From: an uncultured Gemmatimonadales bacterium
GTDB lineage: Bacteria; Gemmatimonadota; Gemmatimonadetes; Longimicrobiales; RSA9
Length of the DNA: 64,000 nucleotides
NCBI GenBank assembly: GCA_963798845.1
Contig: CAWCUS010000004.1
Span: 128,001-192,000, forward strand
Direction of reading: 5' to 3'
The stretch's first letter is position 1. Each line of letters starts with the position of its first letter. The notes under the pieces were generated by a model. It was not told the origin of the DNA. It saw nothing but the letters and a program-made list of their open reading frames with translations, and searched no databases. The position numbers were made by a program, and so were the translations under genes. Below are positions 1 through 64,000 of the stretch, piece by piece.

Positions 1-315
1 GAGGAGCTCCTGAGCGGGGCCCGCCGGTACGGGGAGGCGCACCTGCTGCTGGTGGAGGGGTGGAGCGAGCGCGGCCGCGGCGGCGTCGGCGCCCGCTTCA
101 ACTGGGCGGAAGTGGCAGCCGGTATGGCCGGCCTTCCGTCGCACGTCCGGGTCGGCGTGGCCGGCGGTCTGGATGCCGGCAACGTGGCGGCGGCGGTGAG
201 GCGATTCCGGCCCGCGCTGGTGGACGTGAGCTCGGGGGTGGAGTCGCTGGTGGGGCGAAAGGATGCAGCGCTCGTTCGGGCGTTCGTGGCGGCGGCCCGC
301 GGGGCGGTGGCGTAG
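1..315 (+). CDS. trpF: Phosphoribosylanthranilate isomerase, 5' truncated by window edge
   Basis: Frame open from base 1; GGx[23 protein letters not shown] motifs; directly upstream of trpB. Confidence 0.9.
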
Positions 316-343
316 CTCGGAAAGCAACGGAGGCGGGAGCGGA

Positions 344-1552
344 ATGGCGGAGCGGGCGGAGTCGGGACCGGTGGATGTGGCGGAGCGGGGGCGGTTCGGG
401 CAATACGGCGGACGCTATGTCCCCGAGACGCTGATCGCGGCGCTGGACGAGCTGACCGAGGCGTACGCCGCCGCGCGGGCGGACGCGTCCTTCCGGACGG
501 TTCTGGACGGGCTGCTCCGCGACTACGTGGGGCGGCCATCGCCGCTTTACCGGGCCGAGCGACTGGGGCAGGCGGCAGGGTGCGAGCTGTGGTTGAAGCG
601 AGAGGACCTGAACCACACGGGCGCGCACAAGATCAACAACACGCTCGGCCAGGTCCTGCTGGCCCGACGGATGGGGAAGGGCCGCATCATCGCGGAGACC
701 GGGGCGGGGCAGCACGGCGTTGCGGCGGCGACGGTTTGTGCCCTTTTCGGCCTCGAGTGCGTCGTGTACATGGGCGAGGAGGACATGCGCCGGCAGGCGC
801 TGAACGTGGTGCGCATGGAGCTGCTGGGTGCGGAAGTCCGGCCGGTAGGCTCGGGTACCCGCACGCTCAAGGACGCCACGAACGAGGCCATCCGCGACTG
901 GGTGACGAACGTTGGTGACACACATTACATTATCGGATCGGTGGTCGGGCCGGACCCCTACCCGCGCATGGTGCGCGACTTCCAGGCCGTGATCGGTCGG
1001 GAGACGCGGGAGCAGGTGGTGGAGCGCACGGGGCGGCTCCCCGCGGCCGTGGTGGCCTGCGTGGGCGGCGGCTCGAACGCAATGGGCATCTTCCACGCTT
1101 TCGTTCCGGACGATGCCGTGGAGCTGGTGGGTGTCGAGGCGGCCGGCGAAGGGCTGGACTCGGGGCGGCACGCCGCTTCCCTGGCCGCGGGCTCGCCCGG
1201 CGTGCTCCACGGTTCGCTGAGCTATCTCTTGCAGGATGATGCGGGCCAGGTGGCCCCGGCCCACTCCGTTTCGGCGGGGCTGGACTACCCGGGCGTGGGC
1301 CCGGAGCACGCCCACCTCCGGGAGACCGGGCGCGCCCGCTACGTGGCGGTGGACGATGCCGAGGCGCTGGACGCGTTCCACCGGGTGACTCGCCTGGAGG
1401 GGATCATCCCGGCGCTGGAGAGCGCGCACGCGGTGGCGTTCCTGCTGAGGGAAGGCCGGGGCTGGGAGGGGGCGGGGCCGGTGGTCGTCTGCATGAGCGG
1501 GCGCGGTGACAAGGACGTGGCCCAGGTCATGGAGGCCAGGGCGGTCGAATAG
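344..1552 (+). CDS. trpB: Tryptophan synthase beta chain
   Basis: [29 protein letters not shown] (PLP lysine), [20 protein letters not shown]. Confidence 0.98.
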
Positions 1553-1580
1553 GAAGACCCGCGGGAGAGGCGAGCGGAAG

Positions 1581-3320
1581 GTGAAGAACGCGCCCCAGCT
1601 CGATTCGACGGAAACCAGAGCTCCGGCGGTGCCCGCGCAGGAGGTCGAGGCACTGCTCTCGAACATGGCCAAGGCGCAGCGGGCCTTCAACATGTACCGG
1701 GACAACAACCCGGTCTTCCAGCGTTTCCGCCACCTCCTCCACGACTCCTTCCGCCGGCTCTGGGAACAGACCGATGCGCTCGACCTGGGCGTGGCCGAGG
1801 AAGGCTTCCGGTACGCGGGTGAGCTCTTCCGCGTGGGCAAGGGCCGCGACTCCCTCGCGTTCATCCTCTACAAGGACGGCGTCCGCAGCCTCCGCTTCCT
1901 TCCCGGCTTCGAGGAGGAGGTGGGTGCGTTCCTGGACGCGCTCAACCGTGCGGTCCGCCGTGACGCGGAAGAGGACGACATCATCACCGTGCTCTGGGAA
2001 GCGGAGTTCGGGTGCCTGCAGTACGGCTACGTGGACCTGCTGGTGGAAGGGCTGGACGTGCCCGACCGGGGTCTCACCGCCGAGCCGCCGCCCGTGGATC
2101 GCTCCGCGCTGTCGCTGGACCTCAAGCTGGACCTGGACCAGGCGGCGCCCGCGAACCTCGCGGCCGGCGACGGCGCCCCATCGCCGGCCGCCCTCCCGGG
2201 GCTCACGCGGGAGGATTTCGACGAGACGGTCTACTTCCTGAGCGCGGCGGAGATGGCGGCGCTGCAGGCGGAGCTGGAGTCGGAGGGCACGCGCAACCTC
2301 CGGGTGGACGTGCTGAACGCCCTTTTCGACCGCATGGAGGAGCGCGAGTGGCCGGACCGGCAGGCGGAGATCCTCGACATCCTCGACCAGCTCCTGCCGC
2401 TCTTCCTGAGCCGCGGCCACCTGCGTGAGGCCACCCTGGTGCTCCAGGAGCTGGACCGGCTGAGCGCTGCGGATGGGCCGTTCGGCGCCGACCTGGCGAG
2501 CCGGGTGGAGCTTCTCTTCGATCGCCTCAGCGATCCCCGCGTTCTCGAGCAGTTCGTGCAGGCGCTGGAAGACGGGGCAGTATCGCCGGAGTCGGAAGAC
2601 GTCGGCCTCTTCTTCAGCCGCCTCCAGGCCTCCGCGATGCCCGTGCTCATCCGCTTCGCCGAGCTGACGGAGAACGGCGCAGTGCAGCAGCGGCTGGCCT
2701 CGGCCATCGACGGCGTCGCGGCGCGCTACCCCGACGAGGTGAACAGGCTCCTGGCGAGCGAGGAGACCGACATGGTGGCCGGCGCAGCGCGCGCGGCCGG
2801 GCGCGTCCGTCTGGCGCCGGCGGTGCCCGGGCTCTCGCGGGCCCTCGATCACGCCGACCGCGAAGTGCGGCTCGCGGTCGTGAGCGCACTCGCGGACATG
2901 CGGCTCACGCCTGCCCTGCACGCCCTGGTGGCCGCCCTCGAGGATGAGGACAGGGAAGTCCGGATCGCGGCCGCCACGGCCCTTCGAGAAGTCCGTTTCG
3001 CGTCCGGCCGCGACGCGCTCGCCGCAGCCATCGACGGACGTCGCCTCCGGGAGTCGGACCTGACGGAGAAAATGGCGTTCTTCCAGGCGTACGGCGCGGT
3101 GGGCGGGAGCGCGGCCGTGCAGCGGCTGGCGGGAATCCTGAACGACCGTGGCTTCCTGGGCAGGCGGAGCCCGACGGACTATCGGGCGTGCGCGGCGCTG
3201 GCGCTGGGAGAGGCGGGGTCGGGCGCGGCGACGGAGGCGCTGGAGCGGGCGAGGCACGACGACGACCCGGTGGTCAGGAACGCGGTAGTCAGGGTCCTGC
3301 GGCAGGGAGAGTCGGCCTGA
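1581..3320 (+). CDS. HEAT-repeat domain protein
   Basis: C-terminal helical repeats (ALDHADREVRLAVV, ALEDEDREVRIAAA, DDDPVVRNAV); stop overlaps the next ATG; GTG start chosen. Confidence 0.75.
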   Translation: MKNAPQLDSTETRAPAVPAQEVEALLSNMAKAQRAFNMYRDNNPVFQRFRHLLHDSFRRLWEQTDALDLGVAEEGFRYAGELFRVGKGRDSLAFILYKDGVRSLRFLPGFEEEVGAFLDALNRAVRRDAEEDDIITVLWEAEFGCLQYGYVDLLVEGLDVPDRGLTAEPPPVDRSALSLDLKLDLDQAAPANLAAGDGAPSPAALPGLTREDFDETVYFLSAAEMAALQAELESEGTRNLRVDVLNALFDRMEEREWPDRQAEILDILDQLLPLFLSRGHLREATLVLQELDRLSAADGPFGADLASRVELLFDRLSDPRVLEQFVQALEDGAVSPESEDVGLFFSRLQASAMPVLIRFAELTENGAVQQRLASAIDGVAARYPDEVNRLLASEETDMVAGAARAAGRVRLAPAVPGLSRALDHADREVRLAVVSALADMRLTPALHALVAALEDEDREVRIAAATALREVRFASGRDALAAAIDGRRLRESDLTEKMAFFQAYGAVGGSAAVQRLAGILNDRGFLGRRSPTDYRACAALALGEAGSGAATEALERARHDDDPVVRNAVVRVLRQGESA

Positions 3321-4765
3321 TGAGCCCGCACAGCCACACCATCGACGGCACGGCGTCGTTCCAGAAGACGGGGCGGACCCTCCTCGGGACGTTCTACGCC
3401 GCCCTGCAGGCGCTGAAGCTGTTCCCCCTGGAGAACCAGACGGTTCAGAAGGCGCTGGACGACCTCCACACCGCAACGACGCGGCTGCAGGCCAGGGAGG
3501 AGCTGGTGGACATCGGGCTGGTGGGCGACTTCATCTTCATCAACGACGTCCGCATCCGCCTCGACCTCTCCACCTACGCCGCATTCTCCCTCCTCTCGAA
3601 CGCGCTGAACCGGCACCGGGTCGGCTCGGTCCAGGTGCATCCCGGTGTGGAGCGGTCCGAGTGGCCGCCGTTCCTTTCGCTTCTGCTGGAGAAGCCTCAG
3701 TCGGAGGAGAGCGCGTACGACGACTTCGTCCATCGCTTCCGCGCTACGCCCGTTCGCCACATCGAGGTGGGTCCCGAGCGGGAACGGGCGGCGAGGGACG
3801 ACACCGATGCGCAGAGCAAGGAAGCGGCGAAGAGGGCGTACTTCCAGACCGTCGAGGTGATGAAGACGGTGCTGGCGGACACGCGGCTGGGGAAGAGCGT
3901 GAATGCGCGCCGGGTGAAGCGGGCGGTGCAAGCCATTGTGGACCAGGTGCTGAACAACGAGACGTCCATGATGGGGATGACGGCGCTGCGGGAGTATGAC
4001 GATTACACGTACACGCACTGCGTGAACGTGTGCATCTTCAGCGTGGTGCTGGGCCAGAAGCTGGGGCTGGACAAGCGGCAGCTGTACGAGCTGGGGCTGG
4101 GCGCGCTCTTCCACGACATAGGGAAGATGCGGGTGGACCGGGACATCACCAACAAGAGCGAGGACCTCACGGCCGACGAGTTGCGCCAGATGCAGCAGCA
4201 CCCGACCGAGGGTCTGCTGGCGCTCTTCAACATGCACGGCTTCGGGGAAGTGCCGTTCCGGGCCATGCTCATGGCCTACGAGCACCACATGAAGCGCGAC
4301 CTCTCCGGCTACCCCGGGAACCGTCGGCCACGCAGCCCGACGCTCTTCAGCCGTATCGTGGCGGTGGCCGACGGGTTCGATGCGGCCACCACCCATCGGG
4401 TGTACATGGCCGGCGCGTGGCGGCCGGAGGACGCGCTGCTCGAGATGCGCGACAACCCGAAGCGCGGCTACGATCCGCTGCTGGTGAAGGCGCTGATCAA
4501 CGTCACGGGGATCTTCCCGGTCGGCACGCTCGTGATCCTGGACACCTACGAGATGGCCGTGGTGACCAGCGCCAACCCGGACCCCGCCAAGATCCACCAG
4601 CCGATCATCAGGGTGATCTACGACGCTCAGGGGATGCCGCTGACGGAGCCCATAACGGTGAACCTGGGCGCGGAGCACCCCGATAGCGGGCAGCCGCCAC
4701 GTCAGATCATCAAGACCACGGACCCCGCCCGATACGGAATCGACATTGGCGCCTACTTCATCTGA
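3320..4765 (+). CDS. HD-GYP domain protein (putative cyclic dinucleotide phosphodiesterase)
   Basis: YTYTHCVNV, LFHDIGK, EHH..DLSGYP, RIVAVADGFDA motifs. Confidence 0.88.
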   Translation: MSPHSHTIDGTASFQKTGRTLLGTFYAALQALKLFPLENQTVQKALDDLHTATTRLQAREELVDIGLVGDFIFINDVRIRLDLSTYAAFSLLSNALNRHRVGSVQVHPGVERSEWPPFLSLLLEKPQSEESAYDDFVHRFRATPVRHIEVGPERERAARDDTDAQSKEAAKRAYFQTVEVMKTVLADTRLGKSVNARRVKRAVQAIVDQVLNNETSMMGMTALREYDDYTYTHCVNVCIFSVVLGQKLGLDKRQLYELGLGALFHDIGKMRVDRDITNKSEDLTADELRQMQQHPTEGLLALFNMHGFGEVPFRAMLMAYEHHMKRDLSGYPGNRRPRSPTLFSRIVAVADGFDAATTHRVYMAGAWRPEDALLEMRDNPKRGYDPLLVKALINVTGIFPVGTLVILDTYEMAVVTSANPDPAKIHQPIIRVIYDAQGMPLTEPITVNLGAEHPDSGQPPRQIIKTTDPARYGIDIGAYFI

Positions 4766-5567
4766 CACCCGCCTGAGCGACCGGCTCGCGAGCCGCGTCC
4801 ACGACAGGCGGCCACTCCTCGTCCCGTACATCACCGCCGGTTTTCCTTCTCCGGCCGCCACGCCGGGCCTGATGGCCGCTGTGGCGGAGGCCGGGGCGGA
4901 CGTCCTGGAGCTCGGTGTCCCGTTCAGCGATCCACTCGCCGACGGTCCGACGATCCAGGCCAGCTCCCAGGCGGCGCTCCGAGCGGGCGGCTCCCTGCCC
5001 GCCACGCTGGCAGCGCTCGCCGCGTTCCGCGCCAGTGATGCGGCCACGCCGGTGATCCTGTTCACGTACCTGAACCCTATCTTCCGCTATGGCGTCGAAC
5101 GGTTCCTGGACGGCGCCGCGCGGGCGGGCGCGGACGGCGTGCTCGTCACCGATCTCCCGCTGGGCGAGGACCCGGAGCTCGAGGAGCGCTTCGAGAGCTC
5201 GCCGCTCGCGCTCGTGCGACTCATCGCCCCGACCACGCCACGCGCCCGCGCGCTCCGGATCGCCGAGCGCGCGCAGGGCTTCCTCTACTACATCTCGCGC
5301 ACGGGCGTGACGGGCGGGGGGACGGAGCTGAGGCGAGAGCTCGCCGCCGAGCTTGCGCCGATCCGTGCCGCAGCCCCGGTGCCGGTGGTGGTGGGCTTCG
5401 GGATCGCCACGCCCGGGCAGGCGGCTTCCGTGGCCGGGATGGCCGACGGGGTCGTCGTCGGGAGCGCGCTCATCGAAGTGATCCGTGAGCGCGGGGTGGA
5501 CGGGGCGAGGGAGTTCGTGGCGTCGCTGCGTGCGGCGCTGCCGCCTGGCCCCGCCGCGGCTTCGTGA
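4746..5567 (+). CDS. trpA: Tryptophan synthase alpha chain
   Basis: PYITAGFP, LELGVPFSDPLADGPTIQ, YYISRTGVTG, VGFGI, DGVVVGSA; exact start uncertain. Confidence 0.96.
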   Translation: MAPTSSDTRLSDRLASRVHDRRPLLVPYITAGFPSPAATPGLMAAVAEAGADVLELGVPFSDPLADGPTIQASSQAALRAGGSLPATLAALAAFRASDAATPVILFTYLNPIFRYGVERFLDGAARAGADGVLVTDLPLGEDPELEERFESSPLALVRLIAPTTPRARALRIAERAQGFLYYISRTGVTGGGTELRRELAAELAPIRAAAPVPVVVGFGIATPGQAASVAGMADGVVVGSALIEVIRERGVDGAREFVASLRAALPPGPAAAS

Positions 5568-5718
5568 GTCCCGCCGGGCGGGGAAGACGCACCGCGGGCC
5601 TCGCGCCCGCCCTCCGGCGTTCGCGCCCCGCGCACCGCCCTCGAGCCCGGCCCACCACCGTCACGCGGCCCGCCACCTCGGGCCCGGGCGAGATTCGCGG
5701 CTCTCGGCCGCGAGCCGC

Positions 5719-7498
5719 CTAACCCGACCCCCGCCCCAACCGCTTCGGCAGCCCGGGGTCCGGGCGCACGAAGACGGTGGAAACGCGCTCCGGCACGACT
5801 GCGCCGGGGCGCGCCTTGCGGGGCTTCCGCACGTATCTCCGCCGCGTCCAGTCCACGGGGACGGTGGCGGAGCCGCGGGCGCGGCTGTTGAGCGCTGCGA
5901 GCACTGCCGCTTCCACCAGGTCGCGCTTGGGCGGGTTCTGGTCGCGTTCGGTCCAGCGGAGGATGACGTGGGCGCCGGCGCTGTCGCGGGCGTGGAGCCG
6001 AGATGTCGTCGGGGGACGAGTGGTGGAAGGTCAGCTCGTCGTTGGCGCCGCCGCTCCGCCCCACGCGGATCTCCAGTCCACCGGAGCTGGTGAAGCGGAG
6101 GTACGGGAGCGCCCGACGCTCCTCGCCGCCCGTGCCGCCCTCCTCGGCCAGGAGCTCCGCCGCCCAGCCCGCGACTTCCGCCGGGTCCGCCGCTCCCCGG
6201 TCGAGCGACTCCAGCAGCGACTGGAGCCGGTTCTGCTCCGCCAGCGCCTCCCGCACCCGCACCGGCAGCTGCGCCGCCGCCCGCTCCCGCCGGCGGGCCC
6301 GGTCGTACATGATCTCGGCGTTCTCCGCCGCCGAGCGCGCGGGATCCAGCGGCACGGTCACGGTGCCGCCCTCGAAGTCGTCCAGCTCGACCGAGGCGTC
6401 GCTGCGCCGGACCCGGTGCAGCTGGGCCATGAGCAGGTCGGCTTGCCCGCGCAGGCGGGCAGCGTCGGCCGGTGCCGCCTCCGCGTCGGCGCGCAGACGC
6501 AGCGCCCGCTGCTCCACTTTCTCCAGCCGGGCGACGAGCGCCGCCAGCACTTCGGGCGCCACCCACGCCGCCGCATCCGTGGAGGCGGCGGCCGCGAGAG
6601 CCGCAAGGAGGGTCGGCTTCGGCGCCGACCGCGTACCGGGGAGCGGGACGGGGTAGGGGGCGGGGTAGGGGGCGGGGCCGTCCACGTCGAGCAGCTGCGG
6701 GCTCGGCTCCGGCCGGCTCGCCACAGCGGCGTACCGGTGCCATGCCGCGCCGAGCAGCGCCGGGTCGGGATCCTCGGCGGCCGGTCCGAGCAGCGCCGCC
6801 GCGTTGAGCGGGCTGGTCCAGGCGACGCCTCGCACCAGCGCGCTCGCCCGCCCGGCCGGCGTCACGTCCTCCAGCAGCCGCCGGAGCTCGCCTTCCGTCA
6901 GCGGAGACTCCTCGCCCGCACGCGGGCGACGTGCCGGCGGAGAGTACACCGCGCCGGCCCGCAGCCGCCGCTCCCCCGCGTCCCGCGGCCACAGCGCGGC
7001 CACAATGGTGGCGTCGGGCGCCAGCGCCAGCACGTTCCACTGGTTCGTCATCAGCTCGACCACGAAGCGCGACGCCCGCCCGGCGCCGCCCGCGTCGATG
7101 GCGATGGTGAGGACCCGTTCGTCCCGCGGTGCGCTCACCTCGCGGACGCGCGGCTTCCGCTGCGTCGGGATCTTCCGGCCGCCCCAGGCCGGGTCCGCGG
7201 GTGCCGTCTGGCTGCCGCCGCCGGTCGCGCCGCCGCCGGTCGCGCCACCGCCGACCTCGTCGCCCGGATCGTCGCCCGGACCGCCGCCCGGACCCGCGGC
7301 GGCGGCCGCGAGCTCGCGGATCCAGCCGCGCCCGGGGTGCAGCTCCCAGACGAGGGCGAACGAGTCCAGGTCGAGCACGAGACGCCTAGCCGCCGGGTCC
7401 ATCCACACACCCTTGAGCCGGCGCGCGCGGAGGCGGTCGTCGAGCTCGCGGGCGAGGTAGTGGACGAGGAGCGAGTCGTAACGGATCGGGTTTGACAC
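5719..7498 (-). CDS. rqcH: NFACT/RqcH (FbpA-like) ribosome quality control protein, frameshifted at ~6000
   Basis: VELMTNQWN, PLDPARSAAENAE, IRVGRSGGANDELT; removing one base at ~6000 restores DIWLHARDSAGAHVIL and the VDWTRRRYVRKP C-terminus. Confidence 0.85.
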
Positions 7499-7520
7499 GT
7501 CCGGAAACTGGATCTAGCTT
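7492..7520 (+). promoter_or_regulatory. Putative sigma70 promoter of the pan operon
   Basis: TTGACA (7492-7497), 17 bp spacer, TAGCTT (7515-7520); overlaps the divergent rqcH start codon. Confidence 0.6.
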
Positions 7521-7562
7521 CGAGCGCAGTCAAACCCCTGCAACCACGCGGTTTTCCGGCCA

Positions 7563-8381
7563 ATGAGCACGGGATCGGCACGCAAGCGCACCACGGTGCG
7601 TCGCCTGCTGGAGATGAAGGAGCGCGGCGAGAAGATCGTCGCGCTCACTGCTTACGACTACCTGTTCGCGAAGCTGGTGGACGAGGCGGGCGTCGACATC
7701 GTCCTGGTGGGCGACTCCCTCGGCCAGGTCGTGCTCGGCCACGACTCCACGGTCCCCGTCACCCTCGAGGACATGATCCACCACGGCGCCGCCGTGCGGC
7801 GGGGCGTCGAGGACGCGCTGCTGGTGGTGGACATGCCGTTCCTCACGTTCCAGGTCTCGCCCGAGGACACGGTCCGCAACTGCGGCCGTGTGCTCAAGGA
7901 GACGGGGGCGGAGGCCGTGAAGATGGAGGGCGGGAGCGAGCGGGCGTGCGAGCACGTCGCCAGGCTGGTGGACGCCGGGATCGCGGTCATGGGGCACGTG
8001 GGGCTCACCCCCCAGTCGGTGCACGCCCTCGGCGGCTACCGCGTCCAGGGGCGCGACGACGTCACCGCCGACCGGCTCCGCCGCGAAGTGGCGGCGCTGG
8101 CCGAGGCCGGGGCGTTCGCCGTCGTGCTGGAGCTGCTGCCGGCCGCGCTGGCGAAGGAGCTGACGGCGGCCTCACCGGTCCCCACCATCGGAATCGGCGC
8201 CGGCCCCTACTGCGACGGCCAGGTCCTGGTCCTTCCGGACATGCTGGGCCTGAACGACGCGTTCAAGCCCAAGTTCCTCCGCCGCTTCGCCGAGCTGGCG
8301 AAGGAGACCCGCCGGGCCGTGGGCGAGTACGTCGAGGCGGTGCGCGGCGGCGAGTATCCGGACGCCGGGCACTCTCACTGA
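7563..8381 (+). CDS. panB: 3-methyl-2-oxobutanoate hydroxymethyltransferase
   Basis: LTAYDY, LVGDSLG, VDMPF, VKMEGG, GHVGLTPQS, TIGIGAG..CDGQVLV. Confidence 0.98.
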   Translation: MSTGSARKRTTVRRLLEMKERGEKIVALTAYDYLFAKLVDEAGVDIVLVGDSLGQVVLGHDSTVPVTLEDMIHHGAAVRRGVEDALLVVDMPFLTFQVSPEDTVRNCGRVLKETGAEAVKMEGGSERACEHVARLVDAGIAVMGHVGLTPQSVHALGGYRVQGRDDVTADRLRREVAALAEAGAFAVVLELLPAALAKELTAASPVPTIGIGAGPYCDGQVLVLPDMLGLNDAFKPKFLRRFAELAKETRRAVGEYVEAVRGGEYPDAGHSH

Positions 8382-8397
8382 TCTGCTGGGAAGCGCG

Positions 8398-9279
8398 ATG
8401 AAGCACATCTCGACTGTCGCCGAGCTGCGGCGGGCGGTGGCGGAGGCCCGCCGCTCCGTCGGCGCCACCGGGCCGGGCGCCGGAGAGGAGCGGGTCTCGC
8501 TGGTGCCGACCATGGGCGCGCTGCACTCAGGGCACCTCTCGCTGGTGGGGCGGGCGAAGCAGCGGGCGCCGTTCGTCGTCATGTCCATCTTCGTGAACCC
8601 CACGCAGTTCGGGCCGGGCGAGGACTTCGACGCCTATCCGCGGACGCCGGCGGAGGACGCGGCGGCGGCGGAGGCAGCGGGCGTGGACGTGCTGTTCGCG
8701 CCGTCGCCCGGCGAGGTCTTTCCCGACGGCGACACGGTGGTGAAGGTGATCCCGGGGAAGCTGGCGGAGCGGCTGTGCGGGCTGAGCCGCCCGGGCCACT
8801 TCCAGGGCGTGCTCACGGTGGTGGCCAAGCTCTTCGGCATGGTCCAGCCGGACGTGGCGGTGTTTGGCCAGAAGGACTTCCAGCAGTCGGTGCTGATCCG
8901 CCGCATGGTGAAGGACCTGGACATCGCGGTGGCCATCGACGTGGCGCCCATCGTCCGGGAATCCGACGGTCTGGCACTGTCCTCGCGCAACGTGTACCTG
9001 ACGGAGCGCCAGCGGGAGCGCGCCAGGAGCCTGTCCGAGGGGCTCCTCGCTGCCCGCGCCGCGTTCCGCGACGAGGGGGTCACGGACCCGGATCGGCTGA
9101 AAGCAAGGGTGCGGGGTACCATGCGGGACGCCGACGTGGAGCCCGAGTACATCGAGCTCGTGGACCCTGACACGCTCGACGAGGTAGACGAGGCGTCGGC
9201 GGCTTCGGTGCTGGCCGTGGCCGCGCGCGTGGGGGACACGCGCCTGATCGACAACGTGATCCTGGGACACGAGGAGTAG
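8398..9279 (+). CDS. panC: Pantoate--beta-alanine ligase
   Basis: [50 protein letters not shown]. Confidence 0.98.
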
Positions 9280-9289
9280 GGGGAACGGC

Positions 9290-9688
9290 ATGCGTCGCAG
9301 CATGTGCAAGTCGAAGATCCACCGGGCGACGGTGACGGACGCGAACCTCGCCTACGAGGGCTCCATCACGCTCGACCCGGTTCTCATGACCGCCGCGGAC
9401 GTCCTGGAGTACGAGAAGGTGCACGTGGTGGACATCGACAACGGCGCGCGCTTCGAGACGTACGTGATCCGCGGCGACGAGGGCTCGGGCGACGTGGTGC
9501 TGAACGGCGCCGCCGCGCGCCTGGTTCAGCCCGGCGACAAGGTCATCATCATGTCCTACGCCGACTACGACGAGGCCGAGCTGGAGGACTTCCGACCCCG
9601 CATCGTCTTCGTGGACGGAGCGAACCGGATCCGGGAGACGGACGACGGCGAGCGCGCCGGCACCCGGCTCCGCATCGAGCCCGCGTAG
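9290..9688 (+). CDS. panD: Aspartate 1-decarboxylase
   Basis: [18 protein letters not shown] self-cleavage site, [15 protein letters not shown]. Confidence 0.98.
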
Positions 9689-9694
9689 GCGCAG

Positions 9695-10273
9695 GTGCTC
9701 CACCCCGTCGTGGCACGCGCGGCCAGGGGCGAGCTCCCGGAGTGGGCCGTGGCGCGGGAGAAGCGCCGGGCCCACATCGGCCGCGTGGCGGACCTCCTGG
9801 AGCGCTGGGCCACGGCCCTGGAGCTCGGCCCGGACGACGTGGCCCGCTGGCGCGCCGCCGGCTTCCTCCACGACTCCCTCCACGACGCCGACCCTGAGCA
9901 GATCCGCCCCCTCGTCCCCCTCGAGTTCAAGGACGCGCCGGGGAAGCTGCTGCACGGCCCCGCCGCCGCCGAGCGCCTGCGGCGCGACGGCGTGGAGGAC
10001 GAGGAGCTGCTCCTGGCGCTGACGTGGCACACCCTCGGCCACGAGCGCTTCGGCCCGCTCGGCAAGGCGCTGTACCTGGCCGACTACACGGAGCCCGGGC
10101 GCGAGTACGACTCGGACCAGCTCGCCGGGTGGCGGGAGCGCGCGCCGGCCGAGATGGACGCGGTGCTCCGCGACGTTGCAGCCCATCGCATCGGGCGCTC
10201 TCTGGGCAAGGGGAGGCCGCTCATGCCGCAGACCGTGGCCTTCTGGAACGGTATGCTGAATGGCCGGCCGTAG
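9695..10273 (+). CDS. HD-domain protein, YqeK-like (putative Ap4A hydrolase)
   Basis: H..RVA, FLHD, LLHGPAAA, WHTLG, LYLADYTEPGR. Confidence 0.75.
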   Translation: MLHPVVARAARGELPEWAVAREKRRAHIGRVADLLERWATALELGPDDVARWRAAGFLHDSLHDADPEQIRPLVPLEFKDAPGKLLHGPAAAERLRRDGVEDEELLLALTWHTLGHERFGPLGKALYLADYTEPGREYDSDQLAGWRERAPAEMDAVLRDVAAHRIGRSLGKGRPLMPQTVAFWNGMLNGRP

Positions 10274-10787
10274 GGCTTCGCGCGGCATCACGGCCGCGCT
10301 CGGCATAGTGGCCGCGCTCGTGCTGGCCTTCATCGTCTCCGCCATCGCCGGCATCGGCGGCGACGACGACGCGGCCACGCCCGCCCCCGGCACCGCTCCC
10401 GCCGCCGACGCCCCGCCGCCGCTCCCCCCCGTGCAGCCGATGGATACGGCTCTCGGCCACGTGCGCGTCGAGGTCCTGAACGGCTCGGGGCGAGGCGGGC
10501 TGGCGCTGGAGGCCACGCGCCTGCTTCGCGCCGACGGCTTCGACGTGGTCTTCTTCGGCAACGCCAGCCGTTTCGACACCCCGGCCAGCGTTGTCCTGGA
10601 CCGTTCCGGCGACCGCATCCGCGCCCTCGCCGTGGCGGCCGCGCTCGGCATCGACTCCGTGGCGGCGGCCCTCGACACCACGCTCGTCCTGGACGTGTCC
10701 GTCGTGCTGGGCGACGACTGGCCGCCGGCGCAGCCCGCGCCCAGGCCGTCGCTGTGGCAGCGGCTCAGAGGGCGGGTCGGGCAGTAG
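10260..10787 (+). CDS. LytR C-terminal domain membrane protein
   Basis: N-terminal TM helix; VEVLNGSGRGGLA, GF.V...GNA, DVSVVLGDD. Confidence 0.85.
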   Translation: MAGRRASRGITAALGIVAALVLAFIVSAIAGIGGDDDAATPAPGTAPAADAPPPLPPVQPMDTALGHVRVEVLNGSGRGGLALEATRLLRADGFDVVFFGNASRFDTPASVVLDRSGDRIRALAVAAALGIDSVAAALDTTLVLDVSVVLGDDWPPAQPAPRPSLWQRLRGRVGQ

Positions 10788-10849
10788 CACTCGCCCCCGG
10801 ACAGGGCCCGGAGGTTGCCCGCGTCGCGTGCCCGTGGCATCCATCCCGC

Positions 10850-11397
10850 ATGTTCTCCGAATCCGCCGAGCTGTACGACCTGATCTACAGGGAGTTCAAG
10901 GACTACCGGAGCGAGGGCGCCGGGATCGCCGCCCTCGTCCGCCGCTTCCATCCGCACGCGCGCACCGTCCTGGACGTGGCGTGCGGCACGGGTGAGCACG
11001 CCCGCGTCCTCGCCGCCGACCACGGCTACCGGGTGGACGCGCGCTGGAGCGCTTCCGCGCCCACCTCGCCCCCGGCGGCGTCGCCATCGTCGAGGCCTGG
11101 CTCCGGCCCGACCAGTGGCGTCCCGGGTCTGTGTACATGCACACCGCCGAGACCGACGCCGCGAAGGTCTGCCGCATCAGCCACGCTTCGACCCGCGACG
11201 GCCTCTCCGTGCTCGAGTTCCACTACCTCATCGGCAGCCCGGACGGGATCGAGCACAAGCGCGAGGTCCACGAGCTGGGACTGTTCACCCATCAGCAGAT
11301 GCGCGCCGCCTTCGCCGATGCAGGCCTCGAGGTGCTCGACTACGACGAACAGGGGCTCTCGGGACGCGGGCTGTACGTGGGCCGGCAGGCCGGCTGA
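10850..11397 (+). pseudogene. Class I SAM-dependent methyltransferase with internal deletion and frameshift
   Basis: YDLIY..KDY, VLDVACGTG, then at ~11040 a jump into another frame reading [20 protein letters not shown]...HELGLFT; the central motifs are missing. Confidence 0.75.
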
Positions 11398-11558
11398 TCG
11401 CGTCGGCCCGCGCAACGCAGGGAATGGACTGGCCAGCGGTGCGAAGACTCGTGACCCTCGTGATCCTGACGACACCCGGACCGACGGATTGGTGGGTGGC
11501 GATTTAGCGAGTCCGGCAGCAGAAGTGGCGAACCCCTGAGGCCACGCGGAGGCAGTGG

Positions 11559-11749
11559 ATGAAGCGCACGTGGACGATCATCGGTGTGGACGACGTGGTT
11601 GGCAGCTTCAAATGGTACCAGGCCCTGTTCGGCCAGACGGCTACGCTTCCTGCGCATGCCGATTTCGGGCAGATCGTCGATTCAGGGAGTTCTCACTCCG
11701 AGATCCAGACGGGTACTTCGTCACGATCAGCGCGCTCAGTCCGGCATAG
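11559..11749 (+). pseudogene. VOC/glyoxalase family gene with internal deletion
   Basis: N-terminus MKRTWTIIGVDDV..SFKWYQALFG joined out of frame at ~11684 to the C-terminus REFSLRDPDGYFVTIS. Confidence 0.7.
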
Positions 11750-11803
11750 GGAGAAAGCACGGAGGGGCGCAGTGCCGTCAGGAAGCAGGAAAGGAGACTG
11801 GGA

Positions 11804-12415
11804 ATGGGACGGATCGTCGTGATGAACCACCTGACCCTCGATGGTGTGATGCAGGGGCCGGGTCGGGTTGACGAAGACACCCGAGGCGGATTTGCACACG
11901 GTGGGTGGGGCAGCCGCTCCGCGTCACCGGATGACTCTGCGGCCAAGGCAATGGGTGAGCGGATGGCCGCAGGCGGCGGCCTGAGGGGATGGCTGTTCGG
12001 GCGGCGGACGTACGAGGACCTGCTGGCGACTTGGAACGCCAGGGGAGGCCCGTTCAAGGACGGGCTCAACAACACACCCAAGTATGTCGCTTCGACCACG
12101 CTGAGCGAACCCCTCCCCTGGCCCAGTTCGACGCTCCTGGGCGGGGACGTAGCCGAGGCCGTCGCCGCCCTCAAAGGTCAGGTCGACGGCGTATTGGCGA
12201 TCATGGGCAGCGGTGAGCTGATTGGCTCCCTGATGGCTACTGACCTGATCGACGAGTACCTGCTGTTCATCCACCCCCTCATCTTGGGCGCCGGGCGGCG
12301 TTTGTTCGCGGATGGCACGCCCCCACGCCCGCTTCGGCTCGTCGGCGCGACGACAGGGGCGACTGGCCTCATCGTCGCCACGTACGAGCCGGCGCCGACG
12401 GGACAAGGAACCTGA
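11804..12415 (+). CDS. Dihydrofolate reductase / RibD C-terminal family protein
   Basis: LTLDGVMQGPG, LFGRRTYE, PKYVAS, GSGELI, IDEY.LFIHPLILGAGRRLF; RBS AAGGAG. Confidence 0.9.
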   Translation: MGRIVVMNHLTLDGVMQGPGRVDEDTRGGFAHGGWGSRSASPDDSAAKAMGERMAAGGGLRGWLFGRRTYEDLLATWNARGGPFKDGLNNTPKYVASTTLSEPLPWPSSTLLGGDVAEAVAALKGQVDGVLAIMGSGELIGSLMATDLIDEYLLFIHPLILGAGRRLFADGTPPRPLRLVGATTGATGLIVATYEPAPTGQGT

Positions 12416-12416
12416 C

Positions 12417-12641
12417 ATGAGCAGCACCCGCTCGGAACCGGTGTTCGGCCCTCCGCCGTCCCGCGGCGTCCCCTGGCCTGAACTGGAAGGGAAGCCCGAG
12501 CAGTGTGAGCCTGGGCCGGGTTCCTTCTGGTGGTCGATCCTCGGAATGGCCCCGAAGCGAGAAAGGGGACATCGCCCGCTGGAGTACTCCGTCCTGGTCG
12601 TGTTCGTGGTCTACACCGTCCTCCTCTTCTTCGACCTCTGA
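12417..12641 (+). CDS. Small hypothetical membrane protein
   Basis: ATG 1 nt after the previous stop; hydrophobic C-terminus. Confidence 0.4.
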   Translation: MSSTRSEPVFGPPPSRGVPWPELEGKPEQCEPGPGSFWWSILGMAPKRERGHRPLEYSVLVVFVVYTVLLFFDL

Positions 12642-12856
12642 GGGGAAGGCGTGTTCGGGCGCGGGTCAGCGGACCCGACTCGGCTTGATGCCTCGCGGTC
12701 CCGGATCGGCGACGTGGCGTGGCATTCGAGCTTGTGTCCGGAGGCCGGCGGCCATCAGCTCAACGACGACCTGGCGGAGGTCGCGGCGGCGATCAGGTCG
12801 ATCGCCGCGCCGCGAGAGCCCGCCCGCGGACGGCCGCCACGGAGGCAACGCCCGGG

Positions 12857-13354
12857 ATGATCGATCCGGCCCTGCTGGAACCCGGGGCGCGCCGCTTCGC
12901 GGAGCTGCTTTTCGCCGCCTTCCCCTCGTGGGCGGACCTGGCGTCCGCGGCGAAGACGTTCGAGCCGGGCAGCCACGCCGTGGGCCTAAGCGTGCAGGTG
13001 CCTTCACCGGTGGCGGCGGCCGGGCGCGATCTCCGCATCTGGGCGTGCGGGGACACGGTCAGCGTCTTCTGGTGCGGGGTCGACCACGACCTGATCTGGA
13101 GCGGCCTGGGCGAGGAGGACGAGCTGTTCCGCCACGCCATCGACTTCGTGCGGCGCGTCCTCGAGGAGGAGGAGGTGGTGGCCTTCACGCGCCGGCGGTT
13201 CCTCTGGAAGAGCGGGTCCCTGGGCGCCTTCGTGAGCCGCGCGGAGCTGGACGGCCGACGCGGGCGGCGCGCCGTCGCCGTCCGCTCCTGGCGCGGGACC
13301 TTCGATCGTGGTGCAGCGGAGGCACGTCGAGGACGAAGAGACGATCATCCGTGA
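12857..13354 (+). CDS. Hypothetical protein
   Basis: GGAGG upstream of ATG; protein-like composition with GC3 bias. Confidence 0.55.
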   Translation: MIDPALLEPGARRFAELLFAAFPSWADLASAAKTFEPGSHAVGLSVQVPSPVAAAGRDLRIWACGDTVSVFWCGVDHDLIWSGLGEEDELFRHAIDFVRRVLEEEEVVAFTRRRFLWKSGSLGAFVSRAELDGRRGRRAVAVRSWRGTFDRGAAEARRGRRDDHP

Positions 13355-13405
13355 TGCCCCCTTTCCCGCCCGCCGGCGCCCTCGCCCTGGGCTGGCGCCG
13401 CCGTA

Positions 13406-13490
13406 GTGCCTGCCAAGGTCGCCGAGTTCTACGGTGTCGCGATCCACATCTACAGTCGGGGACATCCTCGCACCCTTTTCCATGCGCTGC
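13406..13490 (+). pseudogene. N-terminal remnant resembling DUF4160 (TA-associated) proteins
   Basis: MPAKVAEFYGVAIHIYSRGHPRTLFHA matches the MP.I..FYGI.I.MY..DH.PPHFHA pattern, then runs into the convergent gene. Confidence 0.45.
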
Positions 13491-13504
13491 GCAGGCCAGC
13501 CGGC

Positions 13505-15073
13505 TCACCTGAGCATTTCCGCGATCTCCGGGCGCGCCGCCTGGATCCGGTCGTAGTCCAGCTCCAGGCCGTACGGCGTCAGGACCGTCGCGAGGAAGTC
13601 GTAGGTGGGGCGCAGGGCCTCGAATGGGAGGGTGACCACGTCCAGCGGCGTCGCCCCCTGGTCGTTGCGGAGGCTCCGGTCGGCGCCGGCGTCCAGGAGC
13701 GCCCGGACGATGGCGGGGTGGGCGAAGAACGCGGCCGCCATGAGCGGCGTGGAGCCGTCGTCGCCGGCGGCGTTGACGTCGGCGCCGGCGTCGATGAGCG
13801 CCCGGGCGACATCGGCGTGGCCGAACGTGGCGGCGGTGATCAGCGGTGTGGAGCCGCCCATGGGGTCGCGGGCGTCCAGGTCTGCGCCGGCGTCGATGTG
13901 GCGGCGGATGGCAGCCAGGTCGTCCCGGAGCGCGGCTTCGTGGATCCCCGGCCCCCGCGCGGCGGCGGGCGCCCCGGCGCGGCCGGCGGCGTCCGCGGCT
14001 GCTGCTGCGTGGTTGGCGGCTGCGTCGGCGTGGTCGCCAGCGGCGGTCGGGGCGGGGAGCCGGGCCAGGGCGTCGTCGAGCATGGCGACGAGCTGGTCGC
14101 GGGTGAAGGCGAAGGGCTGGTCGTGGTTGAGCTCCGCCATCTCCTGGAGCGCGCCCCGGATCGTCACTTCCGCCTCGCCCGCGTTGGGCACCACCATGTA
14201 GCGGTGCTTCGGGGCGTCGGAGGTGAAGAAGTCGAGTGCGGCCATGGCGACGTCGTCCGGCTCCGGGTAGCGGGACCTGTCTTCCTGTCCGGCGATCATG
14301 TCCAGCATGGAGCCGTAGCGCGACCCCTCGCCCGTGTACCCGCGCTCACGCATGCGGCGCACCATCGAGGCGACGATCCGCGACCTGTAGTTCCCGGGCT
14401 CCACGGCGGCCACCGCCACGCCGAAGCGCGCCAGCTCCGCCGCCAGACCGTCGGTGTACGCCTCCAGGCCGTGCTTGCTCATGCTGTAGGCCCCGCTCAG
14501 CGGCCCCGTGACGATCCCGGCGATGGAGCTGGTGTTCAGGATCCGCCCCCGGCTCTCGATGAGCAGGTCCGCGAACGCTTTCGTCACCCGGTACGGCCCC
14601 ATGAGGTTCACGTCGAGCTGCTGGTCCATGACGGGCTCCGGCATCTCGATCAGCGGCTCCATGGTCGCGATCCCGGCGTTGTTGGCGAGGCCGTACAGCC
14701 CGCGGCCCTGGTCGTCGACGAACGCCACCGCCGCGTCGATGTCGCGCTGGACTGTCACGTCCAGCCGCACGGCCGTCACGTTCGGCATGGCGTTCAGCCG
14801 CTCCATGTCTTCCGGCTTCCGTGCGCCCGCGTAGACGTGAAACCCGTTGCGCGACAGCACTTCCGTCATCTTGAGCCCGATGCCGGACGTGGCGCCGGTG
14901 ACGAGGATGGCGCGGGCGGGCTGCGTGGCCTGGGCCGCGGCCCGGGTCGGGGCGGCCGCGAAGGCGAGGGCGACGGCGAGGGTCGCGGCGAGGAGGGTGG
15001 CGAGGGTCGGGGCGAAAGCGGGGCGGGAAGGGGACGCGGCAGCGGACGGGGCTGCTCGGCTCGGGCTGGACAC
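13505..15073 (-). CDS. SDR oxidoreductase fused to ankyrin repeats, with signal-peptide-like N-terminus
   Basis: VTGATSGIG, NNAGI, YSMSK, VEPG; C-terminal GSTPLITAA / GSTPLMAAA / GATPLD ankyrin repeats; RBS AGGAG. Confidence 0.85.
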   Translation of the reverse strand: MSSPSRAAPSAAASPSRPAFAPTLATLLAATLAVALAFAAAPTRAAAQATQPARAILVTGATSGIGLKMTEVLSRNGFHVYAGARKPEDMERLNAMPNVTAVRLDVTVQRDIDAAVAFVDDQGRGLYGLANNAGIATMEPLIEMPEPVMDQQLDVNLMGPYRVTKAFADLLIESRGRILNTSSIAGIVTGPLSGAYSMSKHGLEAYTDGLAAELARFGVAVAAVEPGNYRSRIVASMVRRMRERGYTGEGSRYGSMLDMIAGQEDRSRYPEPDDVAMAALDFFTSDAPKHRYMVVPNAGEAEVTIRGALQEMAELNHDQPFAFTRDQLVAMLDDALARLPAPTAAGDHADAAANHAAAAADAAGRAGAPAAARGPGIHEAALRDDLAAIRRHIDAGADLDARDPMGGSTPLITAATFGHADVARALIDAGADVNAAGDDGSTPLMAAAFFAHPAIVRALLDAGADRSLRNDQGATPLDVVTLPFEALRPTYDFLATVLTPYGLELDYDRIQAARPEIAEMLR

Positions 15074-15198
15074 GATGCGTTCTCCTGTTCAGTGGGGGCG
15101 GCGGTCAGCGGCGCCACCGTTACGGGAGTCGGGAGCTCGACCTTCTACGCAGGCCGTCGGACGTCGGGATGCCAGCGGGGATCGGTGTCGCGGGCGGC

Positions 15199-15561
15199 TT
15201 ACCTCTTCTCCGCCGGCCGGTAGAGGATGACGTGGGCCCGCTCGAGCGTGACCAGGCCGCCGCCGATCATGCGCGCCAGCTCGGGCCGCACCTCCTCGAT
15301 CTTGTCCTCTGTGTCCACCACCTCCACCACGATGGGCAGGTCCATGGACAGGCGCAGGATGCGGTCGGTGTGGACCTTGGCGCTGGCGCCGAAGCCGGCG
15401 ATGCCGCGCAGCACCGTGCACCCGGCGAAGCCGCGCTCACGGAACATGGACACCAGCGCCTCGTAAAGCGGCCGCCCCTTGTGCGGACCCTCGGCGCAGC
15501 GGTCGCTCTCGCCGATGAAGATGCGCATGAGGGTGCGCTCGCCCTCGAATCGCTCGGTCAT
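15199..15561 (-). CDS. DUF190 (PII-like) protein
   Basis: LMRIFIGESD, AGCTVLRGIAGFG, DLPIVVEVVD, GGLVTLE; typical crcB neighbour. Confidence 0.9.
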   Translation of the reverse strand: MTERFEGERTLMRIFIGESDRCAEGPHKGRPLYEALVSMFRERGFAGCTVLRGIAGFGASAKVHTDRILRLSMDLPIVVEVVDTEDKIEEVRPELARMIGGGLVTLERAHVILYRPAEKR

Positions 15562-15563
15562 GG

Positions 15564-15947
15564 TCAACCCCTCGCCTGGAGGACGTACGCGGAGAGGAAC
15601 ACGCCCGCGTAGACCGAGGCCAGACCCAGGACCACGCTGCCCGCCGCGTACCCCGCCGCGCGCGGCCACGCGCCGTCCTCCAGCAGTGCCACGGTCTCGT
15701 AGCTGAACGTGCTGAACGTGGTGAACGCGCCCAGCATCCCCACGGTTACGAGCGCCCGCACCTCCGGCGCAAGGCGCACGGCTTCCAGGTAGCGCATGGC
15801 GAAGCCGATGAGCAGGCAGCCGAGCACGTTCACGACCATGGTGCCCGCGGGGAAGCCGAAGCCGGCCCGGTCCTGGACCCAGCCCGACACGCCATATCGT
15901 GCCAGCGCTCCGGCCGCACCGCCGAGCGCGATGAAGAGCAGCGTCAT
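15564..15947 (-). CDS. crcB: Fluoride efflux channel FluC/CrcB
   Basis: GGAAGALARY, FPAGTMVVNVLGC, GMLGAFTTFSTFSYE. Confidence 0.96.
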   Translation of the reverse strand: MTLLFIALGGAAGALARYGVSGWVQDRAGFGFPAGTMVVNVLGCLLIGFAMRYLEAVRLAPEVRALVTVGMLGAFTTFSTFSYETVALLEDGAWPRAAGYAAGSVVLGLASVYAGVFLSAYVLQARG

Positions 15948-15956
15948 CCGACCTCC

Positions 15957-15995
15957 AAAAAAAGCCTCCCGTCCGGCGACCGTGCCGGTGGGAGG
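15957..15995 (-). terminator. Intrinsic terminator, expression platform of the riboswitch
   Basis: Minus strand CCUCCC-ACCGG...CCGG-ACGGGAGG hairpin followed by C and U7; its 5' arm overlaps the aptamer 3' end. Confidence 0.75.
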
Positions 15996-16041
15996 AGTCA
16001 TCAGCGGCGCATGGCCGCGTTCCGGGCGAACTCCTTCGCCT
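15991..16041 (-). ncRNA. Fluoride (crcB) riboswitch aptamer
   Basis: Minus strand GGCGAAGGAGUUCGCC-CGGAAC-GCGGC(CAUGC)GCCGC-UGAUGACUCCU: P1, second stem and GGAGU/ACUCC pseudoknot; upstream of crcB. Confidence 0.9.
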
Positions 16042-16227
16042 CGCTCTGTGCCCGGAGGATGGCCAGGCGACCGTACGCTGGCAAGGGGCCGCGGCCCGGC
16101 CCGGGGGGCGCAGCCCCGGGCGGATGGTCGGCGCGGTTCTGGCCCTTCAGGCCGGGGACGGGGCATCTTCCGCCGAGGGGCGTTGCCCCGCCTCCGTCCA
16201 CAAACTGCTGGAAGCCGCGAGGGAGCC

Positions 16228-16923
16228 ATGCGGATCGGGAGTGTGCTGTTGCTGTCCTTGTTGGCTGCGGGTTGCGACGCGCCACGCCCCGCTGCCAGGC
16301 AGGCACCGGGCGAAATGGTGCGCCCGGCCACTCGCGATTCCGGCGTCTGGCCCGACACCGCCCGCGCGGCGCTGGTCCGGATGGGCGCGGAAGATCAGGC
16401 GGCGAGGGAGCGGCTGGTGGCGCTCATTCAGGAAGGCGCGTCGGTGGACAGCGCGGCGGCCCGGCGGGCGGTCGCCGCGCAGGATTCCGTGGATCACGGC
16501 AATACAGAGCGGTTGAAGGAGCTGGTCGCCTCGTTCGGTTGGCCGGGGAAGCCTGCCGCGGGCGACAGCGCGGCCGGGGCTGCGTTCCTCATCGTCCAGC
16601 ACGCCACGCACGACCCCGCCTTCCAGAAGCGCTATTTGTCGTGGCTGACCGGTGAGCACGCCGCCGGCCGCGCCTCCGGCGAGTCGGTCGCGCTGCTGAC
16701 CGACCGCACGCGCCAGGCGGATGGCGAGCTCCAGCTGTACGGTACCCAGCTCCGCCTGGAGGACGGTCGGCTCGTCCTGGATCCGATCGAGGACGCCGAC
16801 CACGTGGACGAGCGCCGCGCCGCCCTCGGCCTGCCGCCTCTGGCCGACTACGTCCGGATGGTCCGGGAGATGTACGGCGTGCCCTACGGCGCCGACGCCG
16901 ACAGCGCAGGAGGTGCACCGTGA
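16228..16923 (+). CDS. Lipoprotein with DUF6624-like domain
   Basis: Lipobox LAAGC; DQ..R, N..RLKELV..FGWPG, AFLIVQHA, LLTDR..Q.YGTQ, VDERRA.LGL. Confidence 0.75.
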   Translation: MRIGSVLLLSLLAAGCDAPRPAARQAPGEMVRPATRDSGVWPDTARAALVRMGAEDQAARERLVALIQEGASVDSAAARRAVAAQDSVDHGNTERLKELVASFGWPGKPAAGDSAAGAAFLIVQHATHDPAFQKRYLSWLTGEHAAGRASGESVALLTDRTRQADGELQLYGTQLRLEDGRLVLDPIEDADHVDERRAALGLPPLADYVRMVREMYGVPYGADADSAGGAP

Positions 16924-17246
16924 CCGGCGAGCTCCGCTACCACCACATCGGCATCCCGACCCCCGAGCGTCGCCCGGGCGAACGCGAGGTGCCCGGCCTC
17001 GACATCCACGTCTCCGGCTACGAGACCAGCGCGTTCGGCGTCGAGTGGATGCGGTTCGGTCCCGGATGCACGCTCCCGGAGCTCGTGCGGACCGTGCCGC
17101 ACGTCGCCTTCCAGGTGGACGACCTGGACGCGGCGCTCGAGGGGAAGGAAGTGATCATCCAGCCGAATTCGCCCTCGCCCGGCATCCGCGTCGCCTTCGT
17201 CGTCGAGAACGGCGCGCCTGTGGAGCTGCTCCAGATCGACGGGTGA
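16920..17246 (+). CDS. VOC-family protein
   Basis: YHHIGIPT, PHVAFQVDDLD, VAFV.ENGAPVELL. Confidence 0.75.
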   Translation: MTGELRYHHIGIPTPERRPGEREVPGLDIHVSGYETSAFGVEWMRFGPGCTLPELVRTVPHVAFQVDDLDAALEGKEVIIQPNSPSPGIRVAFVVENGAPVELLQIDG

Positions 17247-17424
17247 GGAGTGACCCCCCGGGACGGGCGGATTCTTCCGCCCGGGGGACAATCGAGGCGA
17301 TGGCGGTGTACAACAGCCGGAGCGTGCCGCCGCGGTTCCGCCGACCGGTGGCGCTCCGGTGCGGAGCGCTGGTGACCTGGACACGCGTGCCCCGCTGATC
17401 CCGGAAGAACGGAGGACCTCCATC

Positions 17425-17886
17425 ATGCGCGCATTCCAAACGCTTCCCGCCGTCGCCCTGGCCGTGCTCCTGACCGCCTGCTCCGATCCCGTGGCCCCGG
17501 ACACCGCGAAGTGGGTGTTCGGGAGCTGGCTCTGGGTCGAGTCCACCGGCGGGATCGCCGGCATCACCATCACGCCCGACACCGTGGGGTACGGGCAGCA
17601 GCTCGTCCTGACCTCGGACGGAGAGCTGTCCCTCTACCGGACGGGCCTGCCGGGGGGGCGCGCGCTCGTCAAGCGCACGGGATTCCACGTCACCCACGAG
17701 GAGAACGGCGACGTCCTGCACACGGACGAGCCCGTCTTCGCGGTTCGCGACCTGAAGCTGCTCGAGCCGTTCTACAGCGCCAACATCACCACCCGCCCGA
17801 GCAACGACCTCCTGGCGCTGGGCGAGGACTGCGCGGACTGTTTCGTGCACACGTTCACGCGCGACTACTCGTCGCTGCCGGACTGA
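17425..17886 (+). CDS. Hypothetical lipoprotein
   Basis: GGAGG RBS; lipobox LLTAC; GSWLWVESTGGIAG and C-terminal CADC. Confidence 0.7.
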   Translation: MRAFQTLPAVALAVLLTACSDPVAPDTAKWVFGSWLWVESTGGIAGITITPDTVGYGQQLVLTSDGELSLYRTGLPGGRALVKRTGFHVTHEENGDVLHTDEPVFAVRDLKLLEPFYSANITTRPSNDLLALGEDCADCFVHTFTRDYSSLPD

Positions 17887-17915
17887 CTGGCGAGCCCTCC
17901 GGGAGCCGAGGCCAC

Positions 17916-18290
17916 GTGGCGGAAGGCTGGCGCGCGTACCCCGCGGGCGACGCCGGGGAGTTCGAGATCCTGGTCGGGAAGGCCGCCCGGGACAACGACC
18001 GCCTCACGCTGCGCGAGGGGCGACCCACGGACCTGTGGCTCCACGCCGGCGGCCATGCCGGCAGCCACGTCCTGGTCCGTGCCGTGGAAGGGAAGACCGG
18101 CGACGTGCCGAAGGAGGTGGTCGAGCGCGCGGCCGCCCTGGCCGCCTGGCACTCCAAGGCGAGGAACGCCCGCGGCAAGGTCTCCGTCCACGTCTGCCGC
18201 GTGGCGGACGTGAGCAAGCGCCGCGGCGCGCCCCCGGGCGAGGTGGTGCTGCGGCGCTTCGACACGGTGAAAGCGTACCCCGCGGAGTGA
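17916..18290 (+). CDS. Standalone NFACT RNA-binding domain (DUF814) protein
   Basis: ILVGKAARDNDRLT, DLWLHA..AGSHV, AAALAAWHSKAR, PPGEV. Confidence 0.85.
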   Translation: MAEGWRAYPAGDAGEFEILVGKAARDNDRLTLREGRPTDLWLHAGGHAGSHVLVRAVEGKTGDVPKEVVERAAALAAWHSKARNARGKVSVHVCRVADVSKRRGAPPGEVVLRRFDTVKAYPAE

Positions 18291-18327
18291 CGTGGCCCCG
18301 TCTCTCCGCCCGCGCTACCTTCGCGCC

Positions 18328-18633
18328 ATGAGCCAAGCGAGCGAATCACCGGGCTACGTCCTGGTGGATATCAATGTGAAGGACGCCGAGAGCTACGAGC
18401 GCTACAAGGCCATGGCGCAGGCGTCGGTGGAAGCGTTCGGCGGACGCTACATCGTGCGCGGCGGGAGCGCGGAGGCCCTGGAAGGGGAGTGGCCCACGCA
18501 CCGGTTCGTGGTCCTGGAGTTCCCGAGCGTCGCGCGGGCCAGGGAATGGTGGGGGTCGGATACCTACGCCCCGGCCAGGGCGCTGAGGCAGGCCAGCGCG
18601 GACAGCCGCATGCTGCTGGTGGAGGGCGTTTGA
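18328..18633 (+). CDS. DUF1330 domain protein
   Basis: FGGRYIVRGG..LEG, VVLEFPS, W..S..Y..AR.LR, LVEG. Confidence 0.9.
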   Translation: MSQASESPGYVLVDINVKDAESYERYKAMAQASVEAFGGRYIVRGGSAEALEGEWPTHRFVVLEFPSVARAREWWGSDTYAPARALRQASADSRMLLVEGV

Positions 18634-18832
18634 CGACGTGAGCGACCCGGCCTTCGCCGTGCTCCGGCTGGAGCGAGAGGGTGGGGACACCATGGGCTAC
18701 GCCTAGCTGGACGACCTCGAGCGGGATGAGCGCTGGCTCCTCACACTGCGCCGCATCCGCAGCTGACGCCCGCGCTCCGGCCCTGAGTCCGCGGCTCCCG
18801 CTGAAGATGCGGCTCGGCCCCGGCCCGCGCGC

Positions 18833-19927
18833 TCAGCCGGACGTGAGCGCCACGAACGGCTTCGGCGCCGTGAGCCCGTGCTCGGCCGCGAGCTGACCGC
18901 ACGCCGCCGCGATGTCCTGACCGCGCGAAGCCCGGATCGTGGCGTTGACCCCGCGGGTCTCGAGCCGGTCGGCGAACGCGCGCAGCCGCTGCGCCGGCGA
19001 CGCGCTCCACCCGGTGCCCGGGACCGGGTTGAACGGGATCAGGTTGACGTGGGCGTGGAACTCCCGGGCGATGGACGCCAGCGGGTCGGCGAGCTCCGGG
19101 TCGTCGTTGACGCCGTCGATCATGACGTACTCGAACGTGATCCGGCGGCCACCCGCGCTCTCGAAGCGGCGCAGCGCCTCCAGCAGCTCGGGGATCGGGT
19201 ACTTCTTCTCCACCGGCACGAGCTTCTGCCGCAGCTCGTGGGTGGGGGCGTGCAGGCTCACGGCCAGCTTGAACTGCTCCGGCCTCGCCGCCAGCGCATC
19301 GATCCCCGGCACGATCCCCACTGTGGAAACCGTGATCCGCCGCGCGCCCACGTCGTACGCCTCGTTCAGGAGCGTCAGGGCGTCGAGCACGGCGCTCGTG
19401 TTCATGAGCGGCTCGCCCATGCCCATGAACACGATGTTCGTGATCGCGCCCCGGCCGTTGTCCGCCGCCCACCGCCTCGCGCCGCGGTACTGTGCGACGA
19501 TCTCGCCCGTGGTCATGTTGCGCCGATAGCCGGACCACCCGGTCGCGCAGAAGGTGCACGCCATGGCACACCCCGCCTGGCTGGAAAGGCACAGGGTGAG
19601 GCGATCGGGCGCCGGGATCAGGACGCTCTCCACGAGCTCCCCATCGTCGAGCCGCCAGAGGTGCTTCGTGGTGCCGTCACGCGCGACCCGGGTGCGGACG
19701 AGAGCGGGGGCGGAAAGCGCGAACGCCTCCGCGAGCGCGGCCCGTTCCTCGGTGGTCAGCTCGGTCATCTCGTCGAACGAGAGCGCCACCTTGTCATAGA
19801 GCCAGGAGACCGCCTGCCGTGCGCGGTAGGGGCGAACTCCCCGGCGCTCGAAGTGGGCCTGGAGGGCGGCGAGGGCATGGTCGGGGACCAGGCCGATGAG
19901 GTCGGGACGTTCGGTTGTCGCAGTCAT
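18833..19927 (-). CDS. rlmN: 23S rRNA/tRNA m2A methyltransferase RlmN (radical SAM)
   Basis: CLSSQAGCAMACTFCATG, FMGMGEPL, ITVSTVG, SLHAP, DIAAACGQL. Confidence 0.96.
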   Translation of the reverse strand: MTATTERPDLIGLVPDHALAALQAHFERRGVRPYRARQAVSWLYDKVALSFDEMTELTTEERAALAEAFALSAPALVRTRVARDGTTKHLWRLDDGELVESVLIPAPDRLTLCLSSQAGCAMACTFCATGWSGYRRNMTTGEIVAQYRGARRWAADNGRGAITNIVFMGMGEPLMNTSAVLDALTLLNEAYDVGARRITVSTVGIVPGIDALAARPEQFKLAVSLHAPTHELRQKLVPVEKKYPIPELLEALRRFESAGGRRITFEYVMIDGVNDDPELADPLASIAREFHAHVNLIPFNPVPGTGWSASPAQRLRAFADRLETRGVNATIRASRGQDIAAACGQLAAEHGLTAPKPFVALTSG

Positions 19928-19974
19928 GGGGCCCGGTTAACTTAGGCGGATTCATTGGTCCGTTGTAGCCCCAG

Positions 19975-20445
19975 GTGCAAACGGTGGTCCGTCTAACCGA
20001 CCTGCTGACGTCCGCACGTGTGAAAGTGCCGCTCGAGGCCAAGACGAAGGACGCGCTCCTCGCCGAGCTCGTGGACGTGCTGGTCCAGGACCAGTGCGTC
20101 GGCGATGGAGGCGAGGTGCTGCGCGTCGTGCGCGAACGGGAAGCGGTGCTGTCGACCGGGATCGGCAACGGGATCGCGATCCCGCACGGCCGCTCGGGCG
20201 CGTGCCACAGCCTGTCCCTGGCCGCCGGCGTGACGCGGGACCCGGTGGCATACGATGCGCTCGACGGGGCGCCGGTGCGGCTGGTGTTCCTGCTCGTGGG
20301 TCCGGAGGACGAGGCGGGACCGCACATCAAGGCGCTGAGCCGCATCTCCCGGCTGGTTCGCCAGCCGCAGCTGCGCGCGAGCCTGGTCGCGGCGACCAAC
20401 GAGCAGCAGTTCCTCCAGGCGCTGAGGGAGGCCGAGGCCGCGTGA
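19975..20445 (+). CDS. PTS IIA domain protein (fructose/Ntr type)
   Basis: ERE..LSTGIGNGIAIPHG, DG.PVRLVFLL, HIKALSRISRL. Confidence 0.9.
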   Translation: MQTVVRLTDLLTSARVKVPLEAKTKDALLAELVDVLVQDQCVGDGGEVLRVVREREAVLSTGIGNGIAIPHGRSGACHSLSLAAGVTRDPVAYDALDGAPVRLVFLLVGPEDEAGPHIKALSRISRLVRQPQLRASLVAATNEQQFLQALREAEAA

Positions 20446-20798
20446 CGCGGACCGTCGCGGCCTTCCTGCCGCTGGCCCTCTGGGCCGCGGCGGTGCTCTT
20501 CATAGGCGGGCTGGAGATCCATACGGCGTCGCTTCCGTCCGGCTCGGACAAGGCGGCGCATTTTCTCATGTACGGCGTCGGCGGGGCGCTCGCCGCGTGG
20601 GCGGCGCGAGGGCGGGGGCGCGGCGTGGCCGCGGCCTGCTTCCTGGCGGTGGTGCTCACGGGAGCGCTGGACGAGCTGCACCAGCGCGCGGTCCCGTTTC
20701 GCCAATCCGACGTACGGGACTGGGCGGCCGACGTGGCGGGGGCGGGGGTGTTCCTGCTGGCCACCGCGAGGCTGCTGGGAAGGGGACGAAGGGGATGA
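20442..20798 (+). CDS. VanZ family membrane protein
   Basis: DKAAHFLMYG, DELHQ..VPFR, DW.AD..G. Confidence 0.85.
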   Translation: MTRTVAAFLPLALWAAAVLFIGGLEIHTASLPSGSDKAAHFLMYGVGGALAAWAARGRGRGVAAACFLAVVLTGALDELHQRAVPFRQSDVRDWAADVAGAGVFLLATARLLGRGRRG

Positions 20799-22696
20799 GC
20801 CAGGAACTGCCGACCGCTTTCCGCACCACCACCGCGGGCTCGCTGCGCGCAGACGACGCCGGGGAGCGCGTCCGCCTCGCGGGCTGGGTCCACCGGCGGC
20901 GCGACCTCGGCGGCGTCTTCTTCATGGACCTGCGTGACCGCACGGGGCTGGTGCAGCTTTCGCTCGGCCCCGACTGGACGGATCCGACGTCGCTGGAGGG
21001 GGCCCCCGCCATCGGCGCGGAGAGCGTGGTTGCGGTCGAGGGGGAGGTGGTCCGGCGGCCCGAGGGGCAGGCCAACGAGGACCTGGCCACGGGCGAGGTC
21101 GAGATCCACGTGGAGCGGCTCCGCGTCCTGGCCGCCGCCGACACGCCGCCCATCCCCGTCTACCAGGTTCCGGGCGAGGAGCCGCCCGCCGAGGACCTGC
21201 GGCTCCGCTACCGTTATCTGGACCTGCGACGCGGGGCGCTCCAGCGTGCGTTCGCGATCCGGCACCAGGCGCTCCAGGCCGTTCGCCGCCACCTCACGGC
21301 GGAGGGGTTCTGGGAGGTCGACACGCCAATGCTGACGCGTCGGACGCCCGAGGGCGCCCGGGACTACCTGGTCCCGAGTCGTTTGCACGCGGGGGAGTTC
21401 TACGCGCTGCCGCAGAGCCCGCAGATCTACAAGCAGCTGCTCATGGTGAGCGGCTTCGATCGATATTTCCAGATCGCCAAGTGCCTGCGCGACGAGGACC
21501 TCCGTGCGGACCGGCAGCCCGAATTCACGCAGATCGACGCCGAGATGTCGTTCGTGGACGAGGAGGACGTGTTCGCCGCCGCCGAGCGCATGCTGGCGGG
21601 GCTCTGGCGCGACGTGCTGGGCGTCGAGCTCGAGATGCCGTTCCCGCGGCTGCCGTACACCGACGCGATGGAGCGCTACGGCACGGACAAGCCGGACCTG
21701 CGCTTCGGCATGGAGTTCGTCGACGTCACCGAGATCCTCCGCCGGACGGAGTTCCGCCTGTTCGCCGGCACGAAAGAGAGCGGGGACCGGATCAAGGGCG
21801 TGGTGGCGAAGGGGGCGGCGGACGCCCTCAGTCGCAAGGACCTGGACTCGCTCAATCCGGTGGCCCAGGCCGCCGGCGCGCCCGGCTGTCTCTGGGTCAA
21901 GCGGGGCGCCGACGGGTGGTCGGGCCAGTTCGCCAGGTTCCTCGACGAGGACGTCGGGGCGGCGCTGGAAGTGGCCGCGGGGATCGAGCCCGGGGACGTG
22001 TTCGTCGCCATGATCGGCAAGTTCTGGGCACGGCCGCGGGTGGCCGGGAGCCACGGCGGCGCGTCGCAGGAAACGGTGGTGCGCGGGGCGGAAGCCGCCC
22101 TCGACGCCCTGCGTCGCCACCTGGCGGACGTGCTCGGGCTGCGGGCTCCCGGAGCGCACGCATGGGCGTGGGTAACCGAGTTCCCCATGTTCGAGTGGGA
22201 CGTCGAGGCCGATCGCCTGGTGGCGGCGCACCATCCGTTCACCATGCCTCACCCGGACGATGTCCGGGCGCTCCAAGATGCCACCGCCGACGGCCCCGTC
22301 GACGCGGAACGCGGTCGCAAACTGTTCGACGCCGGCCTGCGCTCGAGGGCGTACGATGCGGTGTACAACGGGAGCGAGCTGGCCAGCGGGAGCATCCGGA
22401 TCCACGACGCCGACCTGCAGACTGCGGTCTTCCGGGCGCTGGGCATGGACCAGGAGGAGGCGGACGCCAAGTTCGGCTTCCTGCTGGAAGCGTTCCGTTA
22501 CGGCGTGCCGCCGCACGGCGGCTTCGCGTTCGGATTCGACCGGCTGGTCATGCTGATGGCCGGGCTGCCGAGCCTGCGCGACGTCATCGCCTTCCCGAAG
22601 ACGACCACGGCGCGGGCGCTGTTCGAGGGCGCGCCGGCCCCCGTGGCGGAGCCGGAGCTGCGCGAGCTGCACATCCAGGTGGCGCGCGAGCGGTGA
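20795..22696 (+). CDS. aspS: Aspartate--tRNA ligase
   Basis: [59 protein letters not shown]. Confidence 0.98.
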
Positions 22697-22754
22697 GGAG
22701 GGCGGCTGCGACCGTCCCTTTCCCTCGCGGCCCGGAGTCCCGACCTTTCGAGGC

Positions 22755-23861
22755 ATGAACGGGAGCGGAATGACGGACGAACCGACTGTGATCCAGCACA
22801 GGCTGCCTTCCGAAGGCGCTGACTACCTCCTCCTGGCCGGCGTCAACGACGCGCACCTCCAGGAGCTGGCCCGGCTCACCGGCTGCCGCGTGATCCTGCG
22901 CGGGGACTACCTCATCCTCTCGGGAGAGCTGGACGACGTCGAGCGTGCCATTCCCGTGGCCCAGCAGCTCATCGACCTCGCCAAGCTCCAGACCCCGTTC
23001 AACGTGGACGACGTTCGTCGGCTCGTGGAGAACGCCTACGCCCGCGCAGGGGAGGGTGTGGAAGGTGACACGGTCGCGAAGGGGCCACCGGCCCCGGGTT
23101 CCGAGTCGGATCTCGCGGTGACCCCGAACGGCGCGCCGCGCCGCGAGGATCTCCGCATCCTCCTGCCCGGCCTCCGGAAAGTGATCCAGCCGCGCAGCGA
23201 GGGGCAGACCGGGTACCTGGAGGCCATCGCGAAGAACGACATCGTGATCGCCATCGGCCCTGCGGGCACGGGCAAGACCTACCTGGCCGTAGCGATGGCG
23301 GTGGACGCGCTCCTGAAGAACCGGGTGAAGCGGATCATTCTGGCCCGGCCCGCCGTGGAGGCGGGAGAGAGCCTCGGCTTCCTCCCGGGCGACCTGCAGG
23401 AGAAGGTGGATCCGTTCCTCCGGCCGCTCTACGACGCGCTGGAGGACATGCTCCCGCACGACCGGGTCCGGCGCTACCTCGAGATGCGCACGATCGAGAT
23501 CGCACCGCTCGCGTATATGCGGGGCCGAACGCTGGCGGACGCATTCGTGATCCTGGACGAGGCGCAGAACGCCACCACGGCGCAGATGAAGATGTTCCTC
23601 ACTCGCCTCGGCCTGAACAGCCACACGGTGATCACGGGCGACAAGACGCAGATCGATCTCGTGCGCCGGAGCGACTCCGGGCTGCTCGAGGTGGAGGCGA
23701 TCCTGAAGGGCATCGAGGGTATCAGCTTCGTATACCTCAATGCGGCCGACGTGGTGCGTCACCGGCTGGTGAAGGACATCATCGAGGCCTACGCGGCCGC
23801 GGGCGGCGAGCACGGTGGTGGGGTGGACGGCGGGGCCGACGACCGCGCGAAGGAACGCTGA
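22755..23861 (+). CDS. phoH: PhoH family ATPase
   Basis: [46 protein letters not shown]; start may be 22770. Confidence 0.95.
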
Positions 23862-23886
23862 GGCACTCTTCCCGGAGGCGAAGCTG

Positions 23887-26430
23887 ATGACCTGGCGCGA
23901 GTTCATCCGGGTGTTGAACCGGCCCCCGGAGCGTGCGTGGCCGGAGGGCGTGCTCCACCACGGAGCGCGCGCTCTCCTCCTGGTCATCCTGGCCGTGGGG
24001 ACCGTGTTCCTGTTCCCGATCGCGCCTCTCCCCGATTTCCCGGTGGTGGAGAAGGGGATGGTGCCCGATCAGGACGTCGTCGCCGAGATCCCCTTCCCGG
24101 TCTATCGCAGCGAGCAGGAGCTGGAGCGGGCCCGGCAGGACGCGGCGGCGAGCATCAATCCGATCTTCGTTTTCGACTCCACGGCCGTGGATTCGATGCT
24201 GAGCGGCGTGAACCGGTTCTTCGCCCGTGTCGACAGCGTGGCTTCTTCCGATCAGGCGACCGCCACGAAGCGCCGCAGGATGCGGGATCTGCTCGCGGCC
24301 TACGCGCTCCAGCCGCTCTCGGAAGGGTCGAACGGGGACGTGGATCTCCTGATGGACCCGACGGAGCGGCGGCTGCTCCAGCGCACCGTCCGCACCGCGA
24401 TCCTGGACGAGCTCCCCCGCGGAATCGCGACCGCGGCGGAGCTGGAGGAGGCGCAGTCTGACCAGATCCGGCTGATGGGCCATGGCCGCGATCGCGTCGT
24501 GCCGCGGGACTCCATTCGCACGAGCCGCGATTTCTACGACCGCTCCCTCTTCTACGTCCCCACGACGTCGCCGACCGGGTACGAACAGCTGCAGCGGCTG
24601 CTCCTGGTGCGCTTCCTCGTCCCGAGCATCCAACCGGACTGGGAGGCCACCCAGGCGGCGCGGGCGCGCAACCGCGCGGCCGTTCCACTCATCAAGACGG
24701 AAGTGCTGCAGGGGGAGCGGGTCGTGGCGGCGAGGGAGCGCGTCACCGACGAGCAGGTCGAGAAGCTGAAGGCCTACAAGGCCGAGCTGGAGCGGCGCGG
24801 TGAGCTGGGGGAGGACCAGCGCGTGCGCTTCGCGCGCACCACCGGCGTCCTCCTCTTCAGCCTCATCACCATCTCCCTGTTCGGCGCGCTGCTCATCTAC
24901 TACCGGCAGCGGGTGTACGCGAGCATGCGGCAGGTCTCGCTGCTCGCTTTCCTGATGGCCGCGGTCGTGGCCATCGCCGCCGTGCTCGCGTTTCAGGAAT
25001 GGCCGGTCACGCTCATCCCCATCGCGTTCCCGGCGCTGGTGGTGGCCACGCTCTGGGATGGGCGCCTCGCGCTCAACCTCTCGCTCATCACGGCCGTGCT
25101 GCTGAGCGGGCAGACGCCCTTCCTCGGCATCGTCCCGCTCTTCACCCTGGTCGCGGCCGGGGCCGTGGCGTCGCTCGCGGTGCGCGTCGTACGGCGGCGC
25201 TCCCAGACATGGGTCTTCATCGCCCTCATCGCCATCACCTACGCGCTGGTCGGAATCGTCCTCGGCCTGCTGCGCACCTGGTCGCTCGACGAATTCGGCC
25301 GCTTCGTCGGCTGGGGACTGGTGAACGCCATTGCCAGCGCGTTCGCCGCTCTCGGGTTCCTCCCGCTGTTCGAGAGCTTCACCGGGATCACGACCGACCA
25401 GACGCTCCTGGAGCTCGCCGACGCCAACCGGCCGCTCCTGCGACGCCTCTCCATGGAAGCCCCCGGGACCTACGCCCACTCCATCGCCGTGGCCAACCTC
25501 GCGGAAGCCGGCGCCGACGCCATCGACGCCCATGCGCTTCTGGTTCGGGTCGGCGTCTACTATCACGACGTGGGCAAGATCGCGCGGCCGCAGTTCTTCA
25601 TCGAGAACCAGCCGAGCGGGCGCAACCCGCACGACCGCCTTAAGCCGGCCCTTTCGGCTCAGGTGATTCGCAACCACGTCGTCGAGGGCGTCCGCCTCGC
25701 CGAGGATGAAGGGCTGCCGGCGTGCGTGAAGGCGTTCATCACCGAGCACCACGGGACGCAGAACATCAGCTTCTTCCTCGACCAGGCCCGGGAGGCGGAG
25801 CCCGACGCCGAGCTCGACCCGCGCGACTTCGCGTATCCGGGGCCCCGCCCGCAATCCCGCGAGACGGCCGTGGCCATGCTCGCCGACTCCGTCGAGTCCG
25901 CCGCCCGCGTTCTCCCCGACCCCACACCGGACAGCATCCGAAAGCTCGTGGAGCGGATCGTTCAGGCCAAGATCGATGCCGGCCAGCTCGATGAGACTCC
26001 GATCACCATTGCCGAGCTCAAGACCGTGAAGGAGCAGTTCGTCACAGTCCTCACGGGCATGTACCATCAGCGCATCGACTACCCGCCCCGTGGCCAGGGA
26101 CCCCAGAACGGGGAGAGCGGCGCCGGCAGCAAGGCGCCAGCGTCCCTGGCTCCCGGCGACCCGGCTCCAGGGAGCCAGGCTCCGCCCGCCCCGGCTCCGG
26201 ACGGCCAGCCTTCGGGGGAGCCGGCTCCAGCCGACTCCGGTCCGGACGGGCGCGCTCCTGACGGCCGCGCTCCGGACGGCCGCGCTCCGGACGGCCGCGC
26301 TCCGGACGGCCGCGCTCCGGACGGCGTGGCCCCGCACGATGCGGTCGCGGACGAGCGGGGCCCGGCCGGGGCGGCCCGAGCCGGGACGTCGGAGGACGGG
26401 GCCCCCGCGCCGGGGGCGCCGGCGCGCTGA
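23887..26430 (+). CDS. 7TM-HD (HDIG) membrane phosphohydrolase, PgpH-like
   Basis: Extracellular domain, multiple TM helices, EAPGTYAHS, YYHDVGK, FFIENQ, EHHGT, YPGPRP, MLADSVE. Confidence 0.92.
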   Translation: MTWREFIRVLNRPPERAWPEGVLHHGARALLLVILAVGTVFLFPIAPLPDFPVVEKGMVPDQDVVAEIPFPVYRSEQELERARQDAAASINPIFVFDSTAVDSMLSGVNRFFARVDSVASSDQATATKRRRMRDLLAAYALQPLSEGSNGDVDLLMDPTERRLLQRTVRTAILDELPRGIATAAELEEAQSDQIRLMGHGRDRVVPRDSIRTSRDFYDRSLFYVPTTSPTGYEQLQRLLLVRFLVPSIQPDWEATQAARARNRAAVPLIKTEVLQGERVVAARERVTDEQVEKLKAYKAELERRGELGEDQRVRFARTTGVLLFSLITISLFGALLIYYRQRVYASMRQVSLLAFLMAAVVAIAAVLAFQEWPVTLIPIAFPALVVATLWDGRLALNLSLITAVLLSGQTPFLGIVPLFTLVAAGAVASLAVRVVRRRSQTWVFIALIAITYALVGIVLGLLRTWSLDEFGRFVGWGLVNAIASAFAALGFLPLFESFTGITTDQTLLELADANRPLLRRLSMEAPGTYAHSIAVANLAEAGADAIDAHALLVRVGVYYHDVGKIARPQFFIENQPSGRNPHDRLKPALSAQVIRNHVVEGVRLAEDEGLPACVKAFITEHHGTQNISFFLDQAREAEPDAELDPRDFAYPGPRPQSRETAVAMLADSVESAARVLPDPTPDSIRKLVERIVQAKIDAGQLDETPITIAELKTVKEQFVTVLTGMYHQRIDYPPRGQGPQNGESGAGSKAPASLAPGDPAPGSQAPPAPAPDGQPSGEPAPADSGPDGRAPDGRAPDGRAPDGRAPDGRAPDGVAPHDAVADERGPAGAARAGTSEDGAPAPGAPAR
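26242..26325 (+). repeat. 15-bp tandem repeat (CCGGACGGCCGCGCT, ~5.6 copies) encoding PDGRA
   Basis: Read directly from sequence; first two copies each have one mismatch. Confidence 0.92.
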
Positions 26431-26871
26431 TGCCGCCCACGGTGCTGGTGAACGCGGAAGCGCCGGCGCCGCCCGGAGGCGAGGCAGCCATCGGGCTGGT
26501 GGAGCGCGCGGTGCTCGCCACCCTTGCCGACGGGGGCGCGAACGAGGCGGAGATCTCGGTCACGCTCCTCGATGATGCGGGCGATGGCGGCGCTCAACCG
26601 GGAGTGGAAGGGGCGCGATGCTCCGACGGACGTCCTGGCGTTCGCGCTGCACGAGGACGGGGAGCCGCCGCTGGGCGACGTCTACGTGGGCGCGGAGCGT
26701 GCGGTGGCGCAGGCAGCCGATCTGGGCGACTCTGCCACGCGCGAGCTTGCGCGCCTGGCCATCCACGGCACCCTTCACGTACTGGGCTGGGATCACCCCG
26801 AGGACGATCGGGAAGCGAGCGAGATGTGGGAGCACCAGGAAGCGATCCTGGACGCGCTGGGAGTGGAATGA
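26430..26871 (+). CDS. ybeY: rRNA maturation RNase YbeY, frameshifted at ~26580
   Basis: EISVTLLDDA in one frame; MAALNREW..D.PTDVLAF, LGDVYV, HGTLHVLGWDH in the next; one extra G. Confidence 0.9.
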
Positions 26872-27581
26872 GCGGAGTGGGGCGGCTGTTCCGGCGTCGC
26901 CTCATCGCGGGGCTCATCGTGCTCGCGCCGCTGGCGGTCACGGTCTACGTGCTGTGGTGGCTCTTCAATGCCGTCGATGGGATCCTCGGCAGCTCGCTCT
27001 ACGCGCTCATCGGCATCCGCATCCCGGGCCTCGGCCTCGTGCTGCTTCTCGCCCTCCTCATCGTCGTGGGGTGGCTCGCGGAACGGATGGTGGGGACGCA
27101 GGTCGTCCAGTGGTGGCACGCGACGCTCGATCGGATCCCCGTCGTCAGCCGCGTGTACGGCGCGACGCGCCGGATCGTGGGGAGCGTGTTCGGCGGTGAG
27201 GAGCGCCGCTTCTTCCGCGAGGTCGTGCTCTTCGAGTACCCGTCGCCCGGGCAATGGACGCTCGGCTTCATCACGGGTGCGGCGCCATCGGCGCTGGACG
27301 GTCGCCTGGAGAACGGCGTCACCGTGTTCCTGCCGACCGCCCCGAATCCGGTCACGGGCTTCCTCATCATCGTCCCTGAAGCCAGGATCGTGCGCCTGCC
27401 GGTGACCATCGAAGAGGGCTTCACCTACATCCTCTCCGCGGGCGCCGTCCCGCCCGGCAGCGCCGGCCCGGGCGCGGGCGCTTCACCCCGCCAGGCCCGG
27501 GCGGCAGTCGCCGCCGCGGAGGCCGCCGCCACGAGGCTCGAGGCGGCCTCCGGTGCGCCGGACCATCGGGAGGACGCGTGA
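26868..27581 (+). CDS. DUF502 membrane protein
   Basis: AGLIVLAPL..T, RIPVV..VY, EYP, FLPTAPNPVTGF. Confidence 0.9.
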   Translation: MSGVGRLFRRRLIAGLIVLAPLAVTVYVLWWLFNAVDGILGSSLYALIGIRIPGLGLVLLLALLIVVGWLAERMVGTQVVQWWHATLDRIPVVSRVYGATRRIVGSVFGGEERRFFREVVLFEYPSPGQWTLGFITGAAPSALDGRLENGVTVFLPTAPNPVTGFLIIVPEARIVRLPVTIEEGFTYILSAGAVPPGSAGPGAGASPRQARAAVAAAEAAATRLEAASGAPDHREDA

Positions 27582-28984
27582 GCTCGCCCGAGATGCAGCA
27601 GGTCGATGAGTTCCAGGAGCGCCTGACGCGGCTGGAAGCGCTCCTTGCCGGCGGCGATCCGGCCGCGCTGCAGGCGTTCCTCTCCGAGCTGCACCCCAGC
27701 GACATCGCGGACCTGGTCGAGTACTTCGACGAGGAGGAGGACCGGGTCCGGATCCTGGACACGCTCTCCGCCGAGCTGGCGTCCGAGACGCTCTCCGAGA
27801 TGGAGGCGCACCAGCACCCGGAGGAGATCCTCGCCGCTCTGGAGCCGGAGCGGATCGGGGAGCTGCTCGGCGAGCTGAGCGCGGATGACGCCGCGGACCT
27901 GGTCGGCGAGCTCCCGCCGAAGGAGCAGGCAAGGGTCCTGGCCACGCTGACGCCGGTGGACGCCGGCGAGCTGCGGGAGCTGCTGGCGTATCCGGAGGAT
28001 TCCGCCGGCGGCATCATGACCACGGAGCTGGTGGCCATCTCCGTGCACCTGACGGTGGGCGAGGCGATCGGCGAGGTGCGACGACAGGCGAGGGAGCTGG
28101 GCGGGGATTTCTACAGCATCTTCGTGGTCGACCTCCTCCGGCGGCTGCAGGGGCAGGTGAGCCTCCAGGACCTGATCGTGTCGGACCCGGACACGCGCAT
28201 CGGTGACCTGGTCGAGCCGCCCGTGGTCACCGTTCCGGCCGACCTGGACCAGGAGGAGGTTGGCCGGCTGATCGCGCGCTACAACGTCCCGTCCATCCCC
28301 GTGGTCGGCCCTGGAGACGTCCTGCTCGGCCGGATCACGTGGGACGACGTCATGGACGTGATCGAGGCGGAGCAGACGGAGGACATCCTTCGCCTGGCCG
28401 GGATCGGCTCGGAGGAGGAGGTCCAGGGCACCTGGTACGAGGCGGTGCGCAGCCGGCTCCCCTGGCTGGCGCTCAACGTGATCACCGCTTCCATCGGCGC
28501 AACGGTCGTGCTCACGTTCGACAGCACGATCCGGGCGATGGCGTTCCTGGCGGCGATCATGCCGGTGGTGGCGGGGCTGGGCGGGAACGCGGGCAGCCAG
28601 GCGCTGGCCGTCACGGTGCGGCGGCTGGCGCTGACGCGCGAGAGCGCGGTCCGGCGCTGGCGGGTGGCGGCGAAAGAGGCGCTCGTCGGCCTCACGAACG
28701 GCGCTGCACTGGGGCTGATCGTGGGCATGCTCGCGTACGTCCTCTTCCACGTGGTGGGGATCGGGCCGACCAACCCGCCGCCCAGCGCGGTGCTCGGACT
28801 CGTCGTCATGCTGGCCATGTGGGGCAACGTCATCGTCGCCTCCGTCGCCGGCTCGTTCGTGCCCGTGCTCCTGGAGCGGATCGGCTTCGATCCCGCCGTC
28901 GCCTCGTCCGTCTTCGTCACCGCCACCACCGACATCACCGGCTTTTTCCTGCTCCTCGGACTGGCGACCCACTTCCTGTTATGA
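27578..28984 (+). CDS. mgtE: Magnesium transporter MgtE
   Basis: LHPSDIAD, YPEDSAGGIMT, CBS pair, GGNAGSQ, DPAVAS..FVT..TD. Confidence 0.95.
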   Translation: MSSPEMQQVDEFQERLTRLEALLAGGDPAALQAFLSELHPSDIADLVEYFDEEEDRVRILDTLSAELASETLSEMEAHQHPEEILAALEPERIGELLGELSADDAADLVGELPPKEQARVLATLTPVDAGELRELLAYPEDSAGGIMTTELVAISVHLTVGEAIGEVRRQARELGGDFYSIFVVDLLRRLQGQVSLQDLIVSDPDTRIGDLVEPPVVTVPADLDQEEVGRLIARYNVPSIPVVGPGDVLLGRITWDDVMDVIEAEQTEDILRLAGIGSEEEVQGTWYEAVRSRLPWLALNVITASIGATVVLTFDSTIRAMAFLAAIMPVVAGLGGNAGSQALAVTVRRLALTRESAVRRWRVAAKEALVGLTNGAALGLIVGMLAYVLFHVVGIGPTNPPPSAVLGLVVMLAMWGNVIVASVAGSFVPVLLERIGFDPAVASSVFVTATTDITGFFLLLGLATHFLL

Positions 28985-30645
28985 GACGCTGGCGCCGGGG
29001 TTTGACCATCGTGCTCCGGCTGCTCCCGTTCCTGGTCGCCTTCCTGCGCGACCGCCGACGCTGGATCCTCTTCGGACGACCCCGGCGGCTTCCGTACGAT
29101 GCGCACCAGAAGCGGGCGACGAGGCTCACCACGACGATCGCCCGCCTCGGGCCCACGTTCATCAAGCTCGCCCAGGTGTTCGGCGCCCGCGCCGACATCC
29201 TGCCCGAGCCGTACCTCTCCTCCATCGCCAGTCTCCAGGACCGCTGTCCGCCGGACCGGCCCGAGGACATTGAACAGGTGGTCGCGGCGGAGCTCGGCCG
29301 GCCGGTGGAGGAGGTGTTCGAGGCCTTCGACCGGGACCCGGTGGCGGCGGCCAGCCTGGGCCAGGTGCACCGCGCCACGCTCGCAGGCCGTCAGGTGGCG
29401 GTGAAGGTGCTGCGCCCCGGCGTCGAGGCCCTCGTCGCCGTGGACCTGGAGATCAGCTTCCGCATCCTCTTCCTCCTGAACATCCTGTTCCGGAACCACC
29501 ACGTGAAGGCGCTGACCAACGCCGTGCGGGAGTTCAGCGCGCGCGTCCGCGTGGAGATGGACTTCCGCGACGAGTCGCGCCACATGGCGCTGTTCCAGAC
29601 CCATTTCGGCGACGACCCGCGCGTGGTGGGGCCGGTGGCCGTGGAAGGGCTCGTGCGCCGGCGGGTCCTCGTCATGGAGTGGATCGAGGGGGATCGCGTC
29701 GACCTGCTGGCGTCGCGTTTCGCGTCCGGCGAGCTCGACTTCCGCGAGCTCATGGAAACGCTCACCGAAGTCTACCTCCGCATGCTCCTGGTGGAGGGGC
29801 TCATGCACGCCGACCCCCACCCGGGCAACATCCTGGTGGACCGGCAGGGGCGCATCGTCCTCCTCGACTGGGGAATGGTGGTCCAGCTCCGGCCCCCGAC
29901 GCGCGACCAGATCATCCGCGTCGCCATGGCGGCCGCCCGCGAGGACGTCGACGGCATCATCAACGGCATGTACGAGCTGGGGATGATCGACCCGGACATC
30001 TCGCGCGCCGAGATCCGGGACGCGGCCGTGGAGATCATGGGCACCCTCGACCGCATGCGAGAGATCGGGATCGAGCGCGTCCAGGATGCGATACGCGACA
30101 TCATGGACACGTTCTACACGTGGCCGCTCATGCTCCCCCGTGAGCTCGTCTACTTCTTCCGCGCCGCCGCCCTGCTGGAGGGCATCGGACTCCGCTACGA
30201 TCCGGCGTTCAACGGCATGGACGTGTCCCGCGTCGTGGTCGAGCGCATGCGCCCCGAGCTCGTACGCGTGGCCGCCCGCGAGCCCGTGGACGTGGCACGG
30301 TCACTGTTCGACGACGCCCGGGCGACGCTCACCGGCGTGCGCGATCTCATTCGCCGCGCCGACCGCGAGGAGATGCGCGTTCGCGTCCACCCGCGCGACA
30401 TGGTCCAGCTGGAACGGTTCCTTTCGCTCCAGATCCGCCGCATCCAGCTCTCTCTCTTCGCCGCGACCATGGCGCTCATCGCCGCCGTCGTCTTTCTCGC
30501 CTTCCCGCGCTGGTGGGTCCTTGCCGGCGGCTTCCTCGTCGCGCTCGTGCTCTTCATGATCGCCCTCGTCGTGCCGACGCACCTCCTGGAGAACCCGCTG
30601 CGCCACGCGCGCGGCGTGGGAGAGGCGCTGCGCCGCGAGCTGTAG
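28981..30645 (+). CDS. AarF/UbiB (ABC1) family kinase
   Basis: LGPTFIKLAQ, AAASLGQVHRA, VAVKVLRP, HADPHPGN, LLDWGM. Confidence 0.93.
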   Translation: MRRWRRGLTIVLRLLPFLVAFLRDRRRWILFGRPRRLPYDAHQKRATRLTTTIARLGPTFIKLAQVFGARADILPEPYLSSIASLQDRCPPDRPEDIEQVVAAELGRPVEEVFEAFDRDPVAAASLGQVHRATLAGRQVAVKVLRPGVEALVAVDLEISFRILFLLNILFRNHHVKALTNAVREFSARVRVEMDFRDESRHMALFQTHFGDDPRVVGPVAVEGLVRRRVLVMEWIEGDRVDLLASRFASGELDFRELMETLTEVYLRMLLVEGLMHADPHPGNILVDRQGRIVLLDWGMVVQLRPPTRDQIIRVAMAAAREDVDGIINGMYELGMIDPDISRAEIRDAAVEIMGTLDRMREIGIERVQDAIRDIMDTFYTWPLMLPRELVYFFRAAALLEGIGLRYDPAFNGMDVSRVVVERMRPELVRVAAREPVDVARSLFDDARATLTGVRDLIRRADREEMRVRVHPRDMVQLERFLSLQIRRIQLSLFAATMALIAAVVFLAFPRWWVLAGGFLVALVLFMIALVVPTHLLENPLRHARGVGEALRREL

Positions 30646-30921
30646 CGGGTCGGAAGCTGCGGCCCGCCAGGGAGCAGAGCGGCGCCGGGGGAGGAAGGCG
30701 GCGCCAGGTCCGGGCGCCCCCCCGGGAAACCCGACCGATCGGGACCGCTGGCGATGCCGATGGCCCCTTTCGGGCCTATGGCGCCGCATATCGACCCTCC
30801 GATCACGCGTCCGCTTCCCGAGTGGTCGCTCGCCGGTGATGGACACCCGAAATCGACCACCGGCGCTCGACGTGGCATCGCGTGGTCGCTCGACCGGCCG
30901 CCCGGGACCGCGCACCGCCCG

Positions 30922-31171
30922 CGCCCTCCCGCCCCCTCCCGCCCTCCCTCCCGCCCTCCCGCCCTCCCGCCCTCCCGCCCTCCCGCCCTCCCGCCCGCCC
31001 TCCCGCCCTCCCTCCCTCCCTCCCGCCCTCCCGCCACTCCCTCCCTCCCGCCCTCCCGCCATCCCGCCATCCCTCCCGCCATCCCGCCATCCCTCGCCAT
31101 CCCGCCATCCCTCCCTCCCTCCCGCCCTCCCGCCCTCCCGCCCTCCCTCCCTCCCGCGCTCCATCCCGCCC
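30922..31171. repeat. Low-complexity C-rich tandem tract of CCCT/CCCG/CCAT units (dominant 8-mer GCCCTCCC)
   Basis: Read directly from sequence; ~250 bp, intergenic between ubiB and meaB. Confidence 0.95.
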
Positions 31172-31209
31172 GTTTGACGATACCCGCCCGTCTCACGACC
31201 TTGCACCCC

Positions 31210-32400
31210 ATGAACGCACCGGAGTCCGGGGCCGCCGGCGAGCCGATGAGCCCCGCGCAGGAAGACCTGCTCGACAGGTTCGGGGAGGGAAGGCGGGCCG
31301 CCCTGGCCCGCGTCATCTCCATCGTCGAGAATCAGGAGCCCGGCTTCCAGGCTGTCCTGGATGCGCTCCACACCCAGATCCGCGGGAGCCGCCGCATCGG
31401 GATCACCGGGCCGCCCGGGGCGGGGAAGTCGACGCTCACCGCCGAGCTGATCCGGCGCTTCCGGGCGAGGGACCAGACCGTGGGCGTGATCGCGGTGGAT
31501 CCGACCAGCCCGTACACCGGCGGAGCCCTGCTCGGCGACCGCATCCGCATGAACGAGGTCGCGCAGGGCGAGGGCGTGTTCGTCCGCTCCATGGCCACGC
31601 GCGGCGCCCTCGGTGGCCTCGCCGCCGCCACCCGAGAGGCCATGGACGTCCTCGCCGCCTTCGGCTTCGACGTCATCCTGGTGGAGACGGTCGGCGTGGG
31701 ACAGAGCGAGCTCGACATCGCCGCCGCCGCCGACACCACCGTAGTCGTCCTCGTCCCCGAGTCCGGCGACGCCATCCAGACCATGAAGGCCGGGCTCATG
31801 GAAGCGGCCGACCTGTTCGTGGTCAACAAGGCCGACCGCCCCGGCGCCCCCCGCCTGGCGAAGGAAGTGGAGATGATGCTCCACCTTCGCCTCGGCGACG
31901 CCATGAAGAACATGCCCGCGCACCACGGCGTGCAGCTGAACCGCGCTCGCACGGCGAAGGCGAAGATGGAGGCGAGGCAGGCAGAGGGCGGCCGCGCAGG
32001 GTCGACCACGACCGGGCCGGGAAGCGGGCCGGGGGGATCGAGCGCCCGGGATCGCGAAACGGCGGGATCTCGGCCGTCGAGCAAGAGTCCGACGGACACG
32101 GAGCCCTGGGCCATCCCGGTGATGCTGACGACGGCCGAGACCGGCGACGGCGTCCCGGAGCTCCTCGACCGCCTCGACGCGCACTGGAGCTGGCTGGAAG
32201 CCAGCGGCGAGCTCGCCCGGCGACGCCTGGCCCGCCTCACCGAGCGTGTCCGCGATGCCGTCCAGCAGCGCCTCCTGACCCTCGTGTGGCGGGAGTCCGA
32301 TGGCCCCGCCGTCCTCGATGCCGCCCTGGACGACCTCGCCGCCGGCCGCGTCTCGCCCTACGAGGTGGCCGCGCGCGTGGTGGACGCGGCGATCCCCTGA
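31210..32400 (+). CDS. meaB: MeaB/ArgK GTPase chaperone of B12 mutases
   Basis: GITGPPGAGKST, AVDPTSPYTGGALLGDRIRM, ETVGVGQSE, VVNKAD. Confidence 0.95.
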   Translation: MNAPESGAAGEPMSPAQEDLLDRFGEGRRAALARVISIVENQEPGFQAVLDALHTQIRGSRRIGITGPPGAGKSTLTAELIRRFRARDQTVGVIAVDPTSPYTGGALLGDRIRMNEVAQGEGVFVRSMATRGALGGLAAATREAMDVLAAFGFDVILVETVGVGQSELDIAAAADTTVVVLVPESGDAIQTMKAGLMEAADLFVVNKADRPGAPRLAKEVEMMLHLRLGDAMKNMPAHHGVQLNRARTAKAKMEARQAEGGRAGSTTTGPGSGPGGSSARDRETAGSRPSSKSPTDTEPWAIPVMLTTAETGDGVPELLDRLDAHWSWLEASGELARRRLARLTERVRDAVQQRLLTLVWRESDGPAVLDAALDDLAAGRVSPYEVAARVVDAAIP

Positions 32401-32410
32401 CACGCCGTAG

Positions 32411-32603
32411 AGCAACCATGCGTTCGCGGACGGCGACGAGCGCATCGGGCTTGCGTGCGCGGGCGTGTTCCTCCTCCTCGACGGCTTCGACCTTGACGCC
32501 GCCGGGCCGGAGTCGGCGCTGGTGATCCGCGACAATCGCCGCCGAGCCGGGGGAGCCGGAGCTGGCGGGGTCGCTGCGCCACCGGAGTCGCCCGGCCGGG
32601 TAG
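32411..32603 (+). pseudogene. Degenerate C-terminal fragment of a Fic/Doc toxin
   Basis: NHAFADGDERIGLACAGVFLLLDGFDL resembles HPFxDGNKR...VFL.LNG; in-frame stop just upstream, no start, frameshift near 32535. Confidence 0.6.
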
Positions 32604-32818
32604 CCGCACGTCCTCGCCTGTGCAAACTGCGCCCGGGCCGCGCTCGCTGGAGCTTGCGGCCTCCCACGGAGCGGCCGACCTTGCGGCAGGGATGGGCGCG
32701 CCGGGGTTTCGTGTCCCCGGCCTTCCCGGCTCGGATCGTGCGCGCCCCACGCGGGTAGGAACCGCCGTCCGAACGGTCCGAGCCCGCGGAACCCGGAATC
32801 CAGGTCGGAGAGCACGGA

Positions 32819-34545
<1,727 letters not shown>

Positions 34546-34546
<1 letters not shown>

Positions 34547-35226
34547 TGCACGCCCTCCGAGCCGTGCTCCTGGACGCCGGGGGCACGCTCATCCATCCGG
34601 ACCACGAGTTCATCCTCGCCCGCCTGGCGCGGGAAGGGGTGGAGGCGGACGCCGTCGCGTTCGCCGCCGCTCGCAGGCGCGCCCAGACCGTCGTCGGCGA
34701 CATCCTCCGCTCCGACGACGCGGGCACGGACGCCACCCGGGCGCGGACCTGGTTCACCGCGCTGTTCGACGCGCTGGGCCTCCCCGCCGAGCGCTTCGAG
34801 GCCGTGGCCGAGGACATCCGGGCCCGCCACGCGGAGGGCCGTCTCTGGATCCGACCCGTGCCCGGCACGCGCGCCATGCTCGAAGGGCTGAAGGAGGCCG
34901 GGTTGCGCCTCGGCGTGATCTCCAACGCCGACGGTCGCGTGGCCGACTTCCTCGACACGGCCGGCCTCGCTGACCTTTTCGAGCTCGTCCTCGATTCCAC
35001 GGTGGTCGGGATCGAGAAGCCGGACCGCCGCATCTTCCAGATGGCGTGCGACGCCATGGGCGTGGCGCCGGAGGAGACGGTCTACGTCGGCGACACCTAC
35101 GAGGTGGACGTGGTGGGGGCGAGGCAGGCTGGGATCCGCGCGATCCTGCTTGTGGATGAGCCTCGCGACGACGTCGCCTGCATTTCCAGCATCACCGAGC
35201 TCCCTGCCGCCCTCGGAGTCGGGTGA
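34546..35226 (+). CDS. HAD family hydrolase
   Basis: LLDAGGTL, VISNADG, EKPD..IF, YVGDTYEVDV.GA. Confidence 0.9.
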
Positions 35227-36593
35227 TGGACGCGGATCCCGTCAGCACCCTCACTGCCGCCCAGATGGCGTGGCGCCTCGGCGCCGCGCTCCTGCTCGTG
35301 GCGGGCAATGCCTTCTTCGTAGCCGCGGAGTTCGGGCTCGTGGGCGCACGGCGCACGCGCGTCGAGCACATGGCCGCGGAAGGGAGCCGCCGCGCGCGCA
35401 TGGCGGCGCACGTGCTGACGCACCTCGACCACTACATCTCGGCCACGCAGCTCGGCATCACCCTCGCCTCGCTCGGCCTCGGCTGGGTGGGGGAGAGCAC
35501 GCTCGCCGCCGTGCTGATGCAGGCCTTCCAGGGCCTGCCGCCGCCCTTCGACGTGCTCGCCGCGCACACGGCCGCCGGGACCATGGCGTTCCTCCTGATC
35601 ACCGTGATGCACATCGTCCTGGGCGAGCTCGCGCCCAAGTCCGTGGCGCTCCTGTTCCCCGAGACCGTCAGCCTCTGGACCTCGGCGCCGCTCGTCGTGT
35701 TCTCCCGCATCTTCACGCCCTTCATCCACGTTCTGAACGGCTCCGCCAACCTCATTCTCCGCATGATGGGGCTGCGCGCCGCCACCGAGATGGAACGCGT
35801 GCACCGCCCGGAAGAGATCGAGATGATCCTGGACCAGACGTACGAGTCCGGGTACCTGGCGAAGGAGCCGGTGGAGATGATCCGGGGCGTGTTCGACCTC
35901 TCCGAGACATCCGCCGCGGAAGTCATGACGCCGCGCACCGAAGTGGTGGCGGTGCCCGCGGACTTCACGGTCGACCAGGTCGCGGACGTGATGATCGCCG
36001 AAGGCCACTCGCGCCTCCCCGTCTACGAGGAGAACCTGGACCACGTCGTGGGCCTCGTGCTCGCCCGCGAGGTCTGGCGCGCGCAGAGGGAGGGGATCGT
36101 CGATCTCCACGAAATGACCAGACCCGCACGCTTCATCCCCGAGAGCAAGTCGGTGGAGGACCTTTTGCGGGACATGCAGCGGGAGCGGATCCACATCGCC
36201 ATCGTCGTGGACGAGTTCGGCGGCACGGCCGGCATCGTCACCATCGAGGATCTCCTCGAGGAGATCGTCGGCGAGATCCGCGATGAGCACGAGGAGGAGC
36301 AGGACGAGATCCTGGAGACGGCGGAGGGCGCCGCGCTCCTCGCCGGCTCCGTCACCGTCGCCGAGGTGAACGAGCGCTTCGACATCCAGCTCCCGGAGGA
36401 CGACTACACCACCGTGGCCGGGTACGTCATGAGCCGGCTGGGCCGGATCGCCCGTCCCGGCGACGATGTCCCGTTCGACCAGGGCCGACTCCGCGTCCTG
36501 GCCATGGACGGCCGGCGCATCCTGCGCATCGCCCTGCTCCGGGAGCTGCGCGCGCCGCTCGACTCGCCCGGCCCGGAAACCGGCTCCGACTGA
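35226..36593 (+). CDS. Hemolysin-family/CNNM (DUF21-CBS-CorC) protein
   Basis: NAFFVAAEF, TQLGITLASL.LG, GELAPK, HSRLPVY, VDEFGG..GIVTIEDLLEEIVGEI. Confidence 0.93.
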   Translation: MDADPVSTLTAAQMAWRLGAALLLVAGNAFFVAAEFGLVGARRTRVEHMAAEGSRRARMAAHVLTHLDHYISATQLGITLASLGLGWVGESTLAAVLMQAFQGLPPPFDVLAAHTAAGTMAFLLITVMHIVLGELAPKSVALLFPETVSLWTSAPLVVFSRIFTPFIHVLNGSANLILRMMGLRAATEMERVHRPEEIEMILDQTYESGYLAKEPVEMIRGVFDLSETSAAEVMTPRTEVVAVPADFTVDQVADVMIAEGHSRLPVYEENLDHVVGLVLAREVWRAQREGIVDLHEMTRPARFIPESKSVEDLLRDMQRERIHIAIVVDEFGGTAGIVTIEDLLEEIVGEIRDEHEEEQDEILETAEGAALLAGSVTVAEVNERFDIQLPEDDYTTVAGYVMSRLGRIARPGDDVPFDQGRLRVLAMDGRRILRIALLRELRAPLDSPGPETGSD

Positions 36594-36598
36594 CCCGC

Positions 36599-37462
36599 AT
36601 GCCACCGGACGGCGAGGACCTCGGCGCGCCGCGCGAGCCCGGCCGGAGCCGCGACGATTCCGCCCGCGGCCGCCGCGCCGCCGGTGCCGCCCGCCGCGGC
36701 GACCTCTTCGTTGACGACTATGCCCGCGTCCTCGCCCCTTTCCACACCGAGACCGACACGCGCACCGAGGTGGCCTCGCTGCGGGAGATGCTCGGCCTCG
36801 CTCAGGACGAGCGCGTCCTCGACCTCGCCTGCGGCTGGGGCCGCCACCTGGCCCTCCTGCGCCATGCCGGCCACCGCGTGACAGGCGTCGACCTCTCCGA
36901 GCCTCTCCTCCGCCGCGCTGCCGCCCTGATGCTCGCCGGGCACGACGACGATACGGAGCACGAGCCGGAGCGCGGGCGCGACTCGCCGCTCTGCTGCGCC
37001 ACCATGCTCGCTCTTCCGTTCGCCGCCGGGACGTTCGACGTGGTCCTCAACCTCGCCACCAGCCTGGGCCTCTTCCTGGACGACCGCCCGGCGAGGCGCG
37101 CGCTCGCGGAAGCCGGCCGCGTGCTGCGGCCGGGAGGGCGGCTGCTCCTGGAAGGCATGCACCGGGAGGAGGTGGAGCCCGGATTCGCGGCGCGGGACCG
37201 CTGGGTGCTCGAAGACGGGACCGTGGTGCGGGCCCGGCGTCGCCTGGATCGCGCGCTCGGGATCAGCCACGAGGTGCTGCGCTGGGAGGGCCCCGCGGGC
37301 GGGGGCGCGCTCCGGCATTCGCTGCGGCTGCGAACGGGCGCGGAGACGGCGGCCCTGGTCGAGTCGGCAGGGCTCGAGGTGGTGGAAGCGTGGGGCGATT
37401 GGGCGGGCGAGCCGTTCACACCGGCGTCGGAACGGCTCATCCTCCTCGCGCGGCGCCGCTGA
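36599..37462 (+). CDS. Class I SAM-dependent methyltransferase
   Basis: [30 protein letters not shown]; start uncertain. Confidence 0.85.
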
Positions 37463-37536
37463 CCGCGACGTTGCCCGCGCGTTCCGCACACCTATACTTT
37501 CCGGCAGCCACTCAGGGAAGCACGGAGGTGGGGACG

Positions 37537-37953
37537 ATGGTGGAACGGAAGATCCGGGTGCTCGTGGCGAAGCCGGGGCTGGACGGCCACGACCGGGGCG
37601 CCAAGGTGATGGCCAGCGCCATGAGGGACGCCGGCTTCGAGGTGATCTACACGGGGCTGCATCAAACGCCCGAGATGATCGTGAGCGCGGCGGTGCAGGA
37701 GGACGTGGACGTGGTTGCGCTCAGCATCCTGTCGGGGGCCCACATGACCCTCTTCCCCCGCGTGCTGGAGCTGCTGCGTGACGAGGGCGCGGACCGCGTC
37801 CTGCTCACGGGCGGCGGCATCATCCCCGAGGAGGATATGGCGGCGCTCCGGGACATGGGCGTCGGGCGCCTCTTCGGGCCGGGCACGCCCACGGTCGAGC
37901 CCATCGACTACATCCGCGAGTGGTTCGCGGAGCAGCACGCCGGCCAGGCGTAG
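37537..37953 (+). CDS. Cobalamin-binding small subunit of acyl-CoA mutase
   Basis: [10 protein letters not shown] (DxHxxG), SILSGAH, GGGIIP; RBS GGAGG. Confidence 0.95.
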
Positions 37954-37957
37954 GAAG

Positions 37958-39574
37958 GTGGCGGAGCGGGTCGTGTCGCGGCTGCGCCGCCTGACGTCGG
38001 AGCTGGACGAGCTCGAGGCGAGTCTCCGGCAGGGCGGGGGCGAGGCCCGCATCCGGCGCCAGCACGAGGCGGGGAAGCTGACGGCGAGGGAGCGCATCTC
38101 ACTGCTCATCGACCCGCGCACCCCCTTCCACGAGGTGGGGCTGCTCGTGGCGCACGACCGCTACGACGGGCAGGCCCCCGCCGCCGGCGTGGTCACCGGG
38201 CTCGGCGCCGTGCACGGCCGTCCGGTGGTCATCATCGCCAATGACGCCACGGTGAAGGCCGGCTCCTGGTGGCCCGAGACCATCACGAAGATGCTGCGCG
38301 CGCAGGAGATCGCCATGCGCTGCCGCATCCCGATCCTCTATCTCGTGGACAGCGCCGGGGTCAACCTCCCCTACCAGGGCGGCGTCTTCCCGGGCCAGTA
38401 TGGCGCGGCCCGCCTCTTCTACTACAACTCCATCATGCGGCATTATCTGAAGGTGCCGCAGATTGCAGCCGTCATGGGCCCGTGCATCGCCGGTGGCGCG
38501 TACCTGCCGGCCCTGTCGGATGTCATCCTGATGGTGGAAGGGACCAGCTTCATGGGGCTGGGCGGGCCCAACCTGGTGAAGGGGGCCACGGGCGCCACCG
38601 TCGAGGCGGAGGAGCTGGGCGGGGCGTGGACGCACAACGCGCTGAGCGGCGTCGCGCACTACCGCGCGGCCGACGACCGCGCCTGCCTGGACCGCATCCG
38701 CCAGCTGGTGGAGGAGTTGCCGTACGACGCCCCGCGCGCCGCAATCGGTGAGCCGGAGCCCGCCGCGGATCCGGCGGCTTCCCTGTACGACGTCCTGCCC
38801 GACGACCACCGACAGATGTACGACATGGAAGGGGTGCTGCGCGCGCTCCTGGACGGCGGCGAATACGACGAGTTCCAGGCGGACCGCGCCCCGGAGATGC
38901 TGTGTGCCACGGCCCGACTGGATGGCGTGGCCGTGGGCATCCTGGCGAACCGGCGGGGCATGATCGAGAACGTGAAGGGCGGCGCTCCGAAGTTCGGCGG
39001 GATCATATACACGGACAGTGCGGAGAAGGCGTCGTTCTTCATCGACACCATGAGCCGGCACGGCACGCCGATCCTGTTCGTGCAGGACGTGAGCGGCTTC
39101 ATGGTGGGCATCGAGGCCGAGCAGTCCGGCATCATCCGCGCGGGTGCCCGTTTCGTCGAGGCCATGGCCACGGCGGTGGTGCCGAAGCTGGTGCTCACCC
39201 TCAACCACGCGTCGGGCGCCGGCTACTACGCCATGGCGGGCCAGGGCTTCGACCCCGACTTCATCTTCACGCTCCCCACGGGCCGCATGGGCGTCATGGA
39301 GGGGGAGAGCGCGATCGTGGCCCTGTTCGGGCCGCAGCTCGACGAGCTGAAGAAGGCGAAGCGGCAGCCCGACGCGGCCCTCCAGGCGAAGCTCGATGCC
39401 GTCCGCGCCGACTACGAGCGCCAGCTCGACGCCCGGTACGCGGCCGCCCGTGGTTTCGTCGACGCCGTCCTGCGACCGGAACAGATCCGCCCGACGCTGG
39501 CGTTCGCCCTCCGTGCGGCACTGCACAACCCGGGGCCCCATATCGGCCCGTTCGGCGCCCTGAACGGCGCATGA
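37958..39574 (+). CDS. Acyl-CoA carboxylase carboxyltransferase (beta) subunit
   Basis: [47 protein letters not shown]. Confidence 0.92.
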
Positions 39575-40953
39575 GCGGCGCCGCCCCCCCGGGAGTCCCC
39601 GGCAGCGCAGGGCGGACGCGGCACACCCTGGTGCGCCGCCTGGTCCTGCCGTTCCAGGAGTTCTTCCAGGCCGAGTCCGCCAGCGGGATCGTGCTCCTCG
39701 GGTGCGCGGCGCTCGCGCTCCTGTGGGCCAACTCGCCATGGGCACCGTCGTACTTCCACCTCTGGGAGACCCGCGTGGTGGTGGGCGGCGGTCCGGTCCG
39801 GCTGGACCACTCGCTCCATCACTGGATCAACGACGGCCTCATGGCCGTGTTCTTCTTCATGGTGGGGCTCGAGATCAAGCGCGAGGTGCTGGTCGGAGAG
39901 CTGGCATCCCCCCGGAAGGCCGCGCTCCCAATCGCCGCCGCCATCGGGGGCATGGTGGTGCCGGCCCTGATCTTCACGGCGCTGAACGCCGGCACGCCCG
40001 AGCTGCGCGGATGGGGCGTGCCCATGGCCACCGACATCGCCTTCGCCCTCGGAGTGCTGGCCCTGCTCGGAGATCGCGTGCCGCCGGCGCTCCGCATCTT
40101 CCTCGCCGCGCTCGCCATCGTGGACGACCTCGGCGCCGTCCTGGTGATCGCGCTCTTCTACTCCCACGGCATCGACTGGGCCGCCCTCTCCTACGCCCTC
40201 ATGACCTTCGTCGTGCTGGTGGGCATGAACCGCGGCGGCATCCGTCGCCCCGCCGCCTACGGCTTGCTCGGGCTGCTGCTCTGGTACTTCTTCCTCCGCT
40301 CCGGCGTCCACGCCACCATCGCCGGCGTGCTCCTCGCGACGACGATCCCCGCACACACGCGCATCAACGTCCCCCAGTTCGTCGCCAGCGCCCGGGACTA
40401 CCTGCGGGAGTTCGAGGCGGATGGCATTCGAGCCGACCCGGCGCACTCGCTGACCGAGCGCCAGGAGGCTGCGCTCGAACGGCTGGAGGACGCAGCCGAG
40501 GGAGTCCAGTCCCCGCTGATCAGCATCGAACACGCGCTCGTGCCGTGGGTGGCGTTCGGCATCATGCCCCTCTTCGCCCTCGCCAACGCCGGTGTCGCGC
40601 TCCAGTCCGAGGTCGTCCGCGGTGTCACCAGCCCCGTGGTGGCCGGCGTCGCGCTCGGGCTGCTGATCGGCAAGCCGATCGGCATCGGCGCGCTGACCTG
40701 GCTCGCCGTCCGGCTCGGCATGGCCGGGCTCCCCGAGGGCGTGGCCGGACGACACATCGCCGGCGTGGGCCTGCTCGCCGGGATCGGCTTCACCATGTCG
40801 CTGTTCATAGCCGATCTCGCTTTCGAAGCCGCGACCCTCGAGCGCGTCAAGGTGGGCATCCTGGGCGCATCGCTGCTTGCCGGGGTCGTGGGGTATTTCT
40901 TGCTGCGAGCCATGCCACCGGCTCCGGCGGAAGCGGAAAGGGCCGTGGCATGA
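39571..40953 (+). CDS. nhaA: Na+/H+ antiporter NhaA
   Basis: [49 protein letters not shown]. Confidence 0.96.
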
Positions 40954-42338
40954 CGAGCGACGAGAAGCGGGTGCGGATCGCCAGCGGGCAGGGCTTCTGG
41001 GGCGACCGCCTCGATGCGCCCACCGAGCAGGTGCACAACGGGCCCATCGACTACCTGATGCTGGACTACCTCGCCGAGGTCACCATGTCCATCCTCCAGA
41101 AGCAGAAGTCCCGCGACCCCTCCCAGGGGTACGCCCGGGACTTCGTTCCGCTCATGGAGGAGCTCTTCCCCGACGTCCTCGCCAGGGATGTGCGCGTGGT
41201 GACGAACGCCGGCGGCGTCAACCTGGAAGCGTGCCGGGACGCGCTCCTGGAAGCCGCCCGGCGCACGGCGGGGAAGGGCAGCCGGCGGGCGAAGGTCGGC
41301 GTCGTCATCGGCGACGACCTCCTGGATCGCCTCGATCGGCTCATCGACGAGGGCCACGAGCTCCGCCACATGGAGACCGGCAGGCCGCTCACGGATGTCC
41401 GCGACCGCGTCGCCGCCGCCAACGTGTACATTGGCGCTGCGCCCATCGTCCGGGCGCTCGAGCGCGGGGCGACGGTCGTGGTGACCGGCCGATCGACCGA
41501 TACGGCGCTGACCTACGGACCCATGATGCACGAGTTCGGGTGGGCGCCCGACCAGTGGGACCGCCTGGCCGCCGGCGTGGTGGCGGGGCACATCAACGAG
41601 TGCGGCGCCCAGGCCAGCGGCGGCAACTGCCTCGTCGACTGGGAGCGCGTGCCGGACCTCGCCGGCATAGGCTATCCCATCATCGAAGCGTACGCGGATG
41701 GCAGCTTCGTGGTCACCAAGCACGAGCACACGGGCGGGCGGATCACCGCGGCCGTCGTGAAGGAGCAGCTGCTCTACGAGATGGGCGATCCCCGCGAGTA
41801 CATCACGCCCGACGTGGTCGCCGACTTCACCACCATCCGTCTCGAGGAGGAGGCCGAGAACCGGGTGCGCGTCCGCGGCGTGAAGGGGCGCCCGAAGACG
41901 GACAAGCTGAAGGTCTCCATAGCGTACCAGGGCGGCTGGAAGGCCGTCGGCACGCTCGTATACGCCTGGCCCGACGCGATCAGGAAGGCCCGCGCGGCCG
42001 ATCGCGTCCTGCGCCAGCGCATGGAGCGCCTCGGGCTCGCCTTCGACGAGATCCTCACGGAGTTCGTCGGCTGGAACGCAACCCACGGCCACCTCGCCGG
42101 ACCCCCGCCCGACGACCTCCCCGAAGTCCAGCTCCGGATCGCCGTCCGAAGCGACAGGCGGGAGCCCGTGGAGCGCTTCACCCGCGAGATCGCCCCCCTC
42201 ATCCTCTCCGGACCGCCGTCCGTCACCGGCTTCGCCGGCGGCCGACCCAGGGTGCAGGAGATCATGGCGTTCTGGCCTGCGCTCATCGACCGGACGGAGA
42301 TCGAGGCGGGACTCCGCGTCGAGGTCACGGAAGCGTAG
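40950..42338 (+). CDS. Acyclic terpene utilization AtuA family protein (N-terminal DUF1446 part)
   Basis: [47 protein letters not shown]. Confidence 0.9.
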
Positions 42339-42471
42339 CGGCGCGGCCGCAGGCCGCCGCCGCTCGAAAGCGAGGGAGCGCAGCGAACGACCGTTCGATG
42401 GCGAGCGCCGACGGCGCGAGCATTCGTCTCGCCCGGCGGAGAGGCGAACGATCCGACAACCACACGTGAAG

Positions 42472-42804
42472 ATGCCAAAGATCCAGCTCAGACACCTCGC
42501 CCACGCCCGCTCCGGCGACAAGGGCGACACCGTCAACGTGGGGGTGATCGCCTACGATCCCGCCCACTACGACCTCCTGGTGGAACACCTTACGCCCGAG
42601 CGCGTCAAAGAGCACTTCGGCGAGATGGTCCGGGGCAGGGTGGAGCGCTTCGAGCTGCCGAACCTGGGCGCCCTCAACTTCCTCCTCCACAACGCCCTGG
42701 GCGGTGGCGGGACCGTGTCGCTCATGACCGACGCCCAGGGCAAGACCTTCTCCACCGCCATGCTGCGCCTGGAGCTCGACCTCCCGCACGGGATCGGTGG
42801 CTGA
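42472..42804 (+). CDS. AtuA-related small protein (C-terminal ferredoxin-like part)
   Basis: AHARSGDKGD..NVGV, VERFELPNL.ALNF, LGGGG..SL..D.QGK. Confidence 0.88.
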   Translation: MPKIQLRHLAHARSGDKGDTVNVGVIAYDPAHYDLLVEHLTPERVKEHFGEMVRGRVERFELPNLGALNFLLHNALGGGGTVSLMTDAQGKTFSTAMLRLELDLPHGIGG

Positions 42805-43601
42805 TGGACGGCCGGACGGCTGGCACCGGTCCGCCCCCCCTCGTCGGCACGCTCCGGGACGGAAGCGTCCTTACCCTCACGCTAGAGCGGGCGGAGAAGC
42901 GGAATGCCCTCGACGGTGCTCTCGTCGGCGCGCTCCGGGAGGCGATCGCCAGTTCCGCCCGCGATCCCGACACGCGCGTGGTCGTGCTGCGCGGTGCGGG
43001 TACCGATTTCTGCGCGGGCGCCGACCTCGCGGCCATGGAGCAGATGGCCGAGAACGCGGACCCGGCGGCGAACCTCGCGGATGCGGAGGAGCTCGGCGCG
43101 CTCCTCGTCGCCATGCGACGCCACCCCCGGCCGATCGTCGCGGCGGTCCACGGCCACGCGCTCGCCGGCGGCGCCGGTCTCGCCACCGCCTGCGACCTCG
43201 TCCTGGCCCGCGACGACGCCGTCTTCGGCTACCCCGAGGTCCACCTCGGATTCGTCCCTGCCATGGTCATGGCGCTTCTCCGGAGGGCGGTCGGCGAGAA
43301 GATCGCCTTCGAGCTCGTGGCGCGTGGCGACAAGATCTCCGCCGCGGAGGCCGCACGCCTCGGGCTCGTCAACCGCGTGATCCCCGCCTCCACCTGGGAC
43401 AGGGACGTCGCGACGTACGCCGCCGAGCTCGCCGAGCGGTCAGCTTCCGCCGTCGGCCTGATCAAGCGGCTGCTCTACGGCATCGACGGTCTCAGCTTCG
43501 AGGAGGCGATCGCCCGCGGCGCGGAGGTCAACGTGCTGGCGCGGCTCAGTCCGGACACCCGCGCCGGCCTCCGTCGCTTCCTCGATGCCAGGAAGGGGTG
43601 A
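42804..43601 (+). CDS. Enoyl-CoA hydratase/isomerase (methylglutaconyl-CoA hydratase-like)
   Basis: KRNAL, FCAGADL, VHGHALAGGAGL..ACD, PEV.LG. Confidence 0.9.
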   Translation: MDGRTAGTGPPPLVGTLRDGSVLTLTLERAEKRNALDGALVGALREAIASSARDPDTRVVVLRGAGTDFCAGADLAAMEQMAENADPAANLADAEELGALLVAMRRHPRPIVAAVHGHALAGGAGLATACDLVLARDDAVFGYPEVHLGFVPAMVMALLRRAVGEKIAFELVARGDKISAAEAARLGLVNRVIPASTWDRDVATYAAELAERSASAVGLIKRLLYGIDGLSFEEAIARGAEVNVLARLSPDTRAGLRRFLDARKG

Positions 43602-43792
43602 TGAGCTTCTTCTTCCGGCGTGGCTCCGAGCGGCGTGGGCGCTGGCTCACCGCGAAGCTCTGGCTCTTCGCCATCGGCGCCGCCGTCGCCGTAGCGGGGA
43701 TGTCGCTGGACGACGCCCGGGTCATTGGCGCCGCCATCGCCATTCTCGCCATCGGCTTGCTCCTCCGATTCTTCCCCCATCCCGACAGATGA
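43601..43792 (+). CDS. Small two-TM membrane protein
   Basis: Start/stop overlaps with both neighbours; two hydrophobic segments. Confidence 0.6.
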   Translation: MSFFFRRGSERRGRWLTAKLWLFAIGAAVAVAGMSLDDARVIGAAIAILAIGLLLRFFPHPDR

Positions 43793-44394
43793 CCGTGCCA
43801 GATCCGCGCGAGACGCCCGCGGGCCACGCCCCGCCTGCGCCAGTGCCCGTGAACTCCGCATCCGGGGAAGCCCGCCTCTTCCAGGCCCTCGCCTTCGCCG
43901 CCGACAAGCACCGCGACCAGCGCCGCAAGGGTCGGGAGGCTTCCCCCTACATCAACCACCCCATCGCCGTGGCCGGCATTCTCGCCGCCCACGGCATCAC
44001 CGACACCACCACCCTCCAGGCCGCCGTCCTCCACGACACGCTCGAGGACACCGAGACCACACCCCGCGAGCTCGCGCGCACCTTCGGCGCCGCCGTCCGC
44101 GACCTCGTCCTCGAGGTCACCGACGAGAAGGCACTCCCCAGGGGCGAGCGCAAGGAGCGCCAGGTGCGCGGCGCCCCGGACCTCTCAGACCCCGCCAAGC
44201 TCATCCGCATTGCCGACAAGATCGCCAACGTTCGCGATGTGACCCACCGCCCCCCCGACTGGCCACTCGAGCGCCGCCTCGAATACCTCGACTGGACCGA
44301 GCGCGTCGTCGCCGGCTGCCGCGGCGTCAACTCCACGCTCGACGCACTGTACGACCACGCACTCACCGAAGGCCGGCGCACCCTCTCCCGCTGA
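43789..44394 (+). CDS. HD-domain small alarmone hydrolase (Mesh1/SpoT-HD-like)
   Basis: H..QRRKG, PYINHP..VA, AAVLHDTLEDT, V.EVTD, ADKIAN. Confidence 0.88.
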   Translation: MTVPDPRETPAGHAPPAPVPVNSASGEARLFQALAFAADKHRDQRRKGREASPYINHPIAVAGILAAHGITDTTTLQAAVLHDTLEDTETTPRELARTFGAAVRDLVLEVTDEKALPRGERKERQVRGAPDLSDPAKLIRIADKIANVRDVTHRPPDWPLERRLEYLDWTERVVAGCRGVNSTLDALYDHALTEGRRTLSR

Positions 44395-44491
44395 CTTCCT
44401 GCCGGCCCGCTGGCCGGCCCCCGTGGGCCGCCCGCGTGGGGGGCTTCAACCGGACACCAGCCCCCTGTCACGGGCGGAGCAGGGCCCAGGG

Positions 44492-44520
44492 TTGACAAAG
44501 ATCATATCTTTGTCCAGAAT
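44492..44520 (+). promoter_or_regulatory. sigma70-type promoter with embedded palindromic operator
   Basis: TTGACA, 17 bp, CAGAAT; perfect inverted repeat GACAAAGAT-cat-ATCTTTGTC (44494-44514); ATG 5 nt after the -10. Confidence 0.8.
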
Positions 44521-44525
44521 AGCGC

Positions 44526-45818
44526 ATGCACACCTCTCTTGCTCCTGCCGCACCGGTGATCCGGGCCCGCGCGCTCGACGCCGGGCAGGGCCCGCGGTTC
44601 CTGCTTCCGGGGGAGCACTTCGCGGCGGGGGTGGTCTTCCTGCTGCTGGGCATGGGGGGGCTGGTGTGGGTGGCGCCGCAGGTCGCGGCGGGATGGTACC
44701 CGTCGGCGCGGGTGGCGGCAGTGACGCACCTGTTCACGCTGGGCTGGATCACGACGTCGATCTTCGGGGCTCTGTACCAGTTCCTGCCGGTGGCGCTCGG
44801 GCGGCCGATCCGGTCGACGGTGCTGGCGCATGCGACGTTCGCGCTCTTCGTTCCCGGTCTGCTCGGATTCGTGGGCGGGCTGTTCGCCGGCGTGATGCCG
44901 CTGATGCTGGCGGGAGCTGCGGCATTCGGAACGGGTGTGTTCCTGTTCGCGGCCAACCTGGGTGCGACGCTCGCGGTCGCTGAGCGTCGGGACCTCACCT
45001 GGTGGTGCCTGGTGGCGGCGGACGGGTTCCTCGTGCTGACGGTGCTGCTGGGCCTCACCCTCGCCGGAAATCTCCGGTGGGGATACCTCGGCGTGCATTG
45101 GTGGACGGCGCTGGGGGTGCACCTGCACCTCGCGCTGGCGGGCTGGGTGATGATGGTCGTGATCGGCGTCGCTCACCGCCTCCTTCCCATGTTCCTTCTC
45201 AGCCACGGCGCCCCGGAGCGTTGGGGGCGGGTCGCGGGTGTGATGGTGGCCGCGGGCGTGGCCGTCCTGGTTGTGTTCCACCATGCCCCGGCGCCGCTGT
45301 CGCGCTGGCTTCCCGCCGGCCTCCTGCTCGGCGGGATGGCGGCGTTCCTTGCCCAGGCGCGCGCCTTCTTTGCCCACCGCGTGAAGCCGCGGCTGGATCC
45401 CGGGCTGCGGCTGGCGGGCGCTTCGCTGGCGTTCATGGGCGTGGCCGCCGGTCTCGGGCTCGCGAGCGTGATCACCGGCTTCGCGCTGCCCCGGCTGTCG
45501 ACGGGGTATGTCGCGTCGGTGGTCCTCGCGCTGACCCTGTTCGTGGCCGCGCACTATTACAAGATCGTGCCCTTCCTGGTCTGGTTCCATCGCTTCGGCC
45601 CTCTCGTGGCGGAGCGCCCGGTGCCGCGTGTGGCGGAGCTGTACTCGGCCAGGGGGGCCATGGCAGCCAGCTGGCTGCTGAGTGTGGGCGCTGCCGGAGT
45701 CGTCGCCGGGACGTTGCTCGGCTCGGGCGCGCTCGCCCGCGCCGCCGCCGCCGTGGCGGCCGCGGGTGGCGTGGTGGAGGCCGTCCAGATGTGGAAGCTC
45801 GCATGGAGGAGACCGTGA
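44526..45818 (+). CDS. Polytopic (~12 TM) His-containing membrane protein of DUF2249 clusters
   Basis: THLFTLGW, GALYQFLPV, HLHLALAGW, YKIVPFLVW; many TM segments. Confidence 0.75.
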   Translation: MHTSLAPAAPVIRARALDAGQGPRFLLPGEHFAAGVVFLLLGMGGLVWVAPQVAAGWYPSARVAAVTHLFTLGWITTSIFGALYQFLPVALGRPIRSTVLAHATFALFVPGLLGFVGGLFAGVMPLMLAGAAAFGTGVFLFAANLGATLAVAERRDLTWWCLVAADGFLVLTVLLGLTLAGNLRWGYLGVHWWTALGVHLHLALAGWVMMVVIGVAHRLLPMFLLSHGAPERWGRVAGVMVAAGVAVLVVFHHAPAPLSRWLPAGLLLGGMAAFLAQARAFFAHRVKPRLDPGLRLAGASLAFMGVAAGLGLASVITGFALPRLSTGYVASVVLALTLFVAAHYYKIVPFLVWFHRFGPLVAERPVPRVAELYSARGAMAASWLLSVGAAGVVAGTLLGSGALARAAAAVAAAGGVVEAVQMWKLAWRRP

Positions 45819-46156
45819 GCGAATCGTATGAAGCAGCCGTTGTCGGCGACCCTTCGGCCGGCGGAGCGTCGCCGGGTGTGACGGAGGACGCCGTCCGGAC
45901 CGCGCTCGCCGGCGTGGTCGATCCGGAGATCGGACTGGACATCATCACCCTGGGCCTCGTCTACGACGTCGCCGTCGCAGCGGGCGAGGTCGCCATCGAC
46001 TACACCCTCACCACGCGCGGATGCCCGATGGAGGCGCACCTCGGCAACGCCATCGTGGCCGTCGTCGCGGCGCTCGAGGGCGTGGTCGGGGTGCACGCTC
46101 GCCTGGTCTGGGATCCGGGGTGGACCCCGGGGATGATCCAGGAGGGGGCATGGTGA
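45815..46156 (+). CDS. Metal-sulfur cluster assembly factor (DUF59/SufT-like)
   Basis: VVDPEIGLDII.LGLVY, TLTTRGCP, LVWDPGWTP.M. Confidence 0.9.
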   Translation: MSESYEAAVVGDPSAGGASPGVTEDAVRTALAGVVDPEIGLDIITLGLVYDVAVAAGEVAIDYTLTTRGCPMEAHLGNAIVAVVAALEGVVGVHARLVWDPGWTPGMIQEGAW

Positions 46157-47031
46157 TCCGCGCCAGTGATCGAGTGCTCGACGTGATCGGGCGCGACGAC
46201 TCCCTCATCGAGGTATTCGTCTCCGTCTCGCCCGCGTTCCGTCGCCTGCGGAGCCCCGCCTTGCGCAGGGTGATGGGACGCCTCGTCACCGTGGGACAGG
46301 CCGCCCGCGTGGCCGGGATGACCCCGGAAACGCTCGTGGCCCGCCTGAACGACCTGGTCGGCACTTCTGAAGCTGGCGGCGAGCCCCCGGAATGCCCGGC
46401 GGAGGCGCCGCCGGCGGGCGGCGACGGTGACGGAGCCGGCACCCCGGTGGAGCTCGCCGGCATCCCGTCCGAGAGGGTGGTGGAGCTGGACGTCCGCGAT
46501 GCGCTGAACAACGGGGAGGAGCCGTTCAGCCGCATCATGGCGGCGAAGCGCGAGGTCCCCCCCGGCGGCGCGCTGCGTCTGCGCGCCATCTTCGAGCCGG
46601 TCCCTCTCTACCAGGTGCTCGCCCGGCAGGGCATGCGGCACTGGACCGAGCGCCTGGCCGACGACGACTGGATCGTCTGGTTCTGGCCGGCCGCCGCCGA
46701 AACCGCCGCCGAAATCGCCGCCGCTCCGGCCGCCGCTCCGGCTGCAGGGTCCGGCGAGGCGGGCGGTGTCGGGAGCGGTGGGATGAACGGCGAGGGCGTC
46801 ATCGTCCTCGATGTGCGCGGACTGGAGCCCCCGGAGCCGATGGTGCGGACGCTGGCGGCGCTGGACCGGCTGCCGAAAGGCGACACGCTGGTGCAGGTGA
46901 ACGTGCGGGAGCCTCGCTTCCTGTTGCCACAGCTGCAGGAGCGCGGCTTCACCTGGGAAGTGCGGGAGCAGGATCCGGACCTGATCCGGGTCTTCATCAA
47001 ACACGCAGAACGAGGTGGAAACGATGGCTGA
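46150..47031 (+). CDS. DUF1858-like + tandem DUF2249 domain protein
   Basis: LDVR..L..GEEPF..IM...FEPVPLY; second domain LDVRGLEPPEPM...REPRFL. Confidence 0.8.
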   Translation: MVIRASDRVLDVIGRDDSLIEVFVSVSPAFRRLRSPALRRVMGRLVTVGQAARVAGMTPETLVARLNDLVGTSEAGGEPPECPAEAPPAGGDGDGAGTPVELAGIPSERVVELDVRDALNNGEEPFSRIMAAKREVPPGGALRLRAIFEPVPLYQVLARQGMRHWTERLADDDWIVWFWPAAAETAAEIAAAPAAAPAAGSGEAGGVGSGGMNGEGVIVLDVRGLEPPEPMVRTLAALDRLPKGDTLVQVNVREPRFLLPQLQERGFTWEVREQDPDLIRVFIKHAERGGNDG

Positions 47032-47305
47032 AGAAGCGAACACGAGCGGGGAAGCGGGCGAGGTCCTGGACGTGCGGATCATTCCGCCGCGGGACAAGCA
47101 CCCCACCATCTTCCGGACCTTCGAAGCGCTGGAGCCGGGCCAGGCGTTCGTGCTGGTGAACGACCACGACCCCAAGCCGCTGCGCTATCAGTTCGAGTTC
47201 GAGCGCAAGGGACAGTACGGCTGGGAGTACCTCGAGGAGGGACCGGAGACGTGGCGGGTGCGGCTCATCAAGCGCCCCGGCGCTTCCGCGCACGGGACCG
47301 CCTGA
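47024..47305 (+). CDS. DUF2249 domain protein
   Basis: LDVR.IPP..KHPTIF, LVNDHDPKPLRYQF, WEYLEEGPETWRV. Confidence 0.9.
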   Translation: MAEEANTSGEAGEVLDVRIIPPRDKHPTIFRTFEALEPGQAFVLVNDHDPKPLRYQFEFERKGQYGWEYLEEGPETWRVRLIKRPGASAHGTA

Positions 47306-47597
47306 CGCGCGCGCTCTCGGAGCGGGGCGCCCTGGCCAGCACTTCGCAGCCCGGCGCCCCGTCCGCTGCCCGCCGCACCAACAGCTCCACCCCCAGCGCA
47401 TCCCGGTCTGCGGGCGCCGGGGCGGCTTCCCGCGCTGTGAGCGCACGGATCACGTTGGCCACGCTCTGCTGGTCCGAGATCGTCAATCTGCTCATGACAG
47501 CGGCCGCCGAGGTGCATCTTCCGGGCCACAGCCTCCCACGCCATCTTCCTGCCATGCCGCGGACGGGATGCCTCCCGCCGCCGAACCTCCGTGAGCC

Positions 47598-48971
47598 ATG
47601 CTCTCATCCGTCATCCGCGCCGTGGTTGGCGCGGCTGTCCGCCTCTTCTACCGCCTCGAGCGTCGTGGCGCCGCCGTGGCGACGGGACCGGTCCTGCTGG
47701 CGGCGAACCACCCGAACAGCCTGCTGGACCCGATCATCGTGCTGGCCACGGCCGGGCGCCGGTCGCGGCCGCTGGCCAAGGCACCGCTGTTCGAGCGTGC
47801 CGTGGTGGGTCGTCTGATCCGGGCGCTCGGTGGGATTCCGGTGTACCGGCGCGAGGACGACCCTGCGAAGATGGAGCGCAACGAGGACGCGTTCCGGGCG
47901 GCTACGGCGGCGCTGCTGGCGGGGGACGCCGTCCAGATCTTCCCGGAAGGGCGGAGCCATTCTGACCCATCGATGTCGCCGCTTCGAACCGGTGCGGCGC
48001 GGATCGCGCTGCAGGCCGAGTCGGAGTCGAGCTGGAGGCTGGGGCTGGTGATCGTGCCGGTCGGCCTGACCTACGAGCGGAAACGGTTCTTCCGGGGCCG
48101 GGCGGTGGTGGTGTACGGCGACCCGATGGCTGTGTCGGGGTGGCGTGCGGCGTGGGAGCGGGACAGTCGTGATGCCGCGAGGCAGCTGACCGCGGCGTTG
48201 GACCTGCGGCTGCGGGCGCTCACGCTGAACCTGTCCGAATCGGAGGATACGGCGCTCATCGACACGGCCGAGCGCGTCTGGAGCCACGCGAAGGGTGTGA
48301 TCACCGTTCGGGAGCGTGCCTCGCTGGGCGAGCGGCTGCCGCGCCTGCGGGCGTTCGCGGAGGGTCTGGCGTGGCTGCGCGCGGTGGATCCGGCGCGGCA
48401 TCGTCGCCTGGCGGGGGACGTGCGGCGCTACCGTCGGGTCGCGGACCTGCTGGGCGCGGCGGAGGGCGACGTCCCCGACCGGTACCGGCTGGGGCCCTCG
48501 CTCCGCTGGGTGGCGACGCTGGGCCTGCCGGTGCTGCTCCTCTCACCTGTCGCCGTGCTGGCCGTGGCGTTCTGGTGGGTGCCATACCGCCTGGTCCGGC
48601 GGGTGGTCGCCGGAATGAAGCTGCCCGACGACATGGAGGCGACGTACAAGCTGGCGACGTCGTTTCTGGCGTATCCGTCGTTCCTCGGGTTGTGGACCGG
48701 GCTGGCATGGTGGTGGGGCGGGTGGCCGGCGGGCCTTCTGGCGCTGCTGCTGCTGCCCGCCGTCGGAGTCGCGGCGGTTGCGTGGCTCGACCGGGCCAGG
48801 GAGGCGAGGGCCGATGTCCGCCTCTTCCTCCGTCTGGGCCGTCACGCGCAACGAGCCGGGGAGCTGGCAGCTCGCCGGGCGCGGCTGGTGTCCGAGTTCG
48901 ACGCGGTTCAGGCGCTGCGCGCCGCCGACGACGTCAGCTCTTCTTCGCCGTCTTTGCGAAGAACGCGCTGA
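47598..48971 (+). CDS. Lysophospholipid/glycerol acyltransferase (PlsC family) with C-terminal TM region
   Basis: NHPNSLLD (HX4D), LAKAPLF, IPVYR, IFPEG.SH, IVPVGL. Confidence 0.9.
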   Translation: MLSSVIRAVVGAAVRLFYRLERRGAAVATGPVLLAANHPNSLLDPIIVLATAGRRSRPLAKAPLFERAVVGRLIRALGGIPVYRREDDPAKMERNEDAFRAATAALLAGDAVQIFPEGRSHSDPSMSPLRTGAARIALQAESESSWRLGLVIVPVGLTYERKRFFRGRAVVVYGDPMAVSGWRAAWERDSRDAARQLTAALDLRLRALTLNLSESEDTALIDTAERVWSHAKGVITVRERASLGERLPRLRAFAEGLAWLRAVDPARHRRLAGDVRRYRRVADLLGAAEGDVPDRYRLGPSLRWVATLGLPVLLLSPVAVLAVAFWWVPYRLVRRVVAGMKLPDDMEATYKLATSFLAYPSFLGLWTGLAWWWGGWPAGLLALLLLPAVGVAAVAWLDRAREARADVRLFLRLGRHAQRAGELAARRARLVSEFDAVQALRAADDVSSSSPSLRRTR

Positions 48972-49098
48972 AGACCTGCTCCACCCGCTTGCTCCCGCAT
49001 TTCGGGCACTTCGGGTGCGCGCTGCCGTGCTCTTCGATGTGCTCGGCCCGCTCGAACTCCTCCTGGCACTTGAGACAGCGGTAGAGATATCTGGGCAT
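48934..49098 (-). CDS. FmdB-family zinc-ribbon protein
   Basis: MPRYLYRCLKCQEEFE...CPKCGSKRVEQVFS...T.KKS; not called as its own ORF in the track; 3' end overlaps the convergent acyltransferase. Confidence 0.8.
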   Translation of the reverse strand: MPRYLYRCLKCQEEFERAEHIEEHGSAHPKCPKCGSKRVEQVFSAFFAKTAKKS

Positions 49099-49262
49099 CG
49101 GTCCATGTCCACGATGGGCCGGGTGGGCGGGCCTGCGAACGCGACCCGCGCCTCACGCCGGACGGGCCATTGATGATCATCGTAAGCCGCCATTGCGACC
49201 CCGTCCAGACCCGCCTCTTTCCGACCCGGGGAGGTTCAGGCCGCCGTCGGGAGCGCGCTGGA

Positions 49263-50987
49263 TCACGCGCGTCCGCTGCCGAACGTGGCCTGGACGTTCA
49301 CGCTCGAACGCAGCGCAGCGGCGTAGAAGCGAGCTTCCGCTCGCAGCCGCGATCCGTCCGTCGGGTCGGTCGCCTCCCTGGCGGCGAGCGCGGAATCGCC
49401 GTAGCACGCCGCGGCGTAGACGGGCCGGTACGCTGCCACTGCTCCGGCGTCCGCCGCCGCCGCGGCCCGACCGGCCGGCGGACCCCCGGCCGCGCTGCGG
49501 ACCGCCTGGCGGAAGTGTTCCGCGGCTGCGGGAGTCAGCTCCAGCTCGATGGTCGCGCCGGCCACGTCCCACGCCGGGTCGGCCGGTCCCGGGAGCCGGA
49601 GGCCGTCGCCGTGGTCCACGGTGTCGATCTTCACGGTGCCGCCCGCACCGGTGCGGATCCACTCCCACGGCTGCAGCCTCCCGTCTGGAATGGTAGCCTC
49701 CCGCTCCGGCAGGAGTTCCAGGGCGCGAGCGGCCCGGCCCAGCTCCTGCCGCTGGAGGCCCGCTTCGACGCCGTTCTCCAGCAGCAGGTTCGCCCACCAG
49801 GCGGCGTCGGCCGGCTGTCCCGTCCGGAAGCGCCCGGCCCGGACGGCGATGTAGCCGGCCATCGCGTTCGCGAGCACCGGATCCTGGCCGACGCCGCGGC
49901 GGAACGGCGTCCCCTCCACCCACGGGCGCGTGACGAAGCCGAGCCCTGCCATCTCCGTGGGTCCGGCCTTCCCATCCGACAGCGCGGCGGCGCGCTCGAG
50001 CCACCGGTCGAGCGACGCGCCCAGTCCGGCGTAGCGGACCATCCAGGACGGGCCGCCCTCCTCCTGCACGCGCGCCTTGAGCCGCTCGAAGTGGGGGGCG
50101 GCCGGGAGGTCCGCGGCGCCGAACACCCGGCGGCGCCACGCGCCGCGTGAGAGGTCCAGGGGCGGCGGCCAGCTGCGTGCGGAGGCGATCCTCGCGAGCC
50201 GGTCGTCGTCGAGACGCGGGAGATAGCGGCGGCTCCGGCGGAACCAGGCGCGACGCCCCTCCGGCGCGAGCGGCATGGCGCCGTCGTGGCTCGGGAACAG
50301 AACGATCCGGGTCTCGGGTACGCCGGACTGGCGCAGCCAGCGGGCGGTGCACTCGAACGTTTCACCCGTGACGCCCGGGCCTTCGTCGACCACGAGCACG
50401 TCTCCGCCGCTCGCGACCGCGTCCACGATCCGATCGGTGACCCGCTCGCTCGCGTCGATGCGGCGATGGCCGCTCTCGCCGTGCGGTCGAACCGTTACGG
50501 ACGTCCCGGCGCTCACCGCGGCCGCCACCACGCCGGAGAGGCTCGTCCCGATGCTGCGGATCCCCACCACCACCGCGAGGGGTGCGCGCTCCCCCGCATC
50601 GCGCCGATACGCCGCCGCCGATCGCCCGTAGGCGCGGGGGTCGAGGGCGTAGTGGGCGTACCCCTCCGGATCGCGGATCTCCAGCGCGGGCGGCAGCGCG
50701 GGGCGGACCTCGCCGAGGAGCGCGAGCGCCTCGGCCATCGGTCGCCTCCGTCCCTCCGCGGTCGGGGCGATATACGCCCGTCCGGCCGCGAGCGTGGCGG
50801 AGCGGAGCACCGCGTCGACCGGACCGAAATCGTCACGGGCGGGGTGCCGGGCGTCGGCCGCTCCCTGCTCCAGCCGCCCCACCTCGACGAGGAAATCGGC
50901 CGCTCGTCCTTCGCCGGCCAGGCGTCGGAGCGACCGGAGGCACTCGTCGGTCGTGGCCGTGCGGATGACGTCGCGGTAGACGATCAC
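49263..50987 (-). CDS. Uncharacterised fusion: PRTase-like domain + phosphotransferase-like C-terminus
   Basis: PEGYAHYAL, VVGIRSIGTSL, VLVVDEGPGVTGET; C-terminal DGRLQPWEW, KIDTVDH, PAWDVAG; GTG overlaps the upstream stop. Confidence 0.7.
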   Translation of the reverse strand: MIVYRDVIRTATTDECLRSLRRLAGEGRAADFLVEVGRLEQGAADARHPARDDFGPVDAVLRSATLAAGRAYIAPTAEGRRRPMAEALALLGEVRPALPPALEIRDPEGYAHYALDPRAYGRSAAAYRRDAGERAPLAVVVGIRSIGTSLSGVVAAAVSAGTSVTVRPHGESGHRRIDASERVTDRIVDAVASGGDVLVVDEGPGVTGETFECTARWLRQSGVPETRIVLFPSHDGAMPLAPEGRRAWFRRSRRYLPRLDDDRLARIASARSWPPPLDLSRGAWRRRVFGAADLPAAPHFERLKARVQEEGGPSWMVRYAGLGASLDRWLERAAALSDGKAGPTEMAGLGFVTRPWVEGTPFRRGVGQDPVLANAMAGYIAVRAGRFRTGQPADAAWWANLLLENGVEAGLQRQELGRAARALELLPEREATIPDGRLQPWEWIRTGAGGTVKIDTVDHGDGLRLPGPADPAWDVAGATIELELTPAAAEHFRQAVRSAAGGPPAGRAAAAADAGAVAAYRPVYAAACYGDSALAAREATDPTDGSRLRAEARFYAAALRSSVNVQATFGSGRA

Positions 50988-51991
50988 TCCGTGGCCCGCC
51001 TGTGGACGTCCCGATGCGACATGCCGGAGCCGAGCCGCCTCGCCTCCTCGACGACCGTGACGGCCACCGCATCCGCGTGGTCGGCCAGGCCCGAACCGGC
51101 CGCGTGCAGCCCCATGTTCACGAGCTGGTAGGCCCGGTAGAAGGACAGCAGGAGCGGGTCGGCGTCGCGGCCCCATCCATCGAGCAGGTGCGGGAGCCAG
51201 TCCCATGTCCACGGCTGTCCGAAGAGTGGACCGTGCAGGATCTCCGTCTTGGCGATCTCGGCCTCGGGCGGACCTGAGAAGGCGTCCTCGAAGTCGATGG
51301 CGCCGATGCACTCGACCTGCGGCTCCTCGCGGCAGATCACGTTCTGGTCGAAGAGGTCGTTATGGACCAGAACGGGCGGCCGACCCTCGTTCGCCCGGGC
51401 GGCGTCGGGAGTGGCTTCGAGCAGCAGCTCCACCGCTTCCACGCCGGTCGGCCAATGCTCCGTGACGGCAGGCAGGAGCCGGTCGGCAAGGTCGAGCTCC
51501 ATGAACCGCTCCAGCGGTGTGTCGTCGCGCACCGATTCGACCACCGGTCCGTGCCCGGGCAGCTCGACCGTCTGGAGGCTTCGGATCAGGGCGCCCCAGC
51601 CGCGCACCACTCGCCCGCGATCGCCCTCGATCACGTCCGGCCACAGCTCGTGCAGCGTCGGGCCTGCGACCCACCAGTAGATCAGGACCGCCTCATCGGC
51701 CAGCTCGTCCGGGGTGGGGACGTAGCGTGGAGTCTTGAGCCCCGGTACCTCCGCCACGAGCTGTGCCGCCAGCCGCGACGCCCGGAAACGGTAGATGTTC
51801 GCCGGATCCCGCGCGCGCTTGATGACCAGGATCCGGCCGTCCCCGAGGTGCACTTCGTCCACGCTGTTGCTGTGCCGGTCGCGCCGGATCACGTGGTAGT
51901 CGGCGGGACTGTCCGCGCGCTCGCCGATGTGGTCGAGCACCACGCCGGCGGCTTCGTGAACCTCGGCGGACGCCGGTCGCCTGCCTCTCAT
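50984..51991 (-). CDS. Aminoglycoside phosphotransferase (APH/choline kinase) family protein
   Basis: LVIKR, PVLVHNDLFDQNV, AIDFEDA..GPPE.E. Confidence 0.82.
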   Translation of the reverse strand: MRGRRPASAEVHEAAGVVLDHIGERADSPADYHVIRRDRHSNSVDEVHLGDGRILVIKRARDPANIYRFRASRLAAQLVAEVPGLKTPRYVPTPDELADEAVLIYWWVAGPTLHELWPDVIEGDRGRVVRGWGALIRSLQTVELPGHGPVVESVRDDTPLERFMELDLADRLLPAVTEHWPTGVEAVELLLEATPDAARANEGRPPVLVHNDLFDQNVICREEPQVECIGAIDFEDAFSGPPEAEIAKTEILHGPLFGQPWTWDWLPHLLDGWGRDADPLLLSFYRAYQLVNMGLHAAGSGLADHADAVAVTVVEEARRLGSGMSHRDVHRRATE

Positions 51992-52344
51992 GCCTCCGCC
52001 CCGCTTCCGTCACCGTGCCAGTGCGGCCGGAAATCCTCCAGCGCCGCCAGCGTTTCGGCGAAATCGCCGCGGAAGGGAACCGCGCGGTCGTCCACGTACG
52101 CCAGCGCCGGCAGCTTGCGGTCCGTCACTCTGGCGACGAACCGGTCCAACCCGTGCCTCGCCAGCCACGCCCTCGCCGCCGCCGGGTCCCGTGTCGTCAG
52201 GACGACGATTTCGTGCCCCCTCTGCGCGAGCGCCTCCAGAAATGCCGCCGCTCCCGGCCGCGGAGCATGCCACGTGACCTCGCCCCGCCACCCGCTGTAC
52301 GTGTCCAGGACCCCGTTGAGGTCGACGCATATCCGCTTCTTCAT
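51988..52344 (-). CDS. Small capless HAD-superfamily protein
   Basis: ICVDLNGVL, PRPGA..FL, VLTTR, K.PA..YVDDRA. Confidence 0.78.
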   Translation of the reverse strand: MKKRICVDLNGVLDTYSGWRGEVTWHAPRPGAAAFLEALAQRGHEIVVLTTRDPAAARAWLARHGLDRFVARVTDRKLPALAYVDDRAVPFRGDFAETLAALEDFRPHWHGDGSGAEA

Positions 52345-52363
52345 GGTGTCCACACCTTCTCCC

Positions 52364-52996
52364 TCAGGCCACGTCGCGCCAGGCAGTGGCCGCCCCGGTG
52401 CGCTCCAGCACGACCAGGGAACAGTGCTCGGGCGTGATGCTCGCGTAGCTGTTCAGATCCCGGCCCTCGTAGTGCGCCCACGCCAGCCGGATCGCCGCGA
52501 GATGCGTCACGCACAGAGCGCGGCCGGTCCGCGCCATGATGCGCTCGAGCGCTGCCACCACCCGCCGCTGCGTGGCCGCCAGTCCCTCGTGACCCGGCAT
52601 GCTCAGAGCCGCCGGATCCGCTTGCCAGAGCGCGTGCATCGCCGGATCGCGCGCCTCGATCTCCCCGTCCGTCAGCCCTTCCCAGGGACCGAGAGCCATC
52701 TCCCGCAGGTCGGGCTCCACGCGTACCTCGCACTCCAGGCTCGGCGCCAGGATTCGGGCGGTCTCCATTGCCCTCGCCAGGGGGCTGCTCCACACCCCGT
52801 CCACGCGCAGGTAGCGCAGCCGCCGGCCCAGCGCGCGCGCCTGCTCTCTGCCATCGCGCCCGAGCGGCTCGTCCAGCATCCCGAGCCTTCGGCCCGACAA
52901 ATTCGCCTCCGTCACTGCGTGGCGGACCAGGTACAGCGTCCTGGTACGCTCGACCGTTCCGAACCCGCCGCCGCGGGCGCCCGTGTCCGTGCTGAT
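52364..52996 (-). CDS. Histidine phosphatase family protein (start uncertain)
   Basis: LVRHA.T..N, SSPL.RA.ETA, LRE..LG.WEG, VTH; no ATG in frame near the start (ATC at 52996 after GAGAGGT, or TTG at 53023). Confidence 0.85.
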   Translation of the reverse strand: MSTDTGARGGGFGTVERTRTLYLVRHAVTEANLSGRRLGMLDEPLGRDGREQARALGRRLRYLRVDGVWSSPLARAMETARILAPSLECEVRVEPDLREMALGPWEGLTDGEIEARDPAMHALWQADPAALSMPGHEGLAATQRRVVAALERIMARTGRALCVTHLAAIRLAWAHYEGRDLNSYASITPEHCSLVVLERTGAATAWRDVA

Positions 52997-53033
52997 GCGA
53001 CACCTCTCGGTTCCTCGTTCCAACCCCGTATAC

Positions 53034-53050
53034 CGCAACCCGAATGCCGG
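53034..53050 (-). promoter_or_regulatory. Putative sigma54 promoter of the leftward operon
   Basis: Minus strand CGGCATTCGGGTTGC = GG-N10-GC with TTGC. Confidence 0.55.
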
Positions 53051-53180
53051 CAGCCGCCATGCTCCCGGACGCCGCTGACAACCCCGCCCCGGCCAGTGGG
53101 GGCGGACCATGCGCGGATCCGCCGGCCCGCACCGGCGCGGCGTCGGCTCGCTTCGTGGACCCCCTCCCGCCGCTCCCTCG

Positions 53181-53197
53181 TCGGCGCGTGTCTTGCA
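53181..53197 (+). promoter_or_regulatory. Putative sigma54 promoter
   Basis: CGGCGCGTGTCTTGCA = GG-N10-GC with TTGCA, ~50 nt before ATG 53246. Confidence 0.55.
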
Positions 53198-53245
53198 CGC
53201 CGGTCGCGCTCGGCTGGCTCGCGTCGACGAAGGAGAGGGAAGGGA

Positions 53246-53551
53246 ATGACGGCAGACAACGCGGCTGACCGAGCTGCGGAGGAGGAGGGCGCCGCCCGCG
53301 CCGGGAGAGAGGCTGCCGACGAGCTGCGCGGGCAGCTCTTCACCGGGCTCGACCGCCTCGCCTTCGCCCTGGAGATGGAAGCCGCCGAAGCGGTCGAGCG
53401 CGGAGACGGCGAGGGTGCGGCGCGTCTGGAGGACCGGCGCCTCGGCGTCCGGCTGGCGCAGCGGCTCGTAGCCGGCGTTTACGCGGACGAAGTGGACCGC
53501 CGCATCGCCGCCACGGGGGAGGCGTACCACGACCGCACCGTCATGGAATGA
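53246..53551 (+). CDS. Hypothetical acidic helical protein
   Basis: Purine-rich RBS (AAGGAGAGGGAAGGG), GC3-biased codons. Confidence 0.6.
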   Translation: MTADNAADRAAEEEGAARAGREAADELRGQLFTGLDRLAFALEMEAAEAVERGDGEGAARLEDRRLGVRLAQRLVAGVYADEVDRRIAATGEAYHDRTVME

Positions 53552-54437
53552 CCTGCGCCACCGCTTCCGGAGCGTACCGGCGCGCCACCCTCCCGGCAAA
53601 CTCGCCGAACGCGGCGATCTCCCGGGGTGGGCTCGTGTGGTGCGGCCGGACCCCCAGGCTCGGGGGCGTGAAGCACAGCGTCGCGCACACCTCGAACGGC
53701 TCGAGCGCCGCCATGACCGTGTCGAACCAGCCCCAGCCTCCCTCCATGTGGCTCTCCGCCCAGCTCAGTCCCGTGCGCACCCGGCGCACGCCCAGCCGCT
53801 CGAACCACTTCACGGCCAGCGCCAGCGACCGCTCGTCCCGGTACTGGAACCACTGGCAGATGCCCAGCCACGGGTCGTACTCCGACAGCGCCGGCTTCGG
53901 CGTCCCGTCGTGCTCCAGCAGCCCGAAGTGGAAGTGGCGGAAGTAGCCGCTCCCCTCCGCCTGCTTGTGCCGCGTCGTCGCCTCCACGGCCGGCTCCAGG
54001 TCCAGCAGCGTGTACCAGTACACTTCCTCCCCGGCCAGGACCTCCTTCATGCGGCGCATGCCCCACGCCGCCTTCGCCCCCGTCGCGAACGACGATACGC
54101 CGGTCTCCGTCACCCACACCGGCAGGCCGAACTCCTCGCGCACCCGACCAATCTGCTCCGGCCAGGCCTCGATCGGCCACAGGTTCCAGTCCAGCGGGAA
54201 GCCGTGCACTGCGAGCACGTCCACTCCTTCCAGCGCGCCACGCTCCCGGAGCCGACGCAGGAAGCGCGGATCGATCGGCGACATGCCGCCCAGCACGATC
54301 GGAAGCTCCGTGTGCTCCCGCACCCCCGCCACACCGTGCTTCAGCATCTCCGCGAACTGCGCCCACCCCTCGTCCACCTCGGTGTCCCAGTGGGATACGT
54401 TGTTCGGCTCGTTCCATATCTTGATCGACTTCAGCAT
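53541..54437 (-). CDS. Clan GH-A glycoside hydrolase ('beta-xylosidase'-like)
   Basis: IWNEPNN (acid/base), LGGMSP, AVHGFP, WVTETG (nucleophile), WYTLLD, HFGLL..DG.PK. Confidence 0.8.
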   Translation of the reverse strand: MLKSIKIWNEPNNVSHWDTEVDEGWAQFAEMLKHGVAGVREHTELPIVLGGMSPIDPRFLRRLRERGALEGVDVLAVHGFPLDWNLWPIEAWPEQIGRVREEFGLPVWVTETGVSSFATGAKAAWGMRRMKEVLAGEEVYWYTLLDLEPAVEATTRHKQAEGSGYFRHFHFGLLEHDGTPKPALSEYDPWLGICQWFQYRDERSLALAVKWFERLGVRRVRTGLSWAESHMEGGWGWFDTVMAALEPFEVCATLCFTPPSLGVRPHHTSPPREIAAFGEFAGRVARRYAPEAVAQVIP

Positions 54438-54505
54438 GCGCGCTCCCGCTTCCCGATGCTGCGACGGACCGACGCGCGCGTCGGTCCGGATCAGGCTCCG
54501 AAGGG

Positions 54506-54522
54506 CGCAAGGATTGTTCCCC
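54506..54522 (-). promoter_or_regulatory. Putative sigma54 promoter of the glycoside hydrolase
   Basis: Minus strand GGAACAATCCTTGC = GG-N10-GC with TTGC. Confidence 0.5.
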
Positions 54523-54535
54523 GGACAGGCTCCCC

Positions 54536-55147
54536 ATGACGGGTCTGCTCCTCGTCCGTCACGCTTCGGTCGACGGTCTCGGGCGCGTCCTCGCCGGCCG
54601 CACGCCCGGCATCCACCTCCATGACCGGGGGCGTGCCGAAGCCGATGCCCTCGCTCGCTCCCTCGCCGACGTACCCATCCGGGCCGTCCACGCCGGGCCC
54701 CTCGACCGTGCCCGCGAGACCGCCGCGCCCCTGGCCGCGATTCACGGTCTCGACCCGACCATCGACCCCGCCTTCGACGAGGTGGATTTTGGCGTGTGGA
54801 CCGGCGTCGCGTTCCAGGAGCTGGACGCCCGCGAGGACTGGCGTCGCTGGAACGAGCAGCGCGCCACTGCCCGACCGCCCGGCGGGGAGTCCATGGCCGA
54901 CGTGCTGGACCGCGCCCTCTCCGGCGTGCGCGCACTTCGGGCCGCTCACGGGGAGGGCCGGGTGGTTGTGGTGAGCCATGGCGACGTCATCCGCCCCCTC
55001 ATCGCCCATTTCCTCGGGCTCCACCTCGACCACCTCCTCCGCTTCGAGGTGGCTCCGGCCTCCATCAGCGCCGTTTCCCTGGAGGACGCCGGTGCCCGCG
55101 TCCTCGCGGTAAACCGCACGATCGGGCCGCCCTGGGCGGCTCCCTGA
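54536..55147 (+). CDS. Histidine phosphatase family protein
   Basis: LVRHA, PL.RARETA, EVDFG.WTG, PGGES, VSHGDVIR. Confidence 0.88.
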   Translation: MTGLLLVRHASVDGLGRVLAGRTPGIHLHDRGRAEADALARSLADVPIRAVHAGPLDRARETAAPLAAIHGLDPTIDPAFDEVDFGVWTGVAFQELDAREDWRRWNEQRATARPPGGESMADVLDRALSGVRALRAAHGEGRVVVVSHGDVIRPLIAHFLGLHLDHLLRFEVAPASISAVSLEDAGARVLAVNRTIGPPWAAP

Positions 55148-55277
55148 CCGCGGATCCGCGATCCCGTTGAGCGCAGTGGGAGGGATCGGGGCGCCGCGCC
55201 ATGTGCGGATGGGTGGCGTTCGCGTTGGCGGACCGAGATTCTGGACCATCTCATCGTAATTCGGTACCTTGGGACCC

Positions 55278-57950
55278 ATGCCCCCCCCACCCGCGCGCCT
55301 CCTCGCGGCCCTTTCCGATCGCTACCGGATCGGAGACGAGCTCGGCGAAGGCGGCATGGCCACGGTCTACCTGGCCGAGGACCTCCGCCACCACCGCCAG
55401 GTGGCCATCAAGGTGCTGAAGCCCGAGCTGGCCGCCGTCCTGGGCGCCGACCGCTTCGTCCAGGAGATCACCACCACCGCCCAGCTCCAGCACCCCCACA
55501 TCCTCCCGCTCTTCGACTCCGGCACCGCCGACGGCTTCCTGTATTACGTGATGCCGTACATCGAAGGCGAGACCCTTCGGGACAGGCTGAACCGCGAGAC
55601 GCAGCTCGGCGTGGGCGAGGCGGTCCGGATCACGCGCGAGGTGGCCGACGCGCTGGACTACGCGCACCGGCATGGCGTGGTCCACCGGGACATCAAGCCG
55701 GAGAACATCCTGCTGCACGATGGCCGGCCCATGGTCGCCGACTTCGGGATCGCGCTCGCGGTCTCCGCGGCGGCGGGGGGGCGGATGACCGAGACGGGCC
55801 TCAGCCTCGGGACACCGCATTACATGAGTCCGGAGCAGGCGACGGCGGAGAAGGACCTCACCGGGCGCAGCGACGTCTACTCGCTCGCGAGCGTGCTGTA
55901 CGAGATGCTCACGGGCGACCCGCCGCACACGGGCTCCTCCGCCCAGCAGATCATCATGAAGATCGTGACGGAGGAGGCTGCGCCGGTCACGAAGCTGCGG
56001 AAGTCGGTGCCGCCCAACGTGGCGGCCGCGGTGGCGAAGGCGCTGGAGAAGCTGCCGGCCGACCGCTTCGAGACCGCCGCCGAGTTCTCCGACGCCCTGG
56101 CGGACCCGCATTTCTCGGCCCCGCCGGTACCGGCCGGCCGCCCCCCGGCCGGCGCAGTCGGTGCCCGCGCGGTGGCGCGCCACCCGCTCGTCCTGGGTCT
56201 CGCGGCGGTTCTCATCGCGACCGCGGGCTTCGCGGGGTCGCAGTGGCGTGTCGCGCACCGCGAGGCGCAGAGCCCCGTCGTGCGGTTCCAGCTCGGCCTG
56301 CCCTCGTCGATGCTCGTCACGAATGCGGCAGTCGCGACGAACGTCGCCGTTTCCGAGGACGGAAGGACCATCGCCTACGCGCTCCCGGACTCGACTGGCG
56401 CATCACGGCTGTTCGTCCGGCCTCTCAGTCGCGGCGGGGCGGGGGTGATCGCCGGCACGGATGGGGCGCAGCAGCCCTGCTTCTCGCCCGACGGCCAGTG
56501 GATCGCCTATCTCGTCGGAACCACCGTCTGGAAGGTCCAGGCTGCCGGTGGCACGCCGGTCCGCGTCGGGGATACCGGTACGGCGGCCACCGGGCTCACG
56601 TGGAGCCGCTCCGGCGAGATCGTCGTGGGGACCACCCCGGGTCTCTTCGTGCTTCCGCAGGGTGGCGGCGCGGCGCGGCTTCTCGTCGGGCCCGATTCCG
56701 CAGCGGGAGAGCTGTACTTCGGTCAGCCTCGCGCGCTGCCGGACGGCAACACCGTGCTCTTCTCGATTCAGCCCGCCAGCGGGGTGGCCCAGACTCGCCT
56801 CGCCGCCGTGCCGCTGTCCACCGGGAAGGTGCGGCGATTCGACGTCGGAGTGCTGGATGCGCTCGGGTACTTGGACGGCACGCTGGTCTACGTCCTCCCT
56901 TCGGGCGCGCTCATGGGCGTCCCCTTCGATCTCGCGAGTGGTCGCGCGACAGGAGCGCCCGTGGGGCTCGGCCCCATCGTCACCACGACAGTGGCCGGGA
57001 CCAGCATGGCGGCCCTGTCGCCCACCGGGACGCTGGTCTACGAGCCGGCCACGAGCCAGGCCACGCTCGGCTGGGTGGACGTGCACGGTCAGTTCACGCC
57101 GCTGCTGTCCAGGCTGCAGGCGTACGCCTATCCCCGGCTCTCCCCGGATGGCAAGCGGATCGCGATGGCCATCGGGGGGGACGGGCGCTCCGACATCTGG
57201 CTTTACGACATCGCGTCCCGCACGCCGACGCGGATCTCGAATTCCGGTACCCAGAACGACCGCCCGGAGTGGTCGCCCCATGGGCGCCGCGTGCTGTATC
57301 GCTCGGATCGCAGCGGCCGGCCCGCCATCTGGTGGCAGCCGGCGGACCAGAGCGCCCCCGCGGCGCCGCTGGAGTCGGACGGCCAGCACAGCTTCTACGA
57401 GGGTGTTCTCACGCCCGACGGCGGGTCGCTCGTCTACCAGATCGACGATGCGGGGGCGGACCAGGCGGACATCATGTACCGGGCGCTCGACGGCGACACG
57501 GCGCCGCGTCCCGTAGCGGCCACCCGCTTCGTGGAAGCGCAGGCGCGCGTTTCGCCCGACGGTCACTGGGTGGCCTTCGTCACCGATGCCTCCGGGACCT
57601 CGCAGGTCGTGGTGCAGCCGTTCCCCGGACCGGGAGGCCAGGTGCAGGTTTCCGTCTCGGGCGGCGCGGAGCCGGTGTGGAGCCACGATGGAAAGCGCCT
57701 CTTCTACCGCGACGGTCACCATGTGGTCGCCGCATCCGTGAGCACGGCGGCCGGGTTCGCCGTCACCGGTCGCACCGACCTCTTCGCCGACACCTACGTC
57801 TTCGCCTCCGCGCCGCACGCCAACTACGACGTGTCGGCGGACGGGACGCGCCTGCTGATGGTGAAGAGCGCGCAGAAGCCGGAGTACGTGGTCGTCTACG
57901 GCTGGCGCAGCGAGCTGGCCGCGCGGATGCGCGGCGCCGGAGGATCATGA
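55278..57950 (+). CDS. Ser/Thr protein kinase with TM helix and TolB-like (PD40) beta-propeller, copy 1
   Basis: GEGGMATVY, VAIK, HRDIKPEN, DFG, GTPHYMSPE; TM; repeated (F/W/L)SPDG. Confidence 0.93.
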   Translation: MPPPPARLLAALSDRYRIGDELGEGGMATVYLAEDLRHHRQVAIKVLKPELAAVLGADRFVQEITTTAQLQHPHILPLFDSGTADGFLYYVMPYIEGETLRDRLNRETQLGVGEAVRITREVADALDYAHRHGVVHRDIKPENILLHDGRPMVADFGIALAVSAAAGGRMTETGLSLGTPHYMSPEQATAEKDLTGRSDVYSLASVLYEMLTGDPPHTGSSAQQIIMKIVTEEAAPVTKLRKSVPPNVAAAVAKALEKLPADRFETAAEFSDALADPHFSAPPVPAGRPPAGAVGARAVARHPLVLGLAAVLIATAGFAGSQWRVAHREAQSPVVRFQLGLPSSMLVTNAAVATNVAVSEDGRTIAYALPDSTGASRLFVRPLSRGGAGVIAGTDGAQQPCFSPDGQWIAYLVGTTVWKVQAAGGTPVRVGDTGTAATGLTWSRSGEIVVGTTPGLFVLPQGGGAARLLVGPDSAAGELYFGQPRALPDGNTVLFSIQPASGVAQTRLAAVPLSTGKVRRFDVGVLDALGYLDGTLVYVLPSGALMGVPFDLASGRATGAPVGLGPIVTTTVAGTSMAALSPTGTLVYEPATSQATLGWVDVHGQFTPLLSRLQAYAYPRLSPDGKRIAMAIGGDGRSDIWLYDIASRTPTRISNSGTQNDRPEWSPHGRRVLYRSDRSGRPAIWWQPADQSAPAAPLESDGQHSFYEGVLTPDGGSLVYQIDDAGADQADIMYRALDGDTAPRPVAATRFVEAQARVSPDGHWVAFVTDASGTSQVVVQPFPGPGGQVQVSVSGGAEPVWSHDGKRLFYRDGHHVVAASVSTAAGFAVTGRTDLFADTYVFASAPHANYDVSADGTRLLMVKSAQKPEYVVVYGWRSELAARMRGAGGS

Positions 57951-57970
57951 GCCAGTGCGGATGAGCGTCC

Positions 57971-60620
57971 ATGGATAGTGTGGCGGATCGACTCGGCCGC
58001 GCGCTGGCCGGCCGCTACCGCCTGGAGCGCGAGCTGGGCGAGGGTGGCATGGCCACGGTGTTCCTCGCCCGCGATCTCAAGCACGAGCGCGACGTCGCCA
58101 TCAAGGTCCTCAAGCCCGAGCTGGCCGCCGTCCTCGGCGCCGACCGCTTCGTCACCGAGATCAAGACGACGGCGGCGCTCCAGCATCCCCACATCCTCCC
58201 CCTCTTCGACTCCGGCACAGCCGACGGCTTCCTCTTCTACGTCATGCCATACATGGAAGGGCGAGACACTGCGGGACAGGCTGAACCGGGAGACGCAACT
58301 CGGCGTCGAGGAGGCGGTGCGCATCACGCGCGAGGTGGCCGACGCCCTCGACTACGCCCACCGCCACGGCGTGATCCACCGCGACATCAAGCCCGAGAAC
58401 ATCCTGCTGCACGACGGCCGGCCAATGGTGGCGGACTTCGGCATCGCGCTGGCGGTGAGCGCGGCGGCGGGCGGGCGCATGACGGAGACGGGGCTGAGCC
58501 TCGGCACGCCCCACTACATGAGCCCCGAGCAGGCGACGGCGGAGAAGGACCTGACCGGGCGATCCGACGTCTATTCGCTGGCGAGCGTTCTCTACGAGAT
58601 GCTCACCGGCGACCCGCCGCACACGGGCAGCTCGGCGCAGCAGATCATCATGAAGATCGTGACGGAGGAGGCCGCGCCGGTCACGAAGCTGCGGCGGTCG
58701 GTGCCGCCCAACGTGGCGGCCGCCGTGGCGAAGGCGCTGGAGAAGCTGCCGGCGGACCGGTTCGAGAGCGCGAAGGCGTTCGCCGACGCGCTGGCCGATC
58801 CCGCCTTCCGACTGACCGACGCCGCCACCGCGGGCCCCGTGCTCGCCTCTCGGAAGCCCTGGGCCGTCGCCGCGGCGTCCCTGATCGTCGCGGCGCTCTC
58901 GCTGGCCGTCGCGGGCTGGGTCCTGATGCGGCGCCCGACCGGAGTCCGGGACATCGGAACCCCGCCGACGAGCGCGGTCAACGTCACCACCGAGGATCGG
59001 GCTTTCTCGGTGGCGCCCGACGGGTCGTTCGTGGTCTATACCGCGCAGAAGGGGGCTACCACCGAGCTGTGGTACCAGAGCCTGAGGACGGGAGAGGGTC
59101 ACCCCATTCCGGGCACGGTCGGGACATTCACCGCGCCGTGGATCTCGCCCGACGGCAAGCGCGTGGCGGTGGGCGTCCCCGCCGGCAGCGGCTATCAGCT
59201 GAAGTCGGTGGGGATCGACGGGGGGACCGTGTCCCCCGTCGCTTCCATCACGCTTCCATTCGGCGGAACCTGGACGGATGACGGGAGGATCTTCTTCAGC
59301 GATGACAACGGACGTCTGCTCCGCTGGCTGGACCCGCTGGGCGGCGACGCGCGTGAGATCACGGTTGGAGGATACTGCCTGAATCCCGTGCTCATCGGAA
59401 CCGGCGACCAGGTGATCTGCGGAGGCGGCGCCGACAAGTTCGCCTCCATCCGCAACCTGGCGGATCCGGGCCGCATTCGGTACTGGCATCACGCGGCCGA
59501 GGGGCGCGGCGGGAAGGCCGCGCTGCTGCGCGGCGCGGACTTCCGCGTGGTCGATGGCCGGTACCTGGTCTACATGGGCGTCGACGGAACCATCATGGCC
59601 ACGCGCATCCGGAGCGTCGACTCGCTCACGGTCGGCCGATCCGTCTCTCTCGTAGCCGGCGTACGCAATGGAGACTACAGCGGCACCGGCCAGTTCGACC
59701 TGACCCGTGACGGCACCCTCGTCTACCTGCCGGGAACCAACGCGGCCGTGGGCCGCCTCGTGAGCGTCGGCACGGATGGGCGCATCGAGCCGCTGCCGGT
59801 GGAGCAGGCCGCCCACCTGCGCTTCCGCGAGAGCCCCGATGGCCGGCGGTTGGCAACGGTGGTGGAAGGTCTCGAACAGCAGGAGCTGCGCGTCTACGAT
59901 CTGCAGGCGGGCACACACGAGACCGTGGCCGTCGGCTCGTTCATCGACGTTCCGGTGTTCAGCCCGAGTGGCGACCGTATCGCTTACTCGATCAGCGAGG
60001 AACCGGGTCGAGAATCCCTCGTCTCCCGGCTGCTCGATTCCTCGACGAAGCCTCGGGAACTCGCCACGATCGCGCCCCCTGCCACGTTCCGGCCGTCCAT
60101 GTATCTGGCCAATGATTCCCTGCTGGTTGGATTCCCGGGGGGCGAATCCGCAATGATCGTGGGTTCAGACGGTGGAGTCGACTCGCTCGGCCTTGCCACC
60201 GGTCAGTTCGTGTCCATCTCCCCGGGCGGTCACTGGATCGCGTACCAGGGGAATTCGTCGGGAGATCTGCGGGTCCAGCCGTGGCCGGCGCTCGATCGGC
60301 GCTATTTCGTGGATGCCCGGGGCATCGAGCCGCAGTGGGTATCGGCGACCGAGCTGGTCTATCTCGCGCAGACGATCGAGGGCGACTGGGAGTTCCACGA
60401 GGTGACGATCCATCCTGGCGCCGATCCACCGTTCGACGCGCCCGAGCTCCTCGCCCTGGCCCCGCAGTTCAGCCAGACGCCCGGCTGGTCGTGGGCCGTT
60501 GGCCATGACGGAGGCCTCATCTACCTGCAGTCTCCGGCCGAGCGGGCGGAGCACTATTTCCGGGTCATCCCGAACTGGGTCAGGCACATGGAGCGCGCCG
60601 TGGACCAGGCGAACCCATGA
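57971..60620 (+). CDS. Ser/Thr kinase-PD40 protein, copy 2, frameshifted at ~58260
   Basis: Kinase N-lobe in ORF 57971 and the rest in ORF 57978; extra G in GAA-GG(G)C-GAG relative to the paralogues. Confidence 0.9.
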
Positions 60621-63307
60621 GCGGCCTGCCGGAGCGCCTCGTCGCCGCCCTGTCCGACCGCTACCGCATCGAGCGCAAGCTCGGCGAAGGCGGCATGGCC
60701 ACGGTTTACCTGGCCGAGGACCTGAAGCACCACCGCCAGGTCGCGATCAAGGTGCTGAAGCCGGAGCTGGCAGCCGTCCTTGGCGCCGACCGCTTCGTCC
60801 AGGAGATCACCACCACGGCGCAGCTCCAGCACCCGCACATCCTGCCGCTCTTCGACTCCGGCACCGCCGACGGCTTCCTGTTCTACGTAATGCCCTATGT
60901 GGAGGGGGAGACGCTGCGGGACAGGCTGAACCGGGAGACGCAGCTCGGCGTGGACGAGGCGGTGCGGATCACTCGCGAGGTGGCCGACGCGCTGGACTAC
61001 GCGCACCGGCACGGCGTCGTCCACCGCGACATCAAGCCCGAGAACATCCTGCTGCACGACGGCCGCCCGATGGTGGCGGACTTCGGCATCGCGCTGGCAG
61101 TTTCGGCCGCGGCGGGCGGGCGCATGACGGAAACGGGGCTGAGCCTCGGCACGCCCCACTACATGAGCCCCGAGCAGGCGACGGCGGAGAAGGACCTCAC
61201 CGGGCGATCCGACGTCTACTCGCTGGCGAGCGTGCTCTACGAGATGCTCACCGGCGACCCGCCGCACACGGGCAGCTCGGCGCAGCAGATCATCATGAAG
61301 ATCGTGACGGAGGAGGCGGCGCCGGTCACGAAGGTGCGCAGATCCGTGCCGCCGAACGTGGCGGCGGCCGTGGCGAAGGCGCTCGAGAAGCTGCCGGCCG
61401 ACCGGTTCGAGAGCGCGAAGGCGTTCGCGGACGCGCTGGCGGATCCCGGATTCCGGCACGGAGGCGCGGCCGGCGTTGGGAAGGGCGGCGCACCGGCGAC
61501 GTGGAAGGAGCGTGCGGTGATCCCTCTGGCCGGCGCGGCAACCGTCCTGCTCGTGGCCGCGCTCTGGGGATGGCGCGGTCCGGGGCCGACGCCGGCTCCC
61601 GTCTCACGGGAGACCGTCGTCCTGGGCCCGACGCTTCCCGGCATGATCGCCGGGGGCACGGCCATCGCGCCCGATGGCTCGGCCATCGTGTACACGGACA
61701 CCGCCGGGGGCAGGAAGCTCTGGATCAAGGAGCGCGGACAGGTCGATCCGCGCCCCCTCGCCGAGCTGACGCACCAGGCCGGCGGGTTCGAGCCCGGGCC
61801 GTCGTTCTCGCCGGACGGACGATGGATCGTCTACACGGACCTCAGACTCCTGCGGGTGGCGCGCGGTGGGGGCGCGCCCGTCACGATGTCGGACTCCGCG
61901 GCGGGCTATGGCACGGCGTGGCTGGACGACGGCACCGTCGTCTTCGGCGGTCGCTCGGGCTTCCGGCTCTTCCGGACCTCGGCGGACGGTGGGCCGACGA
62001 CGCTCCTGACCGACTCGCTGGGCGGCGCCCTCATCTACCAGCACATTGCGCCGGTACCCGGATCCGACGCGGTGATGGCGGCGGTGGCCGGGGGAACGCG
62101 GGGCGCGAGCGAGGTCGTGGTCGACGTCGAGACGGGTGCGGTGCGCACGCTCGTCCAGGGAGCCACGGGAGCCTGGGTCGTGCCGGGCGGCGACCTCGTC
62201 TACGCCGGCACCGACGGAGGACTCTACGCCGCCGCCTTCGACCGGGACAGGCTCGAGCTGGCCGGCCCGTCGGTGTCGCTCCTGGCCGGCATCGGCGAGG
62301 TCGTCATCGGGCGGGACGGCACGATGCTGTACGTCCAGGGTGGGATCACGACCACGCCGGTCTCCGAGGTGGTCGCGGTGTCCCGCGACGGGTCGGACGG
62401 GGTCCCGCTCGACAGCGGCTGGCGTGCGCCGGTGGCGCCGCCGGGCGGCATGGCGCTCTCGCCCGACGGCTCCAGGGTCGCCCTCAGCGTTCGGGACAGC
62501 ACGACCGGCCGGGCGGACCTCTGGGTCCTGCCGGTGTCGAACGGTCCCGCGACGCGTCTCACCTCCCAGGGAGCGGGAACCAACATCCGTCCCGCATGGT
62601 CACCCGACGGCCGCAGCGTGCTGTACGCCTCGGCCCCGGGAGACGGCACGGCCCGCCTCTGGGTGCGCAGCGCGGACGGCGGCGGGCGGCCCGCGCCCGT
62701 GCCGATGGCGGAGAAGCGTGCCGTCTGGGAGGGGCTTTGGTCCCGCGACGGGCAGTGGATCGTCTACCGCACGAGCGACGGCGACGCGGGCAACGGGGAC
62801 ATCCTGGCCGTGCGCACGAGCGGCGACACCACGCCGGCGCCCCTGGTCGCCACCGATGCCCAGGAGTACGGCCCCGCGCTGTCGCCCGACGGCCGCTGGC
62901 TCGCTTTCACCTCCTCGTCCTCGGGGCGGATGGAGATCTATGTGTGCCCGTTCCCCGCCGCGCGGGACGGGCTCTATCCGATCTCCAGCGACGGCGGCAC
63001 GGAGGCCGAGTGGTCCCACGACGGGCGCCAGCTCTTCTACCGCAACGGCGTCGGGGAGATGATGGCCGTCGACGTCACCACCGGCTCCACGTTCTCCGCG
63101 GGCGCCCACCACCGGCTCTTCGACGCCCGCGGGTACGCGGCCAACTTCCAGAGCCACTTCTACGCGGTCATGCCCGGCGATCGCCGGTTCGTGATGGTCC
63201 GTCCGGTGGAGGGCTCGGCGACGGCCGCAGCGCCGGCCCGGCTCGTGCTCGTCCGCGATTGGTTGCCCGAGCTGCGGGCGATGCTGAAGAAGGCGGGGGG
63301 CTCGTGA
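60617..63307 (+). CDS. Ser/Thr kinase-PD40 protein, copy 3
   Basis: Same kinase motifs; TM; SPDG repeats; ATGA overlap with copy 2. Confidence 0.93.
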   Translation: MSGLPERLVAALSDRYRIERKLGEGGMATVYLAEDLKHHRQVAIKVLKPELAAVLGADRFVQEITTTAQLQHPHILPLFDSGTADGFLFYVMPYVEGETLRDRLNRETQLGVDEAVRITREVADALDYAHRHGVVHRDIKPENILLHDGRPMVADFGIALAVSAAAGGRMTETGLSLGTPHYMSPEQATAEKDLTGRSDVYSLASVLYEMLTGDPPHTGSSAQQIIMKIVTEEAAPVTKVRRSVPPNVAAAVAKALEKLPADRFESAKAFADALADPGFRHGGAAGVGKGGAPATWKERAVIPLAGAATVLLVAALWGWRGPGPTPAPVSRETVVLGPTLPGMIAGGTAIAPDGSAIVYTDTAGGRKLWIKERGQVDPRPLAELTHQAGGFEPGPSFSPDGRWIVYTDLRLLRVARGGGAPVTMSDSAAGYGTAWLDDGTVVFGGRSGFRLFRTSADGGPTTLLTDSLGGALIYQHIAPVPGSDAVMAAVAGGTRGASEVVVDVETGAVRTLVQGATGAWVVPGGDLVYAGTDGGLYAAAFDRDRLELAGPSVSLLAGIGEVVIGRDGTMLYVQGGITTTPVSEVVAVSRDGSDGVPLDSGWRAPVAPPGGMALSPDGSRVALSVRDSTTGRADLWVLPVSNGPATRLTSQGAGTNIRPAWSPDGRSVLYASAPGDGTARLWVRSADGGGRPAPVPMAEKRAVWEGLWSRDGQWIVYRTSDGDAGNGDILAVRTSGDTTPAPLVATDAQEYGPALSPDGRWLAFTSSSSGRMEIYVCPFPAARDGLYPISSDGGTEAEWSHDGRQLFYRNGVGEMMAVDVTTGSTFSAGAHHRLFDARGYAANFQSHFYAVMPGDRRFVMVRPVEGSATAAAPARLVLVRDWLPELRAMLKKAGGS

Positions 63308-64000
63308 GTGGGCCCGCGGAGCGCCTCGCCACCGCCCTGGCGGACCGCTACCGCCTCGAGCGCGAGCTCGGCGCGGGCGGCATGGCCACCGTGTACCTCG
63401 CCGAGGACCTGAAGCACCAGCGGCAGGTGGCCATCAAGGTGCTCAAGCCGGAGCTGGCCGCGGTGCTCGGCGCCGAGCGCTTCGTCCAGGAGATCACCAC
63501 CACCGCCCAGCTCCAGCACCCCCACATCCTGCCGCTCTTCGACTCCGGCACCGCCGACGGCTTCCTGTTCTACGTCATGCCGTACGTGGAGGGGGAGACG
63601 CTGCGGGACAAGCTCAACCGGGAGACGCAGCTGGGCGTGGGCGAGGCGGTCCGGATCGCCCGGGAAGTGGCCGACGCGCTGGACTACGCGCACCGCCACG
63701 GCGTGATCCACCGGGACATCAAGCCGGAGAACATCCTGCTGCACGACGGGCGGCCAATGGTGGCGGACTTCGGGATCGCGCTGGCGGTCTCCGCGGCGGC
63801 GGGCGGGCGCATGACCGAGACGGGGCTCAGCCTCGGCACGCCGCACTACATGAGCCCGGAGCAGGCGACGGCGGAGAAGGAACTCACCGGCCGGTCCGAC
63901 GTCTACTCGCTGGCGAGCGTGCTTTACGAGATGCTCACCGGCGACCCGCCGCACACGGGGTCCTCCGCGCAGCAGATCATCGTGAAGATCATCGCGGACG
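63304..64000 (+). CDS. Ser/Thr kinase, copy 4, 3' truncated by window edge
   Basis: GTGA overlap; LADRYRLERELGAGGMATVYLA...HRDIKPEN...DFG...MSPEQ; frame open to the end. Confidence 0.92.
   Translation, partial: MSGPAERLATALADRYRLERELGAGGMATVYLAEDLKHQRQVAIKVLKPELAAVLGAERFVQEITTTAQLQHPHILPLFDSGTADGFLFYVMPYVEGETLRDKLNRETQLGVGEAVRIAREVADALDYAHRHGVIHRDIKPENILLHDGRPMVADFGIALAVSAAAGGRMTETGLSLGTPHYMSPEQATAEKELTGRSDVYSLASVLYEMLTGDPPHTGSSAQQIIVKIIAD

Follow-up and report, generated by a model that had tools for sequence, protein, structure and literature searches.

The seven-gene locus at positions 49,263–55,147 of the window, the 64,000-nucleotide stretch of DNA from an uncultured Gemmatimonadales bacterium analyzed here, very probably belongs to a widely distributed, uncharacterized system for cytoplasmic glycan assembly, of which it would be the phosphotransfer-and-hydrolase arm. 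The glycan-building gene set is common to many bacterial phyla and seems unstudied, and two products of the locus, A and F, are enzyme designs undescribed before. This view is built on the observed folds and motifs of the proteins, the coupling and co-occurrence of the genes, the adjacency and fusion of phosphatases to A, and a split layout of the gene set in the genome. The initial annotation, in which the compact locus was read as a co-regulated pathway that adds phosphates to a sugar, cyclitol, or nucleoside and removes them, was confirmed in part as to what it observed and supported in part as to how it interpreted this.

Third-position GC and domain searches bear out its gene content, A to G. 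The genes form four transcription units, G(+), F(−), E(+), and D-C-B-A(−), rather than the three originally proposed. The proposed translational coupling of the HAD, APH kinase, and fusion genes is visible at the junctions as read: the stop codon of C overlaps the start of B in ATGA, and that of B overlaps the GTG start of A in GTGA. Approximately 19 nucleotides, including GGGAGAAGG, lie between the D stop codon and the ATG of C. One related locus, L002, retains the complete order G-F-E-D-C-B-A, with 51–75% identity. By inspection of the N termini, the two kinases, the three phosphatases, and the hydrolase of the locus have no signal peptide.

Protein A (49,263–50,987, minus strand; 574 aa) consists of an N-terminal helical domain, a type-I PRTase-like domain, and a choline-kinase/APH-like domain. 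The description of A as a PRTase/kinase-like fusion agrees with its AF2 model (pLDDT 93.7) and with structural comparison, in which residues 259–574 resemble choline kinase (VIA, Z 18.2, aligned over 259–568) and residues 109–258 resemble type-I PRTases (VIA, Z 12–12.8, with PRPP synthetase and APRT at 12.8 and 12.6). Foldseek with the model returned MphH and ChoK at E about 1e-6, and the kinase-fold matches include the anomeric sugar kinases NahK (Z 16.0), MTR kinase (Z 14.8), and maltokinase (Z 13.4). The invariant residues of the family, which comprises 1801 representative clusters at E<=1e-30, include DEGPG (201–205), G142, R144–G147 (R-S-I-G), R167, R175, D435, and D455; VVDEGPGxTGET, which holds the acidic pair and the 5-phosphate loop, is invariant, as are two Arg residues at the flexible-loop position. 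In the kinase domain, the HxDxxxxN motif is without its Asn. Among homologues of A, those of 742–779 aa carried a C-terminal HAD domain in 5 of 5 tested, and those of 621–668 aa in 0 of 5. A had no family match in Pfam or NCBIfam and nothing in PADLOC, and the literature searched held no characterized pathway of such composition, as the initial annotation had supposed. PF00156 was the sole return of the Pfam searches with A, which covered all families, any PRTase families tied to Ter clusters among them. A profile of the PRTase domain showed no sequence-level similarity to solved structures, the only match being APRT at E 1.5, among chains that may not include the characterized glycan PRTases.

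Protein F (53,541–54,437, minus strand; 298 aa) is a circularly permuted PslG-like (GH39, clan GH-A) TIM-barrel hydrolase. A domain search with F gave weak matches only (Glyco_hydro_cc, 3.1e-4; GH53, 8.5e-4), and the profile of its family matched PslG (4zn2/5bx9) at E 5.1e-9 with the order swapped, so that residues 2–156 of F align with 131–304 of PslG and 197–293 with 21–128. The AF2 model has eight strands (pLDDT 83.6). Both catalytic Glu residues of clan GH-A are retained: E10 (NEP) is invariant and E111 (TE-x-G) near-invariant in the family, where column identity averages 67%. PslG, the hydrolase of the Psl exopolysaccharide of Pseudomonas aeruginosa, is the closest solved relative of F (4zn2, 5bx9), and the two share the NEP acid/base, the TE-x-G nucleophile, and a place within a polysaccharide biosynthesis gene set. 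F differs in that it is permuted, beginning at strand 4 (WNEPNN) with strands 1–3 last, and in its length (~295 aa versus 416), and it has neither the C-terminal domain nor, by inspection, a signal peptide.

The remaining genes supply phosphatases, a second kinase, and a small protein. D (52,364 to ~53,023, minus strand), the first gene of the D-C-B-A operon, encodes a branch 1 histidine phosphatase (His_Phos_1, PF00300, E 4.3e-48); its start is uncertain, TTG at 53,023 and TTG at 53,038 being the sole in-frame ATG, GTG, or TTG codons just upstream of the domain. C (51,988–52,353, minus strand; 118–121 aa) is a capless HAD phosphatase (PF00702, E 3.2e-6) whose motif I reads DLN, as compared with DLD in five of eight family members; it occurs in 8 of 80 related loci and adjoins A in six. 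G (54,536–55,147, plus strand) is another histidine phosphatase (PF00300, E 6.5e-52), nearest to the MSMEG_4193 subfamily and under its cut-off (TIGR03848, 177.1 bits versus 203.85), and homologues with 39–61% identity occur in 25 of the 80 A loci. B (50,984–51,991, minus strand; 335 aa) is a canonical APH-family kinase (PF01636, E 2.8e-13) with the motifs HNDLFDQN and IDFED, and because L002 is the only one of the 80 related loci that has it, B is a lineage-specific addition. E (53,246–53,551, plus strand) encodes a conserved small helical protein of 101 aa with no family match. It is convergent with F, the 3′ ends sharing 11 nucleotides, and likewise sits between F and D in L002. Its 543 homologues at E<=1e-3 are mostly 60–77% identical and all unnamed, and it is found in 2 of 151 genomes of the phylum, both of which have A.

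The co-occurrence of A and F homologues, which the initial annotation had singled out for checking, holds in that they are neighbors in other genomes and share a phyletic pattern. A lies within 10 kb of F in 39 of 80 loci. Besides F, its companions across the 80 loci, which come from many phyla, are CgeB-type glycosyltransferases (three or four), the methyltransferase TIGR04290, sugar-nucleotide and GT4 enzymes, and an ABC exporter resembling MsbA/ChvA. Named from the Pfam matches of one representative per cluster and counted over the 80 loci and the window (81 in all), they are F in 37, CgeB-type glycosyltransferases in 35 (92 copies), the methyltransferase in 35, epimerases in 25, an NTP-transferase in 19, GT4 enzymes in 18 and 11, and the ABC exporter in 13; the methyltransferase gene is frequently immediately 5′ of A among relatives. 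In the phylum, A was found in 5 of 151 genomes (one of them, G057, unpublished), F in the same five, and the methyltransferase in four of these and none of the others, and this co-occurrence holds even where the genes are unlinked, e.g., in G000 and G106. The genome of the window has such a split layout. Site 1 (C4:177263-183147) is locus A–G, and the rest of the glycan gene set lies elsewhere: site 2 (C1:~699350-707790) holds the TIGR04290 methyltransferase, two SDR epimerase/dehydratases, a Zn-ADH, a GFO/IDH/MocA oxidoreductase, a GT4 enzyme, and two or three CgeB-type glycosyltransferases, and site 3 (C4:~198350-199650) one further CgeB-type glycosyltransferase. The picture of a compact, stand-alone small-molecule pathway does not fit this arrangement, in which glycosyltransferases, methyltransferase, and sugar-nucleotide enzymes of a larger set lie outside the locus.

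The addition and removal of phosphate on a sugar, also proposed initially, is consistent with the pairing of A with phosphatases. Of 78 loci, 29 encode, less than 350 bp from A, a phosphatase of one or another of four unrelated families (GmhB-like HAD in 9, His_Phos in 7, DSP in 7, and capless HAD in 6), and in 11 of the 29 the flanks contain no other gene of the system. In 33 of the 78, no gene of the system lies 10 kb or less from A, so that some of the A family may function apart from glycan assembly, a point against the glycan reading.

As to mechanism, our tentative preference, which we put somewhat short of even chances, is PRPP-dependent phosphoribosyl transfer to a glycan or primer, after which the phosphate would be removed and F would trim the glycan; donor and acceptor, the sequence of steps, and the product are what we infer. 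The PRTase domain of A would bind PRPP and move ribofuranose-5-phosphate to the growing glycan or its primer, where the acceptor might be a hydroxyl or a phosphate placed by the kinase domain of A. The phosphatase working with A, in this locus C, D, and/or G, would then strip the 5-phosphate so that assembly could go on. The kinase domain, along with B in this lineage, might phosphorylate the glycan or acceptor, and signal-less F might trim or recycle the glycan. WbdD-type terminators of ABC-transporter-dependent O-antigens add a cap by means of a kinase and a methyltransferase, and a WbdD-like phosphate or methyl-phosphate cap is an option here because the methyltransferase gene is directly 5′ of A in many relatives. 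WbdD-type systems resemble the A loci in having adjacent kinase and SAM methyltransferase genes within a glycan cluster that also encodes an ABC exporter, whereas the A system consists of separate proteins of other families, and the A and methyltransferase genes are on different contigs here.

In the available portions of the reports on PRPP-dependent glycan ribofuranosyltransferases, a PRTase-like transferase is accompanied by a phosphatase that takes off the 5-phosphate, and the DxD motif of CrpP is reduced to its first Asp (PMC11231755; PMC10299916). As far as those portions go, gPRT-PRP of Klebsiella O4/O7 and CriT-CrpP of the H. influenzae b polymerase Bcs3 resemble A in that a PRTase-like module is tied or fused to a phosphatase within a glycan cluster that includes an ABC exporter, and CrpP resembles C, where DLN likewise lacks the second Asp, although CrpP has a helical cap while C and the GmhB-like HAD are capless. 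No sequence similarity to A was detected, in a comparison with solved-structure chains that may omit the characterized glycan PRTases, and A has additional choline-kinase-like and N-terminal helical domains and a phosphatase partner of any of four folds. Against PRPP transfer, neither a ribose-specific gene nor a polyprenyl-phosphate priming enzyme was seen. The PRPP-binding loop could equally be a ribose-5-phosphate loop, the top structural match being PRPP synthetase, and the kinase domain of A is left without a compelling job.

Both domains of A receive a job if the system activates a sugar as in heptose metabolism, which we consider rather unlikely. In that case, the PRTase-like domain would hold a sugar 5-phosphate such as ribose-5-phosphate, to which the top PRTase-fold match, PRPP synthetase, binds; the kinase domain, whose fold covers the anomeric sugar kinases NahK, MTR kinase, and maltokinase, would act on C1 to form the 1,5-bisphosphate; the phosphatase would take the distal phosphate; and an NTP-transferase would yield an NDP-sugar for the CgeB and GT4 enzymes. 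The HAD adjoining or fused to A is GmhB/histidinol-phosphatase-like (NF006506, 69.9 bits; TIGR01662, over the cut-off; CPH...CxC motif), a sugar-1-phosphate nucleotidylyltransferase-like gene occurs in 19 of 81 sequences, and the row NTP-transferase, capless HAD, A is found in L018, L023, and L038. The heptose nucleotide-sugar pathway combines a kinase, the 1,7-bisphosphate phosphatase GmhB, and a nucleotidyltransferase, and similarly a kinase, a HAD-IIIA phosphatase of the GmhB type, and an NTP-transferase occur together in the A system. However, most A loci have no NTP-transferase gene, its orthologue is missing from this genome (best match 29% identity, E 1e-8), and the HAD is freely replaced by DSP or His_Phos enzymes. 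The A-linked HAD also scores well under the GmhB cut-offs (69.9 versus 178 bits), no SIS isomerase was seen in the A gene set, and in the kinase of A a ChoK/APH fold is joined to a PRTase fold, a design that we know of in no heptose-pathway kinase. Nor do we know of any NDP-ribose donor for glycans.

Reversible phosphorylation for the mobilization of a stored glycan, along the lines of the starch dikinase, glucan phosphatase, and amylase scheme, is improbable. A and B would phosphorylate a cytoplasmic polysaccharide, F would hydrolyze it, and C, D, and G would clear the phosphates; such roles would suit a locus of two kinases, three phosphatases, and one hydrolase, all signal-less by inspection, and the presence of DSP-type phosphatases with A in seven loci. 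A precedent for a dedicated cytoplasmic hydrolase exists, in the available part of the report, in the mycobacterial MMP cluster, where cytoplasmic glycosyltransferases and a methyltransferase accompany it (ManT, MeT1, MeT3, MmpH; PMC9883506), and in the available text on MGLP the His_Phos enzyme GpgP dephosphorylates the primer (PMC3240985). To that extent, MMP and MGLP share with the A system cytoplasmic glycosyltransferases, a methyltransferase, and a hydrolase, and MGLP also a His_Phos enzyme, but MmpH is an (alpha/alpha)6 barrel non-homologous to F (PMC9883506), the glycosyltransferase and methyltransferase families differ, and MMP has no PRTase-kinase protein. Mobilization would moreover leave the conserved PRPP-type loop of A unexplained, 11 loci have A and a phosphatase without F or any glycosyltransferase, and the ABC exporter of 13 loci suggests that the product is exported.

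Those same 11 loci, with no other system gene, would suit a stand-alone pathway in which the seven genes make or recycle a phosphorylated cyclitol, nucleoside-like metabolite, or compatible solute apart from the distant glycosyltransferase block, as would the myo-inositol-1-phosphate synthase gene, which this genome has and which adjoins A in several loci of alphaproteobacteria, and the IolG-like and IolM-like oxidoreductases of the wider gene set. We give this pathway a slim chance, given that F, a relative of PslG, is a hydrolase of the polysaccharide type, that A, F, and the methyltransferase are confined to the same few genomes even when unlinked, and that the Pfam searches, covering any PRTase families tied to Ter clusters, gave PF00156 alone. 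That unrelated housekeeping genes for phosphatases, kinases, and a hydrolase came together here by chance, as the single related locus with B, the lineage-restricted E family, and the commonness of His_Phos and HAD genes might suggest, is scarcely credible in view of the 4-nucleotide start/stop overlaps, the synteny with L002, and the neighborhood, fusion, and phyletic evidence.

The claim of three sigma54 promoters was overstated: comparison supports the site before D and, weakly, that before F. The sites in the window match the consensus TGGCAC-N5-TTGCW weakly. Measured against it, the D site (CGGCAT-TCGGG-TTGCG; 53,034–53,049, minus strand) has three mismatches, and its counterpart in L002 (CGGCAC-CCTCA-TTGCA) has one and lies at a roughly equal distance (~95 nucleotides, estimated) from the LYLVRH motif of the D gene; a sigma54 promoter probably drives the D-C-B-A operon. 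The F site (GGGAAC-AATCC-TTGCG; 54,506–54,521, minus strand), 69 nucleotides 5′ of the F ATG, has three mismatches, and its block, GG plus TCCTTGCG at equal spacing, is kept in L002. The site initially assigned to G (54,503–54,518, plus strand) has GT in place of GC at −12. Another site (CGGCGC-GTGTC-TTGCA; 53,182–53,197, plus strand), 49 nucleotides 5′ of the E ATG, has two mismatches; such sites occur at 5.8e-5 per strand-nucleotide genome-wide, and none was seen before the E gene in the sequence of L002. A three-mismatch site has a chance of ~5% in any 100 nucleotides, and neither consensus matches (143 seen versus 176.5 expected) nor bare TGG-N10-TGC (39 versus 34.7) were enriched in the window. 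The genome encodes rpoN and has 18 strong bEBP matches, none of them near the locus. Similar sites precede the C1 operon of this genome, A in G106, and, by their coordinates, an ABC-exporter ORF in L037, L040, and L044.

The divergent F/G intergenic region, whose RNA as a whole has an unremarkable fold energy (z 0.47), contains a perfect 24-nucleotide GC-rich palindrome (54,465–54,488), and a different GC-rich palindrome occupies the same position in L002.

Protein A, a 574-residue protein encoded on the minus strand at window positions 49263–50987, has no match in Pfam, NCBIfam, or PADLOC, and its model, constructed by AF2 with 38 homologues (pLDDT 93.7, pTM 0.92), begins with an N-terminal domain of four helices, which lies ahead of a PRTase part and a kinase part. 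Residues 109–258 adopt the type-I PRTase fold, for which PRPP synthetase (3mbi; Z 12.8, rmsd 2.5, 124 aligned residues), APRT (4trb; Z 12.6), and HGXPRT (4z1o; Z 12.3) were found among the best 50 structures listed by VIA, and residues 259–574 adopt the choline-kinase/APH fold, with 2ig7 as the best match (Z 18.2, rmsd 4.1, 275 aligned residues; Foldseek and VIA-align). The PRTase/kinase-like fusion proposed in the initial annotation is thus recognized in the model through both of its folds. In the PRPP/ribose-5-phosphate loop of A, DEGPG-x-x-G, residues D201, E202, G203, P204, G205, and G208 are invariant among 38 sequences, as well as among 24 sequences of the domain, and the same is true of two arginines at the flexible-loop position. 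The kinase part keeps the catalytic/metal-binding residues D435 and D455 but not the Asn of the Brenner motif (HxDxxxxN), which makes it a partial match to the APH motif. A profile of the PRTase domain compared with all PDB sequences retrieved only APRT, at a nonsignificant E of 1.5. The architecture is fixed over a family of 1801 representative clusters (E ≤ 1e-30); the homologues seen are all named "hypothetical," once "phosphoribosyltransferase," and the Protein Atlas clusters for A bear only the name "hypothetical protein." The Ter-cluster PRTase/HAD systems, which are associated with nucleoside-like metabolites, possess cluster-specific PRTase families, and membership of A in that group was rejected because Pfam scans of A and its 38 homologues with all families gave only PF00156, in 3 of the 38.

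The nearest homologues carry names that suggest Gemmatimonadota of a Longimicrobiales-like kind. The G+C content of the window is 71%, and the ORF lists obtained by mechanical calling are crowded; the genes at 49263–55147 were called by third-position GC together with Pfam and NCBIfam, which singled out seven. Along with A, the minus strand carries the genes of B (50984–51991), an APH kinase, C (51988–52353), a short HAD protein, D (52364–~53023), a His_Phos_1 protein, and F (53541–54437), which gives weak clan GH-A matches, while the plus strand carries those of E (53246–53551), a helical protein of 101 residues, and G (54536–55147), another His_Phos_1 protein. Direct reading of the junctions revealed ATGA between C and B and GTGA between B and A, and the gap of 19 nt between D and C contains the Shine-Dalgarno-like GGGAGAAGG, so that D-C-B-A forms one tight operon. 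The overlaps agree with the translational coupling of the HAD, APH kinase, and fusion genes that had been claimed before, but the three transcription units claimed with it become four, namely, that operon and F, E, and G, each of which is separate. B has a complete HxDxxxxN catalytic loop, HNDLFDQN, together with IDFED, and scores above the cut-off of PF01636; it found no match among PDB sequences, and a paralogous relation between B and the kinase part of A was discarded at an hhalign probability of 0.4.

Of 78 loci, 29 encode a phosphatase no more than 350 bp away from A, and 11 of these 29 have no further gene of the system in their flanks. These phosphatases belong to four unrelated folds, i.e., GmhB-like HAD (9), His_Phos (7), DSP (7), and capless HAD (6). 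Moreover, when ten unusually long homologues of A were tested, a C-terminal HAD domain was found in all five of 742–779 residues (P0253, P0283, P0320, P0329, and P0342), which are natural three-part PRTase-kinase-HAD fusions, and an extra domain in none of the five of 621–668 residues. The interchange of phosphatase folds beside A and the A-phosphatase fusions are, taken together, the strongest functional clue, from which the product of A would be a phosphomonoester that must be removed. As for the phosphatases of the locus itself, all four HAD motifs of the C family, read in 8 sequences as VDL(D/N)GVL (I), T-x-R (II), the Lys in TDRK (III), and DDRA (IV), fall within 114–128 residues with no cap insert, which makes the family capless (C0); the copy in the window has DLN, and the search against PDB sequences gave C only a match at E 0.088. 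D and G score far above the cut-off of PF00300, and they are assigned only to branch 1 of the histidine phosphatase superfamily, not to the MSMEG_4193 subfamily, given that G and D reach 177.1 and 95 bits, respectively, against the cut-off of 203.85 for TIGR03848. With the CobC model TIGR03162, they score 121–125 bits against a cut-off of 162.9.

Across 18 sequences drawn from several phyla, the F family is unusually conserved, its mean column identity being 67%. Its profile matched PslG (4zn2, 5bx9) with an E of 5.1e-9 in two pieces whose order is swapped: F 2–156 aligns with PslG 131–304 and F 197–293 with PslG 21–128. All 18 aligned homologues start at or within a few residues of WNEPNN, and in locus L025 the preceding gene ends 10 nt ahead of F. 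The AF2 model of F contains eight strand/helix units. The acid/base residue E10, in WNEPNN, is invariant and the nucleophile E111, in TE-x-G, near-invariant in the 18 sequences; F therefore has the barrel and both catalytic glutamates of clan GH-A but departs from the canonical strand order 1–8. From the swapped-order match, the common start, and the eight-unit model, F is judged to be a circularly permuted PslG-like barrel that keeps both catalytic glutamates, the permutation itself resting on the sequence profile. In a Foldseek search with the model, all matches were generic TIM barrels and PslG ranked 49th, and inspection of F found no signal peptide. MmpH was dismissed as a relative, being an (alpha/alpha)6 barrel. 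In some Myxococcota loci, a 559-residue GH5 (cellulase family) protein adjoins A (L020, 11609–13288, minus strand; likewise L019 and L035), either alongside F or in its stead.

A scan that took one genome per species found relatives of A at no fewer than 562 loci, the best 80 of which were examined. By tblastn with the window proteins, F was detected in 39 of the 80 at an identity of about 50%, a G-like phosphatase in 25, C in 8, and B and E in one each, this being L002, where the complete order G-F-E-D-C-B-A is found. Homologues of A and F thus co-occur in other genomes, as expected from the initial annotation. The taxa named on the 80 loci are Gemmatimonadota, Acidobacteriota, Myxococcota, Alpha- and Gammaproteobacteria, Chloroflexota, Nitrospirota, Fibrobacteres, Ignavibacteria, and Planctomycetes, and the cultivable holders include Archangium, Corallococcus, Sinorhizobium terangae, Devosia naphthalenivorans, and Rubellimicrobium rubrum. 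Gene sets were counted over 81 sequences (the 80 loci and the window) by all-against-all ORF clustering, with shadow ORFs flagged and one representative of each cluster named by Pfam/NCBIfam. CgeB-type glycosyltransferases (92 copies) and a methyltransferase cluster each occur in 35 of the 81; two tested methyltransferases, from L064 and L025, are members of TIGR04290 (meth_Rta_06860), with 329.5 and 322.8 bits against the curated cut-off of 300. They are accompanied by SDR epimerase/dehydratases (25/81), a sugar-1-phosphate nucleotidylyltransferase-like protein (19/81), GT4 enzymes (18/81 and 11/81), GFO/IDH/MocA (18/81) and Zn-ADH (17/81) proteins, an MsbA/ChvA/HepA-like ABC exporter (13/81), PIG-L (10/81), MIPS (8/81), and a FemAB-like GNAT (7/81). 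In a typical Gemmatimonadales order, one strand encodes two SDR proteins, Zn-ADH, GFO, GT4, three CgeB-type enzymes, the methyltransferase, A, and HAD, the other strand encodes F, the NTP-transferase, and CgeB, and the histidine phosphatase and ABC genes come next.

In the genome from which the window comes, where contigs were searched with PF13524 and by tblastn and the regions found were scanned with Pfam, much of this set lies away from A. A single minus-strand block at ~699350–707790 of contig C1 holds the methyltransferase, two SDR proteins, Zn-ADH, GFO, GT4, and two to three CgeB-type genes; the methyltransferase, at 707110–707781, scores 316.9 bits with TIGR04290. Another CgeB-type gene is located at ~198350–199650 of contig C4, about 15 kb past the locus, and a MIPS gene is at 867044 of contig C2. 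By tblastn of the same genome, only distant matches and no orthologue were obtained for the NTP-transferase, PIG-L, and the GmhB-like HAD, and no match at E ≤ 1e-3 for GNAT6 and DSP. The locus had previously been viewed as a pathway of its own, a view made unlikely by the rest of the glycan gene set on C1 and C4. Just upstream of the C1 block are genes for a LysM/SLT transglycosylase and a 507-residue PPDK_N (pyruvate phosphate dikinase ATP-binding) protein (L091 16460–17983, i.e., C1 ~710460–711983, minus strand).

Among 151 genomes sampled evenly over the phylum, which are related and hence not independent, A is present in 5 and F in exactly the same 5, and TIGR04290 is present in 4 of these but not in any of the remaining 146; when the unpublished holder G057 is left aside, A, F, and TIGR04290 are found in 4, 4, and 3 of 150. 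The co-occurrence persists without linkage of the genes, for example in the window's own genome and in G106. The fifth holder, G027, belongs to the family of the window's genome and has A and F each split over two frames (L092 and L093, on its contigs C93 and C68), with Zn-ADH, GFO, and the methyltransferase as short fragments only, so that its copy of the system looks like a decaying one or else the result of assembly errors. E has 543 homologues, mostly 60–77% identical and all unnamed, is found between F and D in L002 as well, and occurs in 2 of the 151 genomes, both holders of A. E is a real, strongly conserved small protein, perhaps with an accessory or regulatory role specific to its lineage.

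Our best reading of A, which we hold tentatively, is a PRPP-dependent ribofuranosylation of a glycan coupled with dephosphorylation. Two reports on such glycosylation (PMC11231755, PMC10299916) describe a PRTase-like transferase that attaches Ribf-5-P, together with a phosphatase that releases the 5-OH so that the chain can be extended. A resembles the gPRT-PRP/CriT-CrpP systems in the PRTase-like transferase fold of residues 109–258, in the conserved PRPP/ribose-5-phosphate loop with its acidic pair and Gly/Ser/Thr-rich stretch, and in the adjacent or fused phosphatase, for which 5-phosphate removal is the predicted activity in the case of A. The PRTase part of A would add Ribf-5-P from PRPP to the glycan, the partner phosphatase would free the 5-OH, and the kinase domain of A, along with B in the lineage of the window, might phosphorylate the acceptor or cap the chain, while F might trim or recycle the glycan in a PslG-like manner. 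The main rival, a heptose-pathway-like activation in which a kinase, a GmhB-like phosphatase, and an NTP-transferase act in turn, would account for both domains of A, but it requires the NTP-transferase that is absent from the window's own genome and implies a donor for which, to our knowledge, there is no precedent; we consider it unlikely. More improbable still is a three-step assembly line of the three domains, fused or side by side, on a glycan or primer, in which the kinase would phosphorylate a hydroxyl, the PRTase would couple PRPP to that phosphate, and the phosphatase would then remove the 5-phosphate. The product would be a phosphodiester-linked pentofuranose, which the GFO/Zn-ADH pair could epimerise, on a soluble, methylated, cytoplasmic glycan processed by the permuted GH39-like hydrolase, thus composing in many phyla a lipid-free counterpart of the mycobacterial route, which leads from decaprenyl-phosphoribose to arabinose. 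Three other readings rank lower: a reversible phosphorylation that would mobilise the glycan, a stand-alone pathway for a cyclitol or nucleoside, and a chance grouping of the genes.

The system is a glycan-assembly gene set drawn from known superfamilies, in which the PRTase-kinase(-HAD) enzyme and the permuted GH39-like hydrolase appear undescribed. Neither of these protein designs has a Pfam or NCBIfam model; the former comprises about 1800 representative clusters and the latter, a clan GH-A hydrolase, keeps about 50% identity across phyla. The earlier statement that no characterised pathway has this composition was upheld by a literature search that found no published description of the system, but one may exist because few subscription journals were covered. 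Nothing was found on TIGR04290/Rta_06860, which NCBIfam labels a "hypothetical equivalog," and queries on CgeB/histidine-phosphatase clusters, permuted PslG, and PRTase-choline kinase fusions yielded nothing on the system. If the preferred reading, PRPP-dependent ribofuranosylation, is true, the gene set would make an undescribed glycan in hundreds of species, and PRPP-dependent glycosylation, which until now has been established in a small number of pathogen capsules and O-antigens, would be extended to bacteria from the environment. A, F, and TIGR04290 co-occur almost exactly and so provide a marker set for locating the system, and its cultivable holders make it testable.

For the regulation of the locus, the initial annotation had proposed three sigma54-type promoters. 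The genome encodes rpoN, and of its 18 strong matches to bEBP not one is near the locus. Sites were scored against the sigma54 consensus, and matches to it are not enriched in the window; the genome-wide rate of sites with GG/GC intact is 5.8e-5 per strand-nt at ≤2 mismatches and 5.1e-4 at ≤3. The site 49 nt before E has 2 mismatches and is unlikely to arise by chance (~0.6% per 100 nt). The site before D has 3 mismatches, and it gains weight from its counterpart in L002, which has 1 mismatch and lies, by our own count, ~95 nt before the conserved LYLVRH of D, at a spacing about equal to that in the window. The block before F retains GG and TCCTTGCG in L002, as far apart as in the window. Sites with ≤2 mismatches also precede the C1 operon of the window's own genome, A in G106 (by 70 nt), and, at the coordinates as read, the ABC-exporter ORF in L037, L040, and L044. 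The three promoters claimed are candidates of unequal strength: the position of the D site is kept in L002, but the G site has GT at −12. Taken together, these sequence comparisons suggest that D-C-B-A is probably under sigma54 control.

A scan of 48900–55400 gave no sigma70 promoter and no intrinsic terminator, and a search of sequencing runs found small shares of words in only two DNA runs, with no RNA run listed. A 24-nt perfect GC-rich palindrome is present between the divergent F and G (54465–54488), and the corresponding position in L002 is taken by another GC-rich palindrome of different sequence; the former could be an operator or a 5′-UTR hairpin. No RNA element is claimed between F and G, as folding of the intergenic RNA is unremarkable (z 0.47), and a defence-system reading finds no support, PADLOC having matched none of the seven proteins. 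Beyond the 3′ end of A lies a convergent 54-residue ORF (48937–49098, minus strand; MPRYLYRCLKCQ...CPKCGS...), which has two CxxC pairs and encodes a putative FmdB-type zinc-ribbon protein; it overlaps an acyltransferase ORF (47598–48971, plus strand) at the 3′ end of the latter. Small plus-strand genes at 45820–47305, for FeS_assembly_P domain, DUF1858 + DUF2249, and DUF2249 proteins, are preceded by one gene for an HD_4 protein and another for a membrane protein whose COX1-like match is weak, and this run is, as far as seen, unrelated to the locus. On the other side, directly after G, the plus strand at 55269–63307 carries at least two tandem genes for fusions of a Ser/Thr protein kinase with a PD40/TolB-like beta-propeller (893 and 880 residues); a third long ORF (60509–63307) has the same codon bias as this pair, and another PD40 protein is encoded just past the end of the window.
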